Part shown: in pieces, positions 1-64,000 of the stretch
Numbering within the stretch: position 1 is the stretch's first letter
How the letters are laid out: the number at the start of each line of letters is the position of its first letter
Origin: an uncultured virus (IMG/VR IMGVR_UViG_3300010938_000025)
Lineage: Duplodnaviria > Heunggongvirae > Uroviricota > Caudoviricetes
Reading direction: 5' to 3' (one strand)
Length of the DNA: 64,000 nucleotides
IMG/VR virus record: IMGVR_UViG_3300010938_000025
Notes under the pieces: generated by a model
Told to the model about the DNA's origin: nothing
The model's input: only the letters and a program-made list of their open reading frames with translations
Databases searched by the model: none
Made by a program: the position numbers and the translations under genes

Positions 1-332
1 GTGACACACCTGTCACAGGCGTGACACAGGCGGTGACACAGGCGTGACACAGGCGGTGACACACCTGTCACAGTCGTGTCACAGTCGTGACACACCTGTC
101 ACAGGCGTGACACAGGCGGTGACACAGGCGTGACACAGGCGGTGACACACCTGTCACAGTCGTGTCACAGTCGTGACACACCTGTCACAGGCGTGACACA
201 GGCGGTGACACAGGCGTGACACAGGCGGTGACACACCTGTCACAGTCGTGTCACAGTCGTGACACACCTGTCACAGGCGTGACACAGGCGGTGACACAGG
301 CGTGACACAGGCGTGGGGTAGTGTCACAGGCG
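1..332. repeat. Tandem array with 86-bp period (units start at 1, 87, 173, 259; ~3.6 copies) built from 10-13 bp subunits containing GTGACAC / TGTCAC in both orientations
   Basis: Read directly: GTGACACACCTGTCACAGGC recurs at 86-bp spacing; no unique spacers; may continue beyond the window start. Confidence 0.95.
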
Positions 333-528
333 GTGACGGTGTATAATTTATTACAGTCTGGCAAAAAATGCCCGAAAGGAGGCAATATGTCCGCATCGTC
401 GTTTGTTTACCGTCGCACAACCGAAAACGAGGCCCTCAGTCACCTCGACCAGACCGAGCTTGAATGCGGGTGCCCGGTCTGGTTGGGAGTACACCGAACA
501 GTATGTGAAAACCGCAAGGAGGAAAACT

Positions 529-1359
529 ATGCGAACCAGAACGTGGGCAAAACTGGAGCCCGACCCGGACGGGTCGGGACTGTTGGCATTCGCGTGCGCA
601 TACGATCCGGAGCTCGTCAAGGCGCTGGACCGGTACGTCCCCAAGAGCGCCCGGCGCGCCGTGTGGGACAACTCATCCGGGCGCCCAAGGTTCAGGCACT
701 GGCTGATAGAACCGCAGTACGCCGGCGCCTGCGCCGAGCTCGTTAAGACTTACCTGGGCGTGACGCTGGCGATACCGCAGGTAGCACCACAGGTCAGGTC
801 GGCGCAGCGCGAGTTATTGATCGAATACATCGGTGCCTGCTATCCGCGCGAGACCGGCGAACCGATAGCGCGCGCCTGCGTGAACGGCTCCTGGGGCGTG
901 ATCTTCCCCCAGTCCGTGCTGCAGGCTTACTTCAAACATCACGGCGAGACCGCAGATTGCTATGCAACGCTGGGCGTATCACGCCAGGCGACGCCCGACG
1001 AAATTCGCCAGGCGTATCGACGCCTGGCAAAGGTCTGGCATCCGGACCATAATCACGAGCCGGACGCCGCCGAACGCTTTATGGCGCTCAAAGCGGCCGC
1101 CGACGTCCTGCTGGACGTACAGGCCCGCAGGCGGTACGACGCCTGGCTGAGCCTGACGACGTCTACCACGTCCACCACCGACAAAACCGGTCACTGGCGC
1201 GCCCCGTACACCTGTGGGCGCGTGGTCGCCGAAGGTGTCCAGGGCGTGTATTTTGAGGTGACCAGGATTATATCCTGGCGAGAAGAGGTGCGCAACGGGA
1301 AGGTCATGGTCAGTTCCTTCCCTAAAGGCGCAAGTTCGTTTGTCATCAACTGGGTCTGA
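529..1359 (+). CDS. J-domain (DnaJ-like) protein with unknown N- and C-terminal flanks
   Basis: DCYATLGV...EIRQAYRRLAKVWHPDHN...RRRYD with intact HPD motif; AAGGAGG RBS before ATG 529. Confidence 0.85.
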   Translation: MRTRTWAKLEPDPDGSGLLAFACAYDPELVKALDRYVPKSARRAVWDNSSGRPRFRHWLIEPQYAGACAELVKTYLGVTLAIPQVAPQVRSAQRELLIEYIGACYPRETGEPIARACVNGSWGVIFPQSVLQAYFKHHGETADCYATLGVSRQATPDEIRQAYRRLAKVWHPDHNHEPDAAERFMALKAAADVLLDVQARRRYDAWLSLTTSTTSTTDKTGHWRAPYTCGRVVAEGVQGVYFEVTRIISWREEVRNGKVMVSSFPKGASSFVINWV

Positions 1360-1389
1360 TAGACCGATAGATAGAGGAGGAAAAAAGAC

Positions 1390-1971
1390 ATGTCACGTGC
1401 CCTGACCAGTGTGCCCGGCTCGATTCTGACCGTGGCCACCTCTCACAAACGCCACGTCGCGCTGCAGGCCGCCCTGACGGTTGAGTACGTCGTACTCGTC
1501 GATGCCAGTGGCTCGATGAGTACGAACGACTCAAACGGCCAGACCCGCTACGCGGCCGCCTGTAGCGAACTCGCCCGCCTGCAGGCCGCTCACCCCGGCC
1601 AGATCGCCGTATTCGGGTTCAGCGACGTCACCGAATTCCACCCCGGCGGCATCCCCCGCTACCAGGGTGGCGGAACCAACATGCTGAACGCTTTAGAGAC
1701 CGTCCAACCACTCGACGGTCACGTCAAAACGTTTTACGTCGTCTCAGACGGCCTGCCCGACCTGAATACGGAGCAGGCCATCCTGAGGCTGGCCCGGAAG
1801 TTCCGATCACCCATCTCGACCATCTACGTCGGACCGGAACACGACTCGGGCGCCCGGGCGTTCATGCTGGAACTGGCCCAGGCCGGACGCGGCGCCGGTA
1901 ACACCGCTTACCGCGTGCTGGCACTGGCCGATCAGCTTGAGCACCTGCTCCCGGCGGCCAAAAATCATTAA
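1390..1971 (+). CDS. von Willebrand factor A (vWA) domain protein
   Basis: MIDAS motif VLVDASGSM, GGGT, VVSDG; strong GGAGG RBS. Confidence 0.88.
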   Translation: MSRALTSVPGSILTVATSHKRHVALQAALTVEYVVLVDASGSMSTNDSNGQTRYAAACSELARLQAAHPGQIAVFGFSDVTEFHPGGIPRYQGGGTNMLNALETVQPLDGHVKTFYVVSDGLPDLNTEQAILRLARKFRSPISTIYVGPEHDSGARAFMLELAQAGRGAGNTAYRVLALADQLEHLLPAAKNH

Positions 1972-1988
1972 GATTCTAAGATTATAAA

Positions 1989-2048
1989 GCATAACACTGC
2001 GACATTCGGAACGTATTACACAGTAACCGAACGGTCGCAGTGTTATGC
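1989..2048. other. Long hairpin with 15-bp perfect outer stem
   Basis: GCATAACACTGCGAC (1989-2003) / GTCGCAGTGTTATGC (2034-2048); inner TTCGG/CCGAA. Confidence 0.8.
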
Positions 2049-2201
2049 AAAAAAACGATCTGACCCGGCGGGCCGAAGAGCTGGCCCGCTCTACAACCGA
2101 TGATGAATTGTCCGGCCGCCTGGAATTACTCAGGCATTGGCTGGCACTGCAGCCGTGCAGGGTACACCCGGTCCAGACCCGCTACGGCCACCTCTCCCCC
2201 T

Positions 2202-2672
2202 TCAGGCCGCCTGACCGTCCTGTAGAGACAGTCTGACCGCAAGCTCCGCGTGCCGACAGATAAGCTCCCGGTCGGTGTCGCTCAGGCGCACAAAGTTGGC
2301 CAGCAACCGGAACAGGCGCCTGTCACCGCTTAAAATCAGGTGCGATAGCTCCGGCACCTGGGCCAACAGGGCCTGAACACGCGCATCGGCCGATCTGACC
2401 GCCGAGCGCGGCAGATACCCGGCCAGATCAGCCAGCTCAAATGGGTCAAGCCCCAACACCTGACCCAGGCCGACGAAGTATTCCCATTGTGACGGCTGCC
2501 GTCGCCGCCTGACCCAGTCGGCAATCGTGGCCGGCCGGACGTTGTGACCCAGCTGACGCATCCGGTTGGCCATCTCCAGCGGCGTGCGAATGTGCCGCCG
2601 GGTGGCATGATACCGGATAACGTCAGCCAGATCAGGTGCCTCCGGTAACTCACCGACGTACTCAAGTAGCAT
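2202..2672 (-). CDS. Putative XRE-like HTH repressor
   Basis: HTH-like PLEMANRM...PATIADWVRRRRQPS...LGQVLGLDPFELADLAGY; divergent to the early operon; GAGGAG RBS. Confidence 0.7.
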   Translation of the reverse strand: MLLEYVGELPEAPDLADVIRYHATRRHIRTPLEMANRMRQLGHNVRPATIADWVRRRRQPSQWEYFVGLGQVLGLDPFELADLAGYLPRSAVRSADARVQALLAQVPELSHLILSGDRRLFRLLANFVRLSDTDRELICRHAELAVRLSLQDGQAA

Positions 2673-2718
2673 TTCTTCTCTCCTCTCTGTCGTTCGGTCT
2701 GAAAACTGAATTATTATT

Positions 2719-2747
2719 ATTATACAGATTCTTATCATATCGGTCAA
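2719..2747 (-). promoter_or_regulatory. Sigma70-type promoter of the repressor gene
   Basis: Minus strand TTGACC-17 bp-TATAAT. Confidence 0.8.
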
Positions 2748-2890
2748 CCGCCACACTTGTGACCGGGTCTGCCCTGTTTACCCGCACACTCCCCCGAACA
2801 CCCTGATACTTATGACAATTGCACATAAACTCACCCCACAAATTTTACAAAAAATTCACGCTCTTTTAACGTGATTCTAACCAAAACAGC

Positions 2891-2927
2891 TTGACAAATT
2901 TGACAAGATGTGATATAATTGTGTCAA
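2891..2927 (+). promoter_or_regulatory. Consensus sigma70 promoter with possible overlapping operator
   Basis: TTGACA (2891)-17 bp-TATAAT (2914) with extended TG; second TTGACA at 2900 and inverted TGTCAA at 2922. Confidence 0.85.
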
Positions 2928-3118
2928 TCTGATTGTTTTTGCCACGAACCTGGCAAGGCCCGCGTGGTCCGCGCGACGGGCTGTGTCGGGGCCAGAGTCG
3001 ATCCGCAATAGGATACCGAAAGAGCTTTTTTGAAATACGGACTGCCACACCGCACTGAGCCTGCGGCCCAGGGCGATTCGACCCGCAGTAGGGTACTATA
3101 TTCAGGACCGACTGAGGT

Positions 3119-3343
3119 ATGCGGAGAACAGATTACGGCCTTGAAGGCCCCTTAATCCGACGGCGTCGAACGACCATCTATTTTACCGACGAAGAGTCCA
3201 GGATGATCAGCGACATAGCCCATAGCATGGGACTTGTGCCCGGCAACAGGCACTACGTCGCCTCGTTTGTGCTGCGGGAAACAATCCGCAGAATGCACCA
3301 GATCACCCAACTCACGGGTCGCGTCAACACTCTAAACACGTAG
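3119..3343 (+). CDS. Small putative DNA-binding protein (ribbon-helix-helix-like)
   Basis: RRTTIYFTDEE...IA...ASFVLRETI strand-helix-helix pattern; first gene after the early promoter. Confidence 0.55.
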   Translation: MRRTDYGLEGPLIRRRRTTIYFTDEESRMISDIAHSMGLVPGNRHYVASFVLRETIRRMHQITQLTGRVNTLNT

Positions 3344-3384
3344 AGCGAAGGTCAGGCCCTGCCTGTCTTTCGCTCTTTTTTTTT
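3342..3384 (+). terminator. Intrinsic terminator
   Basis: AGAGCGAA...TTCGCTCT stem followed by a T run directly after the stop codon. Confidence 0.8.
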
Positions 3385-4545
3385 GTTATACCCTGAAGTG
3401 CGGACACCGGTCACGGGTAAGCAATAAAAAACGGGGTGTTTCAGGGGGAAGGACCGATGTCCGCACCTCAGAGTATAACTTCACAACTAAAAAAGCAGCC
3501 TCGTCGCACTGACGGCAAGGCGATAGACCTACCTGACGAGAGGAGCCACACTCAAGCCGGCGTGTCAGAACCGGTGTGGCGTTGGTCAGACCACCACCGA
3601 CAACGGCGTTCGGTCAAATCTGACCGGGTCTATCAACCGTCCGTTCAGGGTTGCCGGGCTGGGCTTACACCAGATAAACCTGTACGTCGCCAGAGGCACG
3701 ACCGTCAGCCGGCACAGCCAAAAGCCCGTACAGACTAAAGACGGGCAGGGGAAATAGCCCCCCTGAACGCACCGGCAGTGCAACTCGACGCCCCAAAGTA
3801 AGTCACCACGCTGAGCCGGCACCTCAGCGCCACTTACCGACCGGGCCCCCGCGTGGGGCGTGCACGCAGGGACACGCACGTTGAAACCGCGGCCTGAGTG
3901 AAACCCTGGCTGGCTGAGAGTCAGGCCCGCAGCCTCGTGCGGAGATTGAACTTATAAATCCGTCTGGCCATTAGCCGCACGAACAGGCGAGTAACCGTTC
4001 GCAAACTGACATAAGCGAACGCCCTTAAGCGATCTGAACGAAAAAAGCGTGGGAGTAGTCTGTCTTCACGCCAGAACCGCGCCACGCCTTTTTTTTTGGG
4101 CGGGAAAAACTGTCGAAAATCACTGTACATAATATAAACACGCCGATACGGTGAGCATGGACACGGTCCAGGCACGACGGTTCAAAGACCGGTGTGAAGA
4201 CACTCCCACGCACCGACTTCCGGTCCGAACGACACCGGCCAGACTGAACGGCGCTCTAAATGGCGCCGTCCAGACTGGACTGAACCTCAAATGAGGGTAG
4301 TGGTTCTCAAAGAAAATTTTTCTATTACTGAGAGAACGACACCTGTCGGACCGGAGTCAAACACCGCGACAGTCCGACCGAAAAACACGAACCTGACGGA
4401 CGATAGACACCAGAACGTAGTCGATACGTCCGGTCGATGTAGACGTACGGTAATTCTGGTCGCGATTCGGTTAAAATCTGCGTGATTGGATTCCGCTTAT
4501 CGGATTTCGCTTAAACCTGAATGTGGCAACGTAAGCCACATATCT
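3385..4545. ncRNA. Candidate large structured non-coding RNA and/or replication origin
   Basis: ~1.15 kb with no convincing ORF and more than 15 local and nested inverted repeats (see findings). Confidence 0.45.
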
Positions 4546-4567
4546 GACGAAAGGAGTCAAAGCCGAT

Positions 4568-5245
4568 ATGTTGACCCGTGGTTGTGGACTGCGTCAGCCC
4601 GGCGCAGTCTACGCCGTGACCGCACTGTCAGCTCACGGCGTCCCATTAGAGTATTTCATCGTCGATCCACCTCAGCCGGTTGACTGCGCCGGGCTCGGCC
4701 TGACCGACCGCGGCGTTCGCATCCTGAATACAGGTGCGACCACCGTGGTCGCAGACGTGGTGGGTACAAACTACTATCCGTATGCGACTGACTTCCTGGA
4801 AGAGGTGCGCCGATTCGGCGCCAGCCGGCGACTCTCGCCGAAACTGGATTTCAGTCAGTTGGGACCGTTCAGTCGATTGTGGCTGATCCACCGGCGGGCC
4901 TACCTCAATAACTTCCAGGTATTGGTACCGCGCGTACAGGTCATCTGCCCTAAATACGTCCACCCACCTGAACCGGAGGTGTGCTGTATTAACCTCCTGT
5001 ACCACGTCTTCGATCCGCAGGACGTTGCACTGAAGTCAGACGCGCGCCCCAGCCGACGTATGCCGGCCTTCGAGTATCCGGTCTGGACCAGACCGGCCGG
5101 CTACACGCCCGACTACGTCCCGGCCCTCTTCCTGAATCTACCCATCTCTCGCCTGGAGGTCGTGCGTGCCGCCGACGGCTCGCACCGGAGTGCCTTAGCC
5201 CGGGCCCGCACGTCCAGCCTGGAAGTCGTGGAGGTGGACGCATGA
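4568..5245 (+). CDS. Hypothetical phage protein
   Basis: 225-aa ORF, AAGGAG RBS, coupled (ATGA) to the next gene. Confidence 0.75.
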   Translation: MLTRGCGLRQPGAVYAVTALSAHGVPLEYFIVDPPQPVDCAGLGLTDRGVRILNTGATTVVADVVGTNYYPYATDFLEEVRRFGASRRLSPKLDFSQLGPFSRLWLIHRRAYLNNFQVLVPRVQVICPKYVHPPEPEVCCINLLYHVFDPQDVALKSDARPSRRMPAFEYPVWTRPAGYTPDYVPALFLNLPISRLEVVRAADGSHRSALARARTSSLEVVEVDA

Positions 5246-6084
5246 CGACGCCGACGCTCCCCTCGATTCCGGCCTGGACCTGGCAGGATCGTCTGGTTAA
5301 TCTGGACGAACTGCCACCCGATTCACTGCTCGTCGGCCGCGCGCCGACCCGCAAGGAAATCGAACTCACCGCCCGCTTCGGTGTGATCGAACCGGTCGTT
5401 CTGGTGCAGCCTGACCCACACGGCCCCTTTCAGGTGGTCGATGGCCGCCGGCGCATCCGACGCGCCAGAGCCGCCGGCCTGAGGTCTATCCCGGCGCGCG
5501 TTCACGTCGGCCCGCCGCCCGGTCCAGTTGAGACGTTGTGTCTGGTGTTGAACACCGACCGGTCTGAAAATCTGGCCGCAGAATTAGACGCTGCCCTCCG
5601 CCTGGTCCAGAACCGGCCGCTGGAAGACGTCGCCGGTCAGTTGGGTCTGACCAGGGCGCAACTGGAGCGCGTCCTGCGCCTGAGTACCCTGAACCCGGAC
5701 CTCCTCCAGGCCGTCTTCGACGGCCGGTTGAGCGAGCACCTGGCCTTGAGAATCCGCACCCTGCCTCAGGCAATTCAGGCCGACCTGGCCGATCACCTGC
5801 AGCGCGCCGGCCGCCTGACACAACGCGACGTGACACGTGCCGTTCAGACCAGAACCAGCCTGGCCACTCAGAACCTGATGCTGGCTGCGCCGGAACTGGG
5901 CTGGCAGGCCACCGTTGCCGGCCACCTCCGGGCGGCCCTGGCTGCCCTCCCAGGTTCTGAACTGGAACTCGCCCAGGCAATCTATCATTGCCTGGCGCTA
6001 CTCGGAGAATCGCCATGCCCAGACAAACTGGAAAAACCCGTACCGGTCGGGCCAGCCCAGGCTACAGCCTGGCCTGCTGGCTGA
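5242..6084 (+). CDS. ParB/Srx N-terminal domain protein with HTH (ParB-like)
   Basis: GVIEPVVL, VVDGRRRIRRA arginine patch, LNTDRSEN, HTH EDVAGQLGLTRAQL. Confidence 0.85.
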   Translation: MTTPTLPSIPAWTWQDRLVNLDELPPDSLLVGRAPTRKEIELTARFGVIEPVVLVQPDPHGPFQVVDGRRRIRRARAAGLRSIPARVHVGPPPGPVETLCLVLNTDRSENLAAELDAALRLVQNRPLEDVAGQLGLTRAQLERVLRLSTLNPDLLQAVFDGRLSEHLALRIRTLPQAIQADLADHLQRAGRLTQRDVTRAVQTRTSLATQNLMLAAPELGWQATVAGHLRAALAALPGSELELAQAIYHCLALLGESPCPDKLEKPVPVGPAQATAWPAG

Positions 6085-6503
6085 CCGCCCGTAATGGCCA
6101 TACCGGACTGGAACATACGTTCAATCCGGATTGCCCGGTGTGTAAGCGCCTCCTGAAAGAGGCCAACGCCTGGCTGAAGGCCCCTTACCCACCGGGCGTC
6201 ATCAAATACGCCGTGCGCCTGGCCGAAGAGGAGATGTCCAAAAGTTCAGGCCGCCCCTGGCGGGCCGTCGCCTTTGCGCCAATCGGCTGGCTCAGCCGAC
6301 TCTCCGGTCAAAGGTTCATCGACATGGCCTGCCAGGGTCCGGAGATACCGGATATGCACGACCGATTCGCACTGCGAGCGTTCCTGTGCGAGTTCGGTAC
6401 TGACCTGACGGCCTGGTTCAGCCGGGATGCGCTGGCATCCTGGTGTGCCCTGGCCGACCTGGACCCGACGACCGTCCTCGACGGTGAGGTGGCCGATGGC
6501 TGA
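6015..6503 (+). CDS. Hypothetical protein upstream of helicase (CPVC motif)
   Basis: ORF overlapping both neighbours in the replication operon. Confidence 0.6.
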   Translation: MPRQTGKTRTGRASPGYSLACWLTARNGHTGLEHTFNPDCPVCKRLLKEANAWLKAPYPPGVIKYAVRLAEEEMSKSSGRPWRAVAFAPIGWLSRLSGQRFIDMACQGPEIPDMHDRFALRAFLCEFGTDLTAWFSRDALASWCALADLDPTTVLDGEVADG

Positions 6504-7803
6504 GTCTGATCTGGCCGCCGAAATCGCCTTGATCAGACATCTGGCCATGAAACCCGACCTGATCGTCCAGGCCAGACAGGCCGGCCTGTGCGTCGAGGCC
6601 TGTACCTTCCCACCCCTGAGGAGCCTGGTGGAAGTTTTGATGCGCTGTGTGTTGCACAACCCTAACGTCGGCCGGTTGACGCTGGCGTCGGAATTGCAAC
6701 ATAATAACACGTTGAAGCCGACGGAGATCGCACGCCTGCAAATGCTCTTAAATCCGCCGCCGGGCTTCACGTACCCGGAGCCGGGTATGGACTGGGTTGA
6801 AGCCCTGACAAAGGTGATCGGCATGTATGCCTATCGCGAGGGCACAAAAGTCCTGCGAGAACGCCTGGCGGCCTGGGACAGACACCCGCTGGACTTTCAG
6901 GTAGAAGTCACGGGCCTGGCGCAATACCTGATGCGCCTGGCCGCCACACCCAACGAGACGGGCCTGATCTCGGCCCTGCCGCAGGTGTCTACGGGTCCCG
7001 TCTCAACCGGCTACGCCGAGCTGGACCTGTGTACGGCCGGTGGCTATACGCCCGGCCTGTGGATGCTGGTGATGCCCTCCGAAGGCGGTAAATCGACGAC
7101 GATGGTCAATCTGATGGCCAACCTGATCCGTGCCGGCCGGCACGTGGTGTGCTTCTCCCCGGAGATGCACCCGACTACAGTCCGGGATTGGACGCTCTCG
7201 TGTCTGACCGGACTGTCGGTGCTCGACCTGAGCCAGCCGGATCGGTTGTCGCCGGCCGACCGATTGCGCCTGGAATCGGCTCAGTCACAGACGTCAACCT
7301 GCCTGCGCCTGTTCAGCCAGGTCAGGTCGATTGACCAGCTGGAAGCAACCATTGCCACCGTTAAGTCGCAGGTGGACGGCGTGGCCGCCGTCTTCTACGA
7401 CCACCTGGGCTACCTGCTCCCAGGCCCACGTGAGCGGGGCGGCTCCGGTGCCTACCAGGTGGACAGTATGGCCTATCGACTCCAGTCGATGGCCAACAGC
7501 CTGCAGGTGTGCATCGTCATGCTGGCCCAGATGTCACCGGAAGGGCTGGCCGACTGGCGTAAGCACCTGTACACGGATCGCGACAGTTCACGCTGGGGAC
7601 AGGGACCGTTCATCGCCAGCGACATCTACCTGATCGGCGGCCGTCACAACGGTCTGGATAAGAATAAAGTCTACAGCGCCGAACTGGCCCGGACCAATCT
7701 GTACTACCAGCGGAAAAATCGCCGCGGGTCCTACAAAGGCCGGTTCGCACTGAGACTGGTCGTCGGGAGTAAACGCCTGGAGGAAGTGCCTTATGACTTC
7801 TAA
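6496..7803 (+). CDS. DnaB-like (SF4) replicative helicase
   Basis: STGYAELD, Walker A MPSEGGKST, FSPEM, VFYDHL, MLAQ, KNRRG. Confidence 0.85.
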   Translation: MAESDLAAEIALIRHLAMKPDLIVQARQAGLCVEACTFPPLRSLVEVLMRCVLHNPNVGRLTLASELQHNNTLKPTEIARLQMLLNPPPGFTYPEPGMDWVEALTKVIGMYAYREGTKVLRERLAAWDRHPLDFQVEVTGLAQYLMRLAATPNETGLISALPQVSTGPVSTGYAELDLCTAGGYTPGLWMLVMPSEGGKSTTMVNLMANLIRAGRHVVCFSPEMHPTTVRDWTLSCLTGLSVLDLSQPDRLSPADRLRLESAQSQTSTCLRLFSQVRSIDQLEATIATVKSQVDGVAAVFYDHLGYLLPGPRERGGSGAYQVDSMAYRLQSMANSLQVCIVMLAQMSPEGLADWRKHLYTDRDSSRWGQGPFIASDIYLIGGRHNGLDKNKVYSAELARTNLYYQRKNRRGSYKGRFALRLVVGSKRLEEVPYDF

Positions 7804-8296
7804 GAAAAGTCGCCTGCAGGGCGCATTCGGCTCGCACCGGGCGACCCTGTATCCGAGACAGTGCCAGGCCTGCCTGGAAGCGCCGTATTCGACAGGTCTG
7901 GACGCCGCGTTTAATTGGGCCATGCACAAACGGGCCGAACAGGCCGAAAATGCCCGGCGTTGCCTGTGGCAACGCCTGTATGCCGCCCTGCTCAATAGCG
8001 AGCGCGTGAACCTGCTGGGCGAGGCGCCCACGGGTGAGCTCGCCTATCGGCAACAGGTTGAAGTCTATCCTGACCACACCGCCTGGGTCATCCAGGTGGG
8101 GACCGAGGAGGTCATGGCGTATAAGGTTTATCTACGCCATTATCTCTTCCTGCGACGACAGGTCGGCCATGCGGCCGCCAACCGCTGGTTGGCGGTGTTC
8201 CCATATCGCAACTGGCTGGCAAACTATACTCTCGAAAGAAAGCTGGAGGTGACCCATGTCGAACCCGACCGACAAAGTGCTGAATCTACCGCCTGA
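7793..8296 (+). CDS. Hypothetical protein
   Basis: ORF with GGAGG RBS overlapping the helicase stop. Confidence 0.65.
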   Translation: MTSKKSRLQGAFGSHRATLYPRQCQACLEAPYSTGLDAAFNWAMHKRAEQAENARRCLWQRLYAALLNSERVNLLGEAPTGELAYRQQVEVYPDHTAWVIQVGTEEVMAYKVYLRHYLFLRRQVGHAAANRWLAVFPYRNWLANYTLERKLEVTHVEPDRQSAESTA

Positions 8297-9548
8297 AGCC
8301 ACCCCCCCGGTGGTGGTGATCGGCCTGGATGAACTCGACCAGTTACGCCGCCAGGTGCGGCCTTACGCACGCCGTTCTCTGGCCGAGATTAAGGCCGAGC
8401 TTGAGTACTTCGAGCAGATTAAATCGACCGTGCTGAACCCGGAGCGGGATATTGTCTACCTGGGGCCTGACGGCCGGGCCGTACCGTACCTGATGGTCAG
8501 GCAGAACAAACTGAATGTGTCCGAACACATCCGGTTTAGCGGGTGGGTTATTCTGAGCCGCTTCTTCGGCATCAGTGTGAGTGTCGTCAGCCAGCCCACC
8601 CGCCTGGCAATTACTGACCCAGGTGGGTCTGAGACGTACATCTGGATGACCCACCTGCGCGGTACCGACCCGGATGGTCGGTTCGTCGAAATGTACGGTT
8701 ACGCCTGGTCGCGCGACCGGTTTCTGACCGGTGGCCAGAAACGTGAGGCGATTGAGCCGCACATCGCGGCCAAGTCGTATACGGTCGCCTTCGTGCGTCT
8801 GTGCCGTGCCATCCTGGGCGTGGCCGAGCCGGCCTGGGATGAACTGGAACAGTCCATCAGTCTGACCGATGACCTGCTGGCCAGCCTCCCGGACACGCTC
8901 AAGGCGCAGGTCCTGGATGCACTGCGATACGTCCGGCCCGAGACCCGGCCAGAGACCAAACCGGATGAGACCGGTACCGGTAAAAAAGATAACGGGGCCT
9001 CAGGTACTCCGGCCGTCTCCGGTCACACCGAGACACCCAGTCTATGCGAATTGCACCAACTGAGACTCGGCGCCGATACCGGCCTGGAGGGCCTGACCAT
9101 GGGTCAGGCCTGGCTTGAGAACAGGTCAGAACTGGCCGCCGCCCTGAACCGGACCCCACCACCGGCACAGGCGGCCGGGATTCAATATTACCTGAATGCC
9201 CGCAGCCGGCACGCCAGCCCGGCTCAGGTTCAAAGAATGATGACCGAACTGGTTGTGCCCAACCAGTTGCACGTGAGTACGGCTCTGGCCAAATACGTCC
9301 ACGAACTGCTGCGGCCGGAATTGACCCAGGAGCAAAAGAGCCAGCTGTATAAGGCCACGCCCAACGCCATCCTGGAGAAGCACCTCGACCTGGTGCAGGT
9401 GGCGATTGTCGCCAACCGCCTGCGCGCACAACTGGAAGCGAACCGGTCAAATCCGGACACGTCGGACACGGCCGTAAAATCTGATACGGCCGTATCAGAC
9501 ACACACGAGGACCCGTCCCATGCAACCGATAGCCTATTTAGCCAGTGA
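8256..9548 (+). CDS. Putative single-strand annealing/recombination protein (Rad52/ERF-like N-terminus)
   Basis: beta-beta-beta-alpha segment ending AAKSYTVAFVRLCRAILGV followed by a low-complexity linker; resemblance only. Confidence 0.5.
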   Translation: MSNPTDKVLNLPPEATPPVVVIGLDELDQLRRQVRPYARRSLAEIKAELEYFEQIKSTVLNPERDIVYLGPDGRAVPYLMVRQNKLNVSEHIRFSGWVILSRFFGISVSVVSQPTRLAITDPGGSETYIWMTHLRGTDPDGRFVEMYGYAWSRDRFLTGGQKREAIEPHIAAKSYTVAFVRLCRAILGVAEPAWDELEQSISLTDDLLASLPDTLKAQVLDALRYVRPETRPETKPDETGTGKKDNGASGTPAVSGHTETPSLCELHQLRLGADTGLEGLTMGQAWLENRSELAAALNRTPPPAQAAGIQYYLNARSRHASPAQVQRMMTELVVPNQLHVSTALAKYVHELLRPELTQEQKSQLYKATPNAILEKHLDLVQVAIVANRLRAQLEANRSNPDTSDTAVKSDTAVSDTHEDPSHATDSLFSQ

Positions 9549-9750
9549 TGACCCAGGCGACACGCTGTTCAGTACGGCCGAGTTCGAGCTGTATCGTCGC
9601 CTGTTAGACATGCTGGTCTATCCCGACGAGTGGGTACCACCACCACCGGTGACGGTGACCGAAGCCGCCGACGCCTTGATAGCGTTGGTCCTGGGTAACA
9701 TCACCCCGGCCGCACGGCGTGTGGCGGCCTGGGCCGGACTGGAGGTCTAG
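9520..9750 (+). CDS. Hypothetical protein
   Basis: ORF with GAGG RBS filling the gap in the operon. Confidence 0.55.
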   Translation: MQPIAYLASDDPGDTLFSTAEFELYRRLLDMLVYPDEWVPPPPVTVTEAADALIALVLGNITPAARRVAAWAGLEV

Positions 9751-9751
9751 G

Positions 9752-10549
9752 ATGGAACTATCACTCCGCGGCGAACCGGTGGTCATCCCCAGTCTGGATA
9801 CGCCCGACGGCCTGCGTGAGGCCGAGGAGATCGCCGCTCACTACATCTCGGCCGGCTACGATCTACTCCAGCGCGGCGCGCTGGTGCTCTATACCATTTA
9901 TCGGAGCGGCTGCTGGCAACGCCTGGGGTATAAGCGCTTCGATAGCTACCTCCTGGACTGGTATAAGCAGGTCGTCCAGTTGTACGGTCAGGAGACCGTA
10001 CCGGCGCTGAGTACGATCCGGCTGACCATGACCCACCTCAATCGTTTCGTGGGGTTGGGCCTTGCGCCCGAACAGGTGGTCGGTCAGAGCCCGGTCCTGC
10101 TCAGAGAAATGAGCGAAATGGCCGCCTGGCGTTACGGCGGTCAACTCAAGTGCCTTGACCCCAACGTGCGCAAAAACCTGTCCGACCTGGTCGGACAGGG
10201 CCTGGACGACGTGACGCTCTTTAAGCGTTTCGCCGAGTCGCTCTTTGAGCGTCCACGTCACGAGGCCATCCAGACGGTCCGACAGGTCCGCGCCGCCGCT
10301 CAAACGCTGATTCAGGTCAGTGCGTTCATGTTGCGGGTGCCTGAAGCGAACGGGTCCGGCCGGATCGTCACACGCTTCCTCTTCCGCCTGGAAGAATTCC
10401 CGGACGGGCGGGTCGATCAACGTGTGACGACCTGGTACGATCCAAATCGGCACGAGTTGCCGGGTGCGGTGGTGACTTACCTTGAGAACCTGGGCTTCCA
10501 GCTTCTACCGGAAGCCTACCATCCGGAACTCGATCTGGATGACGCCTGA
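9752..10549 (+). CDS. Hypothetical protein
   Basis: 265-aa ORF, GGAGG RBS. Confidence 0.7.
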   Translation: MELSLRGEPVVIPSLDTPDGLREAEEIAAHYISAGYDLLQRGALVLYTIYRSGCWQRLGYKRFDSYLLDWYKQVVQLYGQETVPALSTIRLTMTHLNRFVGLGLAPEQVVGQSPVLLREMSEMAAWRYGGQLKCLDPNVRKNLSDLVGQGLDDVTLFKRFAESLFERPRHEAIQTVRQVRAAAQTLIQVSAFMLRVPEANGSGRIVTRFLFRLEEFPDGRVDQRVTTWYDPNRHELPGAVVTYLENLGFQLLPEAYHPELDLDDA

Positions 10550-10556
10550 GTCCGGC

Positions 10557-10654
10557 CTCAGGCCGGCCTGACCGCCAGGCTGGTCACGCCGTGCGCAACA
10601 CGGTGCCGGAGGCCGACGGTTCGATTCCGTCGGTGGCGGTCAGGCCGGCCTGAG
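10557..10654 (+). ncRNA. tRNA-like structured element (not a canonical tRNA)
   Basis: 21-bp perfect terminal stem, internal hairpin, and T-arm CCGACGG-TTCGATT-CCGTCGG. Confidence 0.6.
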
Positions 10655-10690
10655 TTTGAAAGCCGAAAATATCACAGAAAGGAGAAATAG

Positions 10691-10894
10691 ATGTCTACGA
10701 CGGTCACCGTGCACGAGTTGCCCCGCTGTGACTTCTGTCACAGGACGGCGACGTTCGACGGACGTACACGTTATGGCGGTTGGGCTTACATGTGCCAGGA
10801 CCACTTCCGGCGGTTCGGGGTCGGCCTGGGCGTGGGTAAAGGTCAGAACCTGCTCCTGAGCCGCACCATCGTCAGACCGGATAAGAAGGCTTAA
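10691..10894 (+). CDS. Small Zn-finger-like protein
   Basis: CDFC...MCQDH; AAGGAG RBS. Confidence 0.7.
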   Translation: MSTTVTVHELPRCDFCHRTATFDGRTRYGGWAYMCQDHFRRFGVGLGVGKGQNLLLSRTIVRPDKKA

Positions 10895-10988
10895 CGGCCA
10901 GCGTGAGTTTGGAGAGTAGACTGGCCGAGGAAAGGCGGCCTGCCGGACCTGTTGCGATCCAGGCAGGTCCGGTAAACCCGGTGGCGCG

Positions 10989-11174
10989 ATGCATTGGCCA
11001 ATACAGACTCAATCGGCACTTGAACAGCTCTGGCGGCAGATGATTGAAGCTGCCGTCAGAGACGGCGACCTGGACTTTCTGCTGTCCAGGCGCTGCCAGG
11101 AGGCCTGCCGGAAGTTCGGCTGGGACCTGGCCGGGCTTATCCGGCAGGCCATCACCAAAAAGCCTGGGAGTTAG
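10989..11174 (+). CDS. Hypothetical protein
   Basis: Short ORF in a co-oriented gene run. Confidence 0.5.
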   Translation: MHWPIQTQSALEQLWRQMIEAAVRDGDLDFLLSRRCQEACRKFGWDLAGLIRQAITKKPGS

Positions 11175-11178
11175 AGCT

Positions 11179-11355
11179 ATGGCGTACATAGAACGCTATT
11201 CCACCAGGAACTGGGCGGTGTATGATCGGCACGGTAACCTGGTATGTGTCACGCTGTACAAAAAGGGGGCGGTGAAGGTGTTAGAGCTACTCAATGAACT
11301 TGAGACGCTCTCGACCTCACGCCTCAAGGAGGAACATCATGCGGCGCGTGCTTAA
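11179..11355 (+). CDS. Hypothetical protein
   Basis: GGAG RBS; MAYIERYSTRNWAVYD... Confidence 0.6.
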   Translation: MAYIERYSTRNWAVYDRHGNLVCVTLYKKGAVKVLELLNELETLSTSRLKEEHHAARA

Positions 11356-11617
11356 AGTGCTGGAGGTGCTGTCCATGCCGGCTATGACCGGCGAGCTCTT
11401 AAAGAGCACCTGTCACCTGCTGGCCGAAGGCGGACAGGTGGCGGCCTTTGGCTTCCCGCAAAACTGCGGGCGTAGCTTCGGCGCTTTTGAGAAAGTTCTA
11501 AAGCGCCACGGCATAGGCTACGTCACGGCCGGCGCATATGATGGGGCGGTCTGGTTTCGCGTGGCCAGACGCGACGCCGAGCGTGTCGCCCGGTTGTTGG
11601 CCGACTACCTGGGCTAG
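11339..11617 (+). CDS. Hypothetical protein
   Basis: AAGGAGG RBS. Confidence 0.65.
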   Translation: MRRVLKVLEVLSMPAMTGELLKSTCHLLAEGGQVAAFGFPQNCGRSFGAFEKVLKRHGIGYVTAGAYDGAVWFRVARRDAERVARLLADYLG

Positions 11618-11627
11618 AGGAGCACGT

Positions 11628-11999
11628 ATGCGAGCAAAGGTCGATATGGCTTTGACCGCGCTGCCGTTTGTGGTCTCTACGTTGCTCGTCCTGTTGGTGT
11701 CGATCATCTACGTGGATAGCCAGCACATCAGGCGGCTTAACGAACGCCTGAGCGTAGAGCCTGAGAGAGAGTACTACCGCGGGTTGTACGACGCCTGCGT
11801 CCTGTTGACGGTTGAACTGGTCGGGTTTGCGCCAGACCGGTCGATGCGGGTCTGCCTGACCGGGACGCAGGCCGCGCTTGAAAGCAACTGGTTCGGTCAG
11901 CCGAGTGAAGGTTGGGTCTGGCCGCCGTATTATAGAACAGGGAGAGACCATGCTGCCCAAAATGTCCGAATCAGACACACAGGTGACGTTGATAAATAA
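11628..11999 (+). CDS. Hypothetical membrane-anchored protein
   Basis: N-terminal hydrophobic helix; GAGGAG RBS. Confidence 0.6.
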   Translation: MRAKVDMALTALPFVVSTLLVLLVSIIYVDSQHIRRLNERLSVEPEREYYRGLYDACVLLTVELVGFAPDRSMRVCLTGTQAALESNWFGQPSEGWVWPPYYRTGRDHAAQNVRIRHTGDVDK

Positions 12000-12390
12000 A
12001 ACTAATACCGTCATCGTCAGCCGGCAGGGTGACTGGTGGTCAGACGGTCAAATCCTGTTATACGAAAGTCTCCCACCGGAGGTGCTGGACGATGCCCGGT
12101 ACGTCATTTATGAGAGCACCGACCAGCAGGAGCACGTCACAGAATACAGGATTAGCGCCGCGATTCGCCGCGTGCGCCATATAGAACTGCGGCCGGGCGC
12201 TATCGTCCGCCTGACGGATGGGCGTCAGGCGGCCGACATTTTGCTCGTGCACTACAACGCTGTGCGCAGCAGGTGGCCGGCGTCGTATGCAACGCTGAAT
12301 GCGACCGGGAAGTGTGTGGTATTCCGGTCCGATCACACGGACGAGACGCTGGCCATCGTGGCCGCAGTATCTCAGCCGTTTCTCAAATAA
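11950..12390 (+). CDS. Hypothetical protein
   Basis: GGAG RBS, 146 aa. Confidence 0.6.
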   Translation: MLPKMSESDTQVTLINKTNTVIVSRQGDWWSDGQILLYESLPPEVLDDARYVIYESTDQQEHVTEYRISAAIRRVRHIELRPGAIVRLTDGRQAADILLVHYNAVRSRWPASYATLNATGKCVVFRSDHTDETLAIVAAVSQPFLK

Positions 12391-12468
12391 GCGGCCGCGG
12401 TGCGGAGCCGCGGCGGTCAAGACAAAAAGACAAAGACAGGAGACAGACAGGAGGAGACAGGAGATAAA

Positions 12469-12705
12469 ATGTACACGGTCTGGGTCCAGAAATACTCGAA
12501 AACGCACCGGGACATGTATGTCTATTCCACCGCTCTAAAGAGATGGGTGCGGTTTGGTTGCAGTTTGCCCCCTGCCTACGATTGCCTGGGACCTTCCATC
12601 ATGGGCAGGGGGCAGCGTTGGCTGGGTTATAGCCGCCCGGCACGCGCTGATGAGTTCGAGGCTATCGAGAGCGCGCTACTGGCCGCCGAGAGGTCTGGCC
12701 GGTAG
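12469..12705 (+). CDS. Hypothetical protein
   Basis: AGGAG RBS within a purine-rich GACAGGAG-repeat leader. Confidence 0.6.
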   Translation: MYTVWVQKYSKTHRDMYVYSTALKRWVRFGCSLPPAYDCLGPSIMGRGQRWLGYSRPARADEFEAIESALLAAERSGR

Positions 12706-12864
12706 CGCAACCGACACCAATCCCAACGTGGCTGTGCCCACCTGCGCCTGCGGCCGGTACAGGGCACCATGCCGCCCCGGTACGAAGTGGCCAGTCATCA
12801 GCCTGCAGGCCGCGCGCTGCGGCGCGCGGTAATAGTAATATTTAATATCTGAGAGGAGGAAAAA

Positions 12865-13251
12865 ATGTATACCCGTGTACAGGTCCCCACAAACAAATTG
12901 AAAAACATACCCGCCCTGGAGCGCGAGCTGGGCGCGAAGGTCATCGATGCCGTTATTAACGGCGAGTCGGCCACGGTGAGCGTGTTACCGGTGGCCGACC
13001 TGAGCTGGTGTGTGGACGTCTGGAACTGCCGCGCCGATCTGGCGCTGGTGGGGAAGGACGGTGCACACACGTACATCGACGAGCAGTTTGAGGTCGATGC
13101 AGATCAACTGGAAGCCTTGATCGACCGTGTCGTGTACGATGACAACGGAGGCGCGCTGAACATCAGTGGCAAGTATTGGCCACGGTCGAAGGCCAGCCTC
13201 AGGGCGTTCGCCCGGTTGATGGCGAATGCCAGGCCAAAGAAGTCAGCCTGA
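12865..13251 (+). CDS. Hypothetical protein
   Basis: GAGGAGG RBS, 128 aa. Confidence 0.7.
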   Translation: MYTRVQVPTNKLKNIPALERELGAKVIDAVINGESATVSVLPVADLSWCVDVWNCRADLALVGKDGAHTYIDEQFEVDADQLEALIDRVVYDDNGGALNISGKYWPRSKASLRAFARLMANARPKKSA

Positions 13252-13264
13252 CGAGGAGGTCAAA

Positions 13265-13495
13265 ATGCCTGTCAAACCGACTATATCGGGGCTGCCGGCG
13301 TGTCCTGACTGCGGCCCGGCGGCCATTCTGGAAATCAGGCTCAACCGACAAACGGGCGAGCAGTTCCTGGGGTGTCCGAACTATCCCCAGTGCAGGTATA
13401 CGCGGCCTTATCCGACCGACCGGCAGTTGCACGATCTGGGCGCACCGACACTGCCCGGACTCGACGATCTCGACGCCGAGCCCGAAAGTACCTGA
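13265..13495 (+). CDS. Stand-alone topoisomerase IA C4 zinc-ribbon protein
   Basis: CPDCG...GEQFLGCPNYPQCRYT. Confidence 0.8.
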   Translation: MPVKPTISGLPACPDCGPAAILEIRLNRQTGEQFLGCPNYPQCRYTRPYPTDRQLHDLGAPTLPGLDDLDAEPEST

Positions 13496-13519
13496 GTGGT
13501 CGAGCAGGCCCGACAGGTG

Positions 13520-13864
13520 GGGACCGGTGGACGGCCTATAAAAACGGAGGTGCAGTAACATGAAGACATATGGCTGTCTTGACTGGTACAAAACTCTTGA
13601 ATGGCTGAAGCAACACCCTGATGCCGAGCCTGGGGGCGATGTGGACCTCTTCGATATTCCCCTGCCCCAGGGCTTCGATCCGGGGCGCGGCGCCTGGGAA
13701 GGCCGGCCTCACCACGAGGATTGGGGGACTGGCATTGAGTGGCGTACCCCCGCTGGCGTGAGTTTTGTCCTCCCGGTGCAGGGGGACCCTTACGTCAGAT
13801 TGCCTGATGGCACGATAGTAACACTGTAGCACATGGAAGTAGTTTCCGGGACCGGTGGACGGCC
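13520..13864. repeat. 17-bp direct repeats (13520-13536, 13848-13864) plus 14-bp inverted repeats (13514-13527, 13863-13876) flanking one gene
   Basis: GGGACCGGTGGACGGCC twice; CAGGTGGGGACCGG / CCGGTCCCCACCTG. Confidence 0.85.
13560..13829 (+). CDS. Hypothetical protein (cassette-like, between repeats)
   Basis: GGAGG RBS, 89 aa. Confidence 0.65.
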   Translation: MKTYGCLDWYKTLEWLKQHPDAEPGGDVDLFDIPLPQGFDPGRGAWEGRPHHEDWGTGIEWRTPAGVSFVLPVQGDPYVRLPDGTIVTL

Positions 13865-13897
13865 GGTCCCCACCTGGCCGCATTCTTCTGAAAACTG

Positions 13898-14749
13898 GTG
13901 TCTGGCGTGCGCAATACACCTCTCCCGCGCCCGTTCCTGAAATGGGCCGGCGGCAAGACACAACTGGCGGATGTCCTGTTGAGCCGGATGCCGGAGACGC
14001 TCAACACGTACTACGAACCTTTCGTCGGCAGCGGGGCGTTGTTCTTCCGTCTGTATCGAGCACGTACAATCAGGCGGGCGGTTCTTTCCGACATCAACGC
14101 CGAGCTGATAGATACCTATCTGGCGATTCGAGATCGGGTTGATGAGGTCTGGCAGGTGCTCTCCGGGTTTCCCTATCACGAACGCTTCTACTATCAGCTC
14201 CGGGCACAGGACCCCTGGTCGATGACTCTGGTCGAGCGCGCGGCGCGTATGCTTTACCTGAACAAGACGTGCTATAACGGTTTGTACCGTGTCAACCGGC
14301 ACGGGCAGTTCAACGTACCGTTCGGGCGATATAAGGCCCCCAAATATCTGGACAGGGACAATCTCGTGGCCGCAGCGCGTGCCCTGCAAAACGTCGAGGT
14401 CGTGTGCGCGCCGTTCGAGACGGTGCTGGCAAGAGCCGGGCCGGGTGACTGGGTGTATTGCGATCCACCTTACGTTCCGGTCTCACGGACGTCGAGCTTC
14501 ACGGCCTATCACGCCGCCGGGTTCGGCCTGCAAGACCAGGTCAGATTACGGGACGTCTGCCTGGAGCTGGCCGAAAAGGGCGTGTACGTTCTGGTGTCTA
14601 ATTCAGATACGGCCATCGTCCGTTCGTTGTATGCCGGGCCTCACTTCGTCATTGATGAGGTCTCGGCCAATCGGGCCATCAATTGCGACGGAGCAAAACG
14701 CGGCAGGATAACCGAGTTGCTCATCAGCAATAAGCGCAGTGAGGCGTAG
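13898..14749 (+). CDS. Dam-like (D12 class) DNA adenine methyltransferase
   Basis: [37 protein letters not shown]. Confidence 0.92.
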
Positions 14750-14764
14750 GCCAGGAGGAATGAC

Positions 14765-15193
14765 GTGAGCAATATAGCCGTATTGTCCGACAACTATCAT
14801 GCCAGTGCCGGCCTGGCCAGGGAACTGAATCGGGCAGTCGTGGCCCTGAAAAAGCAGGTGTATGCCGGTGGAGAGGACATGCCTGCGGAGCAAATGGCCC
14901 ACCGGCGCTACCTGGTCGGCGTCCTGGACGCCTTGCTGGCCGAGATCGCCCCGGTGCCCAGGCCGCCTGGCCAGCAACCCAATCCACCTGTGCCGGCCTC
15001 CGTCATGTGGCGCATTCGCCAGGCCCACAGGCGGGCGCTGGCCCGCTACGCGGAAGAACTGGCGTCAACCAGGTACCGGCTTGTGCGAGGCGTCCAGGCC
15101 AACGAGAAAGATATAGAATTACTGGACGAACTGGCTGCGATTGCAAGCCTGGACGCAGCAGAAACCTTCCGCCGGATGTGCACGAGACGATGA
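14765..15193 (+). CDS. Hypothetical helical protein
   Basis: AGGAGG RBS, GTG start. Confidence 0.65.
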   Translation: MSNIAVLSDNYHASAGLARELNRAVVALKKQVYAGGEDMPAEQMAHRRYLVGVLDALLAEIAPVPRPPGQQPNPPVPASVMWRIRQAHRRALARYAEELASTRYRLVRGVQANEKDIELLDELAAIASLDAAETFRRMCTRR

Positions 15194-15214
15194 CTGAAAG
15201 GAGGACAACTGAAT

Positions 15215-15583
15215 ATGGAAACTATCACGGTTCGTATCGGCACAATCGTTGGAATGTCCAGCGGCCACACGCAGGACAGCACACGTGAAGTTGAGTTCGT
15301 GGGCGAAGAGCTGGGCCGTTACACCGAGTATGGCTACAGCGACAAGAGCGGAGCCCTGACCGACACCAGGGGCGTCACTCAGACGCTCTACCGAACCGCA
15401 GACGGCCGGCTGGTGGTGTACGTCGAGGACTGGTCGCGCTGGCAAGGCGAACCAAACCACTACAGTCTGTGCCAGGTGACCGAGGCCGACCTGGGAGTCG
15501 GCGGCCGCTTCGAGGCGTTGGGGCGCCGGGCAGGCTTTGGCCGGCCGTTGACGCTGGACGAGGCGCTCGCTAATTCAGATTAG
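15215..15583 (+). CDS. Hypothetical protein
   Basis: AAGGAGG RBS, 122 aa. Confidence 0.7.
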   Translation: METITVRIGTIVGMSSGHTQDSTREVEFVGEELGRYTEYGYSDKSGALTDTRGVTQTLYRTADGRLVVYVEDWSRWQGEPNHYSLCQVTEADLGVGGRFEALGRRAGFGRPLTLDEALANSD

Positions 15584-15759
15584 CGTCAAAGATGTATACC
15601 AGATATAAATCGAATAGCTAAGGGCGCGCGCCGGCACAGGGGGGTGAGGGCGCTCGCCGAAGGGCGGTGGCCGCTGCCTGCTCAACAGCGGCTACCGCGT
15701 TGTTGTTAAATCAGCCAGACTGAGACAGGAATTGACCTGACGGTTCTAGGAGGTTGCAC

Positions 15760-16143
15760 ATGGATGCCTTACAGACGCACCTGGAGCGGTCGAATCCCAG
15801 GGAGATCCAGGTGACTTTCGTGCGTAGGAGCAATAAATATTTTATCGAGCAGATAGGCTTTGAAAACGTCAACATCACTTTTAATCCACCGAATTATTAT
15901 TCTATCCTTGTCAAGGATGCCTGCAATGAATATGATCGTTACACCGTTCGTTACACCCTGGATTCCGACCTGGCGCAATACAGGTTGCGCAGGATGCGGG
16001 ATGAGGACAGGGTGTACATCCCATGTGTCACCGGTGATGTTGAAAAGCAGGTACCGATGTGTTTTTTCCCGGTATCCTGGGCAGGGCGGTGGGTTTTGCG
16101 AGAAGTCATCGCATATACCCGCCACACAGAAGGCTGGTCATGA
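15760..16143 (+). CDS. Hypothetical protein, paralog of 17123..17476
   Basis: AGGAGG RBS; shared Y.V.YTLD and P.C..P..W.G..V.REV motifs. Confidence 0.7.
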   Translation: MDALQTHLERSNPREIQVTFVRRSNKYFIEQIGFENVNITFNPPNYYSILVKDACNEYDRYTVRYTLDSDLAQYRLRRMRDEDRVYIPCVTGDVEKQVPMCFFPVSWAGRWVLREVIAYTRHTEGWS

Positions 16144-16322
16144 AGAATAGAACCGTTCCCGACTCTGTCATCGATGACGAGGTCCGGTCGGTTGCGGAGT
16201 TTCTGAGACAACAAACCAAAGTTAAGTTGCCGCCCTACCTGATCCCGGCCCTGGCCAGGCTGGTGGTTGAGTACGTCCGGCGGTGTCATAAACCAGAACG
16301 GGAGAAGTATCCAGGCACCTGA
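16140..16322 (+). CDS. Hypothetical protein
   Basis: ATGA-coupled short ORF. Confidence 0.55.
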   Translation: MKNRTVPDSVIDDEVRSVAEFLRQQTKVKLPPYLIPALARLVVEYVRRCHKPEREKYPGT

Positions 16323-16339
16323 ACAGGTGTTCAGTTTGT

Positions 16340-16879
16340 GTGCAAAACGGGCTCCAGATGTTAATGTTGGACTTATGCGCCGGCCTGGGAGGTGCCAGTG
16401 CCGCAATGCGTGATCGTGGTTGGAAAGTGATTACCCTGGACATTGATCCTCGTTTCTCTCCCGATGTCCTGGCTGATGTGCGGACGTGGCAGTGGCAGGG
16501 AGACAGGCCAGACTTGATATGGGCCTCACCACCCTGTACTGAGTTTGCCAGGGAGCACATGCCCTGGAGCCGGACCGGGAGAAAGCCGGACCTTTCGGTG
16601 GTTGAAGCCTGCTATCGAATCATCTCTGAAAGCCGGCCGAGGTTTTGGATCATCGAAAATGTAGTCGGGGCGCAAAGATTCTTAGGCCCTGCGGTTTCCC
16701 ACATAGGCCCATACTATTTTTGGGGCTTCTTTCCCGATCTGGGAAAGCCCAGACTTCACCTTCAAAGAAAAGAGAGCCTGAGCGGCAGGCAGACGGCTGA
16801 GCGTGCCAGAATTCCGTATGCTGTTTCCTGGCTGGTCGCGGTTGCAATTGAATCCCAACCTGAGCTTTTTGAAAGGTAA
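16340..16879 (+). CDS. Short C5 cytosine DNA methyltransferase-like protein
   Basis: LDLCAGLGG (I), WASPPCTEF (IV), IIENV (VI); only ~175 aa; start uncertain. Confidence 0.8.
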   Translation: MQNGLQMLMLDLCAGLGGASAAMRDRGWKVITLDIDPRFSPDVLADVRTWQWQGDRPDLIWASPPCTEFAREHMPWSRTGRKPDLSVVEACYRIISESRPRFWIIENVVGAQRFLGPAVSHIGPYYFWGFFPDLGKPRLHLQRKESLSGRQTAERARIPYAVSWLVAVAIESQPELFER

Positions 16880-16889
16880 TAGACCTGCA

Positions 16890-17117
16890 ATGATAGATCG
16901 ACAGATTCGCAAATGGCGGCGATTGATCGAATATGAGCAAAGCCGCATTGCCGGGTGGACCCAGACACTCCAGAACCCGAAGTCCGCGCGGCAGGCGGCC
17001 AATCTCCGAGCGCTCATACGCAGCTCCGAGCGTGCCATCCGGTACGCTCAGGAGCGGTTGCGGGGGCTTGAGGCCGAGCGTGCGAAGAGATTCGGCTCGC
17101 CCCCGAATAAAGATTAA
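16890..17117 (+). CDS. Hypothetical basic coiled-coil protein
   Basis: Short ORF in the gene run. Confidence 0.55.
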   Translation: MIDRQIRKWRRLIEYEQSRIAGWTQTLQNPKSARQAANLRALIRSSERAIRYAQERLRGLEAERAKRFGSPPNKD

Positions 17118-17122
17118 AGAAC

Positions 17123-17476
17123 ATGACAGGTAAAATTTCATTCATTGTTTTCCCGAATCCTTGGGATTCAAGCATTGTGTTTGCTGATGTCCATACCGGC
17201 ATTCCTTATCAAATTTCGGCGAGTTTGCTCAGGCAGTTCTTTGGGGAAGAGTATAACGTAGAATTGCCATATCAGGTAACTTACACGCTGGATACTAAAG
17301 GCGAATTTCTCGTCTACGTAGATGAATTGATGCACGTGCGGATTCGGCGGATTATTCCAAAGCATAAACAAACGTGTACATTACCGGTTTGTTTGTTGCC
17401 TGGAGACTGGATAGGGAAGAGAGTCCGACGCGAGGTGACTCGATGGTATGCCTGTGGTCACCGGGCGGACGATTAA
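17123..17476 (+). CDS. Hypothetical protein, paralog of 15760..16143
   Basis: Shared C-terminal motifs; AT-richer than the genome average. Confidence 0.7.
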   Translation: MTGKISFIVFPNPWDSSIVFADVHTGIPYQISASLLRQFFGEEYNVELPYQVTYTLDTKGEFLVYVDELMHVRIRRIIPKHKQTCTLPVCLLPGDWIGKRVRREVTRWYACGHRADD

Positions 17477-17488
17477 AAAGGAGGTCTT

Positions 17489-17827
17489 ATGGAATTCCTT
17501 ACGATTGTGGCCAGCATACTGGTGGTGGCCCTCCTGACGCAGGGGCTTATGCCGTTGCTGAACTGGCTGGACGATCCGGATAGTCCGGGTTGTTCAGCGA
17601 TGCTTTTCCTGATACTTTTCCTGGTCATGCTGATCGTCGTTTTCTCGGCGATCACCGGTTCAGAGCCTGCGGCGGTTGGGCGCCGGCCGGTCCGGCGCAT
17701 TGTCAACCCGCAGCTTGAGCAGCTCGTCGCTCCGGTCCGGGATGCTGTCTCCCCCTGCCCAAAAGGTTGCACTCAAGGGTGGGACGGACAATGTTACCTG
17801 CCGGATGCGAAAACCACCTGCAGGTAG
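17489..17827 (+). CDS. Hypothetical membrane protein (2 TM, Cys-rich tail)
   Basis: Two hydrophobic helices; AAGGAGG RBS. Confidence 0.7.
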   Translation: MEFLTIVASILVVALLTQGLMPLLNWLDDPDSPGCSAMLFLILFLVMLIVVFSAITGSEPAAVGRRPVRRIVNPQLEQLVAPVRDAVSPCPKGCTQGWDGQCYLPDAKTTCR

Positions 17828-17837
17828 GAGGTGGAAG

Positions 17838-18233
17838 ATGCGTTTGTTTTGCGATGATACGGCCATACGGTCGCTGCGTCAGACCGGCATGACGTACTAC
17901 GAGGATCGCAGATCGTACTACATTTCAAAGCCGGAGCTGCAGTTCTTTCTGGTCCTGCGCAACGGGCTTGACCCACTCAAAATCTTGAACCGGGTTGTAG
18001 ACGCCAACGTAGGCTGGGAGATCGGTGTGACCGGGTTTGTATATCCCGATCACGTTGGCAGGCTGTGCTCAAAAGTCACCGTCTACCGGTTACTGACGGG
18101 GATGCATTACGATTACACGCTGTCGCAAATTATGGGCAAAGCGCCCGTTCGGGGAAAAGGGGGTAACGACTGTGGGTGCCAATCGCCTTTCAGGTCGGCC
18201 AAAGTCCGATCCGGCCGGCCTGGTCAGAGCTGA
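17838..18233 (+). CDS. Hypothetical protein
   Basis: AGGAGG RBS. Confidence 0.6.
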   Translation: MRLFCDDTAIRSLRQTGMTYYEDRRSYYISKPELQFFLVLRNGLDPLKILNRVVDANVGWEIGVTGFVYPDHVGRLCSKVTVYRLLTGMHYDYTLSQIMGKAPVRGKGGNDCGCQSPFRSAKVRSGRPGQS

Positions 18234-18414
18234 AATACTGCGTCGTTTGAGGCGCGGACCGGCGACTGCCAGCGAGCTGGCGCGCCACCTCTACGGCTTC
18301 GCCGATCCGTCTGAGTTGTCTTGTGTCTACGTACAGATTCACCTGCTCAGACGGGATGGGTACGACATCTCCAGGCCGGTCAGAGGGAAGTGTTATATTC
18401 TAAACGAGAACTAA
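18172..18414 (+). CDS. Winged-helix DNA-binding protein
   Basis: EILRRLRRGPATASELARHL...VYVQIHLLRRDGYDI...Y.L. Confidence 0.7.
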   Translation: MGANRLSGRPKSDPAGLVRAEILRRLRRGPATASELARHLYGFADPSELSCVYVQIHLLRRDGYDISRPVRGKCYILNEN

Positions 18415-18419
18415 AAGAT

Positions 18420-18469
18420 TGAGGCAGCGCCCGTCCGTTCAGGGTTTTTTGGCACTCGGCGCTGCCTCA
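18420..18469 (+). terminator. 12-bp hairpin at the end of the accessory gene run (possible terminator or processing site)
   Basis: TGAGGCAGCGCC / GGCGCTGCCTCA; no downstream U run. Confidence 0.45.
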
Positions 18470-18550
18470 GGACCTGTGGTTGTCCCGCTGTAATTATACT
18501 CAAATCTTTGTGGGAGTCAAGTCCAGACCGGTTGACAATCGGTTATGTAC

Positions 18551-18579
18551 TTGACTATATTGCCTGTATGTGTTATAAT
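18551..18579 (+). promoter_or_regulatory. Sigma70-type promoter for the Phd-like/FtsK module
   Basis: TTGACT-17 bp-TATAAT with extended TG. Confidence 0.8.
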
Positions 18580-18613
18580 ACGTACATGCACTTGTACAAC
18601 CGTGAGGATCAGC

Positions 18614-18832
18614 GTGCGAGGTAAACTCCTGTCCGTATCCGACGCGCGTGAGCAGTTAGGCGATTGTCTGACCCGGCTGGGTGCCAGGCCGGAAGAAGCG
18701 ATTGTCATCATCCGGCGTTCGAGTGTCGCCGGAGCCCTGGTCGGGCCGGAAGTTTGGGAACTGCTCAGTCAGGTTGACCTGGACAATCTGCGCCGGCTCT
18801 TGGCCGGGCTGCCGAAGAATCATGACCGGTAA
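18614..18832 (+). CDS. Phd/YefM antitoxin-like DNA-binding protein
   Basis: LSVSDAREQLGDCL...AIVIIRRSSVAGALVGPEVWE pattern; GAGG RBS, GTG start. Confidence 0.7.
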   Translation: MRGKLLSVSDAREQLGDCLTRLGARPEEAIVIIRRSSVAGALVGPEVWELLSQVDLDNLRRLLAGLPKNHDR

Positions 18833-18983
18833 ACGTCGGTCAGGTGGCTGGCTGCGCCGGCTGCTATGCTATTTCGGCCGACACGAGCCGGAGCTGCACG
18901 TGCGGGCCGACTGGCTCAGGTGTCGGTATTGTCAGCGCCTTTTCAGAGTCAGAACCAGAACACAACATGTTCACCGCTCATAG
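18822..18983 (+). CDS. Small Cys/His protein (DUF1660-like)
   Basis: LLCYFGRH...CRYC. Confidence 0.5.
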   Translation: MTGKRRSGGWLRRLLCYFGRHEPELHVRADWLRCRYCQRLFRVRTRTQHVHRS

Positions 18984-20220
18984 GATCGAGAGTTTTCTGA
19001 ACGCTTATAATGCGCCGGCTGCCGTCCGGCGCATCAGCACCGGGCGGACCGGCGTGTTACGCTACCGGCTCGTCCCTATAGGCACCACCCGCTTTGCCCA
19101 GTTGCGGGCGTTGCAGGCTGATCTGGCCGCTCTGACCCAGGCCCAGAGCGCTCTGGTAGAGCAGACCGCCCAGGGAATTATCCTGACCCTCAATTGCCCC
19201 CGCCAGTTGTCGGCCGATTACGCGAGCCTGGTCAGGTCGATTGCCGAGCTGGACTTCCCGGTTGGGAATGTCTTACTCGGCCTGAACGAGGATGGCCTGC
19301 CGTTCACCCTCAATCTGGCCCATCCCCAGTTTTGCCACGTGGTTGTGGCAGGCCTGCCCGGCTCGGGTAAGACCAATCTGGCCCTGGGGATACTCGGCTC
19401 ATTGGTCTATGGCCGGGCATTGGGTGAGCTGGCCGTGGTGCTGGCCGATCCAAAGTTCAGCCCCACGCTGGGTCTGGCCGGGCTGTCCAGGTTACCGCAC
19501 CTGGTGCGACCGGTGGCGACCGGTATTCGCGCGACGGTCCAGCTCTTGAGCTGGCTGCGCCAGACGGTCGAGCGACGCAAGGTGAATGAGGACTATCCCC
19601 ACCTGGTCGCGTGTATCGACGACCTGGCCGCTGTCCTGGCCAACGGGGGGCGCGAGGTCGTAAACGATCTGGCCTATATTGCCGGCCTGGGACGCGAAAA
19701 AGGCGTGCATCTGATTCTGATCACGCAAACACTGCACTATAGCAGCGTCCCCAAGTCAATCGTGGATAATATCCCGGTGCGCATTGTCGGACGTGTAGGT
19801 AGTTCCGTAGCCGGTAGCGTTAACGCCGGCATGGGCGGAACGTTGAGTCACAAGCTGGGTAGACACCAGTTTAACGTGATCGTCGGTGATACGCATTTGC
19901 TATTCAGCATCGGGGTCACGCCGGAAAGTATTCTGAGCCTGATCCCGCCGCCGGCTTTACGAACTGATGAGTACCTGACCGCATCGGCCCAAGACGAGAT
20001 CGACTTTCCGGAGAGCCTCAACCCGTTGGATGTGGTCCGCCCCCTCTGGCAGCAGGCCGGTTGCCAGGAGGTGCGCGGCCTGAAGGCCGAGATGGCCAGC
20101 GCGCTGTGGGGTGACCGGTACTACGGGGGCAACCGGGCCAACATTTTGAACAATCTGATCGGACAACTCCGCCGGGAAACCGAGCCCGCCGGTGGCCTGC
20201 GGTTGGTTAGAGGAGGCTGA
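18967..20220 (+). CDS. FtsK/SpoIIIE-family P-loop ATPase (DNA translocase-like)
   Basis: HVVVAGLPGSGKT, LADPK, CIDDL, GREKGVHLILITQ. Confidence 0.88.
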   Translation: MFTAHRIESFLNAYNAPAAVRRISTGRTGVLRYRLVPIGTTRFAQLRALQADLAALTQAQSALVEQTAQGIILTLNCPRQLSADYASLVRSIAELDFPVGNVLLGLNEDGLPFTLNLAHPQFCHVVVAGLPGSGKTNLALGILGSLVYGRALGELAVVLADPKFSPTLGLAGLSRLPHLVRPVATGIRATVQLLSWLRQTVERRKVNEDYPHLVACIDDLAAVLANGGREVVNDLAYIAGLGREKGVHLILITQTLHYSSVPKSIVDNIPVRIVGRVGSSVAGSVNAGMGGTLSHKLGRHQFNVIVGDTHLLFSIGVTPESILSLIPPPALRTDEYLTASAQDEIDFPESLNPLDVVRPLWQQAGCQEVRGLKAEMASALWGDRYYGGNRANILNNLIGQLRRETEPAGGLRLVRGG

Positions 20221-20221
20221 T

Positions 20222-20602
20222 GTGCGAACCTGGCCAGTCGTCCTGGTGGTCGTCACGCTTTTGGCTTTTGTGCTGGGCGCAACCTACGTGAGTGCGAGCG
20301 ACCAGCTCGAACGGGCCAGACTGACCACTCTGGTCATCGTGTGGGCAGTCTGGATACAGTTCGTGCTGACCGTGGCAGTGTTCGGGGCAATCGGGCTATT
20401 CCTGGTACGCACCTGGCTCAGGTACGTGCCCAGGCCCGTGTCGGATCGGTCCGATACACCACCCCGTTACAGTCCGGTTCACCAGCACTTTCATCTCGGA
20501 AGCGGCAACGGCTACGTGCCGCCGGCTCACATCTGGGAGCCGCGTGCACCGGATGAGGTGACCGAACCGGACAGGTCCGTGTTCTCGTTGGGAAACGATT
20601 GA
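20222..20602 (+). CDS. Membrane protein (2 TM)
   Basis: Two hydrophobic helices; GGAGG RBS. Confidence 0.7.
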   Translation: MRTWPVVLVVVTLLAFVLGATYVSASDQLERARLTTLVIVWAVWIQFVLTVAVFGAIGLFLVRTWLRYVPRPVSDRSDTPPRYSPVHQHFHLGSGNGYVPPAHIWEPRAPDEVTEPDRSVFSLGND

Positions 20603-20612
20603 CGCGCACTTA

Positions 20613-20639
20613 AGCCGGCCTGCACGTTTCAGGCCGGCT
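20613..20639. terminator. Hairpin between the convergent genome arms
   Basis: AGCCGGCCTG / CAGGCCGGCT 10-bp stem. Confidence 0.6.
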
Positions 20640-20642
20640 GCT

Positions 20643-21341
20643 TCACTTCCAGACGCACGTCACGTTGGGTGTGCGGCATAGTTCCTCAAATTTAAGCCGC
20701 GTGCGCTCGTCCTCGAGTGTACCGACCAGCACGACCAGCTTCGGCCTGGGCGTCTGAGTTGGACTCTCGACCGTCCGGGTTGGGGTGGGCGCCTGGGTTG
20801 GCGCAGGCGGTTTGATCGGGACGCCTTTCAGGCACAGTGCCACCCAGACCGGCCAGTTGTTCGCCTGCCAGCGGCCCAACTCTACCACCTCGACCTGCGC
20901 ATCAAGCAGGATCGCCGCATGTGGCGGACTGGTGAGCCAGGCATCAATCACCTCGGCCCCGCCCACAATGCCACACGCCACCGTCTCCCCGGCCCAATTG
21001 AAGCTCCCGCCTATGCTCCTGAACCAATCCCAGGCCCGTCGTCCTTGAGCGTCGCCATGCCGGCAATCGGTCACGGCAATGTAGTCGGCCAGGGCTTCTG
21101 CGTAACGCTGCACGGCCAGGGCTGCGGTTGTATCCGACCGGACCGGTGGCAATCCCCGCTCCTGGCGGACGATATTCAATCGCTCGAAGGCCAGGGCGCG
21201 CTCCTGCCGGTAGTCCTGGTCGGCGGCCGGCCCGGTCAGCCAGGTTGAACCGACCAGCGGTGGCGGTTCAACGGTCTGAATCTGGCACCTGGCGATAAAC
21301 ACGGCCAGGCCCGTTAGAATAATCAACGGCTTGAGTTGCAT
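20643..21341 (-). CDS. Exported CAP (SCP/Tpx-1) domain protein
   Basis: Signal/lipoprotein-like N-terminus; LNIVRQERGLPPV, GETVACG, IDAWLTSPPHAAILL; PT-rich linker. Confidence 0.85.
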   Translation of the reverse strand: MQLKPLIILTGLAVFIARCQIQTVEPPPLVGSTWLTGPAADQDYRQERALAFERLNIVRQERGLPPVRSDTTAALAVQRYAEALADYIAVTDCRHGDAQGRRAWDWFRSIGGSFNWAGETVACGIVGGAEVIDAWLTSPPHAAILLDAQVEVVELGRWQANNWPVWVALCLKGVPIKPPAPTQAPTPTRTVESPTQTPRPKLVVLVGTLEDERTRLKFEELCRTPNVTCVWK

Positions 21342-21348
21342 GGTCTCC

Positions 21349-21747
21349 TCAGATAATATCACTGAATCCGTAGACCGGCGGCTCACCAGGCGTGTACTCG
21401 ATGATCAGTAGCACCTGTTCGACCTGATACGCCTGCGCCGGCGTGTACTCGATGTCCAGTACAACCTGCTCAACCTGATACGATTGGGCCGGCGTGTACT
21501 CGACGTCCAGTACAACCTGCTCAACCTGATACGATTGGGCCGGCGTGTACTCGACGTCCAGTACAACCTGCTCAACCTGATACGATTGGGCCGGCGTGTA
21601 CTCGACGTCCAGTACAACCTGCTCAACCTGATACGATTGGGCCGGCGTGTACTCGACGTCCAGTACAACCTGCTCAACCTGATACGATTGGGCCGGCGTG
21701 TACTCGACGTCCAGTACAACCTGTTCGACTCGATTATCATATGCCAT
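21349..21747 (-). CDS. Repeat protein, 7 x 17-aa (VEQVVLDVEYTPAQSYQ)
   Basis: GAGGT RBS; ATG overlaps the upstream TGA; in-frame 51-nt repeats. Confidence 0.8.
   Translation of the reverse strand: MAYDNRVEQVVLDVEYTPAQSYQVEQVVLDVEYTPAQSYQVEQVVLDVEYTPAQSYQVEQVVLDVEYTPAQSYQVEQVVLDVEYTPAQSYQVEQVVLDIEYTPAQAYQVEQVLLIIEYTPGEPPVYGFSDII
21389..21728. repeat. 51-bp tandem repeat, ~7 copies
   Basis: Units start at 21389, 21440, 21491, 21542, 21593, 21644, 21695; central copies identical. Confidence 0.97.
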
Positions 21748-22739
21748 CAGCCTGACCTCACGCCGCACTCCAGCGCGTTGACTTTGGCCTGGGTCCAGGC
21801 ACCTGAGTCAGCCGGATCGGTCGTCCAGCGCGTCAGGTATGCCTGCCATGACAGGCTGATAGATTGGTCGGAGCCGGCATAGTCTGTGCCGCCCGACCGG
21901 ATGACGTTGGCGATGGTAGCCGGGTCGGCCTGTGTCTTCTGAGCCCTGGCCTCGGCGATGACCGCCTGGATGGTCGCCCCCGACGGCAGGCTGGGATTGG
22001 CCATCGAGTAGGTGTCCGTCTGGGCAGTAGCCGTGGTCGAGACGTAGTCGGACGACGACGGTGGAATCTCGTCTACGCATTGGTAATTCGCGCCGGCGGA
22101 TGGAGTCCACTGGGTTGTGGTCCCGGCTCCGTCTGGAACCACGGCGATATAGCGCCGGTCGCCGACCCAGCTATTGTCACTGGTACCGCTCGTGTCGTTG
22201 ACTGTGAAATCGTCGAAGTAGGTCGCCTGGGACGTGGTGTTACCAAACCCGCACAGTCTTAGCATATCGACATTCGTGTCTGTACCCGGCTTGGTATCAC
22301 CGGTGTAGTTAATCTCGGCGTTGCTATCTAACCTGACCTCAATCACCCCACCGGTATCAGCAATCTTAACGTGCAACTCCAACAGGTACCAGGTGTCAAC
22401 CGTCAGCACGGTTGTGCCGGTCGCCACCAGGGTTGTGCCAACATAAGCCTCCAGTCTGCGGGTCGTGAAATTCATCTTGATGTCACCCAGTAAGTTGCTA
22501 CTCTTATACCACCGCACGATGTTGTTGTACCCGCTCATGTCCTGGAAGCGTACACCAACGGCCATGTACCATTCCGACAGATTATTCAGACTGGCGATCA
22601 GACTATAGCCGCCGTAAGCCCGGCAGCTATAGGTCCCGGTGCGTGCATGTGTCGTGCTGGCACTCACGTAGGCATTGTCAGAAGGCGTGAACGGTAGCAG
22701 GTCACCGGCCTCAAAACCGCAGTTGTAGACTCTGGCCAT
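21747..22739 (-). CDS. Putative receptor-binding/fibre protein (ConA/LamG-like plus second beta-sandwich)
   Basis: GFEAG, DTWYLLELHV, YFDDF; T/S/G-rich; tail module position. Confidence 0.65.
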   Translation of the reverse strand: MARVYNCGFEAGDLLPFTPSDNAYVSASTTHARTGTYSCRAYGGYSLIASLNNLSEWYMAVGVRFQDMSGYNNIVRWYKSSNLLGDIKMNFTTRRLEAYVGTTLVATGTTVLTVDTWYLLELHVKIADTGGVIEVRLDSNAEINYTGDTKPGTDTNVDMLRLCGFGNTTSQATYFDDFTVNDTSGTSDNSWVGDRRYIAVVPDGAGTTTQWTPSAGANYQCVDEIPPSSSDYVSTTATAQTDTYSMANPSLPSGATIQAVIAEARAQKTQADPATIANVIRSGGTDYAGSDQSISLSWQAYLTRWTTDPADSGAWTQAKVNALECGVRSG

Positions 22740-23413
22740 CAGGCTTCCCTTTCTAGTTCGATCTGTGTGAAAACGCCATTCCCCCATGAGCACGCCGGGC
22801 CGTAGCCGTCATTGCCGGCGCTGGTGGTGGCACAGCGATGCCGGACCTCTAAGACCTTGGAGCTGGCAAGCGTAAACCGCCCTACGACAATGCTATAGGT
22901 CAGGAAGTAGCCCGACGTACTGGCATAGGCGATTGAACCCAACTGGATGTCGGCGGCATCGGTGACGTTGTAGAGTTTGGCCTGATGCCATTCGACATTG
23001 CAGGCCGGGGCATAGACTCTGAATCGATACGTGCCGGCGGCCAGGGTGATCTGATTGCTGGCCACACTCGCGTGATTGCCGGTGTCGCAGACTTCGGTGT
23101 TCAGGTCACGGGTTTGCCAGGCCCCGCCGTAGAACTTGCCGCCCGGCGTATTGGCGGCTTTGGTGTCATTGATCACAATGTAGTTTGTGCCGCTGCCGCC
23201 ACCACCGCCGCTCGGTGTAGACCACTTGACGCCGAGCGCTTGAGCTGAGTCGGCTGTCAGCACCTGACCATCCGAGCCAACGGGTAACCTGTCGCCGGCG
23301 CCGGTACCTGAGCCGATGATGATGTCCCCCTTGGCCGAATAGGCCGGACTGGTGCTGGTGTCGATGGTCGGTGGTAGTGAACGCAGACCTTTTGAGCCGA
23401 GAATGAACGACAT
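22739..23413 (-). CDS. Putative tail fibre-associated protein
   Basis: AKGDII...[15 protein letters not shown]...GVKW module plus beta-rich C-terminus (ITLAAGTY). Confidence 0.65.
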
Positions 23414-23427
23414 GGCAGTCTCCTTTC

Positions 23428-23754
23428 TTACCACTCATCCGCATAGCTGGCGATGAAGTTGACGACTTCGCTGGTACCGCTCACCCGCTGGCCAATGACG
23501 GTATCTGTGTCGCTGATGATGAACGGTGTATCGACGGTGAGGGTCTCGTTGGACTGTAAGGTAGCCCTCCACAGAACATATGTGCTGGTCGAGCGCCTGA
23601 GCTTAAGCTCGACGCTGACGGCATTGGCACCGGTGTTGTGCAGGATAACACTTCTAACCGTCCGGCGCGTATTGGCGGCTGGGCTGCTGACCACGGTCGT
23701 TTCGGCCCCGCCGGTATCCAGGCTTGAAATGCTGGAACTGAGTATGAACGACAT
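23428..23754 (-). CDS. Small virion beta-protein, paralog of 23773..24081
   Basis: Shared SPA...R.VR...LHN.G...EVVNFIASY. Confidence 0.7.
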
Positions 23755-23772
23755 GTTGCCTCCTTTTCATTA

Positions 23773-24081
23773 TCAGGTCATATCTCCATAGCTGGCAATG
23801 AAATTGACGACTTCGGTCGTGCCGCTCGCCCGTCGGCCGGTGACCGAATCTGCGCTACCCAGGACGAAGGGTGTCTCAATCGTAAAGGATTCGAGTGAGG
23901 CCAGGTTCAGGTTCCAAAATACGTTCGAGTTGATTTTGACCAGGACGTTCACAGCAATACTACCGCGGTTATGCAGGACGATATTTCTCACGACACGTTT
24001 GCCGCTGGCCGGGCTGGCGACGATGGTTGTGTCCGTCCCATCCGTATTCAGTTGCGAGACGTTCGAGTTGAGGGTAAACAC
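23773..24081 (-). CDS. Small virion beta-protein, paralog of 23428..23754
   Basis: Same shared motifs; GGAGG RBS, GTG start. Confidence 0.7.
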   Translation of the reverse strand: MFTLNSNVSQLNTDGTDTTIVASPASGKRVVRNIVLHNRGSIAVNVLVKINSNVFWNLNLASLESFTIETPFVLGSADSVTGRRASGTTEVVNFIASYGDMT

Positions 24082-24090
24082 GGCCGCCTC

Positions 24091-25263
24091 CTAGAGCATG
24101 AACCAGACGCGGGCCCGATAACTGCTATCCGGTGCCCAGTGGCTACCAGAGCTATCCCAGACCAGCACATCCTGGTTGTCCGGAGCACCCCCGGCTACGG
24201 CCCGACCCTGTAGTCCGGCGACGGTTGGGTTTGGATACGTGCCACTCAGGTCGCCACCGGCCTGGCCGGAGGGCGAGCTGGACACCAGTCCGCTGCGGGT
24301 GACGAACAGGTGAACAACCCAGTCGGCCCCAGGATTGGTGCTGCCAACCTGATCGACGTCACACGTGAGCTGGGCGTCGGCGGGGATGGTGGTTGTGTCA
24401 AAGCTGGTCTGTACACCACTGGTTGCCCCGGCAGCGATCTGGACCCGGTTGGCCTGGTGCGTGGCCCAGATACTGGTGCCGTTGACGTTGAGGTCGAAGA
24501 TGAGCGCGGCGCCGGTCGGAGCGGTCTTGCACTCGGCCCAGACTTTGACGATGGTCAGGGTGGCGTCTGGAAATGAGCGGTGTGGGAAGCCGGCATTGGT
24601 CTTGACCGCAGCATCGCCTGTCTCACCCCAGACGAAGCCGTGATGGAGGGGGGAGCCTGAAGTCAGGTCTCCCCACCGCACACCGGTGGGTTGGGTGCTA
24701 TCGGCGATCAGTATCTGAGAGTCTGAGCCGACCGGTAGTCTGGTGGCGGTATTATCCGCCGTGGCAACGATCAGATCGCCTTTGGCATCCAGAATGTCCC
24801 AGGAGGCACTCCCGCCGCTACCGCCTGAACCGGTGATGGTGATGGTCTGTCCGCTCTGAGAGATCGAGACCGTACCGGCCCCGGCCAGAACGACGTCGCC
24901 TTTGACCGGGCTACCCGATGGGCCGATGGAGAGCACGTTCTGCAGGCGGGCATCGGCAGCATCCACAAAGCGGTTGGTATTGGAGGGCGGTGAGCCGGAA
25001 GTACCGGCTAAGGCGGCTTTTTCGTTCAATGTCAGGTGTACATTGGTATTGATGGCGTCATGCTCAACCGCATTGGGGAGACAGGGTGAGGACGAGATGA
25101 CCACGTAGGTCAACTGGCGCAGGTAGTCCAGGTTACCGGCCTGAGCATGTAAGGCCGTGTCGATTGCATCGAAGTTTGTGTTCAGGCCGGGGTTACCAGT
25201 GCCCCACGGTTTCTCGCCCTGGCTGGGCTTATAAAGCTGGTAGTAAGTCGTATAAGTTCCCAA
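24091..25263 (-). CDS. Tail fibre-like protein
   Basis: LNTNFDAID N-terminus, AKGDLIVATAD module, GGDLSGTYPNPTV motif. Confidence 0.7.
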   Translation of the reverse strand: MGTYTTYYQLYKPSQGEKPWGTGNPGLNTNFDAIDTALHAQAGNLDYLRQLTYVVISSSPCLPNAVEHDAINTNVHLTLNEKAALAGTSGSPPSNTNRFVDAADARLQNVLSIGPSGSPVKGDVVLAGAGTVSISQSGQTITITGSGGSGGSASWDILDAKGDLIVATADNTATRLPVGSDSQILIADSTQPTGVRWGDLTSGSPLHHGFVWGETGDAAVKTNAGFPHRSFPDATLTIVKVWAECKTAPTGAALIFDLNVNGTSIWATHQANRVQIAAGATSGVQTSFDTTTIPADAQLTCDVDQVGSTNPGADWVVHLFVTRSGLVSSSPSGQAGGDLSGTYPNPTVAGLQGRAVAGGAPDNQDVLVWDSSGSHWAPDSSYRARVWFML

Positions 25264-25863
25264 CTATCCGTATCCTCCTGAGTCGTAGGCCAGGATGTCG
25301 TAGCCGTATTCTCCGCCCGACTCGGCGCCGGTATCGATGAAGTAAGTCACCACAAACTCGGTTCCGGCCGGCACCGGCGAGCCCAGGGTGTAGGTGATCT
25401 GGTCGTCATGCTCCTCGAAGAATAAGCCGGCACCACGGCGCTTCTTCAGTCCACCGACGAACACCTGTAAAGAGCCGACCTGGTACAGGCGGGCGGTGGA
25501 CCAGCTGACCTGGGTGCCGTCGTTCAGGTCGGTGTTATCCTCCTCCATGAACGGCCCGGAGAGGATTGGGCTTGAGCCGGTGGTGTCGCCGGCATTGATA
25601 AACACGTCCGAGCCGCTGGACGTGATGGTAGTCCCGCCGGTGCCGCGCAGGAGCACATCCCCCCTGAGTCTGCTACCGGTGCCCTCGGCGATGATGGCGC
25701 GGACCACCATGCCGGGCTGACTGCCGGAGCTACTCCCCAGGAGCTGTTGCAGGCTAAAGCCTGGCGTGGTGCCGAAGCCCTGGGTGAGCTGCAGCATGGC
25801 ACGTTGTATATCTGACCGGATAAGCTGGAGGATGTAAGCCAGTTCATCATGACTGAGCGACAC
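25264..25863 (-). CDS. Putative minor tail protein
   Basis: G/S-rich, GSLQVFVGG motif, tail module position. Confidence 0.6.
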   Translation of the reverse strand: MSLSHDELAYILQLIRSDIQRAMLQLTQGFGTTPGFSLQQLLGSSSGSQPGMVVRAIIAEGTGSRLRGDVLLRGTGGTTITSSGSDVFINAGDTTGSSPILSGPFMEEDNTDLNDGTQVSWSTARLYQVGSLQVFVGGLKKRRGAGLFFEEHDDQITYTLGSPVPAGTEFVVTYFIDTGAESGGEYGYDILAYDSGGYG

Positions 25864-25874
25864 AGTCTATATCC

Positions 25875-28800
25875 TTAACCGCTGATTGAGACGTACACAA
25901 CCCAATTCGTACCCAGCCCGTTGAAGCCGTGATCGTCGTCGTACCAGTTCTCGCCACCGTCATCGGTGTAATAGATACCGTGATCGCGGCCGATGCAGGC
26001 AAATTCCGGCCGGCTGAAACTGGCGGCCGAGTTACCACCGTCCTCGAGGTGAGATACAATCTCGGTGAGCTCGCCGATCTCGGCGTAGCCCCACCATCCA
26101 CCCTCTTGCAGGTGGTACTCAAAAACGTACAGCTTGAAGCTTGTCTGGCCACCTGTGGTCACCGAGCGGACGGCGTAGAACTTGTCGTTGATACCGACCG
26201 CGGCCTTCCAGTTGCTGAGAGACAGGTACTTGTCTTCTCCCCAAATGAGATAGCCTCGGCAGGTGTGGCCTACGTGTTCGAGTAGCTGAATACCCAACGC
26301 CCGGTCGGAATGGCTCAAGACGGCATACGTATCTGTCGTCATTTTGGCAAAGCCTGCAAAGGGTGCCGCCTTGCCGTCCGCACAGTAGGCTGCCATCAGC
26401 GAGGCGCCATCGGTTGCACCGGATACGGGACTGGTCGATGCAGCCCAACCCAGAGCTACGTTCGTGACACCGCTGACGAAGACCTTGCCGTCTGCGGCTA
26501 CGTGCAGGTCAATAGCATTTGCCATATGGTTGACAGTCGTGCTACCCATCCAGCCGGCATGGATGGTAAACTCGCCCCAGGTCACGCCGTAATCGGTCGA
26601 GACAAGGACCGTACAGTAGTTTTCGAGGTTTTCAAGTTTGTATTTGCTGACGTCGTAAGCCAGGCGGGTCCAACCCAATACGAAGCACGTGCCGGGCTCG
26701 ACCGGGCTCCAGGCCGAGACGTTCATGGCCAACGTCTCGTAGTGGTGTTCTTGATAGGGTGTCCATTCGGGCTTGGTGTAGACCTGAGTCCAGGTCTGGC
26801 CCCAGTCGGTCGAGCGCCAGATGGCACCGTGCTGGCCACCCGTGCTGGCAGGCACAATCACGATGCCCTGTTTACCGGTTGCGTGACAGGCCGAAGCGCG
26901 GCCGACAAGGCCTGTACCGCCGTGGGCCTTCCAGGCAGCGGTGACGTTGGTCCACCCCTGGTCTTTGCGATAGGCGATGGTTTGTCCATAGGCCAGGTCG
27001 TTGGCACTGAACCACACCACCGGTTCGACCACCGGGACAACCAGCGGGCCCCAGTTGACGTCGTTCACCTGTTCGCCGCCGGTGTTCAGGAACTCCTTCC
27101 AGGTAGCGCCGTCGTCGAAGCTAATCTCCAGGTTATTGCTTGTACCGGCGACAATCGTATCGAACATATCCGGTTCGTAGCGGATTTTACGGCCGGAGCC
27201 ACCGTGGCTGAAGCTGCCGCGGTAGGTCATGTTGGGACCGGAGCCGGCATATACATTGCTATTCGAGGTGGTACAGACGACTGCCTTGGTCTCACTGGGG
27301 CTGGCACTGATACTTTTCACATCAATGCCGGCGTCGCCCTCGGCCCAGGTCGCCCCCATGTCCTGGCTGCGCTTGATACGCGCCGCGCCGCCGCTGCCGC
27401 CAACCCAAAGCTCGGTCAGGCGTTGCCAGGCGGCGTCGTTGACGTCGCCGACGGGCGTGTCCCAGGTCGCCTTATTGGCCCAGGTGGTCCCGCCGTCATA
27501 GGACTCCCACAGCCACCCGGTCGTCCCCTGCCCGGCGGCGACGAAGTGCAGGGAGTTGGACGGGTCGATCAGCAGGTAAGTCACCTGACCGGGGGCGGTG
27601 GTCAGGAGGGTCCAGCTGGCACCGGCATCCTCGGTCAACATGATATTGCCGCCGCTAAAGCCGATCAGCCAGCGGTCATTGTTCAGCTGGTCGATGAAGG
27701 CGGCCGTCAGATTGCCTGAAAGCGGCCAGGTGCCGATTTGACCAAAGCTGCGGGCGTAGTTGGTGGACTTGTAGAGCACACTGGCGGCGCCCACCAGTAC
27801 AATCGGGTGCTTATCGGCCTGGTTGACGGCCAGACAGTGAGCCGCATACGGCAGACTGGAATGGTACCAGGTAACGCCTGAGTCAGGTGAACTCCAAACG
27901 CTACCGTTGTTGCCGACAACGTAGATCACCCGGTTATACAGGTACTCACCCTCGCCCAGGGTAATGGTTTTGGACATTGAGCCGGTCGAACCGCAGCCGT
28001 TCGTGACGGTGAGCGTAATGGTCACGCTGGAACCCTGCGGCAGGGTGTAACGATGGCAGGCATACGGGCCGGACCTGGTCTCGGTGTTACCGTCTCCCCA
28101 ATCCCACCGATATTGGGTGATGGTCGGGGAGGCAACCGGGTTAGACGCCGAGGCATCCACGTAGACGACGATGGTCGGGTCACCCCAGGCGACTTGCTTG
28201 AGGTTGAAGCTGGCCGCAGGTGACCGACAGGAGTGATACGTCGCGCCGGTACCGGTGAGCAAGGTCAGGTTCATGCGATAACCGGTCTCGTCCATCGTCG
28301 AGCGGAGTTGATACAGGAAATATTTGGTTGTGCTGGCATGACCGGTAAACGATTCCTGCAGGCCGATGGTATGGCCAACCTGCAGGAGTGGATTACCGAC
28401 CACTTCCAGATCGACCGTGGTCGAAATACGATTCAGTTCGTTCAGCACCCGGTCGGCAATTTGTTGGCACTGGTCGGCATTATCCAGGACTGAGCTTGAG
28501 ATGACCGCACTCCGGTAGCGTGGCGGGGTGGGAACGTAGGGCGAATCGGCCTTGGCTTCAACTTCGATCAGATTGTAGTCTGCGTCCTGGCCGCGGACGA
28601 CGATTCGATTTCTCAGGGCTTTATCGGAGCGCACGGCTCTGGCCCGGACGATACCGGAGTTACCGGCGGCTTTATTGGGCGATTCGACGTAGTCCCAAAA
28701 GCTGGAACTGGAAGGGCGAACCGCAACCTGTCGGAAGTGAACGACCCCGTCTGGGGTAGCCCACACGCGGTAGCCCAACAGATCGGCGATATGTTTCACG

Positions 28801-29285
28801 ACGTCCATGACCGATTGGAGCTGAAACTCGGCCGGGCGTTGGATACCCATGGTGAAGCCGGTGGACTCAATGTCCAGGTCGGTCAGGCCGGCGTGATCTT
28901 TGAGAACCTGTTTGACGATGTCCTCGGCCCTGGTGTTGCGGTACTCCAACTTATCGGTGATAAACGTTTCCAGGGCGCGCTTGAGAACGTCGCGGCACTT
29001 GATCACCTGGCGGCCGGGGAATGTTTCCGGATCGACCGAGTCCACGTAGCCGTAGAAAGTCCGGTTGTAATAGCCGTTGTAGCCCTGTTCGATCTCGATG
29101 ATGTGCTGGGTGTTCATGCCGGCCTCGATGTCGTACACTCTGGGCGTTATGACGGTGGCAGTTGCAGCGATCTGGTCGTAGCCGGCCTCGATGGAGATCG
29201 AGGTGGGTGCGAAGGTATAGCCGCCTACCCGGACACGTGCGCACAGTCTGAGGTTGGTCTGTGGGATGAGATCGACCAGAGACAT
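25875..29285 (-). CDS. Tail hub/baseplate protein with PKD domain and Asp-box (BNR) beta-propellers
   Basis: N-terminal hub-like region; PKD YRWDWGDG; repeated SxDxGxTW. Confidence 0.8.
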   Translation of the reverse strand: MSLVDLIPQTNLRLCARVRVGGYTFAPTSISIEAGYDQIAATATVITPRVYDIEAGMNTQHIIEIEQGYNGYYNRTFYGYVDSVDPETFPGRQVIKCRDVLKRALETFITDKLEYRNTRAEDIVKQVLKDHAGLTDLDIESTGFTMGIQRPAEFQLQSVMDVVKHIADLLGYRVWATPDGVVHFRQVAVRPSSSSFWDYVESPNKAAGNSGIVRARAVRSDKALRNRIVVRGQDADYNLIEVEAKADSPYVPTPPRYRSAVISSSVLDNADQCQQIADRVLNELNRISTTVDLEVVGNPLLQVGHTIGLQESFTGHASTTKYFLYQLRSTMDETGYRMNLTLLTGTGATYHSCRSPAASFNLKQVAWGDPTIVVYVDASASNPVASPTITQYRWDWGDGNTETRSGPYACHRYTLPQGSSVTITLTVTNGCGSTGSMSKTITLGEGEYLYNRVIYVVGNNGSVWSSPDSGVTWYHSSLPYAAHCLAVNQADKHPIVLVGAASVLYKSTNYARSFGQIGTWPLSGNLTAAFIDQLNNDRWLIGFSGGNIMLTEDAGASWTLLTTAPGQVTYLLIDPSNSLHFVAAGQGTTGWLWESYDGGTTWANKATWDTPVGDVNDAAWQRLTELWVGGSGGAARIKRSQDMGATWAEGDAGIDVKSISASPSETKAVVCTTSNSNVYAGSGPNMTYRGSFSHGGSGRKIRYEPDMFDTIVAGTSNNLEISFDDGATWKEFLNTGGEQVNDVNWGPLVVPVVEPVVWFSANDLAYGQTIAYRKDQGWTNVTAAWKAHGGTGLVGRASACHATGKQGIVIVPASTGGQHGAIWRSTDWGQTWTQVYTKPEWTPYQEHHYETLAMNVSAWSPVEPGTCFVLGWTRLAYDVSKYKLENLENYCTVLVSTDYGVTWGEFTIHAGWMGSTTVNHMANAIDLHVAADGKVFVSGVTNVALGWAASTSPVSGATDGASLMAAYCADGKAAPFAGFAKMTTDTYAVLSHSDRALGIQLLEHVGHTCRGYLIWGEDKYLSLSNWKAAVGINDKFYAVRSVTTGGQTSFKLYVFEYHLQEGGWWGYAEIGELTEIVSHLEDGGNSAASFSRPEFACIGRDHGIYYTDDGGENWYDDDHGFNGLGTNWVVYVSISG

Positions 29286-29286
29286 A

Positions 29287-29613
29287 TCAGGTGTATCGGT
29301 ACAGATACAGGTTTAGAATGGCCAGGGCGATGGTCCAGGCCGTATCCAGGATGGTCCGGCTGGCGTAGACAGGCTGCAACAGGCCTGGGATACCCGGCGT
29401 CATGAGGGTGGCGATGTCTATCATCAGGTTGGCCAGGGCGCCCATGCAGAGCACGATGGCGGCCAGTTCCAGTGACGTACTCCAGCGGTGTGACCGGGGG
29501 GCTAAGGTGAGACCCGGTCGATAGGCTGCCAGCATGGTAATCATGGCCGCCATCAGGCCGGAAGTATGGATCGAGAAACTGGCATAGGTTAACAGGTTAA
29601 GAGTCTGAGTCAT
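29287..29613 (-). CDS. Membrane protein (3 TM)
   Basis: Hydrophobic helices. Confidence 0.65.
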   Translation of the reverse strand: MTQTLNLLTYASFSIHTSGLMAAMITMLAAYRPGLTLAPRSHRWSTSLELAAIVLCMGALANLMIDIATLMTPGIPGLLQPVYASRTILDTAWTIALAILNLYLYRYT

Positions 29614-29866
29614 GTTTGCCTCCGAGGCGTTCCCAAAATCTGGTTCTGTATGTCAGGTAGCCGGTGATGATGGTGCCGTTGAAGGTGAAGAAAATGGTCA
29701 ACACATTCACGGCATGGGTGGCGTTAGGGAAGACCACCGGCAGTACGATGGCCACCAGGCTGAGGAAGATACCGGACAACATCATGACCGCGACGGAGCG
29801 GGCCAGGAGAATTTCGATTGAATTTTTTGACCGGTCGTGATTGCGGTCGTGGTGTGTTCTCGACAT
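29597..29866 (-). CDS. Membrane protein (2 TM)
   Basis: Hydrophobic helices. Confidence 0.65.
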   Translation of the reverse strand: MSRTHHDRNHDRSKNSIEILLARSVAVMMLSGIFLSLVAIVLPVVFPNATHAVNVLTIFFTFNGTIITGYLTYRTRFWERLGGKHDSDS

Positions 29867-29869
29867 AAT

Positions 29870-30232
29870 CTATCCTACAATAACGACTTCACACGTATAG
29901 CGGCGGACCGGGTCAGAGCTCCAGGAGGCCTGGCCGCGTCGGCGTTCTGGGGTCAGGGTTACGATTCTGACCGTGCCCGACCAGCCCAGGTCGTCGGTCA
30001 GGGTGAAGCTACTCCCACTGGCCTGCAGGGAGAGGAGCTGAGCCCACAGGGTGTTACTGGCAGTCACGCCGCCGAACCGCCGGCGGGCGGTATAGCCGCC
30101 GGACTGAATCACGGGCGTATTCGAGCCGATCTCGGCCTGTTCGCTGATCCGTTCGACGTAGAAGATACCGGTGTCGCTTTCCGGGTTGACGTCGAATGCG
30201 ACTCCGGCGGCCGTCCACTTAGTCACCGACAT
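29870..30232 (-). CDS. Putative distal tail/tube-initiator-like protein
   Basis: Small beta protein between tape measure and hub; inferred from synteny. Confidence 0.55.
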   Translation of the reverse strand: MSVTKWTAAGVAFDVNPESDTGIFYVERISEQAEIGSNTPVIQSGGYTARRRFGGVTASNTLWAQLLSLQASGSSFTLTDDLGWSGTVRIVTLTPERRRGQASWSSDPVRRYTCEVVIVG

Positions 30233-30245
30233 ACTCAGACCTCAC

Positions 30246-30274
30246 TTGACCGGGTCGGCGTGGCGTGCTATAAT
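30246..30274 (+). promoter_or_regulatory. Sigma70-type promoter of the recombinase
   Basis: TTGACC-17 bp-TATAAT with extended TG. Confidence 0.8.
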
Positions 30275-30307
30275 TAGCTTCGTACAATCTATCTTGTACG
30301 AAGCTAA
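30274..30307. other. loxP-like 34-bp recombination site (13-8-13)
   Basis: TTAGCTTCGTACA-ATCTATCT-TGTACGAAGCTAA; perfect inverted arms; 14 bp upstream of the recombinase ATG. Confidence 0.85.
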
Positions 30308-30321
30308 ATGAGGACCCGAAA

Positions 30322-31356
30322 ATGACCATGACCATCGCCGATGCATTCGCTGCCTACTTCCGCCATCTCAAACACGTCCGCGCTCTGAGCGAACAAACCC
30401 TCAAAGCTTACCGCACCCCGGTTAATCACCTCGTCACGTTCTTATCCGTTCAGGGGTTGACCCCAGATTCGACACCGGTTGAGTCCATTTCGACGACGCT
30501 CATCATCGAGTTCCTGGCCTGGCTCGACGAACACCTGCAAAAACGCTCCGACCGCAGCGGTGCCCTCAAAACCCGACGTGTCTACCGCACCGCCATCGCC
30601 GGCCTCTTGAACTTCCTGGTCGTCGAATCACAACTCCTCCCCTGTTCGGTCGAAAATTACGATAGGTTATGTAAAATAATTCTGAGGGGCCTCAGAACCC
30701 CCGCCGCTCAGGCCGTATCGCCTGAGCGACTGCCGACCGATGAAATCGTCAGCCTGCTGCGTGCGACCGTCCAGCAGCCACCCGAACCGCCGGCCGATGC
30801 CACGCCGCACCTGATCCACCTGCAGCACCTGCGCCACCTGCGCGACGTCGCCATTTTCGAGACCCTGGTCAGCTCCGGCCTGCGGGTGGGTGAACTGGTC
30901 GGCCTGCGGCGTGGCAGGTTGCTGTATACCGAGATGGGTGCCATCGTCACCGGCAAGGGCGGTAAAACCCGCGAAGTGCTCCTGTCCCCCACCGCGTGGG
31001 CGGCTATCCAGGCTTACCTGTCTGCGCGCGACGATAGCCCAACTGCATCTTTAGCCGACCTGCCGGTCTTTGCCCGACACGACCGCAGCTCCGGCGACAT
31101 CCCCAAACCCATGACGACCCGCGCAGTCCAGTACATCTTCTACGATCTGGCCCGGCGTGCCCATATCCAGGAACGTTTTCACCTGACGCCCCACACCCTG
31201 CGCCATTTCTTCGCCACCACCTTCCTGAGCAAAACGGGTGATCTGGCCCTCACCCAATACGCACTGGGACATGCCTCACCTACGACCACCCGAGTGTATG
31301 CGCAGACCAGGCGAGAAGACTATCAGCGCGCCCATCGCCGGGTCTTTGAAGCCTAA
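30322..31356 (+). CDS. Tyrosine recombinase (XerC/D-like integrase family)
   Basis: SGLRVGEL, GKGGKTR, PHTLRHFFAT, LGHAS, TRVY catalytic set; N-terminal SAM-like domain. Confidence 0.95.
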   Translation: MTMTIADAFAAYFRHLKHVRALSEQTLKAYRTPVNHLVTFLSVQGLTPDSTPVESISTTLIIEFLAWLDEHLQKRSDRSGALKTRRVYRTAIAGLLNFLVVESQLLPCSVENYDRLCKIILRGLRTPAAQAVSPERLPTDEIVSLLRATVQQPPEPPADATPHLIHLQHLRHLRDVAIFETLVSSGLRVGELVGLRRGRLLYTEMGAIVTGKGGKTREVLLSPTAWAAIQAYLSARDDSPTASLADLPVFARHDRSSGDIPKPMTTRAVQYIFYDLARRAHIQERFHLTPHTLRHFFATTFLSKTGDLALTQYALGHASPTTTRVYAQTRREDYQRAHRRVFEA

Positions 31357-34300
31357 GCTACAACCCCAGGTACCCCTCCGATGATAACCCCACTGGCCTG
31401 CACACCGGCGCCGACCAGACCTTCGACCCGCCGCACCACGGCCGGTCGGCCATCAATGTAAATCCGGATATCCTGGGGTGATGTCGTCCCGCCACCCTGC
31501 TGCAGGCTGAGCAAAATGTCGTTCAAAACATTCAGCACCGCCTCGCCGGTGTCGCGCTGGACCGGAGCCTGCGGCTGGACCGGCGCCGGTTGCCGGTCGG
31601 TCCAGGCATACAGCGGCAGTTGTGACTGAGGGATGATGAGCTCGTGCTCTCGCTCAGCTCCCCAGAACCACCGCCCACCTGTACCCGGAATGTGCGTCAG
31701 CCAGCCACCTGCCTGCGCAAACGGCACCGGACCGCGGCCGGGTGGACGACGTGGCTCATTGCTGCCATCGCCACCGTCTCCCCCATCCCCTCCGGGCCCT
31801 GGCGCCGGGCCTGGACCGGGACTGCCTGGCGTGCCAACGTCGGTCGGTATCCGGATACTGGAAATCGATCTGAGTGTGCCGGCCGCCGCGGCCGCGTTTT
31901 CGCTCAGCGTATGGAGCGCCAGCATGGCCCGGAGTGAGGTCATAGACATGGCATAGGTCGAAGTCGAAGCCTCACGGGCGCTCTCGTCCAGACGCTCAAG
32001 ATTCTTCCCCTGCGCCTGATCGGTTGCCACCGGCGCCGTGTAAGGGAAACCCAAATCACGCACGGCCTGGGCCAGGTACGGCGTCGGGTCGATGGGCCTG
32101 TCTGTCTCTGCCTGGCGGACCTCAAAATGCAGGTGCGGCCCGGTCGCCCGACCGGTGCTGCCTACCAGGCCGATCTGTTGACCGGCAGCCACCTGCTGCC
32201 CGATCTGGACGACCCGCTGGCTCAAATGGCCGTAGATGTACAGATTGCCGTCATCACCCAGGATGACGACGTTGGTGCCGTAACCGCCTGCCTTGGGCGA
32301 CATGACCCGCCCGCCGACTGCAGCCACGACTTCGGCTCCCAGGGGGGCGCTGATGTCAATCCCGGTGTGCAATCCGCTCAGGCCGTATTGAGCCATGTAA
32401 GCCGGATACGGCTGCCCATATCCCAGACTGATGCGTTCGTGGCCTGGTGTCGGCCAGACCACCTGACCGGCATTTATTTGGGCCTGCCACTCGGCATAAG
32501 TCGGGAAGTTCGGCTGATAGCCGTGTGAAGCGCGCGCCGCAAAAGCGTACTCCTGCCTGAGTCGCTGTTCACGCTCCGAGAGTTGCGGGGCCAATTCGCC
32601 CGAACCGGTGAGCTGGCCGAAGTTCCGCACGTAGTCGCCAAAGGCGTTCACGTGCAGGCCAAAGCTACCCACCCCATTTATAAACGGGGCATCACGTTCG
32701 GCATAATACTCCTCGGCCGAGCCGGGTGGATAGGGCCCCAACATCAGCGTCGGTAATGGGGTGCCGGGTCCGATGGGCGCCTGGACCGCACCCGGCTGGA
32801 GTGCATCCAGCGGCCAGTCGATCCGACCGTTCTGGCCCACACCGATTCGCCCGGCCGTCACCGATGACAACGGCACCATCAGACCGCCTGGCACCTCCGG
32901 GAGATTGAACATCCCCTCGACGAACCGCTTCTGCCGCTCGTTCATCTCTTCGGTGGCTTTCTGGATGGCTTCGTTTGAGGCCCGGATGCGCACAAGCTGC
33001 ACCCCCTGGGCCGTCCAGACCAGAAAAGCCTGTTCCATCTGCCGGTAAAAGACGCCGTTCGACTCAAAGAAACGCTCCCACTGCTGAACCCGCGGCATGA
33101 ACTGGCCAAACAGGAACTCCTGATTCATGGGCCGGTCTCCCAGTCTGGCCTCGCGGACCGTCGGATGGAACATCTCCTCGGCGCGCTGCTGGGCTCTGGT
33201 CAGTGCATTGTCCAGGTCAATGCCCAACTTCAGCGCCAGACCGTCTGCATCTCGCACCCAGGTCGCCGTGCTCTGGATAATATCCATCCACTCCCGGTCG
33301 ATCTCGTTGCGCTCTTTGCCGACGGCAATGTTGGCGGCATAGAATGCCTGTCGCAGCTCCTCGGTGCTGATCAGACTGAGCGACTCAAGCCGGTTAACTT
33401 CGTCTCGCCCGACCAGGCGGGCATCGACCACCCGCGTTGGCGCCGGAATGCGGGCCGCGCGTGTGTTCTCGGCAATGTCTCGCAGGGCTTCGTTGGCAAT
33501 CCGCTGGTTCAGGGTAATGGCACTGTAGCCCTCTTTGTGCAAAACCAGCATGGCCCGCGTATCTTCATGGGGCGCATAGGCCGTGCCAATAACCCGCCCC
33601 GACTGGTCGATGAGTGGCAGACCCTCGGTGGCTCTGGCCTCCAGCTCCCGGTAGCGGGCCAGAAAGGCGTTCATGTCCACCTGACGCAGGTCTAAGGTCG
33701 CGTAGCCGGTGGGCAAAACCAACGTAGGCGCAACCTGGGCCGGCGGGCCGGCGGTGGGTGTACCCGGTGCGCCGGCGGCGCGTAATGTCGCCGTGCGTTG
33801 CATGCGGCTGCTCTCGATGTCAAGCCACTGGTCGGCCTGAGCCGTTGAGGGCGGCATATAGGCGTATGGCCACAGGTTGAACATGCCGCTGGCGAGTGCA
33901 TCCAGCGCGCCGCTCAGGAACCGCACCGACTCTCTGACCGGCGTTGACCCACCCAAAGCGGCCGTGAATCTTGACCAGGCCGCGTGCAGTTCTTCTATGC
34001 TCCCGTAGGTGGTCCCGCGCTGATCGACGAACATGGTCTTGAAGGTGATGTTGATCGGCCGTTCCCACTCGGTGCGGTGGGTCGCAAAGAAGGTTGCAAT
34101 CTCTTCCAGCATCAGGCGCCCCTGGAGTGACCTGGCGCCGCTCAGTTCGGCCAGCAACCCTTCATAGGTCGCGCGGGTGATTTTCCCCTGCTCGTTTAAG
34201 GCGATGACGTCGTTCAAAATATCTATGAACGGACGTCGCTCCAGTTCGCCGGTCGGGGTTCTCTGGAAAACGGGTATACCCGCCCCAAACAGCGCCTGTT

Positions 34301-36374
34301 GGGCTTCTGGGGCGCGGTAGATTCGCTCTGACTGCCGTAGCGCCTGTACCACCCGCTCAGGCAGTTCGCCGGTGGCCAGCGTGCCCAGGCTGATCATGCG
34401 CGCGACCTGCTCAAAGGTCATGCCCAACTCACGGCCTAACGGCACAAACTGGTCGATGACCCGTATGTATTCCTCGAAGTTACCCGTGCCCCGGATGGTC
34501 GCCTGGGCGGCAATGTCCATTGCCTCGGCCAGGCTGATGTGCTCCTCGCGCAGTTGCCGCTCCAAAGCGATGAGCTGCCGCTCGGCCTCCTGCATGGGAA
34601 TGCCCGTCAGGAACGAGACCTGGCCGGCAATCTCGGCATAGGCCGTGGCTTCCGGCGTCAGGCCCCGCTCGGCTCTGATGGCCGTCGTGAGGGCTGCGGC
34701 CACCTCCGGCATGGGCTGCATGGTCGCTTCCGAAACGGCCCGGAGTTGGGCGATATAGCCCTCGGCTTTGGCACCGGTCGCCGATAGAATCTCACCGAAC
34801 CGGACGAGCTCGCGTTCAAGCGCAATGTGCGTTGCCAGCCAGTCCTGTACGAAGCCGGTCGCGGCCTCCAAAGTCTTGTAGAACAGAATGGCCTGGGTGA
34901 TCCAGACTACGTGACGGGCAAATGCACTGCTGGCTCTGTCAACGGCTGCGGCCGTGCGTTGATGTTCGACCACAACCCGCTCGCTGGCCGTGCCCTGGTC
35001 GAGCACGCGCCGGGTGACCGTCTCGAGCAGTTCACCCTGTTCGTTGTAGGCTTTGGTCACCTCGCCGATGGCCTGGCCGGTCTCGGTTGAGAGCAGCTTG
35101 AATCGCTCCAAAACCGGTATGCCGTTCATCAGGCGTTGGAAGTAGGGCGCGTCTTGTAATATCTCTGGCGGTGGTGGTGGCGCCGGGCGCGGTATATCCA
35201 GCCGGGCGTACAGGTCAATCGGCGGCACATCCCCGATAGATAATACCCGCCCAGGCCGATAAGGCGTATCCGGCCTGAACAGGTTGGCCAACGGGTCGTC
35301 CGGCGCAAACCGCCCTTCGCGGGCCATTTGCTCGCGTGCTTCCCGTCTGGCCTGAACCAGCCTGACCAGTTCCTGCTGCTCCTCGCGCAGGCGTTGGACC
35401 CGCTCAGCCTGTCGGGCGGCCACGCGCGCTGCCTCGGCCTCGGCCTGAGCCTGTTCGGCCGCCATAATCGGCCCGTATTCCTGGCGTAAGGCCCGGGCCA
35501 TTGCCTCTGCCTGAGCCGGGCGGAGGACACCCGGAATCAGGACCTCTTCGCGCGAGCCCGGTTCGCCCACACCGGGTAGAGCAATGCCGGCCGCGGCCGC
35601 ACGTATCTCAAGTTGTCGCCTGGCAATGGCCCGCTCACGGACTGCCTGCTCACGCTCCAGTTCTTCGCGCCGGATACGCTCCTCAAGCTCGCGCCGGGCC
35701 TGTTCTCTGGCCTGAGCTTCGGTGTGGGCCAGATAGGCTTCGACTTCGGCCTGCGAGGCAAACCGCCCGCTGGCCACGTGATGCCAGCGCCCGGAAGCTG
35801 ACTGGCGTAGTTCTGGGACGTGCGTGATGGCTGCGGCGTCTCTGGCGGCCTGGGCGGCCGCCGCTACCATCTGAGCGACCGGCTCGCCCGCCGCAGTCGC
35901 TGCGGATTGGACGACGGTTTGAACGGCCTGAACGGCGGCCGAAGTCATCGCGGTTGGGGCTGCTGTCGGGCCGGCCTGGGCGACGGCCTGGGCCGTAGCG
36001 ACAGGTGACACGGGTATGCCCTGGGCAGCCACCTGAGCTGCCTGGAGCATTTGCTGCGAGACAGGCGCGACGCTACCGACGCTGATGTTGATCGGCGTCT
36101 GCGCAATGTGGGTAACGAGTTGATTGAATTGGGTCGTGGTTGCGGCAATGGCTGCCTGGACCGGCTGCAGGAAGGTGGCCGCATTGGGGGGCGCAGGCAG
36201 GTTGAGCTGGAGTTCTGCTCTGAGGGCTGCCCAGGCACCTAGACTTTTGGCAACCTGCTCGTCCAGTTGCTGTAAGGCCGCGGCCAATGCACCGATTCTG
36301 GCCGCGGCCTCCTCGCTATCGGTCTGGAATGTAATCAGGTAGGTTTCGCCGATGGTCTCGTGTGATTCTGCCAT
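31353..36374 (-). CDS. Tape measure protein with C-terminal M23 peptidase
   Basis: 1673 aa, A/E/R-rich and helical, follows the tail chaperone; HTGIDI, YGHL, GPHLHFEV. Confidence 0.9.
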   Translation of the reverse strand: MAESHETIGETYLITFQTDSEEAAARIGALAAALQQLDEQVAKSLGAWAALRAELQLNLPAPPNAATFLQPVQAAIAATTTQFNQLVTHIAQTPINISVGSVAPVSQQMLQAAQVAAQGIPVSPVATAQAVAQAGPTAAPTAMTSAAVQAVQTVVQSAATAAGEPVAQMVAAAAQAARDAAAITHVPELRQSASGRWHHVASGRFASQAEVEAYLAHTEAQAREQARRELEERIRREELEREQAVRERAIARRQLEIRAAAAGIALPGVGEPGSREEVLIPGVLRPAQAEAMARALRQEYGPIMAAEQAQAEAEAARVAARQAERVQRLREEQQELVRLVQARREAREQMAREGRFAPDDPLANLFRPDTPYRPGRVLSIGDVPPIDLYARLDIPRPAPPPPPEILQDAPYFQRLMNGIPVLERFKLLSTETGQAIGEVTKAYNEQGELLETVTRRVLDQGTASERVVVEHQRTAAAVDRASSAFARHVVWITQAILFYKTLEAATGFVQDWLATHIALERELVRFGEILSATGAKAEGYIAQLRAVSEATMQPMPEVAAALTTAIRAERGLTPEATAYAEIAGQVSFLTGIPMQEAERQLIALERQLREEHISLAEAMDIAAQATIRGTGNFEEYIRVIDQFVPLGRELGMTFEQVARMISLGTLATGELPERVVQALRQSERIYRAPEAQQALFGAGIPVFQRTPTGELERRPFIDILNDVIALNEQGKITRATYEGLLAELSGARSLQGRLMLEEIATFFATHRTEWERPINITFKTMFVDQRGTTYGSIEELHAAWSRFTAALGGSTPVRESVRFLSGALDALASGMFNLWPYAYMPPSTAQADQWLDIESSRMQRTATLRAAGAPGTPTAGPPAQVAPTLVLPTGYATLDLRQVDMNAFLARYRELEARATEGLPLIDQSGRVIGTAYAPHEDTRAMLVLHKEGYSAITLNQRIANEALRDIAENTRAARIPAPTRVVDARLVGRDEVNRLESLSLISTEELRQAFYAANIAVGKERNEIDREWMDIIQSTATWVRDADGLALKLGIDLDNALTRAQQRAEEMFHPTVREARLGDRPMNQEFLFGQFMPRVQQWERFFESNGVFYRQMEQAFLVWTAQGVQLVRIRASNEAIQKATEEMNERQKRFVEGMFNLPEVPGGLMVPLSSVTAGRIGVGQNGRIDWPLDALQPGAVQAPIGPGTPLPTLMLGPYPPGSAEEYYAERDAPFINGVGSFGLHVNAFGDYVRNFGQLTGSGELAPQLSEREQRLRQEYAFAARASHGYQPNFPTYAEWQAQINAGQVVWPTPGHERISLGYGQPYPAYMAQYGLSGLHTGIDISAPLGAEVVAAVGGRVMSPKAGGYGTNVVILGDDGNLYIYGHLSQRVVQIGQQVAAGQQIGLVGSTGRATGPHLHFEVRQAETDRPIDPTPYLAQAVRDLGFPYTAPVATDQAQGKNLERLDESAREASTSTYAMSMTSLRAMLALHTLSENAAAAAGTLRSISSIRIPTDVGTPGSPGPGPAPGPGGDGGDGGDGSNEPRRPPGRGPVPFAQAGGWLTHIPGTGGRWFWGAEREHELIIPQSQLPLYAWTDRQPAPVQPQAPVQRDTGEAVLNVLNDILLSLQQGGGTTSPQDIRIYIDGRPAVVRRVEGLVGAGVQASGVIIGGVPGVVA

Positions 36375-36380
36375 GTCGAA

Positions 36381-36629
36381 CTATGACGCCTGTTTGTGTT
36401 CGGCAAACCACTGCTCCAGGCGCTCCCGTCTCCAGAAGAGGTGTCTGGGCGGCACCGCAACGTTCTCTACGGCAGCCCGCTCGTAGACGGAGCGCACCAG
36501 GGCGATGTAGCCTACCAGCCTGACCCAAAACCAGGGTGCAGTTGTCGCGTTCCAGCCTTCTGGAAACAGTGGTACGTGGTAGTCGCGTGCCAGTCCGACG
36601 ATACCCTGTACCGTCGGCTCGAAAGCTAG
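36381..36629 (-). CDS. -1 frameshift extension of tail assembly chaperone (gpGT-like)
   Basis: Open -1 frame from slippery A AAA AAC (36635-36629): LAFEPTVQG...PPRHLFWRRERLEQWFAEHKQAS*. Confidence 0.8.
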   Translation of the reverse strand, partial: LAFEPTVQGIVGLARDYHVPLFPEGWNATTAPWFWVRLVGYIALVRSVYERAAVENVAVPPRHLFWRRERLEQWFAEHKQAS

Positions 36630-37330
36630 TTTTTTAGTGCGTTCACATTGAACGAGAACGCATCCAACTCGGCGTACCGTGCCAATAGCAGGTTGTACAC
36701 CTGACCTGGCAATTGCATCACCGCCTCCGGTGAACTGAAGGCCCGCCGGGTGAACTTCTCATCCAGGTAAAAGGCCTGATGGATGGTCCAGTTGTTCCAC
36801 ACCCGGCTGAACTCGGTGGTGATGCGCGCCTGTCGTGCAAAGCCACGTCCCAACTTGCGCACGTCTTCTTCGGTCATCTGGCTGAAACCTTTCAACCAGG
36901 CTTCAAAGCGCTCGTTGACAAAGCGTGCGCGCGCCTCGACCAGCCGGGCTTTGGCGGCCTCGCGTTCATCCTCCAGCTCGGCAATATCGTCCAGAGTGGG
37001 GTGTTCAATGTCCGGTGACAGTTCCGGAAAGTCGCGCTCAGGCACCTCCAGAATAGCCTGTTGGGCCAGTTGGTTGCGCTGCGATGCGGTCACGTAGTCA
37101 CGCAGTTCTTCCAGGCCCATTTGTTCGATCTCGTCAAACGTTGCGTGTTCCTCAGGACTGCCCTCGGTGTCGATCAGGCGTCGCAGCCGCCGTGATGCCT
37201 GGCCGGCCATATTGGACCGTTGTTCGTCTTCAGCGGCTGTCAATACCCGATAGTAGAGTGTCTTCGGCTCACCTGAGGCTGTACGTAGCGTAATGCTACC
37301 TGTCAGTCTGAACAGGTCTTCAATTGACAT
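36626..37330 (-). CDS. Tail assembly chaperone
   Basis: Acidic helical protein between tail tube and tape measure, ending at the slippery site. Confidence 0.75.
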   Translation of the reverse strand: MSIEDLFRLTGSITLRTASGEPKTLYYRVLTAAEDEQRSNMAGQASRRLRRLIDTEGSPEEHATFDEIEQMGLEELRDYVTASQRNQLAQQAILEVPERDFPELSPDIEHPTLDDIAELEDEREAAKARLVEARARFVNERFEAWLKGFSQMTEEDVRKLGRGFARQARITTEFSRVWNNWTIHQAFYLDEKFTRRAFSSPEAVMQLPGQVYNLLLARYAELDAFSFNVNALKN

Positions 37331-37359
37331 GCTATCTATCCCTCTCTCAGGCGGTTAGA

Positions 37360-38184
37360 CTAGCTGAGCGCCATACCACCTGCCTGTTCGGCCTCGTTCC
37401 CTTTAGCCCGATAGCTATAGCGGCGGGTGGCAATGCCGTTAATCTGGGCTGCTTTGCCAACTGCACTGGACACACAATCGTAAATGGTGATGATTTTGGC
37501 GCCGTTACCGACGTTAATCACGATGTCACCCGGTGAGCTCAGGGTCAGCTCCGGATCGCTGGGTGCCATTGCATCGCTTTCGGCCCAATCCAGGTCCACC
37601 GTCACCTCGGTGTTGTTGTAGACGTAGCCGGCTGGATTGGCATTGCCCAATTCCTCCACCCGTTCGGCCCGCAGGGTCCCACGCACGGTGACGCCTTGCA
37701 GGCGTGAGCCGGTGGTACCGCCCACGCTGACGACCACATCTCTGGCGCGATAGGCTCCGGCCCCGGTTGGGGTTGTTTCACCTGTGAGTGTCGGTGAACC
37801 AGAGGTGCTGGCCGTCCCCTCGAAGGTCATGGTGCATTGGAAAAACCCGCCCACACGGACGGCGTACTCCAACGATTGGAGCTTGGCTCCGGTCAGACCA
37901 CCTTTAGGTGATACGATGGACTTCCCGCTGGCGGCCAGCAGGCTGGCCAGGGTCGTCCCACCCCAGAGGGTCTCGGTCGAATTGTCGATGCAGTACGTTG
38001 TCAGTCGCCCCCGGTGCGTGGCCGCGTCCTGCACGACACCGGTTGGTACCTGTGTCCCTAACTGGTAGGTGTTGGTCGTCGGGACCAGTTTCTCGATGTT
38101 AAAGCTTTGGGCGCGTTTTACCAGTGTGCCTTCGATTGCCACCGGATAATCCGGAGATGTCCAGGCTACGTTTTTGTCACTCAT
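37360..38184 (-). CDS. Major tail (tube) protein
   Basis: T/G/S-rich beta protein, apparently two tandem tube-like halves; strong RBS; synteny. Confidence 0.7.
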   Translation of the reverse strand: MSDKNVAWTSPDYPVAIEGTLVKRAQSFNIEKLVPTTNTYQLGTQVPTGVVQDAATHRGRLTTYCIDNSTETLWGGTTLASLLAASGKSIVSPKGGLTGAKLQSLEYAVRVGGFFQCTMTFEGTASTSGSPTLTGETTPTGAGAYRARDVVVSVGGTTGSRLQGVTVRGTLRAERVEELGNANPAGYVYNNTEVTVDLDWAESDAMAPSDPELTLSSPGDIVINVGNGAKIITIYDCVSSAVGKAAQINGIATRRYSYRAKGNEAEQAGGMALS

Positions 38185-38196
38185 AACCGTACCTCC

Positions 38197-38718
38197 CTAA
38201 ATTGCTACGATAAAGCTGCACATGAGTTCAAGCCAGTTGGCCAGGCTGGATTCTATTTGCAGGTCCTGGCCGACCGTGTGCGCCTGAATACGCCAGTAAT
38301 CCCGACCGGATGGTATCAGCCCGGCCGTACCGATGACAGGCTGTCCGGCCGCACCGTAATCCCGCAGTGTGATCTGCTTTAAGCCGTTTGTGTGCATGAG
38401 TGCTCCGGCCAGATCGTCCCGTTCGCTCCGATTACGCCCGAAGATGTGCAGGCTGGCCTGGGCCTCGCCAATCGCCGCACCACCCAACTCAATCGGATAC
38501 TTACGGTAACCGGTAATCTCGGTCACGATCACCGGCAGGTGGTGTGCCACAAACTCCACGTAAGGTCTCAGCACGAAGATGTGTGGCCAGACCGGTGGGT
38601 CTGTACGCCGTAAGTCATCTTCGTCGTACACGTTATAGGCTGCCAGTAACGTACCGCTCTTGAAGAAGTCCGCCACCGAATCTCTCAGACTGCGTTCGGC
38701 AATCCTCAGCTCAAACAT
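38197..38718 (-). CDS. Tail terminator/completion protein
   Basis: LPVIV, SLHIFGRNRSERDDLA; upstream of tail tube. Confidence 0.65.
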   Translation of the reverse strand: MFELRIAERSLRDSVADFFKSGTLLAAYNVYDEDDLRRTDPPVWPHIFVLRPYVEFVAHHLPVIVTEITGYRKYPIELGGAAIGEAQASLHIFGRNRSERDDLAGALMHTNGLKQITLRDYGAAGQPVIGTAGLIPSGRDYWRIQAHTVGQDLQIESSLANWLELMCSFIVAI

Positions 38719-39004
38719 GTTGCATGTACTCGACCAGGGCCGATCTGAGCCTGGAACGCATCTCCACTGCGGTCCGGGCGATATAGTGTTTGCCGGGCAC
38801 GGATGCCCAACCCGGCACGGGCATCTCACCCCCTTCAGCCCCTTCTTCGACCATCATCCAGTAGCGTGGCCGTCTGGCCGGATCACCCCCGAACCGGCCG
38901 GCTTGACGCTGGTCGGCTAACAACTGCTTCTGCAGTTGGTTCAGGTACCACCAGGCAAATCGTGCCTGGAAGAATCGGTCGGGCCGCTGCTTGCGTCTGG
39001 CCAT
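38711..39004 (-). CDS. Tail-completion-like protein (HK97 gp10-like C-terminal part)
   Basis: YWMMVEEG...PGKHYIARTA. Confidence 0.5.
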   Translation of the reverse strand: MARRKQRPDRFFQARFAWWYLNQLQKQLLADQRQAGRFGGDPARRPRYWMMVEEGAEGGEMPVPGWASVPGKHYIARTAVEMRSRLRSALVEYMQHV

Positions 39005-39005
39005 C

Positions 39006-39860
39006 TCAATCCTCGAAGTATAAGCGTTCCACTGCCCTGTAGCGTGCACCAAGCATACTGCTCAGTCGCTTGAGAGCCGCTTCAATGCGCATCAGGCGGC
39101 CTATCTCGGCACTGTATTCGCTCGCCTTATGTGGCTGGCGGAGAATCTTGTTCTCCAAAATGCCGATCCGGCGGCTGATCTTCTCCAGGCGCCGGTTTGT
39201 TCTGGCCTCCAATTGGGCCAGGCGGGTGGTGTGCCTGTAGATCACTTCTCCCCTGAGTTCTACCCCTCGCGTGCCGGGATACAACTCTGCCAGCGCCTGC
39301 CTGAAACGCTTGAAGGCGGCCTGCCCTCTGAGACCACCTCGCCAGTACTGCCTGAACAATCGCCGTTCCTCATGCGGCAGTTGCCGACGCAACTCTTTCA
39401 ACGTCGGTCCCCGCGCTGCTCGCCTGGCGGCACGGATCGCCGCGCGCTCGGCCTTTGCGGCCGCCTGTTTGGCGGCGCGCCTGGCGGCGCGCTCGGCGGC
39501 GCGCTGGCGTGCCAGCGCCTCTTTCTGCGGTCTGGCCACATTCGACCGGTACCAGCTCATGAACTCTTTGATGGTACCGGTCGGCGCTTTCTCCAACGGT
39601 CCCAGCCTGGAGAGCGGCGCTACCCCAACCATCCAGCCGGTGGGAATGCGCACAACACCACTGGTGACCCGTAGCGCATTCTCCAGATCGTGAAAGTAAG
39701 CCGATTGTCCTCTGACGCCACCGCCTATGTCGTCCCGCGCTTTCTCGACTAACGAGTCTGCGGCCGCCTGAGCCAGTCCTTCAAGCAGACGGCCCGAGTT
39801 CTGAACTCTGTCCTGCAGTAATCTCAGGCGATTGAGGAGACTCTGACCGGTAGCTGTCAT
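39006..39860 (-). CDS. Basic Arg/Ala-rich protein with gp10-like N-terminus
   Basis: 284-aa ORF in the neck module. Confidence 0.6.
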   Translation of the reverse strand: MTATGQSLLNRLRLLQDRVQNSGRLLEGLAQAAADSLVEKARDDIGGGVRGQSAYFHDLENALRVTSGVVRIPTGWMVGVAPLSRLGPLEKAPTGTIKEFMSWYRSNVARPQKEALARQRAAERAARRAAKQAAAKAERAAIRAARRAARGPTLKELRRQLPHEERRLFRQYWRGGLRGQAAFKRFRQALAELYPGTRGVELRGEVIYRHTTRLAQLEARTNRRLEKISRRIGILENKILRQPHKASEYSAEIGRLMRIEAALKRLSSMLGARYRAVERLYFED

Positions 39861-40050
39861 ACACCAGCTCTTTCATTTGACCGGCGAAAGCTTCCAGCGT
39901 GCTGAGCGTGATGGCTCGGATGGCTTCAAGCTGCTCACCGGATAGAACCTGGTCGCAGACGGCTAAAATTTGCGCCAGAGCGCGGTTCTTCATTTTGTCT
40001 ATCCACTGTAAGGTCTCTCTTCTTGTCTGATCTCGCATTTGACTTCCCAA
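39781..40050 (-). CDS. Hypothetical protein (start uncertain)
   Basis: Helical ORF bridging its neighbours. Confidence 0.45.
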   Translation of the reverse strand: MGSQMRDQTRRETLQWIDKMKNRALAQILAVCDQVLSGEQLEAIRAITLSTLEAFAGQMKELVYDSYRSESPQSPEITAGQSSELGPSA

Positions 40051-40472
40051 CCTGTCTGCTGCTCTACCTTGACCGGTGCAATCGATAGCGGTCGGAGCTT
40101 CTGTCCATCGGCCTCGATGTAGCCGTGCAGTTTGGACATGACCCGGTCGATTTGCGTCTTATGTCCACTGCGTACCAGGATGGTACAATCGGCGACTGGT
40201 CCGGTCTGCAGGACCTGACCGAAATTGGGTGTGCCCGGTTCGGGCCAGCTCACCCGTGCGCGTATCTGGAACTTGCGCCAGACGACGATTTTGCCCGCAC
40301 CGTTACAGGTGGTACAGGCAATGTCAAGTGCAGCCTGTGTGTACGGGTCCCAACCACAAGTCGTGCAGTCCGACTCGTCCGGTATATGCAGGGTGATAAT
40401 ATGGGTCAGCAAGTCGGATACATCACGTTGCAATCCGACCCGCTCGAAAGGTTGAACCTGGCTGCGTATCAT
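39999..40472 (-). CDS. Head-closure-like protein with Zn ribbon
   Basis: CTTC...CTTC; synteny. Confidence 0.6.
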   Translation of the reverse strand: MIRSQVQPFERVGLQRDVSDLLTHIITLHIPDESDCTTCGWDPYTQAALDIACTTCNGAGKIVVWRKFQIRARVSWPEPGTPNFGQVLQTGPVADCTILVRSGHKTQIDRVMSKLHGYIEADGQKLRPLSIAPVKVEQQTGWEVKCEIRQEERPYSG

Positions 40473-41239
40473 TGCCCTCGCGCCTGACGACTGGTCGTCC
40501 ACCAGTCGAACTCAGCCTGGTAGTAATCCGATTTGGCGCCTGGGATGTAGCTACCCAGTTCGCTCTGGGTGACGATCTGCATTAAAGCCTGTTGGATTTG
40601 TCGGTCGTAGTGTTCGAGTAACGCCTGTAGCGCGGTGGCCTGGCGACTGCGGTCAACCATCATCCCGCCGGACCGATTCTCGCGGTAGGCGAAATGGTGG
40701 GCCGCCGAGTAAATCAGCCTGGCCTCGGCCAGCGCCCGCAGACAGCACAGCATGTAGAGATCGATATGTGCGCGACTGGTGGAGAAGGCTACATCGGCGC
40801 CACTTCTGTCCTGCACGGTTGGATCGACAACCGTCGTGCTGCTACTCGATATGAACTGGCTACCTGAGTCGGTGACCAGATACCAGCCCTGCGGCCAGAC
40901 CCGTTGCATATGGTCGAAGCCGGCCCGGGCGACGTCCAGCAATTGTGACCTGGTCAGGTCTACGGCCGTGTAGCTGGCATACACCTGCCCGGTCGGGGCC
41001 GTGGCAAACGTGATACTGCCGGTTGCGTAATCATCCACCGTGAAATCGGTCGCGGGGATGGGTGAACCGCTGGCGTCGTAAAGCGTGACATCGCCCTCCA
41101 GGGCCGGTGGACTGCTGAGATGGAATAGCCTGTTGGCGCCATCCACCAGCCCGTCCAATGGCTCGCGCGTGACCTTCTGTGTATTGAACACTACCGAGCG
41201 TTGCAGATCGGCTACGGCCTGATCGAGTGAGTAAGCCAC
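40469..41239 (-). CDS. Head-tail adaptor-like protein
   Basis: Helical termini with inserted beta domain (DGANRLF...GSITFATAP); synteny. Confidence 0.6.
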   Translation of the reverse strand: MAYSLDQAVADLQRSVVFNTQKVTREPLDGLVDGANRLFHLSSPPALEGDVTLYDASGSPIPATDFTVDDYATGSITFATAPTGQVYASYTAVDLTRSQLLDVARAGFDHMQRVWPQGWYLVTDSGSQFISSSSTTVVDPTVQDRSGADVAFSTSRAHIDLYMLCCLRALAEARLIYSAAHHFAYRENRSGGMMVDRSRQATALQALLEHYDRQIQQALMQIVTQSELGSYIPGAKSDYYQAEFDWWTTSRQARGQ

Positions 41240-41256
41240 GCACGCCTCTCCTGCGG

Positions 41257-41775
41257 CTAAGCCATACGTCTGATCTCTTCAATCCGAGCCTGAATGGCCT
41301 GGACGAGCCAGTCACGGTTCCGCTGATGCTGCTCCAGATACAACGCCGCCTGCAGGACCGGGATGTAGACGTTCTTCATGTAGGCCACATCTACCGGCTC
41401 GCCCGCCCGGTTCATGTGAGCGGTGAAGTTCACCAGTTTCAGAGCTTCCTCTGGTTCAGACTCAACCATACGCTGGATGTACTCGCGCATACGCGGATTG
41501 GCCGGCTTCAGGTGTGTGGGCAGGACCACCTGTCTGGTAGTTGCCGGCCTGGCCCCGCGGCTGATGCGTATCAGCCCGGAGGTTTCCAGCTTAGCCACGT
41601 CGTCCGACTCTTCAAAGAGTGCTTCGTACTTCTCAGGCACCACGTAGCTCTGTCCCGGCGGAATCATGATGTCCCGAGGCGGGCGAGGCGACTCTTGATC
41701 TGGATGGGGAAACCCCACGGCCGATTGGCTCAGATTGGTAATTATCAGTCGGTCGGTCTTAGAATGCCTGCTCAT
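41257..41775 (-). CDS. Hypothetical protein downstream of capsid
   Basis: 172-aa ORF. Confidence 0.65.
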   Translation of the reverse strand: MSRHSKTDRLIITNLSQSAVGFPHPDQESPRPPRDIMIPPGQSYVVPEKYEALFEESDDVAKLETSGLIRISRGARPATTRQVVLPTHLKPANPRMREYIQRMVESEPEEALKLVNFTAHMNRAGEPVDVAYMKNVYIPVLQAALYLEQHQRNRDWLVQAIQARIEEIRRMA

Positions 41776-41797
41776 CTCTATCTCTCCAGCCCTCGCT

Positions 41798-42718
41798 TTA
41801 AGTAATCTCCAGCCTCCAGAGACCGTACTCGTTCAGTACGGCGTAGGACAGGCGTTCGTCCCAAACGTAGTGATCCTCTTTCTTGTAGATGTCTACGTCT
41901 GAGGCCGTCCGGGTATCCCCCAACTGCGTCTTGACGCCAACCATGCTCGGCGCAACGCTGAAGTATACGTAGTTGGACGGAACCGTATGCCTGGCAATCC
42001 AGGCCGCCCCGCCGTAGTTGGAGATGTAGCCTTGTCGGAGAATCTCTTCGCCCCGCTCCGGTCCTGTCAGCCACATGCCGTCCGCCGGCCAGGTCCAGCT
42101 GGTCATATCCATAGCCCGACCGGTGTTGATGACCACCTGCGTAATCTGCCAGCCTGCAGCATTGGCCGAGGCAAAAATGCTGTCCACAGCCGCCTTGGTC
42201 ATGCTCGAAGCGACGGTGGGAGTATGCCCGGCCACGCTCGACACGGCCGCATCCAACACGGCCTGGGCCAGGGCATCTCGCTTGCGGGCCAGCTCCTCGG
42301 CGCATTCGACCTGCTTGCGCGCCAGGACATCCCAGCCGGCGTTGGCCATATCATCCCAGCCGATGGCCAGACCGACATCGATCATGGTGAAGTCGGGTCG
42401 GAAATACCGCCGGCCAGGTCGGGTGAACAGCGCCTGTCCGGTCGGACCGGTGTAGAAGGCGGCGCAGGTGTAGTCGTCCAGCGGTAACGCCGGGTCTTCA
42501 CCATCCTTCAGGTTACGCTGGACGAAGAACGTCTGTGTCCACTCAACGTAAGGCGCGATCTTGCGGATGGGTTCGATCAGGGCCGCGGCCAGCTGGTGAT
42601 GCATGTTGACGTCGGTGGAGCGGCCGACTCGCCTGAGTAGAGCGTTGATTTGCTGTTTGCCGGCAGCCGTGATGATCAGTTCTCCACGCTGCGGATCGTA
42701 CTTGTATAGCTCAGCCAC
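41798..42718 (-). CDS. Major capsid protein (probably HK97 fold)
   Basis: 306 aa, strong AGGAGG RBS, position after protease/scaffold and decoration genes. Confidence 0.8.
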   Translation of the reverse strand: MAELYKYDPQRGELIITAAGKQQINALLRRVGRSTDVNMHHQLAAALIEPIRKIAPYVEWTQTFFVQRNLKDGEDPALPLDDYTCAAFYTGPTGQALFTRPGRRYFRPDFTMIDVGLAIGWDDMANAGWDVLARKQVECAEELARKRDALAQAVLDAAVSSVAGHTPTVASSMTKAAVDSIFASANAAGWQITQVVINTGRAMDMTSWTWPADGMWLTGPERGEEILRQGYISNYGGAAWIARHTVPSNYVYFSVAPSMVGVKTQLGDTRTASDVDIYKKEDHYVWDERLSYAVLNEYGLWRLEIT

Positions 42719-42734
42719 TTCAGGGTACCTCCTT

Positions 42735-43223
42735 CTAAGTCGCGTTAATACCGGTGAAATCGAACCGGATGCGGGCTACGTTGTACGCCCCGGCCGGGTC
42801 TTGCACACTAAAGGTCGCCACAACCTGCCCGATCTTGACCGTGCCGCTGGTGGCATACCTGCCACCCGCGCCTGCGTACAAAACGGTCCCTACGCTGGGC
42901 ACAGCCCCGGAGACGAACAGTTCCGGCCCGGCCAGGGCCTCGAAGGCCCCCCAGACGTAGTTGCAGTACTTGCCGCTGTAGTACTCGTTGAGCTTCGGCT
43001 TACCAGTTTTGGCCACCGGCATATAGGTCAGGCCGAAGTTCTCATAGAACACGCCGGCTGCGGCCTCATTGGCCCCGCACACGGCCAACTCGCCGTTGCT
43101 GAGTTTGGCCACCATCCCGTTGTAAGTGTCGGTGGCCGAACCAGAAGTGGCCAGCACGTGCTTACCGTCGTACACGGCCGTCTGTGGCGTCAGGATCTGA
43201 AAATAGTATGTTTGGTCCGCCAT
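42735..43223 (-). CDS. Capsid decoration/cement protein
   Basis: G/A-rich beta protein (VGTVLYAGAGG..T...IGQV) just upstream of the capsid gene. Confidence 0.65.
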   Translation of the reverse strand: MADQTYYFQILTPQTAVYDGKHVLATSGSATDTYNGMVAKLSNGELAVCGANEAAAGVFYENFGLTYMPVAKTGKPKLNEYYSGKYCNYVWGAFEALAGPELFVSGAVPSVGTVLYAGAGGRYATSGTVKIGQVVATFSVQDPAGAYNVARIRFDFTGINAT

Positions 43224-43245
43224 CTGAATTTACCTCCTGTTTGAC

Positions 43246-44877
43246 TTAGCCCATTGCCCGTGCCAATTCGGCGAAACCGAACTCGGGCTCGCTTGACTGT
43301 GCACCCACGACCAGCTCAGGTGGTGGTGCTACCTGTGGCTCACCTGAGCTTTTGGTTGCGGCCATCAGCTCGTTACCCATGCGCAAGATCGTCTCGAAGA
43401 CCGGCTGAGTCATGTCGGCCAGTTCAGGGAGAAGCGCCCTGGCACGCTCGGTCCCTAAGGCCGCGGTTAGATCGAGCAGCCTGTCGATGACAACCTGATG
43501 CCGGGCCTGAGCGGCTTCGAGCTGTTGCTGTGTCTGGTCCAGTTGCGCCTTAAGTTGTTCGACCTGTTGCTGGAACTCGCTCGCCTGTTCCATATTTACA
43601 CCTCCCGTTGTAGAATCTATCTGACTGGCGGTGGTTTCACCGCTGTATCCTCCGCAATGTTTCTCCAGATATGCAATTGCCCGCTTGCGCACCATCGCCC
43701 GCTCTGCGTCGCTGAGGTTTTTGGCTTTGGGGAGAAGCTGTAAGGCTTTGCGGGCGTGCTCGCAATCGGGGATGGGGAATCGACGTACCTTCCTGCCGCC
43801 GACGTCCTGAATCAAGGCGAACTGACTGGAACGCAGGCGCTTGCGTTGTTGGTAGCTGAGGTCTTTAGCCTGCAAGGGGCTGAGACCGTCCGGACCGTTC
43901 CAGAAGTTCTCTTCATCTTCCAGGGTATACAGGTCCACGACGTTCGCCCCCAGGATCGGCTCCCAGGTCGACCTGACGGGTTCCAGCGTATCACCCAGCG
44001 TCACAGTTTCGGTGGTGTCATCAAAGGTATAGTCCAGCGCATAACGGTTATTGCCGCTTTGGTCTTCGACGATACAATAATCCTCAAAGGTCTCAACCAG
44101 GAACAGGGGCTCAGGTAAAGCCCTGAGTGCACCCATCAGGCGGCGGGTGCGCTCGTCCAATGAGGCTGAGGCGATGTATTCAAACTCGTCGCCTGTCAGT
44201 GAGGCCAGCAGGGTAATAGAGTTCGCGTCAATGTTGGGGACGGCGGCCGCCGGTGTTTCGGTGAGAGCTGCGCCAATCCCTTTCAGGTGATGTAACCACC
44301 GGACGGCACCGTGCTCCCGGCGGGCGGTCACCGAGCCGATGTGTTCACAGTAATCGGCCGGTCGGGTGAAGCTCTGATTGCAGATACTGCATACGGCGGT
44401 TTCGCCTACGGCTTCGACCGAGAGCGCATACTGACCGGCCTTGAGCTTTTCGGCTTCAGCCGGATAGCGTCTGGCCCAGAATGCGCCGTCGATAAAGGCC
44501 GTATCGCCACGCCGTCGGGCGGCGACGATAAACCCGCCGATTTTGTCCCAGCCATGTTCGATGGTGATGGGCATCCAGGGCAGGGTCTTCACCAGCTCAT
44601 CGATTCCGGCCTCGGTGATACCATCCTGGTTCCCATTCACCCCGGCCGGAGCCAGGGGACGGTTCTTGAAGTAAATGATCTCACCGCTTTTAGCTGCCAT
44701 CAGCAAATGCTCCTCCAGACTGTGGTTGGTCTGGACGTCATTGGTCCCGGCCTGACGACTCAGGCTGGTATAACAGATTTTGATCGCCGCTTCCTTTGTG
44801 TGTCCGCTCTGGGTCAAATCGGCCACACACCTGTCCATTGCTGCCCACTTGTCGGGCGGAAGTCCATTCCAGGGCAT
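43246..44877 (-). CDS. Prohead protease-scaffold fusion with DUF6582-like segment
   Basis: PITIEH, LSVEA, CSIC..CEH, GAALTETPA; QRKRLRSSQFA...RFPIPDCEHARKAL; C-terminal coiled coil. Confidence 0.75.
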   Translation of the reverse strand: MPWNGLPPDKWAAMDRCVADLTQSGHTKEAAIKICYTSLSRQAGTNDVQTNHSLEEHLLMAAKSGEIIYFKNRPLAPAGVNGNQDGITEAGIDELVKTLPWMPITIEHGWDKIGGFIVAARRRGDTAFIDGAFWARRYPAEAEKLKAGQYALSVEAVGETAVCSICNQSFTRPADYCEHIGSVTARREHGAVRWLHHLKGIGAALTETPAAAVPNIDANSITLLASLTGDEFEYIASASLDERTRRLMGALRALPEPLFLVETFEDYCIVEDQSGNNRYALDYTFDDTTETVTLGDTLEPVRSTWEPILGANVVDLYTLEDEENFWNGPDGLSPLQAKDLSYQQRKRLRSSQFALIQDVGGRKVRRFPIPDCEHARKALQLLPKAKNLSDAERAMVRKRAIAYLEKHCGGYSGETTASQIDSTTGGVNMEQASEFQQQVEQLKAQLDQTQQQLEAAQARHQVVIDRLLDLTAALGTERARALLPELADMTQPVFETILRMGNELMAATKSSGEPQVAPPPELVVGAQSSEPEFGFAELARAMG

Positions 44878-44963
44878 AGGCACCTCCAAAAAAAAGGGCC
44901 GCGCGTTATAAATCGCGCAGCCCACAGGGCCACTGAAGGGCCACTCTGTTGAGTTATGCAATT

Positions 44964-44992
44964 AGTTTAATACGTTTTGTCAAACGTGTCAA
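44964..44992 (-). promoter_or_regulatory. Promoter for the head gene block
   Basis: Minus strand TTGACA-17 bp-TAAACT with a second TTGACA 9 bp downstream. Confidence 0.65.
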
Positions 44993-45189
44993 ACCGGTTG
45001 CGGGAGTCGTTTGAGGTATCGCTCCCACGAATAGTTTTTGAGGACCAGTTCGGCGCTCAGGCCGGTGTTATCCAGGCTGAGTTGCATGAACGTGGGTACG
45101 CCCTCTCGAATGCGCACCAGATAAAGCGTTCCCTCAACCGGCAGGCAGGCGACAAAGCGTACAAAGTTACCGTGAATTCCATTGAGCAT
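44989..45189 (-). CDS. Hypothetical protein
   Basis: Short ORF with GGAG RBS. Confidence 0.45.
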   Translation of the reverse strand: MLNGIHGNFVRFVACLPVEGTLYLVRIREGVPTFMQLSLDNTGLSAELVLKNYSWERYLKRLPQPV

Positions 45190-46156
45190 AGAGGGTCTCC
45201 AGGCGGTCGATTGACTCTGACCAGGTATAACTCTGGACGGTTTCAAAGCCGCCCCGTATCAGTCTTTGGGCCAGTTCGGTATCGTTCAGCAATAACCGGA
45301 TGGCACGCGCAATCAGAGTGTTATCGTACCAGGGCACGACAATGCAGTTATAACCGTCTCGAATGAAATGCTCGTTACCGTGACAGGCGGTGGTAATCAC
45401 CGGGCAGCCGCAGGCCATCGCCTCCAGTATCGGCAGCCCAAATCCCTCGTGCAGCGAAGGTTGTAAGAATACGCTGGCCTGGTTATAGAGTTCGCACAGC
45501 CCGGCGTCGGTCGGTTTGAGAATGTACTGACCGGGCGGCTCCAGCGGCATGGGTTCGACCCCGAACAGTTTGAGAGGCGGTCTGGGGTTGAGCAGACGCC
45601 AGGCGCCTAAGATGGCCGTCTGATTCTTGAGAACCTCACGCCGGCCGATGGCCAGAATACTTCCGTCGCGCGCCTGCTGCGTCGGTCTGAAAACCTCAAG
45701 GTCCACCCACGGTGAGACTATCTCGGCCTGCAGGCCGAAATAGCGCCTGAGCGTCTGCTGTATCCAGGGCGAGGTCGTGACGTAAAACAGGTCAGGCGTA
45801 TAAGTCGCATGGACTTGCAATTGATAGGCCGGGTCCGTCAGTCGATAGCTTGATTCGATGTCTTGCACAAAGTACACGCCCGTGCCACGCCGCAGACAAC
45901 TGCGTCTGACCAGGCTCGCCGTTTCCCACCAGGTGGCGACCTTGAGTCCGTCAGTCTCGTATAGCGCAGCCAGCATTGCCTGGTAGCTCTGGAACGCCAC
46001 CACCGGCACATCCAGGTCAGTCCACTGTGTGTCGCTGAGAGCTATGACGAACAGTTGGCAGTCATGCCCCCGTGCTGCCAGACGGTTGAGGTGCTCAAAC
46101 ACCACTCTGGGGCCGCCGCCAATACCGACCCGTGGCAGGCAGTATGTAATCCTCAA
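45167..46156 (-). CDS. Glycosyltransferase, GT4 (GT-B fold)
   Basis: GGGPRVVFEH, ATWWET, EGFGLPILEAMACG. Confidence 0.92.
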   Translation of the reverse strand: MRITYCLPRVGIGGGPRVVFEHLNRLAARGHDCQLFVIALSDTQWTDLDVPVVAFQSYQAMLAALYETDGLKVATWWETASLVRRSCLRRGTGVYFVQDIESSYRLTDPAYQLQVHATYTPDLFYVTTSPWIQQTLRRYFGLQAEIVSPWVDLEVFRPTQQARDGSILAIGRREVLKNQTAILGAWRLLNPRPPLKLFGVEPMPLEPPGQYILKPTDAGLCELYNQASVFLQPSLHEGFGLPILEAMACGCPVITTACHGNEHFIRDGYNCIVVPWYDNTLIARAIRLLLNDTELAQRLIRGGFETVQSYTWSESIDRLETLYAQWNSR

Positions 46157-46884
46157 TCGTATTCCCCTCGCTCCAGTTTCCGCCTGATATACAGTGCCCG
46201 GCCGCGCAGGGCATCCCCAAGCTGACAGTAATTTCGGGTATGCCAGCGGTGTATGCTCAGGAACTGCCTGAGCTCACAGATACCGAATGGCTGTAGCTTG
46301 AGGTTCAAGTCCCAATCGCTGGCGCCTCCGGCTGCGGGATCACAGCCACCTACCCGGCGGACCAGTTCCAATCGGGTCAGACGCTGTGGGTGGTTGAACA
46401 GGTTTTGCCGCCGGAGTAGCTCAGGCGTGTAGGTCGGAATGCCTTCCGGGCCATATCTACCCCTGACATGGCAACGCCAGTCCGGTTGACCGCGCATGTC
46501 GGTCTCAAGCTGCAGACAATAGACGGTGCCGCACGTGTGGCGATCCAGGTGCCCGGCCAGGACCCGCAGAAAATCTGGATGGGCCAGGTCATCATCTTCC
46601 ATGATCCAGAGGTACCTGCCGCGTGCATACTCCAGGCCATAGTTGATGGCTTCCGGCAGGCCGGCATTGGCCCGCACGAGCCACCTGGCCCGTTCGTCCT
46701 TAAGCGTCAGGTCGCGGCTGGCCGTATAGTCGATCTGCGCGGGTGTACCGTTTTGAATCACAATGAGCTCCCAATCCGACAGACTCTGGGCCAGAATCGA
46801 CTCTACGGCGGCTTCAAAGAACACCGGTCCAGGTCGGTCGTGAGTTGGTAGTAGAATGCTGACCTTGGGAGTTACTTCAGGCAT
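46153..46884 (-). CDS. Glycosyltransferase, GT2 (GT-A fold)
   Basis: VSILLPTHDR, NYGLEYARG, MEDDD, SDWDL. Confidence 0.9.
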   Translation of the reverse strand: MPEVTPKVSILLPTHDRPGPVFFEAAVESILAQSLSDWELIVIQNGTPAQIDYTASRDLTLKDERARWLVRANAGLPEAINYGLEYARGRYLWIMEDDDLAHPDFLRVLAGHLDRHTCGTVYCLQLETDMRGQPDWRCHVRGRYGPEGIPTYTPELLRRQNLFNHPQRLTRLELVRRVGGCDPAAGGASDWDLNLKLQPFGICELRQFLSIHRWHTRNYCQLGDALRGRALYIRRKLERGEYD

Positions 46885-47420
46885 ACAAACTCCATCAGAT
46901 AGAGTTCACGTCGGCGGTAGAAGGCTTTGGCATGTATCGTCCTCAACTTCGCGGCCTCAAGCGCCGCCTCCAGGCGCGGCTGATAATGAAAATACTGTGG
47001 ACCGTCCCAGTTAACGACATGTTCACCGGGTTCGTCGTGACACCACGAGACCATGATCAGGCGCCCGCCGGGTTGTAGAACCCGGTAATACTCCTGGATA
47101 ACCTGTTCTACCTCGGCGATGTGATCGATGGTGGACAGATCGGCGACGGCTGCAAATATCGTGGACTGAAACGGCATACGCCGCAGATCGCCTGTACAAA
47201 ACCAACGCTCTGGATAACGCGCCCTGGCCCTGGCCACCGTCAGTGGATTGATTTCCAGATAGCAGGTACGTTGTGGGTGTAGCCCGCAGTTATCCAGGTG
47301 TTTGAAATCCTCAGGTGCTGCCTCGTTAAAACAGTCCGTCTTGAGTACCAGGCCCGCGGAGTCCGGCAGGTATTCGGTCAACAGGTATCGATAGTGTGCG
47401 TAGACGTCTTCAATGCACAT
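46872..47420 (-). CDS. Class I SAM-dependent methyltransferase
   Basis: GDLRRMPF, STIDH, EYYRVLQPGG. Confidence 0.8.
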   Translation of the reverse strand: MCIEDVYAHYRYLLTEYLPDSAGLVLKTDCFNEAAPEDFKHLDNCGLHPQRTCYLEINPLTVARARARYPERWFCTGDLRRMPFQSTIFAAVADLSTIDHIAEVEQVIQEYYRVLQPGGRLIMVSWCHDEPGEHVVNWDGPQYFHYQPRLEAALEAAKLRTIHAKAFYRRRELYLMEFVCLK

Positions 47421-47970
47421 TGATCAAAAACCAGACGTGCCGCCGACTGTACTCGGCTAAACCCGCAGGCTCTATTCGCCAGTCTGAGTCGGTTCGATAG
47501 CCTGATCGACTCAGGCCGGTCATCATCTCCGACAGGTAGCCCAATTCCATCAGGTCTTCGCACATCTCGACCACGACGTATTGGGGTGTATATCGCGCCG
47601 CAATCTGACATACGGTCTGGTGGAGCGTCTGACTCTCGTACTCGTTCAGACCGGCTGCGAAGCCCAATGCCAGCAGGACGTCAACCGACAGTCCCAATCG
47701 GTCCAGTTCCGACAGGCAATGGCGGTCGTCCAAGACCCAGAAGGTAGTCTGCAGGTTGGGATATGCAGTTCTGGCCAGTTGGATGGCTGCGGCGTCGGTG
47801 TCCAGACCGATATAGTGTTTGAAGACCGGCGGCAGGTAGCGTAAGAGGGGTGCTTTGCCGCAAGCCAGATCGAGTATGACCTTATGCTCGATCTTGCGGG
47901 CCAGATACCCGGCGATCAGGTACAGGCGTCCGTCAAGCCATTTTGTATCCAGGTGTGGCCAGCGATTCAA
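47410..47970 (-). CDS. Class I SAM-dependent methyltransferase
   Basis: ILDLACG, YIGLDTD. Confidence 0.75.
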   Translation of the reverse strand: MNRWPHLDTKWLDGRLYLIAGYLARKIEHKVILDLACGKAPLLRYLPPVFKHYIGLDTDAAAIQLARTAYPNLQTTFWVLDDRHCLSELDRLGLSVDVLLALGFAAGLNEYESQTLHQTVCQIAARYTPQYVVVEMCEDLMELGYLSEMMTGLSRSGYRTDSDWRIEPAGLAEYSRRHVWFLINVH

Positions 47971-47971
47971 G

Positions 47972-48247
47972 TCAATCCGCTCCGTCAGGCTCGATCAGCG
48001 AGAACTCATCGAACGGCTCGTGTGGTCGCCGTTGATTATGGAGCCAATAGGCAAACTCCAATGCGTCTCCCTTGTCCTGCCAGGGGACAATGTTACTTCT
48101 GAAGTTGGACCTCGAGCCGTCCTGACCGATGTACTCGAAAGACTGTCGGTCCATAACACACCAGGCTTCAAAGGATGGCACATAAATCGAACGGCCACCG
48201 TGCAGGTTGGGGATTTCTTTACGCTGACCCGGAACTTTAATGGGCAT
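47972..48247 (-). CDS. Hypothetical protein
   Basis: ORF filling a gap in the operon. Confidence 0.55.
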   Translation of the reverse strand: MPIKVPGQRKEIPNLHGGRSIYVPSFEAWCVMDRQSFEYIGQDGSRSNFRSNIVPWQDKGDALEFAYWLHNQRRPHEPFDEFSLIEPDGAD

Positions 48248-48269
48248 GATGGCAAAGCAACACATCTTC

Positions 48270-48533
48270 TCAACCCCGATCTGTATAACCTGGCGGGCAA
48301 CCCTGCCGTGTGCGCGTGGTACATTCGTAGATGTAGGTGACCTGAAGATAGGTGACCTGCATGGTCGGCGCTTCAGGCCGGGGCACGGCGATCTGAGGCA
48401 TCACCGGCCAGACCTGTTGCGTGCCGCGGACCTCGATCAGGCGTCCGGCAAAGCAGTGTCGGCGTGGACAGGCCTCAGAAATAGTGTTCTCGTATTGAAT
48501 TATCGGTCGCATTGTTGCATCCACGTAATCCAA
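48270..48533 (-). CDS. Hypothetical Cys-containing protein
   Basis: ORF filling a gap; start uncertain. Confidence 0.4.
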   Translation of the reverse strand: MDYVDATMRPIIQYENTISEACPRRHCFAGRLIEVRGTQQVWPVMPQIAVPRPEAPTMQVTYLQVTYIYECTTRTRQGCPPGYTDRG

Positions 48534-49279
48534 TTGCGAACAGCCAATGGGTGTTCGCCCTCGAACGGCTTAAACTCACCCGCCTGGCGTGCTCGTTCAA
48601 ACACGTAGGCGTAGTCTACCTCGCCGCGCTGGTAGCTCTCGACGATTTTGGGATCGGGAAAGCCCAGATCGGTATACAGGGCCTGGAAATCAATTTCTTT
48701 TTTGGCAGCCGCGGCGGCCCGGCCGATCTGGACTTTACCGTAGTGATACACCTGCAGGTATGGCGCATCCAGCACCGGTCCGCGACCATTATCTACCTGA
48801 CAGGCATCCCCCACCATGACCCAGCCGGCGGAGCGTCGCCAGATACGGCGGGCCTGCTGGTAGACGAACGGGAATGTCGTCTTGAAGTCCACCACAAAAT
48901 GGGTATAGCTGGGACGAATGGCGGTTGCACCCATGGCCTCGGCCGTCTGGAGGGCTTCTTCAAACAGTCCGTATGAGGTGTGATGGATGACTTCATCCAG
49001 ATCGAGCTTCATCAGCCAGTCTGTCCTGGCGTGACCGGCCAGGTAGTTACAAATCTCGGACTGGATGGTGTAGTGTGTGCCCCAGGGATGTCGGAACAGG
49101 CGCAGGTTGTTATAGCGGCGGGTCAGATTGATCAGGGTCTGCCAGGTATCATCGCGTGAGTAGCATTCGGCTACCAGGACCTCATCGGCTATGGCGCAGG
49201 CGCTTTCGATGGCCGCTTCAAATGGATAGCGAATCTCGATCAGGTTGTACCCGAAACAGATGACAGATAATGGAATCAT
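48500..49279 (-). CDS. Glycosyltransferase, GT2
   Basis: ADEVLVAECYSRDDT, WLMKLDLDE, VYHYG. Confidence 0.85.
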   Translation of the reverse strand: MIPLSVICFGYNLIEIRYPFEAAIESACAIADEVLVAECYSRDDTWQTLINLTRRYNNLRLFRHPWGTHYTIQSEICNYLAGHARTDWLMKLDLDEVIHHTSYGLFEEALQTAEAMGATAIRPSYTHFVVDFKTTFPFVYQQARRIWRRSAGWVMVGDACQVDNGRGPVLDAPYLQVYHYGKVQIGRAAAAAKKEIDFQALYTDLGFPDPKIVESYQRGEVDYAYVFERARQAGEFKPFEGEHPLAVRNWITWMQQCDR

Positions 49280-50064
49280 CGGTATAGTTTGCTCCAGCCA
49301 TTGCGCCTGGCGTCATCTAAGGTCACGACGTAGGTTCTCAAAGGGTCAGGCAGAGGCGCAATGGGATACGTGCTGTGTTTGGCCCGCACGTAACGCTCAG
49401 GCGCACCCGGCGGAATGCCCCGCTCGGTCATCTCGCGGGCCCAACGTTTCAGTCGCTCGCCCCGCTGTCGCAGGGAGTCATCTGTCCCCAACAGGCTACA
49501 CTCGAAAATGCACACTTCAGGACAGATCGCCTTGTCGATTCGGGTGCGAGTGTAGGCCAGTTGAGTCTTAACCGGCCCGGCAGCGATGGCTTCGGGTTGT
49601 TCGTGCGCCAGGCCCACATAGCGGATACCGACGTTTTTCAACATCCGGGTACTGACGCCGGTGCTGGATCGGACGCAATAGTGCCACATGTCCTGACGCA
49701 TATATTTCACCGGGAAGTCCCAAACGTCGTGCGCGTCAAAATAACCCTGGTCCAGGAGCCAGACGAAGTTACCCGATATGGCCATGTCGGCATCCAGGTT
49801 CAGGACGAAATCACCGCTGGCCAGCTCAAGCCCCCGGTTACGTTGGTCAGCCCAATTGAGCATGGTGTGCCGGACCCACACCAACGGCAGGCCGAACTCT
49901 TCTGCCAGGTCGGTCGCCACCTGACGCGAGTTGTCGGTGGAATCGTCGTCTAAGACGATCCACTCTTTCAGGCGCGGGGGTCGAATGGCCGCATAGCTGG
50001 GCACAACCAGCGGTAGCATCTCGGCTTCGTCTTTCAACAAATTCACAATGCTAACGGTTCGCAT
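49276..50064 (-). CDS. Glycosyltransferase, GT2
   Basis: LDDDSTDNS, QRNRGLELASGD, LDADM, GLAHE. Confidence 0.88.
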   Translation of the reverse strand: MRTVSIVNLLKDEAEMLPLVVPSYAAIRPPRLKEWIVLDDDSTDNSRQVATDLAEEFGLPLVWVRHTMLNWADQRNRGLELASGDFVLNLDADMAISGNFVWLLDQGYFDAHDVWDFPVKYMRQDMWHYCVRSSTGVSTRMLKNVGIRYVGLAHEQPEAIAAGPVKTQLAYTRTRIDKAICPEVCIFECSLLGTDDSLRQRGERLKRWAREMTERGIPPGAPERYVRAKHSTYPIAPLPDPLRTYVVTLDDARRNGWSKLYR

Positions 50065-50704
50065 CAACTGACCCCGCTCTGGTAAAGATGGCGGCCAGTA
50101 CCCCCTCGGAATCGTAAATGGCCTGACCCTGCACAGGCCGGGTATAGGTATACCCGGCCTGTGCAAGCAACGTGCACCACCAGGTCTTGGGATGACATTG
50201 GATGTGGGTCGGATCGTTGCGGCTGACTGGCAGTACGAATGTCTCACCCTCCTGCCTGGACACAGGCAACCTGACCACGAGGTGTTTGGCTGTGACAATC
50301 GAAAGGATGTTATCCAGCTCGCCGTCAGGGATGTGCTCAAGTACATCCAGGAGTAACAACCAGTCGGCTGCGCGCTCCAATAACGACCAGTTGAGGTACT
50401 GCAGGACCTCAGGCGACAGTCCGTAGCGTGTACGGCCGTAATTGATGGCCCAAACACTGATGTCCGTGCCGTATACAGACTGTAGACCAAGCCGGCGCAG
50501 CGCGGCGACCAGTCCACCGGTACCACAGCCGAAGTCGATAACGGTCTGGTGAGATTCGATGCCCTGGGCCAACAGGTCGCGGGCCAGTTGCTCGAACTTA
50601 CGGTCCAGGTAGTTGGCGTAATTGCCGGTCTGATAATAGGCTTGGGTGAAGTGTCTGGTCAGGTTCGGAGTCTGAGCATATTCGTTTGCCAGTCGCCAAT
50701 GCAT
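50051..50704 (-). CDS. Class I SAM-dependent methyltransferase
   Basis: VIDFGCGTG, GTDIS, DVLEHI, DPTHI. Confidence 0.88.
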   Translation of the reverse strand: MHWRLANEYAQTPNLTRHFTQAYYQTGNYANYLDRKFEQLARDLLAQGIESHQTVIDFGCGTGGLVAALRRLGLQSVYGTDISVWAINYGRTRYGLSPEVLQYLNWSLLERAADWLLLLDVLEHIPDGELDNILSIVTAKHLVVRLPVSRQEGETFVLPVSRNDPTHIQCHPKTWWCTLLAQAGYTYTRPVQGQAIYDSEGVLAAIFTRAGSVDANR

Positions 50705-50706
50705 AT

Positions 50707-50985
50707 TCAGTTTTCCAGGAACAGTTTGTACACGGCGGTTGCAATTCCGAAGATGGCCGGTGTCACCGTGCTGAGCCAGGTCAGGAACTCCGGTGGGTTG
50801 CTGACCGGCGCACCGGCGAGCGCGCCGGTACCGAGCATGGCCACCAGCGCGATCACCAGGGACACGCCCATCGCCAACCAGAGTTTCTGCGTGGACGACC
50901 AATGGGGTTGTTTGAGCAGGTTGATGATAAACGGCGCGACCAACCCGCCCAGCCACATAGCGATCACCAAAGCACTGTTCTCCAT
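50707..50985 (-). CDS. Holin-like membrane protein
   Basis: 92 aa, 3 hydrophobic helices, LLKQPHWSS..K. Confidence 0.6.
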   Translation of the reverse strand: MENSALVIAMWLGGLVAPFIINLLKQPHWSSTQKLWLAMGVSLVIALVAMLGTGALAGAPVSNPPEFLTWLSTVTPAIFGIATAVYKLFLEN

Positions 50986-50997
50986 AATGACCTCCCT

Positions 50998-51945
50998 CTA
51001 CAAAAATGCGGCGTGCTGAACTGGAGTGCACACCTGGTCCAACAAACGGTTTTGAGACGTAAAAAAGCACTTCTCGAAGTGACACTCAAACGGTGCGACG
51101 TCAGCAAAGAAAGTATCTATGTCCTGGATACGGCACATGCGATACTCGGTTGGGAAACGACGGTCTTGCAGGGCCACTCCACTGCAACGGTAGAGCCAGC
51201 CGTCTGAGTTGACATACGGCTTTAGAAAGCTGATGCGACAGGGGACGGTGGGGGTAAGCCCGCGGGCCGCTTTCTGTTGCACAAACGCCTGTGGCACTGC
51301 CACCTGCAGGTCCTCGATTGCGCGGGTCAAAGCTGGCAGTTGCTCAACCGGTGACAGGCAATCTGGCACCAATCTCAGGTAACGCGGATTGTGCCTGCGT
51401 GAGAATGTCTGAACACGGTCGATCACCTGAGGTGTGGTCTGGGAGTTGACCACATACGAGAAGCCCAGAGTGCACGTATCCGGCACCTTTGGGACATCCG
51501 GCTCAAGCCCGAAGTCCAGGCCGGACAGAGAGATACGTATCCAGGTCAGTCTGGCCAGGTCCTGTGGGGTCAGGAACCGGTTCATTTTCAGTCCATTGGT
51601 AATCAGCCCGACCTGAATGTGACGTCGCTCCAGATCGGCCAGCAGTCGTCCCAAATGGGGCCACATGAGCGGCTCGCCGCCGCCGGTCAGGACGACACCT
51701 CGCAGGCGCTGCAGGCGGTGGCTATCCAACAAACATTGGACATCGTCCCAACTCAGGCTCAGACCGGGCCTGTCGCGTACACTACAGAAGGTGCAGGTCA
51801 GGTTACACGTATCCGTTAAGGCCAACTCCAGGCTGACCGGCCACCAGTCGGTTGAGCTGTTGGCGGCCAGATGAAGTCGGTCCAGATTGGCCAACAGTTT
51901 CTGTTCGGTTGATGTAAACAATGTCTCGGCCGATATAGCGTCCAT
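50998..51945 (-). CDS. Radical SAM protein with C-terminal Cys-containing (SPASM/twitch-like) region
   Basis: CNLTCTFC, TGGGEP, ITNG, DGWLYRC. Confidence 0.9.
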   Translation of the reverse strand: MDAISAETLFTSTEQKLLANLDRLHLAANSSTDWWPVSLELALTDTCNLTCTFCSVRDRPGLSLSWDDVQCLLDSHRLQRLRGVVLTGGGEPLMWPHLGRLLADLERRHIQVGLITNGLKMNRFLTPQDLARLTWIRISLSGLDFGLEPDVPKVPDTCTLGFSYVVNSQTTPQVIDRVQTFSRRHNPRYLRLVPDCLSPVEQLPALTRAIEDLQVAVPQAFVQQKAARGLTPTVPCRISFLKPYVNSDGWLYRCSGVALQDRRFPTEYRMCRIQDIDTFFADVAPFECHFEKCFFTSQNRLLDQVCTPVQHAAFL

Positions 51946-51955
51946 TGTGTCTCCA

Positions 51956-53023
51956 TCAGAATAGCCGTTGCTCTACAGCCATCGGTTTCAGGCAATGCGG
52001 CGAGAACCACAGTCGTTCTCGCCCGGCATTCTTGTGAATATGTTGTGGATCGGTAGAAGTTGCGTTATATCCACGCCCGCTGCCGGCTTTACCGTGTACA
52101 CACTCCCAGGAATCCGGCATGTCGTGTTCGCCCTCATACCCGGCCAGGACAATGCGGTATCTTGGATCGTCGCCATGCGCAATGCACCACTCCCGCACGG
52201 CATGTGCCACAGCTAACGAATCGCGCGCGTACAACTCCGGCGTGCGGTCTGCCGCATCTGAGTAAGGCGGATCGAAAAAGATACCGACCGGAGTAGCCCG
52301 ATGAATCGTGGGCGAATGGCCGCACACCCGACTCCAATCCCCACAACAGATTGACACCCGACGTAACCTGTGAGATAAGGCCATCATCCAGGCGGTGATA
52401 TTGGCCAGGGAAATGTCACATTGGCCTGAAAACTCTGTGTCATCCATTTGATGAACCGTCTGTTTATGTATGCCTTGCGCCCCACTTAAACGCACTATGC
52501 GTCTCGTGACGCCTGGCCCGGCACGCCTGAGCCTGATCAACCGCTCGCCATCCGTACTCCAGCCGCCCTGACCGGAACACCACCCGCCGCCGATCCAGCA
52601 GGCTATCCCCCACAGCCACCAGCCGGCGGCCTTGGGATCACACCACTCCGGATCGCCCATCAGACGTGCGGTCAATTCTTCTCTACGGTTTACCAGCCAG
52701 ATGTGCCGGGCCGTCAGATCGCATTCGCTGACAATCCACGAAGCGTGGCGCGCCACTTCTGCCGGTTGCAACTGGATTGCCCGCCAGGTATTGGTCAGCA
52801 GTCCGTCTACATCGTTGACCGTCTCGATCCGCGGTTGACCATCGGCCCAGACGCCGCGCCGCCAATCCCAACCTGGACGTTTCAACAGCACGGCTAAAGA
52901 ACCGGCAAACGGCTCGATGTAATTTTTGACATCGCCCAAACGCGCCCAGACCAGCGGCGCAACCTGCGATTTCCCGCCGAAGTATGGGAAAGGGGCAGTG
53001 CCGTATAATCTACGCCGGCTCAC
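51956..53023 (-). CDS. DNA adenine methyltransferase (D12 class)
   Basis: PFPYFGGKS, EPFAGS, FFDPPY; GTG start inferred from RBS. Confidence 0.88.
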   Translation of the reverse strand: MSRRRLYGTAPFPYFGGKSQVAPLVWARLGDVKNYIEPFAGSLAVLLKRPGWDWRRGVWADGQPRIETVNDVDGLLTNTWRAIQLQPAEVARHASWIVSECDLTARHIWLVNRREELTARLMGDPEWCDPKAAGWWLWGIACWIGGGWCSGQGGWSTDGERLIRLRRAGPGVTRRIVRLSGAQGIHKQTVHQMDDTEFSGQCDISLANITAWMMALSHRLRRVSICCGDWSRVCGHSPTIHRATPVGIFFDPPYSDAADRTPELYARDSLAVAHAVREWCIAHGDDPRYRIVLAGYEGEHDMPDSWECVHGKAGSGRGYNATSTDPQHIHKNAGRERLWFSPHCLKPMAVEQRLF

Positions 53024-53966
53024 AGTCCCTCGCAACTTCACGCGCAACGAACTCACCAGGCCCTGCGTGATCCGCCTCAAACAGACTCAATTGCAATCCG
53101 CGCAATTCCTCAGTGCGACGTGCGATACAATTCGGGTTAACCCAAACGCTCTCGGTGCGTTGGATCAGGTCGGTCTGGCCCGATCTGGCGTCCGCATTCC
53201 GCATGGCCTGTCGGCAAATGACATCGATATCCGTGCGTAGCCAGCCGGCCTGCTCCAGGCGGTCGTAATCCGGGTGAGCATAGCCGGATAAGACCACCAT
53301 GCCCTTGAGGTCCAATAAGACGTTGACCAGTCCTAAGTGATCGGCGCGGTCGAGTTCGACCTGATAGCGTTTAGGGACGACCCGCGTTTCCGGGTGATAG
53401 GGTGGGTCCAGGTAGAAAAGTGTATCCGGTGTATCGTAGCGGCGCACACAATTCAGCCAGTCGTCGCACTCAATCTGGACCTTACGGAGTCTGGCGTGGA
53501 ACCAGGTCAGATCGTGCAGGGACTTCAACCAACGACTGACAGGCGCAGGCGGTCGGACACCGAAACGCCAGCCGCCGTGTCCCCAATCGCCGGCGAACGA
53601 TTGTTGGGCAACGACAAACCAGCGTACAGCCCGCTCAATCGGGTCTGTGGCGTCGGGCTGCCGGCGCAGGTCGTTCAGATACTCCAGGAACTGCTCACGC
53701 GAGTAAGGTAAGGTATCCAGGCGGCGTAACATGTGCGGAAACTGCTCCGGGTTGGCCAGGACTCTGAAAAAGTTGATCAGGTCATGGTTAATATCGTTGA
53801 CCACCTCGACCTGGCTTGGCGGTTTAAGCCACAGGCAGGCCAGTGAGCCGGCGAACGGTTCGACATACGTCGTATGGTCTGGGAACATAGACACGAGCCG
53901 CGGTGCCAGTGCAGCTTTACCACCGTAATAGCCAAAGGGAACTTTAGTGGTTCTATTCAAGACCAA
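53010..53966 (-). CDS. DNA adenine methyltransferase (D12 class)
   Basis: PFGYYGGK, EPFAGS, YLDPPY, TESVW. Confidence 0.92.
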   Translation of the reverse strand: MVLNRTTKVPFGYYGGKAALAPRLVSMFPDHTTYVEPFAGSLACLWLKPPSQVEVVNDINHDLINFFRVLANPEQFPHMLRRLDTLPYSREQFLEYLNDLRRQPDATDPIERAVRWFVVAQQSFAGDWGHGGWRFGVRPPAPVSRWLKSLHDLTWFHARLRKVQIECDDWLNCVRRYDTPDTLFYLDPPYHPETRVVPKRYQVELDRADHLGLVNVLLDLKGMVVLSGYAHPDYDRLEQAGWLRTDIDVICRQAMRNADARSGQTDLIQRTESVWVNPNCIARRTEELRGLQLSLFEADHAGPGEFVAREVARDCEPA

Positions 53967-54381
53967 GGTTTAGCCTCACACGTACAATGCCGATGATACG
54001 GACCGGCGTCACGCCCTGTTGTCGGAAGTCACGACAAAAGAGTTGCGAAGCTGCCGCCTCGCTGACGTCCACGATAATGCGCGGATGGCGTGGCATCCGG
54101 TCGGTCAGTTCGACCACCACAGCTCGACACGGAGACATGAGCACAACCCGTGTCCCCAGCGGCAGGTCCAACCAGGTGGCGGCGGTCAGCGCCTGCGAAT
54201 CGAACGGCCGGCCGTTGGCCATCGTCCGGTTGTAGTAGCCTGGTCCGTACCAACTGGCCAGTTCAGGTCCATCGGCCCAGACCTGAGTGATGGTCAGGGT
54301 TAATAACAGAGCCATCAGGGCTGCCCGGCGTAGCCGCCCCGACTCTACGCCGGGCAGCCTGCAAGGAGGAGGAGAAAGCAA
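53953..54381 (-). CDS. RlpA-like double-psi beta-barrel protein (lytic transglycosylase-like), exported; start may be 54315
   Basis: ASWYGPG, TMANG, LTAA, LPLGT, IVDVSEAAA. Confidence 0.85.
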   Translation of the reverse strand: MLSPPPCRLPGVESGRLRRAALMALLLTLTITQVWADGPELASWYGPGYYNRTMANGRPFDSQALTAATWLDLPLGTRVVLMSPCRAVVVELTDRMPRHPRIIVDVSEAAASQLFCRDFRQQGVTPVRIIGIVRVRLNLGLE

Positions 54382-54394
54382 AATCGGTTATACC

Positions 54395-54751
54395 TCAGAC
54401 ATACATGCTTTCGCTCTCAGGTGCGGGCAGGCTCTGTCCGACCAGATGCAGTTCGCCGACCACGCTCTCGATCAACAGATCGAGTTGTTCGGTTGTCAAT
54501 TGTGGCAGGATACGCTTGAGATCGGCCATTAAGCGAGCCTTACGCTCAGGCCCGCGTCCATCACCTCTCAGGGCCTGATCCATCGCCTTAACGCCGGTCT
54601 CGACCCAATAGTACCACTCGGCGCGCACGTATGCGCGCTTATGCGCATTCAGCCAGCCGACGGCGGCGTGGCCCAAACGTGTCAGGACCAGGCTGACGAC
54701 GGCCAGTAAAATGTCTACGACGATGTTGTGATCAAGCGTGATAGTTTCCAT
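54395..54751 (-). CDS. Phage holin (LL-H-like)
   Basis: One TM; VKAMDQ...GPERK...LIESVV; adjacent to endolysin. Confidence 0.7.
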   Translation of the reverse strand: METITLDHNIVVDILLAVVSLVLTRLGHAAVGWLNAHKRAYVRAEWYYWVETGVKAMDQALRGDGRGPERKARLMADLKRILPQLTTEQLDLLIESVVGELHLVGQSLPAPESESMYV

Positions 54752-55458
54752 TACCCCTCTTGTGCCGTGCTCAGGTTATCATCGGCGATTTGTTGGATTG
54801 TTCTGAGCGCCCGACTCAGGCGGTCCACGGTGGCTTCAAGTTCGGCTATGCGCTGTGACTCGTCTGGCGCTGGCACCGGCACCGGTGCCAGCGCCGGATT
54901 CAGGCGATCAATCCACTCCTGGTAGCGTTGACCAGGGCACTCGGTTCGACCGGGATTCAAGGCCCGGTGGGGTGTACGGGGCAGAGGGATCAGGTCCGTC
55001 CCTTGCACAGAGGCCACGAATCGGTCCAGCGTCTGGCACACGAACTGGGCGGCACTCAACTGTGCTTCAGTCGGCAATGCGTTGGTAAAATCTCCCAGCA
55101 GGCAGATGCCGACCACCTGATCGTTTTTGCCCGCGACGTTGATCCCCCACTGGCCTACATTGCGGGTATAATGGATGGTACCGTCCTGGCCGATACAGAA
55201 GTGATAGCCTATGCCGGCCCAAAGCGTGCCATCCGGTTCTCGACGAGATTTGTGATACTGATAAATCTCGTAGGGACCGATCTGGGGTGGCGCGGCTGAG
55301 TGATGGATGGCCCAGTGCTTGACTTCGGCCATGCTGTCACGCAGGGGGACGCCGTTGGGTGAGCCGGCCGGTGCGTTATCCACCAGGATAGACCGCCAAT
55401 CGCGGAAATTCGGCAAAGTGCGTAAGGTCTCTACCAGCCAGGTGTCATCAACAGCCAA
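54751..55458 (-). CDS. Endolysin, N-acetylmuramoyl-L-alanine amidase (Amidase_2)
   Basis: IHHSA, IGYHF, GICLLGDF, PHR...TECPG; TTG start after GGAGG. Confidence 0.9.
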   Translation of the reverse strand: MAVDDTWLVETLRTLPNFRDWRSILVDNAPAGSPNGVPLRDSMAEVKHWAIHHSAAPPQIGPYEIYQYHKSRREPDGTLWAGIGYHFCIGQDGTIHYTRNVGQWGINVAGKNDQVVGICLLGDFTNALPTEAQLSAAQFVCQTLDRFVASVQGTDLIPLPRTPHRALNPGRTECPGQRYQEWIDRLNPALAPVPVPAPDESQRIAELEATVDRLSRALRTIQQIADDNLSTAQEG

Positions 55459-56494
55459 AGATACCCTCCAGTAAGTCAATGCTCCGTTCCCAGTCCATTC
55501 TGGCGGCATACTCCAGACCGTTTCGGCTGAGCTGCGCGCGTAGCTCGGCCGAATCTATCAGGCAGCGGGCATTCGCCACAAACGCCTCCAGATCGCCATA
55601 GGGAGATACCAGACAGTTGTACCCGTGCAGTAAGTCATCGTCCCCACATTGAATGGCCCGGCAGACAGGCAGGCCACAGGCCATCGCTTCCAGATCGACA
55701 CAGCTGCGCCCCTCGAAGCGGCTGGCTTTAAGGAGCATATGGGCCGACGAATAAATCGTGCGTAACTCCGTCTGGGTGGGGGACCGCCAGAACATATCGA
55801 AATCCATGTAAGGTGGGTACTGACTGACACCCCACACGACGAGTCGGTCGCCGTAGTAAGACCTGAGAATGCGAGCCGCCCGCATGGCCATACGCTCTAC
55901 GTCCTTGGCCTCATTGGCCAGGTGACCTTCGATCAGAACGACAAACTTTGACGGGTCGAAGGCATACGTCTCGCGCAGGCGCGGGTCTGGGAAAAACATG
56001 GTCCGGTTGACGCCGTTCGGCACAATCGGCACGTCCACGTGGCCGCGTCGTTCCAGCTCCAGTTTGAGCCAGCTGGAAATCGCAATCGGCCTGAGCTGAC
56101 ACTCTTGCGGATGCAGGTAGCGTTCCACCGATTGTGCCCAAATCGGATTACTCTTCAAAAAGAACAAATGTTCAAGCATCTGACAGGCGGCGAACTTACG
56201 CCCGCCCGGCATGAGCGAGACGATTTTCCAGGTGTTAATCTCGGTGGCCAGTAAGACGTCCCGTGCGGTCGCCGAGCGCATACGTTCCAGCATGTACTCG
56301 AACGGCACGATCTCGAACTCAATCGGCATCCAGGTCACAATGCGTTCACCGGAGACGGCGGCCAGCGAGCACGGCCAGCCGCGCCGGCTAAGCCGGTTCA
56401 GCCACTCGAAGATCACTCTGACGCCGCCCATTGGCCCCAGTGAGTAAATCAGGGCCATAACCCTGGGCGGCGAGTCCATACTCGTAAAAGACAC
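55448..56494 (-). CDS. Glycosyltransferase, GT4
   Basis: GGVRVIFEW, VPNGVN, EGRSCVDLEAMACG. Confidence 0.9.
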   Translation of the reverse strand: MSFTSMDSPPRVMALIYSLGPMGGVRVIFEWLNRLSRRGWPCSLAAVSGERIVTWMPIEFEIVPFEYMLERMRSATARDVLLATEINTWKIVSLMPGGRKFAACQMLEHLFFLKSNPIWAQSVERYLHPQECQLRPIAISSWLKLELERRGHVDVPIVPNGVNRTMFFPDPRLRETYAFDPSKFVVLIEGHLANEAKDVERMAMRAARILRSYYGDRLVVWGVSQYPPYMDFDMFWRSPTQTELRTIYSSAHMLLKASRFEGRSCVDLEAMACGLPVCRAIQCGDDDLLHGYNCLVSPYGDLEAFVANARCLIDSAELRAQLSRNGLEYAARMDWERSIDLLEGIFGC

Positions 56495-57557
56495 GACTAT
56501 ACTCCTGCAGGTGTCGGTCGATGTCGAGTGTTTCGGCCCAGGCCTGTCCGGCCTGGGCCAGGCGCTCGCGGGTCCTGGGCTCGGTGAGTATGGTCAACGT
56601 GGCCTCGCGCCAGGCGCGAGGCGTCTGGACCAGGTAGCCACCGGCCGCCTGACGATAGACCGGCACATCCGAAGCCACCCACGGTACGCCGCACGCGGCG
56701 TACTCGATGAGTTTGATGTTCGACTTATGCATGTCATAGGCCCCATACATGGGGGCCAGACCCAGATCGAAGTTGCGGATGGCTTTAGGCCACTCGGTGA
56801 AAGGCAGTGTCCCATAGTACATGACCTGTTGGGCCGGGAGTCTCCGGGTGATGGCAGTGTACACGTTTTTAGCGCCGTATATGGCCAGTTGAGCGTGCGG
56901 GAAGCGCTTCAAGACGGTGGCCATACCAGACAGCACGCCGCTCTTGCGCCATGACACTTCGTGCATCAGGCTACCTCCCCAGCCGATCACCGGTGCGACA
57001 TCGGGTCGGGGTGTTTTGGGCTGCGACCAGCTTTCGAGTGACAGGTCCGGATAGTTCGGCACCACCACCATACGGCCGTACTGGCCATACCGGTCGGCCA
57101 GAGCCTGAGTCGGTACCAACGCCGCCGAGAGCAGACCCAGCGCCTCCGTCCATTCCTTAAAGACCTGGCGTCCCAGGGACACAACGTGGCCACAAGCCTG
57201 GCGTTGTTTATTCCGGCGCCAGATCAGATACGCCTGGGTGGGCTCGGCCGTGCGCGGGATGAGGTCATACGCATCGTCAAACGTGCCGAAGACCGGTAAT
57301 CTCCCTTCCTGACACAACTGGATGATCCACCTGGCCTCACCGAACACACGTTCTATGACGACCAGATCGGCCTGCACCAGGAACCGTTCCAGCCAGTCCG
57401 GGCCGCGCTCGATGGCCGTACTCGTGTGGATCACCTGACTGTCTATCCCGGCTCGCTTAAAGGCAGCGACCGGGATCAGGACGCGCCACATGGACGAGTT
57501 CATGGCGAGCACGTCGTCGCTCATCAGCCAGAGCAATTGTGGCGTTACTTTTGCCAT
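56388..57557 (-). CDS. Glycosyltransferase, GT-B fold (GT4-like)
   Basis: FDDAY, IGWGGS..H, DLGLAP, KSNIKLIEYAACGVP. Confidence 0.88.
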   Translation of the reverse strand: MAKVTPQLLWLMSDDVLAMNSSMWRVLIPVAAFKRAGIDSQVIHTSTAIERGPDWLERFLVQADLVVIERVFGEARWIIQLCQEGRLPVFGTFDDAYDLIPRTAEPTQAYLIWRRNKQRQACGHVVSLGRQVFKEWTEALGLLSAALVPTQALADRYGQYGRMVVVPNYPDLSLESWSQPKTPRPDVAPVIGWGGSLMHEVSWRKSGVLSGMATVLKRFPHAQLAIYGAKNVYTAITRRLPAQQVMYYGTLPFTEWPKAIRNFDLGLAPMYGAYDMHKSNIKLIEYAACGVPWVASDVPVYRQAAGGYLVQTPRAWREATLTILTEPRTRERLAQAGQAWAETLDIDRHLQEYSRVFYEYGLAAQGYGPDLLTGANGRRQSDLRVAEPA

Positions 57558-57853
57558 GTGAACCAGACCAGGGTACTCCCGTTCTCAAGTTTCAGGCAAT
57601 AGCCCTGTGTGTCACCGGTCAACACGTATACGGCCGGGCAGGTTGTGTCGGTGGACACGCTCAGTGGCCTCAAATTGACCGGCGCGCCCAGGGCCTGGAC
57701 GGTGAGCGTGGCCACCTCACCGGGCGCCAGGTTAATCTTGGAGACACCGAACTCAAGTGTAGCCGGGGCCGTCAGGCTACTCGCCACCAGAATCAGGCCG
57801 AAGACGATCAGTGCGACCAGGACTAAACTGGTGAGTCTCAGTAATCTCAGCAT
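57545..57853 (-). CDS. Small exported/membrane protein
   Basis: N-terminal hydrophobic helix. Confidence 0.55.
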   Translation of the reverse strand: MLRLLRLTSLVLVALIVFGLILVASSLTAPATLEFGVSKINLAPGEVATLTVQALGAPVNLRPLSVSTDTTCPAVYVLTGDTQGYCLKLENGSTLVWFTWQK

Positions 57854-59762
57854 GGTCAACCCCCAATTCAAAGATACAGGCCAACTTTGAGCCGTGGTAC
57901 ACATTCACCCGTTCGGGGTGAGTCTCGGCGTGCAGTGGATACCAGTTGAGTGTGAAGGGATGGATGGTCCGATCCGCGTCACAGGCTTCGCAGTTGCTCA
58001 GGCTGCGCTGCCAGCCGGTCATACCCAATTCCGTCAAAGCCTGCCACAGGCCGATGGTCCAGGCCAGTTGCACGGCCGTTCTGAGGGCCTGTGGACCGGC
58101 CTGGGTCAGCCATTCACGGGCAACCTGCACTGCCCGTTCAACGTGGTCTATAGCGCACGTTTGCGCCCCGCTGACGGTCTGATAGCCCAACTGACAGGCT
58201 TCGGTGCACAGGATACGTCCCAAGGCGGACAGGGCCTGAGCATCCTGTACCGCTTCGGCCTCACGCAGGGCGCGTAACAGGTGTCCCTGCATGGCCCGGC
58301 GGGTGGCCTGTGGGACCTGGTCATCTGGGGTGCGACCGGGGAAGCTTTGCGAATTCGTCTGAACCCGGCCACCTGGCAGGACGGTTTGTTGGGCAAAGCT
58401 GGCCTTAGGTGTGCGCAGGTAGGCGGTTTCGAGCTCTTCTTTCAAGTTCTCAAGTTCGACGTCCGGGTCATAGCCGACTTCTTCGAGGGCTGTACGCCAC
58501 GAGAGGCCACCGAAGCCCAGTAAAGGCGCGATCTGCTCTTTGATCAGGTCGGCGGCGCGGAGGGAGATAGGTGCCAGGCGGATACGCGGTTGGGCCTTCC
58601 TGAGGGCCGGTGAGCCGGCGCGTTGGGTATAGAGGGTCACCCACCAGTTCAGCCAGTTGGTAATCTGCCCGCGCAAATAGTCCAGGCGCTCGATCAGGAT
58701 GCGAGCATCCATTTCGGCGTCTCCGCGACCGGTACTGCCGCGGCCTGGGGTTTCGCCTGAGATAATCCGCACGGAGATACCGAGCTGTCTGAAGATATGG
58801 AAGGTTAACTCTAACCATTTCTCGGTCGCCATCAGGCTATCGATAGTCGCGGGCACGAACTGTTGCACCTTGATATTATCCCGCCAGACCAGATAGCCTG
58901 TCCGGTCGCCGGTCGCGCCGCGCAATTTCTGGGTCAGGAGGGTTATCTCGCCGGCCTGTGGGTTCGAGAGGGTAAAAAGCCAGAACTGACCCTTGATGCC
59001 CTCGATCAGGCCGCGGGACATTTCTTCCAGGACCCAACGGGTTGAAATCGCGCGGATGGCGCGAGCAATGGGTGGGAACGCATAGCGTTCCCACGGGAAC
59101 TTGCGTTGGGACAGGTGGCGTACCAGTTCGGTCTTGAGTGGAATGATCTGGGCCTTCTGAACGATCCGGGTGGCGTAGTCGTCGGCTAAAGCCTGATAGA
59201 AGGCCCTCGGATACGCATGTTCCTGCTGGAGTTCCATCAGCAGTTCTTCTGAGGTCAGCAGGCCCATGTTGCGTTGGCCGACCGTCTTGACCTCGCCCAC
59301 CGAGACATTGGGTGGATACAGGTGCAGGATACCGGCCGGGGTTTTACCGTCGAACAGGGCCACCGGGAAAGCGTTCCCGTAGACGCCCAGGGTCAGAAGC
59401 AGGGTATCCACGGTCTCTTCAATCTTCAGCAGATCGAACAATTCCCTGATCGCTTTTCTGACACCCACATCGCGTGTTGAGATGATAAGCGGTTTACGGC
59501 CGACGTCGATGGGTGCGGTGACCGTCTGCCAGACGTCGCCATCGCTGCGGCAGATGACCTCACACAACTGCATGGCTGCGGCAATATCAGACGGCACCGG
59601 CCGAGGCGTCCCCGTTTCTACGGCACCGGCAGTCATCGAGCGAATCCGGTCCAATTGGGCACCGCTGATCGCGTGCTCGATAGACTGGATGGCATCGCTG
59701 AGCGGCAGGCTGGCTTCGATCTTGAACGTGTTTTCGAGTTCCTGCAGGATTGCGTCAGTCAT
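57777..59762 (-). CDS. Portal protein with C-terminal extension
   Basis: After terminase; LGVYGNAF motif; 661 aa. Confidence 0.75.
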   Translation of the reverse strand: MTDAILQELENTFKIEASLPLSDAIQSIEHAISGAQLDRIRSMTAGAVETGTPRPVPSDIAAAMQLCEVICRSDGDVWQTVTAPIDVGRKPLIISTRDVGVRKAIRELFDLLKIEETVDTLLLTLGVYGNAFPVALFDGKTPAGILHLYPPNVSVGEVKTVGQRNMGLLTSEELLMELQQEHAYPRAFYQALADDYATRIVQKAQIIPLKTELVRHLSQRKFPWERYAFPPIARAIRAISTRWVLEEMSRGLIEGIKGQFWLFTLSNPQAGEITLLTQKLRGATGDRTGYLVWRDNIKVQQFVPATIDSLMATEKWLELTFHIFRQLGISVRIISGETPGRGSTGRGDAEMDARILIERLDYLRGQITNWLNWWVTLYTQRAGSPALRKAQPRIRLAPISLRAADLIKEQIAPLLGFGGLSWRTALEEVGYDPDVELENLKEELETAYLRTPKASFAQQTVLPGGRVQTNSQSFPGRTPDDQVPQATRRAMQGHLLRALREAEAVQDAQALSALGRILCTEACQLGYQTVSGAQTCAIDHVERAVQVAREWLTQAGPQALRTAVQLAWTIGLWQALTELGMTGWQRSLSNCEACDADRTIHPFTLNWYPLHAETHPERVNVYHGSKLACIFELGVDHAEITETHQFSPGRTDRLRPDSGGE

Positions 59763-60039
59763 GCTTATCCTCTGACCGATACTGCGCCATCAGCTTGGCC
59801 GGGCTCAGGCCGTATTCCAGGTCCAATCTGTGCCAGGCCGTCGCTGCATCCAGGCCGTTCAGTTCGGCCGGCCAGTCGGTCCAGACCGGAAGAGAATTAC
59901 GGATTTTCACCTGTCTGAGTTCGCCGTCTCCCAGGTGATGACAGAGGAGCAGCAGGCGGAACATCGCCGGGTGAAGACGCGATGGCTCAAGACTGATTTT
60001 AGACAAGGTCACCTCCGAACAGTTCCCAGGGCGGCACAT
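59755..60039 (-). CDS. Hypothetical protein (start uncertain)
   Basis: ORF between terminase and portal. Confidence 0.45.
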   Translation of the reverse strand: MCRPGNCSEVTLSKISLEPSRLHPAMFRLLLLCHHLGDGELRQVKIRNSLPVWTDWPAELNGLDAATAWHRLDLEYGLSPAKLMAQYRSEDKHD

Positions 60040-61810
60040 ACCGACCGGGGGCAGCCGGTCCGAGCTGTAGCCAGCCTAGCTCCTGTAGTTGTACCGTCTG
60101 CTGGGCGGTCGCTCTAATCCTGGAAATGCGCAACAGGCCGGACTGAACCGCGCGCAGCGCATCTGAAGCATGATCCTGCCCGACGTCGGGTGGGACATAG
60201 CGGACCGTACCGGTCGGGGAGCGCGTTTCGGTTGTACCGGCCAGTTCTCTCAGCAAGCCTTCATCGGCCCGTGCCAGAATGATCGGGTTAGAGAGGGCCG
60301 TTCTGGTTCCATCCAGTACGGCCTGGCCTGCGGCGAGAGACTCTTTCAGCATCTCCGTATAGTACTGTTTGGCCTGAACGGTCGCTTCGCGCAGGTTTTC
60401 TTCGGCGACCGGCACGTGGCAGGTATCACAGATGTACACATCCTGCACTCGTCGCACCGCGGTGCGACAGACGCGGTGCAACTTAATCCGGGCATCGTTG
60501 ACCGTACCGGCGAAGCCGGCGTCAACCGCGAAAGTCTCATACGCGAACTCACGGTACTCAGGGGCAGACTTGAGATCGTCCAGGATACCTGCGCCTGAGC
60601 CATGTGCTTCAAGCACGATAATGACCGCCGGTTCCGGCAGGACAAACGCATTCAGAGTGTGGACCAATCTGGCCTGATACGGCAGGCGAACCCGGTACAG
60701 GTCCAGTCTGGCCAGTTCTTCCCAGCCGCGGTCCGTCTCATAGAAGACGAGCAGCACGGTCGGGTCCGGCGAATAGCCGATGTCGCCGCCGATCAGCCAA
60801 CGGCGGGCGCGTTTGCGGACTTCGTCAACCGGCAGATTCAGGTATAACTGCAGGTTGTTCAGGTGCATCTGCACCTGTTCACCGGTCAGGCTGATGTGAA
60901 TAAAGGGGATGTCTGCCACCCCGATCACCGGAAACGAACTGACCGCTTCATCACCCCATTGCCCTAAGACCTGAGTGATGTAGGACTGAGAGTGGAGCCC
61001 GCCGTGCTTCTGAATTTCTTCCGCTCGGGCCGATTGGGAAAAGTACACGGGGTTGATGAACGTCGGATAGTTATGTCGTGACCAGTCGCCACCGTACTGT
61101 CGGGTCTGATCGACGGCCCAGAAGGGTGTATTCCGGTTACCGTTGGGCACGCCGGCCCACAGCCAGCGGCTGCCGGGCAGGGCCGTATTCAGGCGTTCTT
61201 TGAACGCGGCCCAATTACCGTAGGCCCCTTCATCGCCCAGCATGAAACTGCAACGTGGGCCGACCATAGATCGGCCGGTATGCGACTGACCTTCGATCCG
61301 CAAATACCACACGAACGTATTGCCATTGCCCTGATTGAAGGTCAGGATATTCTCCGAGCGGTTGAAATCCATAAGCATGGCTCGAAACAGCGGGACGGTC
61401 TGCAACTTGGATTCAATGCGGTCAATGATGGGGCTTAAGTGGTGTTCGTTGGGCGTAAAGAAAAGGGCTTCGGTGCGACCTTTGGGGCGGGCGGTCAGCG
61501 GCCAGAAGACGAGTCTGGCCTCGACGTTGATGGTTTTGGCCAGCTTGCGTCCGGTGCAGTACTGGACTTTGGGATTGCGGTCCAAAGCCATCAGACGTTG
61601 TCGCTCGCTGATCACCTGTCGGCCGCGCCAGGTCACCGGCAAATCCGTGCGGTCTTCAGGCACCGTTAATTCGTGTGCCCAGAAGTGCTGCATGAACAGC
61701 AATTCATTGGTTAACAATATGCCTAACTTCAGTTCCTGCAGGCTCAGGCGGCGGCGTTGTTTCAACATGCCAACAGATTCCGTCCGGTTCTGCGACCAGT
61801 CCTCCCCCAC
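59999..61810 (-). CDS. terL: Terminase large subunit
   Basis: GRKLAKT, MLGDEG, GVPNG, GGDIGYSPDPT, DHASDALR. Confidence 0.88.
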   Translation of the reverse strand: MGEDWSQNRTESVGMLKQRRRLSLQELKLGILLTNELLFMQHFWAHELTVPEDRTDLPVTWRGRQVISERQRLMALDRNPKVQYCTGRKLAKTINVEARLVFWPLTARPKGRTEALFFTPNEHHLSPIIDRIESKLQTVPLFRAMLMDFNRSENILTFNQGNGNTFVWYLRIEGQSHTGRSMVGPRCSFMLGDEGAYGNWAAFKERLNTALPGSRWLWAGVPNGNRNTPFWAVDQTRQYGGDWSRHNYPTFINPVYFSQSARAEEIQKHGGLHSQSYITQVLGQWGDEAVSSFPVIGVADIPFIHISLTGEQVQMHLNNLQLYLNLPVDEVRKRARRWLIGGDIGYSPDPTVLLVFYETDRGWEELARLDLYRVRLPYQARLVHTLNAFVLPEPAVIIVLEAHGSGAGILDDLKSAPEYREFAYETFAVDAGFAGTVNDARIKLHRVCRTAVRRVQDVYICDTCHVPVAEENLREATVQAKQYYTEMLKESLAAGQAVLDGTRTALSNPIILARADEGLLRELAGTTETRSPTGTVRYVPPDVGQDHASDALRAVQSGLLRISRIRATAQQTVQLQELGWLQLGPAAPGRYVPPWELFGGDLV

Positions 61811-62696
61811 TCCCCAGGTCGGTCACCTTAGACATCAACGTCAGAGTGAGGTACTGTTCACAGCGTGGGCATTGCAGATAAACCTTAAACGGTCGGGTGG
61901 GAAACCCGAACCAGATCACACCCAACAGAATACCGCAGTGCGTTACCTCAAGCAGTTCTCGTTCCAGTAAGGACTGCGTTTCTTCGATCAGAGAGCGTAC
62001 CAGGCTGAGTCCGGTCGCATCGCCCTGTTCTCGCTCGGAGCGCATGATGCCCATCGTCTTCTGCAACTGACGATGTTCCGCCGAGAGTGACTTCAGGGCC
62101 TCTGAGATACTGGTCGTCAGGCTGATGACAGTCGGTTCGGTGCGACCTGACAGCGCGACCAGCTGGTCTCCCAGGAGCTCCATGCGGACTTCCATCACCG
62201 CCAGTGTCCGAATGGACGCAATATCATTGGGGCCCTGGGCGTCATACGCATCCATGTACTCTTTGATGCGTTGCTCAACCCGCGCCCGAATGTCTTCGGC
62301 CGGCACCGGGGTGATAAGCGAACCCAGCATGGCGTCCTGGCTCGGCACTACGGTCAGTTCAACACCGGCCGGGCTGGCTGAAACCGGTTTTAGCTGCCCG
62401 GTCTGAGCCAATCCGGACTGAAAGCCTGCCTCCAGCTCTTCTAACTTGCGCTGGAGGGCGTACATGCGTTCTTCCTCTTCGGTCACCGGACTGCCAGCGC
62501 GTTCTCTAATCCAGCGCGCAATCTGCTCATCGGTCACGTTCATCTTCTCGTAAGCTTCGCGCGCGGCATCCACGTCGGCCAGACCGGTGAAAGCCCGCCA
62601 GGTACCGGCCAGATGATGATAAGGAGCGATGCGGCTTGTCGATATACCGTAGATTTTGCGAATCTTCTTCGGTTTCGACTTACCCGATCTGGCCAT
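61704..62696 (-). CDS. Putative terminase small subunit / helical protein
   Basis: Immediately upstream of terL; helical; C-terminal CPRC; function from synteny only. Confidence 0.5.
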   Translation of the reverse strand: MARSGKSKPKKIRKIYGISTSRIAPYHHLAGTWRAFTGLADVDAAREAYEKMNVTDEQIARWIRERAGSPVTEEEERMYALQRKLEELEAGFQSGLAQTGQLKPVSASPAGVELTVVPSQDAMLGSLITPVPAEDIRARVEQRIKEYMDAYDAQGPNDIASIRTLAVMEVRMELLGDQLVALSGRTEPTVISLTTSISEALKSLSAEHRQLQKTMGIMRSEREQGDATGLSLVRSLIEETQSLLERELLEVTHCGILLGVIWFGFPTRPFKVYLQCPRCEQYLTLTLMSKVTDLGSGGGLVAEPDGICWHVETTPPPEPAGTEVRHIVNQ

Positions 62697-62970
62697 CTGA
62701 CTCCAGCGCACCGACTACCTGCAGCGCTTCCTCCGGCGAGTGCACAACGGCCACCTGACCCCGCCAGTCCGCGTGCCAGTCAATCTGGTCGGGCGTGAGT
62801 ATACCCTGCGGGTGCTTGACCTCCAGCAGAAACGTCTGCCCCCGATACCCAACCAACAGATCGGGACAGCCGCCTCCCACCCTGTGCAACGAGTAGACAC
62901 TACACCCCACAGCCCGTAATGCCCTGACTATTTCGGACTGGTTTGCATCCGTCCTGCCATTGCGCCGCAT
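62680..62970 (-). CDS. PD-(D/E)xK endonuclease (VRR-NUC/resolvase-like)
   Basis: DANQSEIV, GCPDLLVG, LLEVK, LTPDQ. Confidence 0.85.
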   Translation of the reverse strand: MRRNGRTDANQSEIVRALRAVGCSVYSLHRVGGGCPDLLVGYRGQTFLLEVKHPQGILTPDQIDWHADWRGQVAVVHSPEEALQVVGALESDGQIG

Positions 62971-62976
62971 ACCCCC

Positions 62977-63005
62977 ATTGTACTGTGCATGGTGACATTT
63001 GTCAA
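62977..63005 (-). promoter_or_regulatory. Promoter for the packaging/late operon with TGACA-NN-TGTCA palindrome over the -35
   Basis: Minus strand TTGACA-17 bp-TACAAT. Confidence 0.75.
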
Positions 63006-63058
63006 CTTTGTGGCACACTCAGCCTCAAAAGATTAAGCCAACCCTTCAGCCAACCACT

Positions 63059-63086
63059 TTGACCCGGCAATGATTTGATGTATAAT
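63059..63086 (+). promoter_or_regulatory. Divergent rightward promoter
   Basis: TTGACC-16 bp-TATAAT. Confidence 0.6.
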
Positions 63087-63118
63087 TGTTGCAAATTACC
63101 TGTCTTTCAGGAGGCCGA

Positions 63119-63355
63119 ATGTCCACCGTCGTACACCTATCCGCCACCGAAGTGCGCCGCAACGGCATGAAGCTCACCCAACTCGTCGCCCGCGGCAATC
63201 CAATCATCCTGACCCATTACCGCAGTCCTTTCGCCCTGGTCATCCCGTTCCCCTTCAGCCTGGAACAGGCCCGACAGACCATCGTCCAACTCGTCACCGG
63301 CGCCTATAAACTGCAACCAGAACCAGAACCAGAACCAGAACAAATGGACCTGTAG
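63119..63355 (+). CDS. Phd/YefM antitoxin-like protein
   Basis: LSATEVRRN...VARGNPIILTHYRSPFALVIP; AGGAGG RBS; PEPEPE tail. Confidence 0.7.
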   Translation: MSTVVHLSATEVRRNGMKLTQLVARGNPIILTHYRSPFALVIPFPFSLEQARQTIVQLVTGAYKLQPEPEPEPEQMDL

Positions 63356-63358
63356 TCA

Positions 63359-63952
63359 ATGCCCGACTTCATCTTAGAACCACTGGATACCAGACAGCGC
63401 GCCATCGGTAGCTTCCTCGTGCACGTGGCCGGCTTTGACTCCATCCTCTGCCTGCGCACCTCACGTCGCCTGCCCGAGTCCGTCCTCCAACACATCCGCC
63501 AATCCGCCGAATCCTCCTCCCCACCCACGACCATCCTCGTCGTCCCCGACTACGTCACCGCCTGCCGCCTCATCCCCATCGACCCTACCCTCGATCCAGC
63601 CTCCACGTCCGCCTCCCTCACCCCACCTGACCGGCTCCCCCCTTACCAATCCCCACCGGCCCCACGCCCAACCACCGTAGACTTCTTAACCTTCACCAAA
63701 GACCAACTCCTCGCCCTCGCCGCCGACGAAACTTACCCACCTGTCCCTCCCCTCTTCATCCGCGCCGCCCTCGCCTTCGCTCAAGACTTCTCCCGCTCCG
63801 ACTTCATCCTCCCTTCCCAACTCCTCCTCTCCGGCCACTGGCCTCACCTCGACGCCATCCTCCGCCCTCTCAACTTCCATATGTCTGCCACCGAAGCCAT
63901 CATCAACTTCCTCATACCTATCATCACCAGCTACGAACAACTATCGCCCTAA
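63359..63952 (+). CDS. Hypothetical Pro-rich protein in an extremely C-rich region
   Basis: 197-aa ORF directly after the Phd-like gene; may partly reflect base composition. Confidence 0.5.
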   Translation: MPDFILEPLDTRQRAIGSFLVHVAGFDSILCLRTSRRLPESVLQHIRQSAESSSPPTTILVVPDYVTACRLIPIDPTLDPASTSASLTPPDRLPPYQSPPAPRPTTVDFLTFTKDQLLALAADETYPPVPPLFIRAALAFAQDFSRSDFILPSQLLLSGHWPHLDAILRPLNFHMSATEAIINFLIPIITSYEQLSP

Positions 63953-64000
63953 ACCACTCCACCAATTCAAACTTGAATACCACCCACCTCCCCCAACTAT

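Follow-up and report, generated by a model that had tools for sequence, protein, structure and literature searches.

In the stretch of DNA analyzed here, a 64,000-nucleotide window of an uncultured, temperate phage, a gene-free gap of 1,224 bases extends from the stop of a small gene (3119-3343) to the ATG at 4568, where the replication module begins. Our best explanation for this region, to which we assign a probability of roughly 40%, is that it is a non-coding regulatory leader or spacer of the early rightward operon, placed before the replication genes, and not a giant structured RNA. A sequence-only reading had proposed that 3385-4545 is a large ncRNA or an RNA-controlled origin. A non-coding region with a few very strong structures and a strand-specific composition was indeed observed, but neither a single giant RNA nor an RNA-controlled origin was supported.

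Coding status and the upstream boundary

Only short ORFs were present between 3343 and 4568 and none scored as coding, which agrees with the claim that the region is ORF-poor. All 14 ORFs and fragments from inside it had codon scores of +0.066 per codon or less, as compared with 0.263 +/- 0.076 for 34 training genes and -0.141 +/- 0.213 for 151 wrong-frame ORFs. None of the 18 stop-to-stop fragments of the region gave a PHROG or Pfam match better than E 0.04, the three longest reading frames had no homologues, and no match to the region's frames was found among 1.84 billion protein representatives. Two phmmer matches to these frames were repeat proteins that BLASTP does not align. Thus, a protein-coding gene, either intact or frameshifted, was not supported by coding statistics, families or homologues. 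The sole coding-like signal was a weak 3-base periodicity in 3500-3800 (chi2 9.4, reached by 22 of 2000 shuffles), an interval picked post hoc. A pseudogene or duplicate of the downstream gene was also rejected: when 4520-6100 was compared with the region by tblastn and blastn, only a 22-nt RBS-like repeat (E 0.24) was detected.

The only strong plus-strand promoter upstream of the region is P1 (2891-2919), a consensus sigma-70-type promoter (TTGACA-17-TATAAT with TG before the -10 element, 12/12 matches). Within 3300-4600, a scan with the sigma-70 consensus alone, which may not be that of the host, found no site of at least 9/12 on either strand; the best reached 8/12, the score of the best minus-strand candidate (4157-4129). 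The small gene (plus strand, 74 aa, GC3 0.67, codon score +0.081) is located in the Cro position, opposite the minus-strand gene 2202-2756. The latter looks HTH-like by eye. The small gene may be RHH-like, a judgment also made by eye, and it had no match in Pfam, PHROG or NCBIfam. The structure of its 5' UTR was not unusual (z -0.6).

Within the stop codon of the small gene begins T1 (3342-3384, plus strand), an intrinsic terminator with 16-nt arms (3342-3357 and 3361-3376), a 3-nt loop and a run of nine T residues (3376-3384). T1 is a stable GC-rich hairpin placed directly before a U tract, as is characteristic of such terminators, and its fold (MFE -24.5 kcal/mol, z -6.83) was matched in stability by 0 of 200 shuffles. 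There are only two T9 runs in the 64 kb, the tails of T1 and of a second, terminator-like element, T2; both are on the plus strand and immediately 3' of hairpins.

Helices, terminators and the central segment

The T tract of T1 is immediately adjoined by the inverted repeat I1 (3385-3479), which has 28-nt arms (25 of 28 positions complementary) and a 39-nt spacer. It is the longest among 59 local inverted repeats of the window, where its arm sequence occurs once, and its fold z was -4.38 on the plus and -8.29 on the minus strand. Each of the three mismatches is a transition and becomes a G-U pair when the minus strand is read, an asymmetry that is not significant because its chance is about 1 in 4 (two-sided). 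The second-longest local repeat, at 10557-10654, is a perfect 21-bp helix located between plus-strand genes.

I1 is also relevant to the idea, which we consider very unlikely, that the region does encode a protein, which would be small, basic and disordered. The frame 3421-3738 is open, and a 94-codon ORF could start at an ATG (3457) within the 3' arm of I1, with an SD-like GGAAGGA in the I1 loop, so that I1 would gate its translation; likewise, the ATG of 2045-2236, a plausible small gene, lies within a second hairpin of the window (1989-2048). However, the codon score of the 94-codon ORF (-0.25 per codon, GC3 0.51) was wrong-frame-like and the second-lowest among the ORFs scored in the region. 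In addition, this ORF had no family match in Pfam or PHROG and no homologue in 5.8 billion clusters, and an open frame of 105 codons is expected by chance in a sequence containing 14% T, as estimated from composition.

T2 (4047-4097, plus strand) consists of A6, a 6-bp GC stem, a 29-nt structured loop and T9, and its upstream A tract gives it the look of a bidirectional terminator. AAAAAAGCGTGG and CCACGCCTTTTT pair at T2 with at least 11/12 complementary bases. The T2 hairpin is weak (z -0.90 on the plus and -2.02 on the minus strand). Thus, T2 resembles an intrinsic terminator only in part, as it has the T9 tract and the GC stem but a hairpin no stabler than shuffles. The 5' arm of a longer helix, IR-B (4047-4211), is shared with the T2 stem. 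IR-B pairs 4047-4056 with 4202-4211 (10/10) and 4061-4072 with 4191-4202 (11/12) with a 5-nt bulge and surrounds both the T9 tract and a patch rich in A and T. When 4036-4365 was folded, IR-B was predicted for either strand, in the MFE as well as the centroid structure. Next to it is a four-way junction (4214-4360), in which a 13-14 bp stem closes around H1 (4236-4281), a 4-bp hairpin and a hairpin with an AT-rich loop (~4300-4340). The junction had z values of -7.46 (plus) and -7.01 (minus), and H1 by itself -5.22. For 4036-4365, which covers both IR-B and the junction, the values were -8.58 and -7.53, and 0 of 100 shuffles were equally stable. The junction is part of a 314-nt double domain (4047-4360). 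As these inverted repeats fold about equally on both strands, the strong elements could also act as DNA. T1, I1, T2 and the helix 4047-4072/4191-4211 were all absent from the features listed in the sequence-only reading.

The 14 inverted-repeat pairs that had been reported were all found inside 3385-4545, those reported with a position being located at that position, and we asked how unusual such repeats are. Perfect inverted repeats of at least 6 nt with loops of up to 60 numbered 36 in the region compared with 12.7 +/- 3.4 in shuffles, and this count was reached by 0 of 200 dinucleotide shuffles. Window pieces of the same size had 21.7 +/- 6.8 such repeats on average, with 2 of 50 reaching 36, and for longer loops 4 to 10 of 50 pieces, depending on the setting, reached the region's count. 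The excess over chance therefore holds against shuffles for loops of up to 60, but most pairs are ordinary and those with longer loops are unremarkable. A suggested long-range pairing of 3628-3652 with ~4384-4408 does exist, with 72% complementarity, but this is at chance level by a binomial estimate, and it was not among the six pairs reaching 11/12 complementary bases. The idea that 3627-3657 is a 'hub' with numerous pairing partners, similar to P4-type RNA immunity, was likewise unsupported at 11/12 stringency.

Among 200-nt fold windows, only 3201-3500 and 4101-4400 stood out. The segment 4098-4567 had MFE z values of -4.9 (plus) and -3.0 (minus), and ten coding controls ranged from +0.3 to -5.0. 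Between the strong elements lies segment C (3480-4046, plus strand), which is non-coding, T-poor (14%) and rich in A and C, and carries a chain of ~10 short hairpins. Its z values (-3.0 on the plus and -2.0 on the minus strand) were inside the range of the coding controls. In the folding test that had been suggested, the central 570 nt were thus no more stable than coding stretches from the window. The AT skew of segment C (0.293) is the window's most extreme A-over-T value, equalled in 0 of 1269 windows, and the other top-ranked windows lie inside genes, with A enriched on the sense strand. Tandem Repeats Finder detected only a weak array (16 nt x 2.4, 3707-3744) in the region. Four of the 13 window copies of CCCTGAA are clustered in 3391-3767, which was noticed post hoc. 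The TCCGGTCCGA motif was rejected as region-specific, as it is over-represented throughout the window (20 matches, 6.8 expected).

Segment C and its flanks could also be explained by a moron-like insertion of 713 bases (3386-4098) into the T tract of T1, which would have brought its own terminator; the inserted gene would since have decayed, leaving a largely functionless block whose many small hairpins are incidental. The identical 11-mers C-T9-G at 3375-3385 and 4088-4098 bracket exactly this block, the 3-base periodicity is limited to part of it, segment C folds like coding DNA, its T-poor sequence is estimated to yield long open frames by chance, and relatives of the neighboring 225-aa gene lack any such region. 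However, no frame matches a protein family or any of the protein representatives, no similarity to the neighboring gene and no terminal inverted repeats were detected, and the strong elements I1 and 4047-4360 would be left unexplained. In addition, the repeated 11-mer is of low complexity and may be just two similar terminator tails. We regard such an insertion as unlikely.

Relatives, RNA families and the downstream boundary

An Rfam scan, which had been suggested as a test, found 0 matches anywhere in the window when gathering thresholds were applied. At E <= 10, 3000-5000 had 10 weak matches, the best being a miRNA hairpin model on I1 (22 bits, gathering score 77). Among RNAI and ctRNA models, the best was ctRNA_pGA1 (16.5 bits, gathering score 45), which lies on T1. 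One large GOLLD/ROOL-like RNA, as had been envisaged, is not supported by these results, nor by the coding-like folding of the central 570 nt.

As the region ends in plus-strand terminators, some non-coding plus-strand RNA is likely. It is rather unlikely, in our view, that this corresponds to one or two discrete ncRNAs, of ~0.7 kb (from I1 to T2) and/or ~0.3 kb (4047-4360), made from their own non-consensus promoter or cut from a read-through transcript. T2, with no gene before it, implies a non-coding transcript end, and I1 at the 5' end with T2 at the 3' end fits the usual anatomy of stable bacterial RNAs, which is a 5' hairpin and a 3' terminator. The extreme strand-specific composition, the local hairpin count (above 200 of 200 shuffles and 48 of 50 genome pieces) and the stability of 4036-4365 are also consistent with such RNAs. 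They are difficult to reconcile with the lack of a promoter-like site of at least 9/12 on either strand, with folding of segment C no better than that of coding controls, and with the absence of an Rfam family or detected relatives; RNA-specific loop motifs were not seen by eye. A more far-reaching version, in which the ~0.7-kb I1-to-T9 RNA and the 0.3-kb double domain would form a new, single-member class of large phage RNA, acting on phage replication (e.g., as an origin primer or activator transcript) or in trans on the host, appears decidedly improbable to us.

No relatives of the region were found in any collection searched. DNA similarity to 3300-4600 was absent from 50,697 phage records and 72,556 plasmids, and the phage itself had no detectable relatives in the collections searched. 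The DnaB-like, small RHH-like and major head proteins had no relative in viral contigs, and a tblastn search of phage records was negative for the 225-aa protein, the helicase and the head protein. When viral contigs were scanned for exact patterns taken from I1, H1 and IR-B, 1, 0 and 7 loci were retrieved, all of which were rejected as chance matches of 16-18 bases, as the similarity did not extend beyond them.

The downstream end of the region comprises a 7-bp hairpin (4521-4541), a Shine-Dalgarno GGAG (4553-4556) and the ATG at 4568 (4521-4570 in total, plus strand). The module starting there encodes a 225-aa protein, a ParB-like and a DnaB-like protein, and the long ORFs listed from 4568 to ~20 kb are mostly on the plus strand. 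The 225-aa protein has no recognizable fold or family: its AlphaFold model (pLDDT 73) matched no PDB entry at E <= 0.001, and the Atlas offered no usable lead. Its gene does have conserved relatives, as 13 loci with 38-51% identity were detected (1 viral, 10 metagenomic, 2 genomic). None of the 13 showed DNA similarity to the region. In the inspected loci with enough upstream sequence (L001, L003-L005 and L007), the relative is immediately preceded by another gene. In L013, the upstream DNA, as we read it, appears to contain a repressor gene, operators and another small gene.

The position of the strong structures next to this module raises the possibility of a DNA-level replication element, in which 4047-4567 would be an origin or a single-strand initiation or primosome-loading signal for the DnaB-like module, perhaps activated by transcription from P1. 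This block contains long inverted repeats around AT-rich patches, the four-way hairpin cluster and two exact tandem copies of the 12-mer GGATTYCGCTTA (4488-4513, plus strand, period 14), which are immediately upstream of the last hairpin. It lies directly before the replication module, its GC content falls to 52%, and two of the top 25 in a ranking of the window's 40-nt patches by AT content (ranks 10 and 16) fall within it. As would be expected of DNA palindromes, its structures have the same stability on either strand, and no initiator gene was recognized elsewhere. However, we found no iteron array there, i.e., three or more direct repeats beside an AT-rich element; the 12-mer has just two copies, and across the window it occurs at chance level (5 observed and 5.4 expected at up to 2 mismatches). 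A far better iteron candidate is the striking array at 1-315, where an 11-mer is repeated 27.9 times within 86-nt units that are 100% identical. The window had 0 parS-like matches to a consensus, cumulative GC skew has no turning point in the block, the 225-aa neighbor has no recognizable fold or family, and relatives of this neighbor lack such an upstream region. A replication element is improbable in our estimation. The RNA-controlled origin proposed earlier found no support either, as the sigma-70 scan found no convergent promoters, and there is no ctRNA or RNAI match above noise and no iteron array in the region.

A proposed leader of the early operon and known systems

The leader reading is supported by a perfect promoter upstream with no site of at least 9/12 inside 3300-4600, by the strength of T1 and the fact that the only T9 runs of 64 kb end T1 and T2, and by the non-coding scores, the plus-strand long ORFs downstream and the skew of segment C. 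Further support comes from I1 as the longest local repeat, from the z of -8.6 for 4036-4365, and from 10557-10654, which also lies between plus-strand genes. We infer that the region is transcribed under regulated termination and that its helices undergo processing. Transcription from P1 would read the small Cro-position gene and mostly halt at T1. Polymerase escaping T1 would transcribe I1 and the T-poor segment C and then reach T2, and the replication-module genes would be reached only by transcripts passing both terminators. In read-through RNA, the 5' half of T2 would re-pair with 4191-4211, and the re-paired helix and the four-way junction would then form the double domain, directly before the first gene of the replication module. 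I1 and IR-B may serve as RNase III-type processing or stability sites. Their helices (21-28 bp) are long enough for double-strand-specific RNase sites, RNase III needing ~20 bp or more (I1, 28 bp with 3 mismatches; IR-B, 10 + 11 bp), and cleavage there would split the regulator message from the replication message. What counts against a leader is that the strong elements fold on either strand with about the same stability, that the T2 hairpin alone is no stabler than shuffles, that no antitermination signal was found and no antiterminator protein was recognized, and that 1.2 kb is very long for such a role.

Several known systems share features with this region. GOLLD and ROOL are large structured RNAs of phages and prophages, and the phage context and several hundred gene-free nucleotides are reminiscent of them; unlike these RNAs, the region has no Rfam match and no family of relatives, and its central part is thermodynamically unexceptional. 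RNA-controlled plasmid origins (ColE1 RNA II/RNA I and ctRNA systems) and the origin of lactococcal phage c2, which is transcribed and non-coding, resemble it as non-coding, structured, probably transcribed regions beside replication functions. However, the ColE1 and ctRNA origins differ from it in that our sigma-70 scan found no convergent promoter pair and the RNAI/ctRNA matches were not above noise. Were it to prove a discrete RNA or an origin, the region would represent a new element. Lambdoid morons are independent inserted transcription units with their own terminator at the end. The block 3386-4098 is similar, as it ends in its own terminator, follows right behind another and is bracketed by an identical 11-mer, but it has neither a promoter nor an intact gene.

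RNase III hairpins are present in phage polycistronic RNAs, such as the T7 early and late intergenic sites, the lambda N leader and sib. The helices predicted here are likewise intergenic, in a one-directional operon, and extend over about two or more turns (I1, IR-B with ~21 bp, and 10557-10654), but, unlike the compact bipartite stems of the T7 type, they enclose large internal loops or multi-branch domains.

Lambdoid early operons are punctuated by terminators (cro, nutR, tR1 and cII-O-P in lambda; put sites in HK022). A divergent pair of repressor and Cro-position genes and a strong early promoter are also present here, and with intrinsic terminators between the Cro-position and replication genes, expression of the latter would need read-through, as in lambdoids. 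In contrast to lambdoids, no N- or Q-like protein and no put-like 5' element were recognized, and a lambda-type nut site was not supported, as no boxA-like sequence matched between P1 and the end of the region (rrn-type consensus, up to 3 mismatches: none in 2900-4600; 26 in the window, 24.3 expected). The spacer is also longer (1.2 kb versus ~0.2 kb) and contains two T9 terminators and very long helices. At present, the region is a single unconfirmed example, and its main value lies in offering a candidate for straightforward testing at the bench. If the leader reading is true, the lack of a recognizable antitermination factor would point to an unknown way past the terminators, and a Cro-position regulator parted from the replication genes by two terminators and 1.2 kb of structured RNA would represent an unusually elaborate version of lambdoid read-through control.

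Coding potential and relatives of the gene-free stretch

Between the stop codon of the small gene at 3119-3343 and the ATG at 4568, a stretch of 1,224 bases contains short ORFs only, which bears out the ORF-poor character proposed in the sequence-only reading. We scored these ORFs by codon-usage log-odds, with 34 long genes from the window as the training set; per codon, the training genes themselves score 0.263 +/- 0.076. Inside the region, none of the 14 candidate ORFs and fragments exceeded +0.066, and the longest ORF (3436-3738) scored -0.25; wrong-frame ORFs within real genes gave -0.141 +/- 0.213 (n=151). For the 18 stop-to-stop fragments, no match in PHROG or Pfam went below E 0.04, and the two longest frames had no homologue in a collection of 5.8 billion clusters. 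The frame with the best composition (3527-3754) matched just two large repeat proteins among 1.84 billion representatives, and BLASTP gave no alignment with the better of them. The sequence is 14% T and therefore, by our estimate, open frames of ~100 codons are expected by chance. The sole coding-like signal was a weak 3-base GC periodicity at 3500-3800, an interval picked after inspecting the data (chi2 9.4, reached by 22 of 2000 shuffles). A small basic protein might start at ATG 3457, inside the 3' arm of a long inverted repeat (I1, 3385-3479); however, the codon statistics are contrary and homologues are absent, and we consider this very improbable. Within the region, we found nothing that resembles a second copy of the downstream gene. 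The region probably gives rise to a non-coding transcript.

The window derives from an uncultured source and is the genome or prophage of a tailed, temperate-type phage. Among its proteins, PHROG profiles identified a major head protein (41798-42718, minus strand), an integrase (30322-31356), a ParB-like protein (5242-6084) and a DnaB-like helicase (6427-7803), as well as tail proteins and several DNA methyltransferases. Close relatives of the phage were not detectable in the collections searched. The DNA of the studied region had no match in 50,697 phage records and 72,556 plasmids and no relative in any collection searched. The 225-aa product of the downstream gene (4568-5245), the head protein and the helicase gave no tblastn match in phage records, and the helicase, the head protein and the small upstream protein had no relative in IMG/VR contigs. 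Thirteen relatives of gene 4568-5245 were found, with identity of just 38-51%. Among those inspected with enough upstream sequence, either another gene lies immediately 5' or a repressor-operator module is present (L013), and therefore the studied block is not a conserved companion of this gene. The region is a single, unconserved example.

The 225-250-aa proteins encoded by 4568-5245 and its relatives form a conserved family that heads replication modules. Nine sequences share 58 invariant positions, including three Cys and one His; the family has no match in Pfam, PHROG or NCBIfam, and the AlphaFold model of the 225-aa protein (pLDDT 73) has no fold match in PDB. In L013, a cyanobacterial MAG contig carrying the closest relative, a 38-nt hairpin with 11-nt arms is repeated (4528-4565 and 4904-4941) just 5' of the RBSs of two consecutive genes.

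Structure concentrated in a few elements

Each of the 14 inverted repeats named in the sequence-only reading was found in the region. Their excess over chance varies with the standard of comparison. The region has 36 perfect stems of at least 6 nt with loops up to 60 nt, versus 12.7 +/- 3.4 in dinucleotide shuffles (36 reached by 0 of 200) and 21.7 +/- 6.8 in equal-length pieces elsewhere (reached by 2 of 50); with longer loops, 4 to 10 of the 50 pieces reached its count. The genome is GC-rich and inverted repeats are abundant throughout. A proposed long-range pairing of 3628-3652 with ~4384-4408 is 72% complementary, which we estimate to be at chance level, and is not among the six pairs reaching 11/12 complementarity (1.2 +/- 1.1 in shuffles; six reached by 0 of 100). 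Five of these six belong to I1, to the terminator-like element T2 and to the helix 4047-4072/4191-4211 (IR-B). The heptamer CCCTGAA occurs 13 times in the window, and four of these copies, two per orientation, lie within 377 nt (3391-3767), a post hoc observation; they could pair alternatively as 3440-3448/3759-3767 (9/9) or 3639-3650/3761-3772 (11/12).

The structured character is real and is concentrated in a few elements absent from that earlier list. In 200-nt windows, just 3201-3500 and 4101-4400 were conspicuous. A single hairpin at the start of 3385-4100 accounts for most of the z-scores of that segment (-3.8 and -5.2), and the centre, 3480-4046 (567 nt; z -3.0 on the plus strand, -2.0 on the minus strand), is within the range of ten coding controls (+0.3 to -5.0). 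Rfam gave no match at gathering thresholds in the whole window and weak hairpin-type matches only in 3000-5000. The earlier proposal is partly confirmed: its non-coding and structured character survives, and a GOLLD/ROOL-like giant RNA is unsupported.

The first element, terminator T1 (3342-3384, plus strand), begins within the stop codon of the small gene and consists of a hairpin with 16-nt arms followed by nine T (MFE -24.5 kcal/mol, z -6.8). Immediately adjoining its T tract is I1, with 28-nt arms (25/28 complementary) and a 39-nt spacer, the longest among 59 local inverted repeats in the 64-kb window (z -4.4 on the plus strand, -8.3 on the minus strand). Its three mismatches are all transitions that leave G-U pairs on the minus strand, which is not significant (~1 in 4 by chance). 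T2 (4047-4097, plus strand) comprises A6, a 6-bp GC stem, a structured loop and nine T; its hairpin by itself is weak (z -0.9). T runs of at least seven occur at four places in the window, and T runs of nine are confined to T1 and T2, each on the plus strand, immediately 3' of a hairpin and within an identical 11-mer, C-T9-G. This repeated 11-mer would flank a moron-like 713-bp insertion, since decayed, which we regard as improbable.

IR-B (4047-4056/4202-4211, 10/10; 4061-4072/4191-4202, 11/12) has its 5' arm in common with T2 and surrounds the T tract and an AT-rich patch. It is followed by a four-way junction (4214-4360; z -7.5 on the plus strand, -7.0 on the minus strand), and no shuffle of 100 was as stable as helix and junction together (4036-4365; z -8.6 and -7.5). 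A discrete non-coding RNA might end at T2, and/or the 4047-4360 domain might be a separate RNA; we consider this unlikely.

Two further repeats were observed. One, at 1989-2048, has perfectly paired 15-bp arms separated by 30 nt, and a plausible small gene (2045-2236, 63 aa) has its ATG in the 3' arm; I1, with its ATG at 3457, has the same geometry. The other, a perfect 21-bp repeat at 10557-10654 and the second-longest local repeat of the window, lies between two plus-strand genes and surrounds a core that resembles a tRNA and has a canonical GGTTCGATTCC T-arm. It matches the tRNA-Sec model weakly (18.4 bits, E 0.65), and ARAGORN found no tRNA there; possible roles are a tRNA-like or Y-RNA-like module and a processing site.

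Transcription signals and a possible operon leader

A sigma-70 promoter of perfect consensus (TTGACA-17-TATAAT with TG; 2891-2919, plus strand) faces the small gene. It is overlapped by TTGACA/TGTCAA repeats. Promoters in the divergent orientation point towards the minus-strand gene 2202-2756, and a near-consensus minus-strand promoter is at 2747-2719. By eye, the product of gene 2202-2756 has a helix-turn-helix-like stretch and the small protein is RHH-like, neither supported by any profile. The 2202-2920 segment is likely an immunity switch. Three near-consensus promoters (11/12 each), divergent, at 18493-18579, upstream of an FtsK-like gene (18844-20220), form a second regulatory hub. On both strands of 3300-4600, no promoter-like site reached 9/12 (best 8/12), judged by the sigma-70 consensus only. 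The A-over-T skew of 3480-4046, 0.293, is the most extreme of the window (reached by 0 of 1269 windows). Other top windows lie inside genes whose sense strand is A-rich, and this points to plus as the sense strand here.

We propose, with a probability of about 0.4, that the region is a non-coding leader of the early rightward operon acting by attenuation and RNA processing or stabilisation. The order would be promoter, small regulator gene, strong terminator, long hairpin, 570-nt spacer and second terminator, then a 314-nt structured domain and the RBS of the first replication-module gene. Since no internal promoter is recognisable, the replication genes would depend on read-through past both terminators. 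The helices here, at 21-28 bp, have the length required by double-strand-specific RNases and may serve processing or stabilisation. The proposal is based on the operon anatomy, the missing internal promoter, the helix lengths and the placement of the 10557-10654 repeat, which, like the leader helices, sits between plus-strand genes; transcription, regulation and cleavage are all inferred. No antitermination device is shown: the region lacks a boxA-like sequence and the 5' UTR is unstructured.

An RNA-controlled origin, as suggested earlier, is not supported. We also doubt that 4047-4567 holds a DNA-level origin or a signal for single-strand initiation: it has neither iterons nor a GC-skew turning point, and a much better iteron array is present at 1-315. 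At 1-331, an 11-nt unit (GTGACACAGGC-like) recurs 27.9 times within a larger 86-nt unit, itself present in 3.6 copies of 100% identity. This array reaches the first base of the window and ends just 5' of a TATAAT-like box and a DnaJ-domain gene. It may well serve as iterons, as a centromere or for repressor binding, and its motif is absent from the studied region. Cumulative GC skew over the window peaks at 30198. An AT-rich palindrome at 30269-30321 (AGCTTCGTACAA ... TTGTACGAAGCT), directly 5' of the integrase gene amid minus-strand tail genes, is a candidate attP core. At 21338-21796, a 51-nt unit occurs in seven tandem copies, up to 93% identical, that adjoin or overlap minus-strand ORFs 20643-21386 and 21349-21768.

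Known systems with which the operon leader and its alternatives may be compared are lambda nut/tR1, HK022 put, the T7 RNase III sites, ColE1, phage c2 and morons.

What the first reader, a model, noticed from the sequence alone, without database searches (positions are those of the whole stretch)
21349..22739. 7x beta-strand repeat protein may complete the upstream fibre domain in trans
Seen: a 132-aa protein made almost entirely of 17-aa repeats, each a beta-strand-like VEQVVLDVEY plus a TPAQSYQ linker. It is translationally coupled (TGATG) to a lectin-like protein ending ...GAWTQAKVNALECGVRSG. From unverified recollection, similar beta-sandwich domains usually continue after W-T...L..GV with a final strand resembling RVTQVxVEVxY, which is absent here and resembles each repeat. 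Inference: each repeat donates the missing strand to one adhesin copy, giving a string of up to 7 receptor-binding subunits whose valency changes with repeat number.
Basis: inference. Interest (0 to 1): 0.75.

Follow-up and report, generated by a model that had tools for sequence, protein, structure and literature searches.

The report
Phage lectin protein with tandem donor-strand partner
A phage tail gene pair encodes a two-domain sugar-binding-type protein whose second domain lacks its last strand, followed by a small protein made of seven copies of that strand, and the same pairing recurs in many phages, which suggests an undescribed way of clipping binding modules onto phage tails.

Summary
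ORF2 (21349..21747, minus strand, 132 aa) holds seven 17-aa units. It overlaps the stop of ORF1 (330 aa) in TGATG.

ORF1 folds confidently (pLDDT 95.6) into a ConA/LamG-like jelly roll plus a second beta-sandwich that ends at the family's usual C-terminus.

Rare fused homologs carry one copy in cis after that domain. In 24 of 59 related phage loci, 2-5 copies at a 17-aa pitch lie just downstream, and none lies upstream or on the other strand. A profile of the array finds 432 protein clusters.

AlphaFold2 of a natural ORF1-domain::4-unit fusion docks one unit, the last and most hydrophobic, as a strand. The result matches complete CBM-type jelly rolls. The other three units stay disordered.

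Trans completion of ORF1's domain by at least one unit is therefore the best reading (about 0.55). One ORF1 copy per unit (a 7-mer string) is not excluded but unshown (about 0.3).

Arrays also occur without the acceptor domain and after complete domains, so a self-assembling stalk remains a serious rival. Five literature searches found no description of such strand arrays.

The parts
21747..22739 (-). ORF1, 330 aa (stop included): two-domain lectin-like tail accessory protein, member of phrog_2448
   Evidence: phrog_2448 E 2.6e-35, residues 86-329 on profile positions 92-333 of 335; 261 homologs; AF2 pLDDT 95.6, pTM 0.91
22170..22739 (-). ORF1 N-terminal domain (about aa 1-190): ConA/LamG-like beta jelly roll
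   Evidence: strands E3-182. Foldseek PDB: Cip1 3zyp E 4e-8 TMt 0.67, alginate and glucuronan lyases, sialidase lectin domains. Only a weak Pfam CBM_4_9 hit.
21750..22157 (-). ORF1 C-terminal beta-sandwich (about aa 195-330). It ends with strand LECGVR (E324-329) and lacks the further strand present in cis in fused homologs
   Evidence: The homologous domain in P0151 matches CBM-type jelly rolls once a unit is docked.
21745..21749 (-). TGATG stop/start overlap of ORF1 and ORF2. GAGG Shine-Dalgarno at 21756..21759
   Evidence: read from the sequence
21349..21747 (-). ORF2, 132 aa (stop included): MAY + seven 17-aa strand units + 14-aa tail
   Evidence: (7 units at aa 12..114 of the 139-aa reading, spacing 17)
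21389..21723 (-). 51-bp tandem array (6.6 copies, 96% matches)
21394..21423 (-). Core of unit 7 (VEQVLLIIEY), the divergent and most hydrophobic unit. It is the equivalent of the unit that AF2 docks in the natural fusion P0151
   Evidence: hydropathy 1.32 against 0.53-0.56 for units 1-6
21352..21393 (-). C-terminal tail TPGEPPVYGFSDII. It loosely resembles the [RK]x[YF]GPxxQ tails of many small array proteins
   Evidence: 15 of 80 small proteins matched by a regex; the likeness of ORF2's tail was judged by eye
22739..23434 (-). Upstream tail-fibre-like gene (231 aa), coupled to ORF1 by a second TGATG overlap
   Evidence: phrog_24210 tail fiber protein, E 6.3e-27

Best explanation
ORF1 and ORF2 are a split acceptor/donor pair at the end of a phage tail-fibre module. 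ORF1 is a lectin- or lyase-like accessory protein: a ConA/LamG-type jelly roll plus a CBM-like jelly roll that stops one strand short. ORF2 belongs to a widespread, unannotated family of strand arrays. These are tandem units of consensus [RK]-V-[ST]-Q-V-x-x-[EQ]-V-E-Y plus a Pro/acidic linker, at a fixed pitch of 17-18 aa. At least one unit, most likely the last and most hydrophobic one, inserts as the missing C-terminal strand of ORF1's second domain (beta-strand complementation in trans). This tethers ORF1 non-covalently. In other phages the same array sits at the N-terminus of distal tail, minor tail or J-like fibre proteins, so its general job is to hang ORF1-type binding modules on the tail tip. 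In this window it is a free-standing adaptor with its own short tail. The remaining six, more polar units probably offer further docking sites, so copy number could set valency. Shown: the anatomy, the family-wide gene linkage, the cis-fused forms, and the AF2 docking of one unit in a natural fusion. Inferred: binding in trans, the stoichiometry, and the location on the virion.
For: (1) Family end point: 26 of the 28 aligned ORF1 homologs end where ORF1 ends. The other 2 (P0085, P0031) continue with ...SYQALAQVEW(I/A)V. The unit HMM scores these at 7.3 and 3.6, and scores 0 of the 118 other listed homologs at 4 or more. More distant fused forms carry one strand after each module (P0121 twice, P0122, Kharn p21). 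(2) Linkage: in 59 viral loci found through ORF1 alone, arrays of 2 or more units lie at the N-terminus of the next gene in 18 loci and within 1.7 kb downstream in 6 more. None lies upstream or on the other strand. A DNA-pattern scan that did not use ORF1 gave 12 loci: 5 on contigs already known, 4 new true arrays that each start within 1 to 11 nt of the end of an ORF1 homolog (E 1e-109 to 1e-123), and 3 chance hits. In phiCbK and Brevundimonas phage Bambus the array lies immediately upstream of the ORF1 homolog. (3) Natural fusion P0151 (ORF1-type domain + 4 units), AF2 with an 81-row alignment: domain pLDDT 87-97; units 1-3 pLDDT 43-62 with no structure; the last unit is strand E225-238 with pLDDT 78-84. 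Structural matches to complete single-domain CBMs span model residues 31..235, so they include that strand (7d2a CBM32: Z 9.3, 125 of 129 residues aligned; 2yc2: Z 9.4, 119 of 132). (4) The last unit is more hydrophobic than the others in 67 of 85 arrays (Wilcoxon p 4e-10), and in ORF2 as well. (5) Array-bearing neighbours are tail-tip proteins: Dit phrog_1302, Sipho_Gp37/minor tail, and J-like fibre phrog_11439.
Against: AF2 models ORF1 alone at pLDDT 95.6 with no weak region in the second domain, so nothing in the model itself demands a further strand. No coordinates could be inspected, so the pairing partner of the docked strand is unknown. P0151 lacks the N-terminal domain, which might expose an artificial docking surface, and it could be an assembly or frameshift artefact. 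Arrays occur directly after a LamG domain with no acceptor domain (P0230, 7 units). They also occur after domains that keep their own last strand (second gene of L004, TRFY-type proteins) and as long internal arrays (P0132, about 12 units). These cases fit an autonomous structural module. The very constant 17-aa pitch (155 of 251 spacings are 17 aa and 57 are 18 aa) would also suit a regular self-assembled structure. 35 of 59 loci had no array by the strict count. Of these, 6 have under 800 nt downstream, and several have divergent units seen only by eye.
Confidence: 0.55

Rival explanations
1. The array is a self-assembling beta structure, for example a three-chain beta-helix or another stacked stalk with one strand per chain per layer. 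It serves as an oligomerisation and spacer module of tail-tip proteins. ORF1's second domain is complete, and the gene linkage only reflects shared location in the adhesion device.
For: Arrays are found at N-termini, inside and at C-termini of many different proteins, and after complete domains or with no acceptor domain. The pitch is constant and the copy number varies from 1 to about 12. The ESM Atlas's own model of ORF2 resembles beta-solenoids such as pentapeptide and bactofilin types. ORF1 alone is modelled confidently.
Against: The Atlas model is of low confidence (pLDDT 0.57, pTM 0.35). Each unit has only one strand-like stretch plus a Pro-rich polar linker. AF2 leaves 3 of 4 units disordered in P0151 and docks one on the domain. 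Single-unit cis forms follow the domain exactly. A single unit flanked by long PT-rich linkers (L011 downstream gene) cannot form a stalk by itself. A monomer prediction cannot, however, exclude a trimeric assembly.
Confidence: 0.25
2. ORF2 is a transient assembly chaperone. Its strands temporarily complete ORF1's domain, as PapD does for pilins, until a strand from a structural tail protein replaces them. ORF2 is then absent from the virion.
For: ORF2 has a small size, is translationally coupled to ORF1, and has no further domain. Phage fibre modules often end with small chaperones (general knowledge).
Against: The same arrays are covalent parts of structural proteins (Dit, minor tail, J-like fibre). 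No other protein in this window carries a unit that could take over (one search found units only in ORF2). Small array proteins have conserved C-terminal tails of a few types, which suggests a second, permanent contact.
Confidence: 0.1
3. ORF1 and ORF2 are made as one polypeptide by a programmed -1 frameshift or readthrough; or the seven-copy array is a recent slippage product without a function of its own.
For: ORF2 is in the -1 frame of ORF1 with a 1-nt overlap. A fused relative exists (P0151). Units 1-5 are identical at DNA level, so the expansion is recent.
Against: There is no slippery heptamer before the stop (by eye). ORF2 has its own GAGG and ATG. Junctions in relatives vary from -4 to +19 nt and involve different frames. 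The unit and its pitch are conserved at protein level across distant phages.
Confidence: 0.05

Closest known systems
Donor-strand complementation/exchange of chaperone-usher pili (PapD-pilin, Fim). The TasA and CPR pilus fibres use the same principle (general knowledge; TasA paper PMC9674648 seen as search listing and abstract only)
   Same: An acceptor beta-sandwich encoded without its C-terminal strand is completed by a strand from another polypeptide.
   Different: The acceptor here is a CBM-like jelly roll of a phage tail protein, not an Ig-like pilin. The donors are 2-12 tandem copies in one chain at a fixed 17-aa pitch. There is no chaperone or usher. Binding is not shown experimentally.
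phrog_2448 / phrog_6368 (function unknown), with phiCbK gp315 + gp316 and Brevundimonas phage Bambus 04230 + 04240 as cultured examples
   Same: ORF1 is a member of phrog_2448 (E 2.6e-35). phiCbK gp316 is MAD + 3 units + tail and lies next to the ORF1 homolog gp315.
   Different: In the phiCbK group the array lies upstream, free or fused to the C-terminus of the preceding glycine-rich protein, and has 3 units against 7 here. All of these proteins are annotated as hypothetical.
Accessory carbohydrate-binding modules of siphophage adhesion devices (evolved Dit, BppA of Tuc2009/TP901-1-type baseplates). General knowledge; review PMC7291167 and PMC10688798 seen as search listing only
   Same: Lectin-type jelly-roll modules are added to tail-tip proteins to widen or strengthen host-glycan binding.
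   Different: There the modules are inserted covalently or bound through globular domains. Here attachment would be through a short repeated strand motif encoded in the neighbouring gene.
Split-domain peptide tags such as SpyTag/SpyCatcher (engineered from a CnaB2 domain; general knowledge, recalled)
   Same: A strand peptide completes a split beta-sandwich. Tandem tags can string several partners together.
   Different: The system here is natural, no isopeptide chemistry is indicated, and the fold is different.
Triple beta-helix / beta-solenoid stalks of phage fibres (T4 gp5C, gp12; general knowledge)
   Same: Short tandem strand repeats occur in tail proteins with variable copy number.
   Different: Those repeats carry turn glycines and several strands per coil. 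The unit here is one 11-residue amphipathic strand plus a Pro-rich linker, and it is linked to a strand-less acceptor domain.

Membership tests
phrog_2448 (ORF1) | Significant full-length match to the family profile | tested here: met
   E 2.6e-35, residues 86-329 on profile positions 92-333 of 335. Second hit phrog_6368, E 3.1e-19.
ConA-like lectin/glucanase (LamG-type) jelly roll, ORF1 N-domain | Fold match of the predicted structure to solved members | tested here: met
   Cip1 3zyp E 4e-8 (TMt 0.67), PL-type lyases, sialidase lectin domains, calreticulin. The model has pLDDT 95.6.
ConA-like lectin/glucanase (LamG-type) jelly roll, ORF1 N-domain | Pfam sequence match above the curated cut-off | tested here: not met
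   only CBM_4_9 at 17.4 bits against a cut-off of 25.9.
CBM / galactose-binding-like jelly roll (ORF1-type C-domain plus one unit) | Fold match covering the whole domain, including the C-terminal strand | tested here: inconclusive
   on the P0151 model: Z 9.5-8.0 for 40 chains, with model ranges 28/31..235/238. The tool notes that Z 7-8 is common by chance. Only alignment ranges are given, not residue pairs.
Donor-strand complementation systems | Acceptor domain encoded without its last strand | tested here: met
   fused homologs continue with one strand. 26 of 28 aligned homologs lack it, and 0 of 118 listed homologs score as having it.
Donor-strand complementation systems | A strand from a second polypeptide occupies that position | tested here: inconclusive
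   Only an AF2 model of a natural fusion, in cis. No trans complex was obtained.
Donor-strand complementation systems | Dedicated chaperone and usher | not tested
   No family search for them was made. The genes around the pair match phage tail families. This is an analogy only, not membership.
Strand-array family defined here (profile A3) | Two or more units of [RK]V[ST]QVxx[EQ]VEY type at a 17-18 aa pitch, next to an ORF1 homolog | tested here: met
   ORF2 has 7 units spaced exactly 17 aa. The unit differs at two motif positions (E for S/T, D for E/Q).
Strand-array family defined here (profile A3) | Last unit more hydrophobic than the others | tested here: met
   ORF2 scores 1.32 against 0.53-0.56. 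In the family, 67 of 85 arrays show this.
Beta-solenoid / triple beta-helix | Confident model or sequence signature of stacked coils | tested here: inconclusive
   the Atlas model has solenoid-like neighbours but pLDDT 0.57 and pTM 0.35.
Programmed -1 frameshift fusion (gpG/GT type) | Slippery heptamer before the upstream stop, conserved among relatives | tested here: not met
   (by eye: none in GAGTGCGGCGTGAGGTCAGGCTGA). Junction geometry varies among loci.

The most novel reading that the evidence does not exclude
Phages build a non-covalent bottle-brush fibre by threading. A peptide carrying n tandem donor strands at a fixed 17-aa pitch captures n copies of a two-domain lectin, each completed by one strand. 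The valency of the adhesin (7 here, usually 3, up to about 12) is then set by a 51-bp repeat number that changes by slippage. The same strand/acceptor code would be a portable connector that hundreds of phage lineages use to hang binding modules on Dit, minor tail and J-like fibre proteins.
Probability: 0.3. Interest if true: 0.85.

Novelty: new variant of a known kind. Interest (0 to 1): 0.72.

Why it matters
If the strand array really completes ORF1-type domains in trans, it is a simple, sequence-readable docking code for phage receptor-binding accessories. It would explain a large set of hypothetical small genes in tail modules (432 clusters at E <= 0.001). It would allow partners to be predicted from sequence. 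It would link host-range valency to a fast-evolving tandem repeat. It would also offer a natural peptide/domain pair for modular assembly. Cultured phages carry the pair (phiCbK gp316/gp315), so it can be tested directly.

Tried and rejected
- **Complex prediction.** Complex prediction of ORF1 (alignment A2) with ORF2 residues 1-40 gave ipSAE 0.01 and 0.05, verdict "no answer". I do not use it as evidence either way.
- **ORF2 sequence searches.** tblastn of ORF2 against phages found no match. The word-based homolog search of ORF2 found none at E <= 0.001. Exact look-ups of the 132-aa and 139-aa readings found neither in the collection.
- **Junction and read searches.** Exact-DNA scans for the ORF1/ORF2 junction gave 0 hits in metagenome contigs and viral contigs. 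For sequencing runs, none was listed. Copy-number variation within this lineage therefore could not be checked.
- **Own genome.** No whole genome is held for the window.
- **Searches that failed or were too strict.** A strict DNA pattern found only 1 locus, so it was loosened.
- **Discarded alignments.** A4 and A5 were misaligned and were discarded. The row set for A6 was chosen after local MAFFT trials and checked.
- **Structure and family libraries.** The PDB sequence profile search with A2 gave nothing relevant. Small array proteins have no PHROG at E <= 0.001. Pfam finds nothing in the fused homologs.
- **False positive.** P0152 (20 'stretches') is a junk repeat, not an array.
- **Literature.** Five full-text searches and passages of PMC13252515 gave nothing on tandem donor strands in phages. 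Subscription papers and bioRxiv supplements were not searchable.
- **Earlier findings of this scan.** Three look-ups gave nothing on this pair.

Full report
**1. The observation**

ORF2 (21349..21747, minus strand, 132 aa) is made of seven 17-aa units, a 5-residue head (MAYDN) and a 14-residue tail.
- Tandem Repeats Finder reports a 51-bp period, 6.6 copies and 96% matches at 21389..21723.
- Units 1-5 are identical even at DNA level. Unit 6 has two conservative changes.
- Unit 7 (VEQVLLIIEY) is clearly different.
- ORF2's ATG overlaps the TGA of ORF1 (21747..22739, 330 aa) as TGATG, and a GAGG lies 8 nt upstream.
- The fibre-like gene before ORF1 (phrog_24210) is joined to ORF1 in the same way.

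The surroundings are a phage or prophage tail module. They hold a 1673-aa tape-measure-like protein with an M23 peptidase, a 1136-aa tail protein and fibre-like genes. No whole genome is held for the window.

**2. ORF1**

ORF1 is a member of phrog_2448 (E 2.6e-35), and the profile ends where ORF1 ends.
- Of 261 homologs, the 120 listed are nearly all 317-343 aa long.
- In an alignment of 28 of them, 26 stop at the same ...xEIGxKSxA position.
- AF2 with 112 sequences gives pLDDT 95.6 and pTM 0.91.
- The N-terminal part is a jelly roll. Its best solved look-alikes are Cip1, alginate and glucuronan lyases, and lectin domains of sialidases.
- The second part is a beta-sandwich whose last strand (E324-329) is the very C-terminus.
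- Predicted viral structures of the same two-domain shape include a virion structural protein of Achromobacter phage AchV4.

**3. The missing strand is real**

The two longer homologs (P0085, P0031) continue after about 8 residues with SYQALAQVEW(I/A)V, which resembles the ORF2 unit.
- A search among longer proteins found P0121, which has two LamG+sandwich modules, each followed by one strand (...RVTSLWLLVEYVP and ...QVSTLWLLVDYSS).
- It also found P0122 (...MRCTNIALMVDF).
- Sphingomonas phage Kharn p21 has a cis extension as well.
- A unit HMM scores the cis strands of P0085 and P0031 (7.3 and 3.6). It scores none of the 118 other listed homologs at 4 or more.

This domain type normally has one more strand, and the ORF1 family is encoded without it.

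**4. The array is a family, and it is tied to ORF1**

In 59 viral loci fetched through ORF1 homology alone, the next gene often starts with MAD followed by 2-5 units such as RVTQVLVEAEH, KVSQVFTQFAYE or RITQVGVMIEY.

A strict HMM count over all six frames:

| Position of array (2 or more units) | Loci (of 59) |
|---|---|
| N-terminus of the next gene | 18 |
| Within 1.7 kb downstream | 6 |
| Upstream or on the other strand | 0 |
| None by the strict count | 35 |

- Six of the 35 loci without an array have under 800 nt of downstream sequence.
- Several others show divergent units by eye (L016, L044/45, L046/55, L052, L053).
- Some loci are near-duplicates, for example L002/L007, L028/L029 and L024/L050.

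The reverse test used a degenerate DNA pattern for two units and did not use ORF1. It hit 12 loci:
- 5 lie on contigs already known.
- 4 are new true arrays, each starting 1-11 nt after an ORF1 homolog (E 3.6e-109 to 3.8e-123).
- 3 are chance matches.

In phiCbK, the 69-aa gp316 (MAD + RVTQETVEVIS, RLTQETVEVIS, RLTQVTVEVIR + tail) lies immediately upstream of the ORF1 homolog gp315. In Brevundimonas phage Bambus, three units end the preceding glycine-rich protein.

**5. Anatomy of the family**

A profile of 13 three-unit segments (A3) finds 432 cluster representatives at E <= 0.001 and 70 at E <= 1e-10 among 1.84 billion proteins. Among the best 150:
- 155 of 251 spacings between successive units are exactly 17 aa, and 57 are 18 aa.
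- Three units is the mode (77 of 150), but the profile itself had three units, which biases this count.
- 93 arrays are N-terminal, 26 are C-terminal and 18 are internal.
- 80 proteins are 130 aa or shorter, and 51 of these have three units.

ORF2's seven units are thus at the high end. P0230 also has 7, and P0132 has about 12.

Long array-bearing proteins are tail-tip components:
- Sipho_Gp37/minor tail protein (L006, L020)
- distal tail protein (L053)
- J-like fibre with FN3 (L062, L065)
- LamG plus F5/8-C proteins (L025)

Small array proteins end in a few recurring tail types. ORF2's tail ...PPVYGFSDII loosely resembles the [RK]x[YF]GPxxQ type. Neither Pfam nor PHROGs names the small proteins.

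**6. What a unit does: the best available test**

P0151 is a natural fusion of an ORF1-type second domain with four units and a tail. AF2 with a checked 81-row alignment gives the following:

| Part of P0151 | pLDDT | Secondary structure |
|---|---|---|
| Domain | 87-97 | folded |
| Units 1-3 | 43-62 | none |
| Last unit | 78-84 | 14-residue strand, E225-238 |

An exhaustive structural comparison then matches complete single-domain CBM or galactose-binding-type jelly rolls, and the model ranges run to residues 235-238. Examples are CBM32 7d2a (Z 9.3, 125 of 129 residues aligned) and IFT25 2yc2 (Z 9.4, 119 of 132). So the docked unit stands where those folds have their C-terminal strand. This is inferred from alignment ranges, and the Z values are only moderately above the chance level the tool quotes.

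Across the family the last unit is more hydrophobic than the others in 67 of 85 arrays (p 4e-10). In ORF2 the values are 1.32 for the last unit against 0.53-0.56 for the rest.

**7. Interpretation**

The linkage, the cis forms and the fusion model together make trans completion of ORF1's second domain by an ORF2 unit the best explanation (0.55). The last unit is the prime candidate.

The pitch of one 11-residue strand plus a 6-residue linker would allow acceptor domains to sit head to tail along the peptide. One ORF1 per unit is therefore geometrically possible. That is my own estimate and was not modelled, and nothing shows it.

Against it, or at least complicating it:
- ORF1 alone is modelled with full confidence.
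- Arrays occur with no acceptor domain in the same chain (P0230).
- Arrays follow domains that keep their own last strand (the second gene of L004, which has VYLDCIRLTVYY and then 5 units, and TRFY-type proteins).
- The Atlas's low-confidence model of ORF2 looks solenoid-like.

A self-assembling stalk (0.25), a transient strand-donating chaperone (0.10) and a frameshift fusion or functionless expansion (0.05) remain as rivals.

**8. Comparison and novelty**

- The principle is that of donor-strand complementation in chaperone-usher pili and TasA-type fibres.
- The function resembles the accessory carbohydrate-binding modules of siphophage baseplates.
- The tandem, fixed-pitch donor array and its use in phage tails were not found in five full-text searches or in the passages read of PMC13252515. 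Subscription literature was not covered.
- I file it as a new variant of a known kind.
- It can be tested in phiCbK (gp315/gp316).

Noticed in passing
window 20643..21386 (-): Directly after ORF2 lies a CAP/SCP-domain protein (Pfam CAP 27.5 bits, cut-off 21.1). It probably starts at the ATG at 21340 (GGAG 6 nt upstream) with a signal- or lipoprotein-like N-terminus, MQLKPLIILTGLAVFIARC. It looks like a secreted moron at the end of the tail module.
   Followed up: no
window 30322..31356 (+): A tyrosine integrase (phrog_1, E 6e-37) sits on the opposite strand between the 1136-aa tail protein and the 1673-aa tape-measure-like gene. This is an unusual place inside a tail module.
   Followed up: no
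window 23428..23754 and 23773..24081 (-): Two adjacent paralogous small genes (108 and 102 aa; phrog_20100, the second one only weakly) with the same ...VVNFIASY(A/G)D ending lie between fibre-like genes.
   Followed up: no
window 22739..22775 (-), C-terminus of the 231-aa fibre-like protein: The protein before ORF1 ends ...[14 protein letters not shown]. This single stretch faintly resembles the strand unit. It is probably the last strand of its own domain.
   Followed up: no
window 45167..57557 (-): A block of glycosyltransferases, a radical-SAM protein, methyltransferases, two DNA methyltransferase genes and an amidase lies inside the phage-like region.
   Followed up: no
L060 2349..3648 (phiCbK gp316, gp315); L077 995..3151 (Bambus 04240, 04230): In Dolichocephalovirinae the strand array lies upstream of the ORF1 homolog, either free (69 aa) or fused to the C-terminus of a glycine-rich 'lectin-like' protein. 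Gene order is therefore not fixed.
   Followed up: partly
L011 3768..4244 (+): The gene after this ORF1 homolog has a single unit (IEVDQVLAQVEYL) flanked by long Pro/Thr-rich mucin-like linkers, like a tethered single donor strand.
   Followed up: no
L024 / L050 (two ORF1-type paralogs, then 214-aa and 120-aa genes): Two LamG-type paralogs in tandem are followed by two array-bearing genes, with 2 and 3 or more units. This may be two acceptor/donor pairs in one phage.
   Followed up: no
L061 2920..3909 (Pseudanabaena phage Pam4 gene 35): The ORF1 homolog of Pam4 is annotated 'polysaccharide lyase'. The next gene starts with loosely repeated (R)VGAVAPxxLA stretches that the unit HMM does not score.
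   Followed up: partly

Follow-up and report, generated by a model that had tools for sequence, protein, structure and literature searches.

A probable single-recombinase Xer/dif module, captured and re-targeted by a tailed phage of Anaerolineae

Introduction

The XerS/difSL system of streptococci and lactococci and the XerH/difH system of Helicobacter and Campylobacter are Xer systems with a single recombinase (PMC2965235, PMC2731167, PMC3325230, PMC5241119, PMC5357621). In the parts of these accounts on which we draw, each comprises one Xer-type recombinase, an inverted-repeat site, a 6-bp centre, linkage of the site to the gene and a location at the terminus; the phage locus described below shares the first four of these features, and the Anaerolineae relatives of its recombinase appear to share the last. 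A lineage-specific system of the same mode, XerL/dif, is known from the Legionellales, where the mobile element LME-1 carries a look-alike of the site and, as its description has it, uses the host enzyme, whereas in our phage both the enzyme, which it encodes itself, and the site are diverged (PMC9765430). Archaeal XerA, likewise the only recombinase of its system, acts on a palindromic dif. Among phage systems, P1 Cre/loxP is, in the sections of PMC10250229 used here, a phage-borne recombinase of about 340 aa with a 34-bp site, read as 13-8-13, next to its gene; all of this is found at our locus as well, and the expected job, circularisation or dimer resolution, would be alike. Judged by sequence, the locus parallels Cre/loxP in life style and not in ancestry, and in mode and ancestry it resembles the XerS, XerH, XerA and XerL systems. 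In placement, the closest published parallel is gp50 of the Tyroviruses. For the phylum Chloroflexota, the dif predictions of Kono 2011 include, as far as that report was drawn on, three Dehalococcoides only (PMC3025954), and a full-text literature search found no description of a single-recombinase Xer/dif system in Anaerolineae.

In this work we have analysed a 64,000-nucleotide stretch of DNA from an uncultured virus (IMGVR_UViG_3300010938_000025), here called the window, in which the initial annotation had proposed a new Cre/lox-type pair of a recombinase and a 34-bp palindrome. The pairing and the Xer nature of the enzyme stood up to comparison with homolog-linked sites and with the PDB and NCBIfam; the Cre/lox label did not, as Cre was never matched. 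Pairs predicted from palindromes alone are put at about 50% success in the relevant part of PMC10250229, and a recombinase and target with comparative support is the hard part of nominating new site-specific recombination tools.

Results

The palindrome and the gene next to it

The features of the locus are as follows.

30246-30274, plus strand: sigma-70-like promoter of the recombinase gene, TTGACC, a 17-nt spacer and a TG-extended TATAAT, 11 of 12 matches
30274-30307, no strand assigned: candidate dif-like or lox-like recombination site, 14-bp perfect inverted arms with the core GCTTCGTACAA and an asymmetric 6-bp centre, TCTATC
30310-30314, plus strand: ribosome-binding site GAGGA, 7 nt 5' of the ATG and outside the palindrome, read directly from the sequence
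30322-31356, plus strand: Xer-type tyrosine recombinase, 344 aa, with a SAM-like core-binding N-terminal domain and a catalytic domain carrying R-K-H-R-H-Y

The site reads TTAGCTTCGTACAA-TCTATC-TTGTACGAAGCTAA, exactly the string given in the initial annotation, and an inverted-repeat search of the window returned its arms (30274-30287 and 30294-30307) as 14 nt each, 100% complementary, with a 6-nt gap. The 34 bp can be read as 13-8-13 or as 14-6-14, the bases being the same either way, and both readings had been offered. The location that had been claimed, between the -10 box and the ATG of an intact tyrosine recombinase, was also found to be right: the ATG lies 15 bp downstream of the site and the reading frame is open. 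A hand recount, with the loxP string taken from the initial annotation, again gave 10 of 13 matches to loxP in the arm and 5 of 8 in the spacer.

The site had been seen in one copy, and the search of the whole 64-kb window agrees: the exact 13-mer arm occurs in two places, which are the site's own arms. When up to 3 mismatches were allowed there were 12 matches, and the 10 besides the site arms are close to chance (7.7 expected); neither arm-type repeats nor further arm copies above chance were found in the window. The longest arm in 30 first-order Markov simulations of the window was 12, against 14 observed. The window holds three further perfect palindromes with arms of at least 14, at 50130, 54319 and 54866. 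With one copy in 64 kb, no pair of substrate sites is visible in the window.

A Xer-like recombinase outside the named families

The protein matches the Pfam families Phage_integrase (PF00589, 1.5e-23) and SAM-like N-terminal (PF02899), and its catalytic hexad, R188, K212, H291, R294, H317 and Y326, falls on invariant columns of the family alignment. In the PDB, a single-sequence search found XerA (5hxy, 1.2e-16), XerD (1a0p, 2.2e-15) and XerH (7.6e-07), and with a 32-sequence family profile XerA 5hxy was again the best match (3.3e-25), which makes it the best solved relative. The NCBIfam scores, in bits against the curated cut-off, were 136/335 for XerC, 133/330 for XerD, 131.5/220 for XerA and 85/267 for XerS. 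Since all of them lie far below the cut-offs, the recombinase is Xer-like but a member of no named equivalog. It differs from XerA in this score and in its origin, which is bacterial and phage; it is set apart from XerS and XerH by the low XerS score and the weak XerH match, by being phage-borne and not chromosomal, and by the perfect symmetry of its arms.

No Cre chain was found in the PDB, either at E<=0.01 with the single sequence or among the 15 matches up to E 10 with the family profile. At the position of Cre W315 the protein has His317 of an LGHAS motif, invariant in the family, an assignment made by motif and not by alignment with Cre (Cre residues as given in the section of PMC10250229 concerned). 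The remark that the protein motifs look Xer-like rather than Cre-like was thus well founded, the top PDB and NCBIfam matches all being Xer proteins, and the same results remove the Cre/lox-type family label.

The 344 aa consist of a core-binding SAM-like and a catalytic domain, and no arm-binding N-terminal domain was found, so that the protein has neither of the hallmarks of a lambda-type heterobivalent integrase, an arm-binding domain and flanking arm-type sites. It is also the only one among the 79 window ORFs scanned that has an integrase domain. Because the sole integrase ORF comes without an arm-binding domain and without arm-type repeats, a simple resolvase-type enzyme fits better than a lambda-type integrase.

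A discrete cassette in the tail module

The surroundings of the gene are arranged as follows.

0.4-20 kb, plus strand: replication-type genes for a DnaJ-domain protein, VWA, ParB-like protein, DnaB, Dam methylase and an FtsK/SpoIIIE-like motor
20-63 kb, minus strand: tail proteins, tape measure, tube, major head protein, a glycosyltransferase and methyltransferase block, holin and amidase
29870-30232, minus strand: first tail gene past the cassette, 120 aa, of no family, divergent from the recombinase gene across an 89-bp gap that holds the promoter and the site
30233-31352, no strand assigned: whole cassette (promoter, site and gene), lying antisense with the tape-measure gene on one side and the next tail gene on the other, and missing in the syntenic relative
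31353-36374, minus strand: tape-measure protein, 1673 aa, with PhageMin_Tail and Peptidase_M23, its stop codon overlapping that of the recombinase by 4 nt

By its gene content the window is a tailed phage. We found no ParA, serine recombinase, clear partition system or lysogeny genes in it, nor other genes that would support the life style of a plasmid prophage, and the neighbouring 120-aa tail gene has no relatives in viral contigs. Of 401 Anaerolineae genomes, one (G283) contains a relative that is syntenic with the window's structural module and has a head protein 33% identical. On its contig C75 the tape-measure gene (9206-14866 in the extracted locus L145) directly overlaps the homolog of window 29870-30232 (14854-15228), and neither a tyrosine recombinase (best E 0.43) nor a dif-like site is present between 10 and 90 kb of the contig. 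As the syntenic relative is without it, the 1.1-kb cassette is a discrete gain in the phage or a loss in the relative.

A Xer-like recombinase that adjoins the tape-measure gene, with a perfect inverted repeat beside it, is the arrangement seen with gp50, and our locus is a second, unrelated case after the Tyroviruses. To our knowledge, no explanation has yet been offered for such a gene in a tail module. In the parts of PMC9703825 that treat the Bacillus phages Thrax and Tsamsa, gp50 is Xer-like and lies in the structural module by the tape-measure gene; right next to gp50 is a perfect inverted repeat (11-6-11), a putative attP. The same parts of that paper bring out the differences: the gp50 site lies downstream of the stop codon and ours upstream of the gene; gp50 is suggested to be co-transcribed with the structural genes, whereas our recombinase is antisense and has its own promoter; and the Tyroviruses carry three recombinases, the window one (PMC9703825). 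When compared with Supplementary Table 10 of PMC9703825, our site is unrelated in sequence to that of gp50. For 28 of the 29 phage records that match our protein an organism name is given, and none of these names is that of a Bacillus phage.

Related sites are linked to Anaerolineae homologs

Among 8000 proteins scored, 2555 were relatives at E<=1e-10. One of them, P0001, is 99% identical and lies on a 4166-bp contig; among the matches listed, all the other relatives have 47-51% identity across 92-99% of the length, and their named sources are Anaerolineae, Caldilineae or Chloroflexi. These full-length homologs of about 50% identity form a large, single-copy Anaerolineae (Chloroflexota) family. 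The host members are mutually 71% identical on average, and in a quick tree the phage protein and P0001 sit on a long branch next to the host clade, with a support of 86 that is not decisive. No close relatives of the recombinase were found in viral contigs.

A scan with one genome per species gave 61 loci, of which the 29 with near-full-length matches were used; left out were L022, whose match is cut by a contig end and begins only at residue 94, and the distant or partial matches L031-L061. The check that the initial annotation had proposed, a palindrome upstream of homologs, was positive. A search for perfect palindromes upstream of the homologs found sites with phage-like arms at L006 and L027, from which we derived a degenerate motif, CTTCGYAYAA, a 6-bp gap and the reverse complement, with a threshold of at least 17/20. 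At this threshold a related site, ACTTCG(T/C)(C/A)TAA-N6-TTATGCGAAGT, is present in 16 of the 29 loci and was found neither in the reversed sequences nor in ten shuffles per locus (0 in both), controls which address chance and not the circularity of choosing a motif after two matches had been seen. Of the 16 sites, 13 share one orientation and precede the gene by 32-309 bp, and the remaining three are at -2022, +1200 and +1592. In the other 13 of the 29 loci no site was found in the available flanking DNA; four of these have less than 510 bp upstream, and in the others the site may be elsewhere. The sites linked to 16 of 29 homologs, against none in the controls, argue that palindrome and recombinase form a pair, as had been supposed.

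The host-type site has the form ACTTCGCATAA-N6-TTATGCGAAGT, and the aligned consensus is ATTACTTCGTCTAA-N6-TTATGCGAAGTAAAAT. Its centre is constant at 6 bp and free in sequence, and an asymmetry of the arms, TCTAA against GCATAA, recurs and is kept across taxa. Conserved unequal half-sites of this kind look like a protein-binding pattern rather than an RNA stem. The resemblance to loxP, which had been taken as notable, turns out to be a property common to the dif-like sites of the Anaerolineae Xer family.

The link of site and gene extends to the promoter. In the phage, the final base of the -10 box is the initial base of the left arm, and the promoter's 11/12 score compares with a mean of 0.5 sites in shuffled sequences. 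In 10 of the 16 host modules, as in the phage, a -10-like hexamer TAnnnT abuts the left arm; for random 12-mers drawn from these loci the figure is 4%. The host hexamers often have TG before them. Since the hexamer at the left arm is conserved in hosts and phage, promoter, site and gene move together as a single unit. Transcription must start inside the site, because the -10 box abuts it, and for both reasons bound recombinase should repress its own gene; the conserved overlap of promoter and site is compatible with such autorepression.

Host sites as chromosomal dif

Five host genomes (G001-G005) were scanned whole for the site pattern with at most 1 mismatch. In G002 and G003 it occurs in one place each, the dif-like site beside the gene, and in G004 the dif-like site beside the gene is accompanied by two 1-mismatch places that lack the arm motif. 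Two dif-like sites are present in G001, the second of them on another contig beside HTH_17, ParA and ParB genes. In G005 the gene-side site does not fit the scan pattern, and the three listed places are 1-mismatch matches. Adjacent to the site, each of the first four genomes has a single strong family member (E 1e-174 to 1e-202); their other tyrosine recombinases are only distant. In all three long host contigs (3/3) the GC skew switches from plus to minus at the site.

G003:C6, site at 68,929: every 5-kb bin before the site is positive (13 of 13), and the bin holding the site and those after it are all negative (7 of 7); the cumulative skew peaks at 65 kb
G001:C3, site at 18,727: mean skew +0.031 to the left and -0.037 to the right; consistent
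G122:C1 (4.4 Mb), site at 2,104,122: over a 200-kb stretch the cumulative skew peaks at 2,099,001, about 5 kb from the site

Coarse sampling of G122:C1 gave positive values between 0.69 and 2.06 Mb (7 of 7) and mostly negative ones between 2.13 and 3.96 Mb (8 of 9), and was noisy elsewhere. With the site at the skew switch in three of three contigs, the host sites behave as chromosomal dif.

Divergence of the phage copy

Of the 11 positions of the phage arm, GCTTCGTACAA, 3 are changed relative to the host arms, identically on both sides, and these changes include a near-invariant host T (TAA/TTA to CAA/TTG). The protein has diverged unevenly: residues 1-130 are 30% identical between phage and hosts and residues 171-344 are 67% identical, compared with 60% and 81% among the hosts. 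Symmetric changes in the arms together with a diverged N-terminal domain would fit a change of specificity.

Discussion

Our best explanation is that the 34-bp palindrome serves as target site for the enzyme whose gene starts 15 bp downstream, and this pairing we regard as very probable. The wider statement, that a single-recombinase Xer/dif module was gained whole (promoter, site and gene) by a tailed phage of Anaerolineae from a host-type chromosomal dimer-resolution system and was then re-targeted, seems to us probable, with somewhat more reserve. On this model one recombinase monomer would bind each 14-bp arm, a tetramer would synapse two sites of a phage genome that is dimeric or terminally redundant, and strands would be exchanged across the 6-bp centre, whose asymmetry would set the direction of the site. 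The likeliest uses of the reaction would be resolution of multimers or circularisation of the replicon, like P1 Cre/loxP, and on these uses we are evenly divided. The altered arms would separate the phage system from host dif, and recombinase bound at the start of transcription would, we infer, keep its own gene repressed. A phage module is in this way tied to its likely source, an Anaerolineae single-recombinase Xer/dif system, and the differences between host and phage, symmetric arms and a diverged DNA-binding domain, make the switching of specificity testable with natural parts.

Could the site instead be the core of an attP, with which the phage integrates into a host dif or dif-like site by means of its own Xer-like enzyme? 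Integration would then split the tail operon and excision would restore it. The phage site is of dif type, the sites of the host family are chromosomal dif, this is the sole recombinase seen in the window, and mobile elements that mimic dif are described in the accounts of LME-1 in Legionella (PMC9765430) and of Vibrio filamentous phages (PMC4246890), as far as these were drawn on. Two Anaerolineae genomes, G122 and G362, even have terminus sites whose arms share 10 of 11 positions with the phage arm, but the recombinases behind these palindromes (321 and 358 aa) belong to a different family, 27-28% identical to ours, and the genomes are of lower G+C. G122 was the one lead from a loose pattern search of 301 Anaerolineae genomes, in which the 79 that matched did so mostly by chance, as the backwards control also matches; a match in G228, inside an ORF and with no recombinase near, was rejected as chance. 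The phage arms with the TCTATC/GATAGA centre were found in none of 401 Anaerolineae genomes, of which three come within 2-3 mismatches with other centres, and the exact arms with any 6-bp centre gave 0 matches in viral contigs. The arm and centre pattern was found at 34 loci in metagenome contigs, among which were neither the window's own record nor the P0001 contig; each is a single arm whose would-be partner matches at 0-7 of 14 bases, and we read them as chance half-sites. The missing attB is weak evidence against integration. The site is, furthermore, intact with phage genes on both sides, and integration by a simple bidirectional recombinase would be unstable unless controlled. We therefore consider an attP unlikely, while giving it real weight.

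Two other explanations are much less probable. Perhaps the palindrome is purely regulatory, an operator or a stabilising hairpin in the 5' end of the mRNA, and no recombination substrate: it begins at the last base of the -10 box, covers the expected start of transcription and, as a 5'-leader RNA, would fold at -19.5 kcal/mol with a z of -6.3. In the hosts, however, the stem is broken by the unequal arms (TCTAA and GCATAA, the same asymmetry across taxa) while the half-sites are conserved; the centre is fixed in length at 6 bp and free in sequence; and the sites lie at the skew switch, in some cases 1.2-2 kb away from the gene or on its downstream side. The roles of operator and substrate can, besides, coexist. 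Because of the homolog-linked sites and the dif behaviour of the host sites we hold a purely regulatory role to be very unlikely. A terminator was also considered and rejected, as no T-run follows the stem, no gene ends there and no terminator-like site was predicted. It might alternatively be proposed that the cassette is a small mobile element, in which the recombinase brought its own gene into the phage by way of the site and works for the cassette, not for the phage. The cassette is discrete, antisense and missing in the syntenic relative, and it sits exactly between two genes that overlap there. Site-specific insertion should, however, leave a site at each border, and there is one site and no half-site on the tape-measure side; a second copy of the cassette is absent from all the collections searched. 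With one site only, self-insertion of this kind is very unlikely.

If the captured Xer/dif module is indeed the right reading, how far has it moved from its source? We would suggest, tentatively and with considerable doubt, that the enzyme is autonomous and no longer recognises host dif, the re-targeting having come about through matched changes in the arms and a remodelled N-terminal domain. Such a pair would be a Cre-independent 34-bp tool and a worked example of the co-evolution of recombinase and site specificity. The single-Xer systems XerS and XerH need FtsK, and by analogy with them the phage enzyme may not be autonomous. A bolder version would make the phage's own FtsK-like motor (18844-20220) the driver of the recombinase; the alignment of this protein covers only the alpha and beta motor domains, and a gamma domain was not detectable in it.

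Recombinases and palindromic sites in Anaerolineae genomes

In two Anaerolineae genomes, G122 and G362, we found a distinct family of tyrosine recombinases, 321 and 358 aa in length, which share 27-28% identity with the phage enzyme. A palindrome lies upstream of the recombinase in both genomes, and the arms of these palindromes share 10 of 11 positions with that of the phage site:

L096 (G122:C1:2099122-2109145), 4995-5030: perfect 15-6-15 palindrome upstream of the recombinase of G122
L142 (G362:C7), 5001-5028: palindrome upstream of the recombinase of G362

An 85-aa ORF separates the palindrome of G122 from the recombinase gene, and the local GC-skew maximum is situated 5 kb from this palindrome.

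Two other genomes contain more than one dif-like site each. The first site of G001 adjoins the xer gene, and the second, at position 5002 of locus L097 (G001:C24:45242-50794), adjoins HTH_17, ParA and ParB genes close to the contig end. At the latter site, the host enzyme could resolve multimers of a plasmid or of a second replicon. The single assembled genome G276 contains three dif-like sites (loci L098, L099 and L100), one of which is located 128 bp upstream of a recombinase with 40% identity to the phage enzyme, while the remaining two are surrounded by ordinary metabolic genes. It may be that these three sites reflect a mixed bin, or that they belong to additional modules. Within the host recombinase family, the 502-aa member P0020 carries TIR-type domains (PF01582, PF13676) N-terminal to the recombinase.

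Phage relative and other features of the window

The structural module of the window is syntenic with a prophage or phage contig of another Anaerolineae genome:

G283:C75, about 45.9-67.9 kb (L144-L146): prophage or phage contig

The shared order starts with the 661-aa gene, continues with the head, tube and tape-measure genes and ends at the large tail protein, with identities of 25-40%. This relative contains neither the recombinase cassette nor the two small membrane-like ORFs of window 29287-29866.

A further phage protein resembles FtsK:

18844-20220 (+): FtsK/SpoIIIE-like protein, 458 aa

Residues 45-245 match the FtsK alpha and beta motor domains (PDB 2iuu; 2.2e-15), and no gamma (Xer-activating) domain was detectable in the protein. 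The occurrence of this protein and a Xer-type recombinase in one phage is suggestive of a possible connection between them.

The late region of the window contains three more perfect palindromes besides the recombinase site, each with arms longer than the longest from 30 simulations, and a long gene block:

50130-50165: 17-2-17, within a glycosyltransferase gene
54319-54359: 15-11-15, at the DPBB gene end, directly ahead of the holin gene
54866-54895: 14-2-14, within the amidase gene
45167-57557 (-): block of glycosyltransferases, methyltransferases and radical-SAM

Six or more glycosyltransferases are encoded in this block, together with two or three SAM methyltransferases, one radical-SAM protein and two Dam-like methylases. 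Genes for lysis (DPBB, holin and amidase) break up the block. Such a gene load is unusual within a phage structural region.
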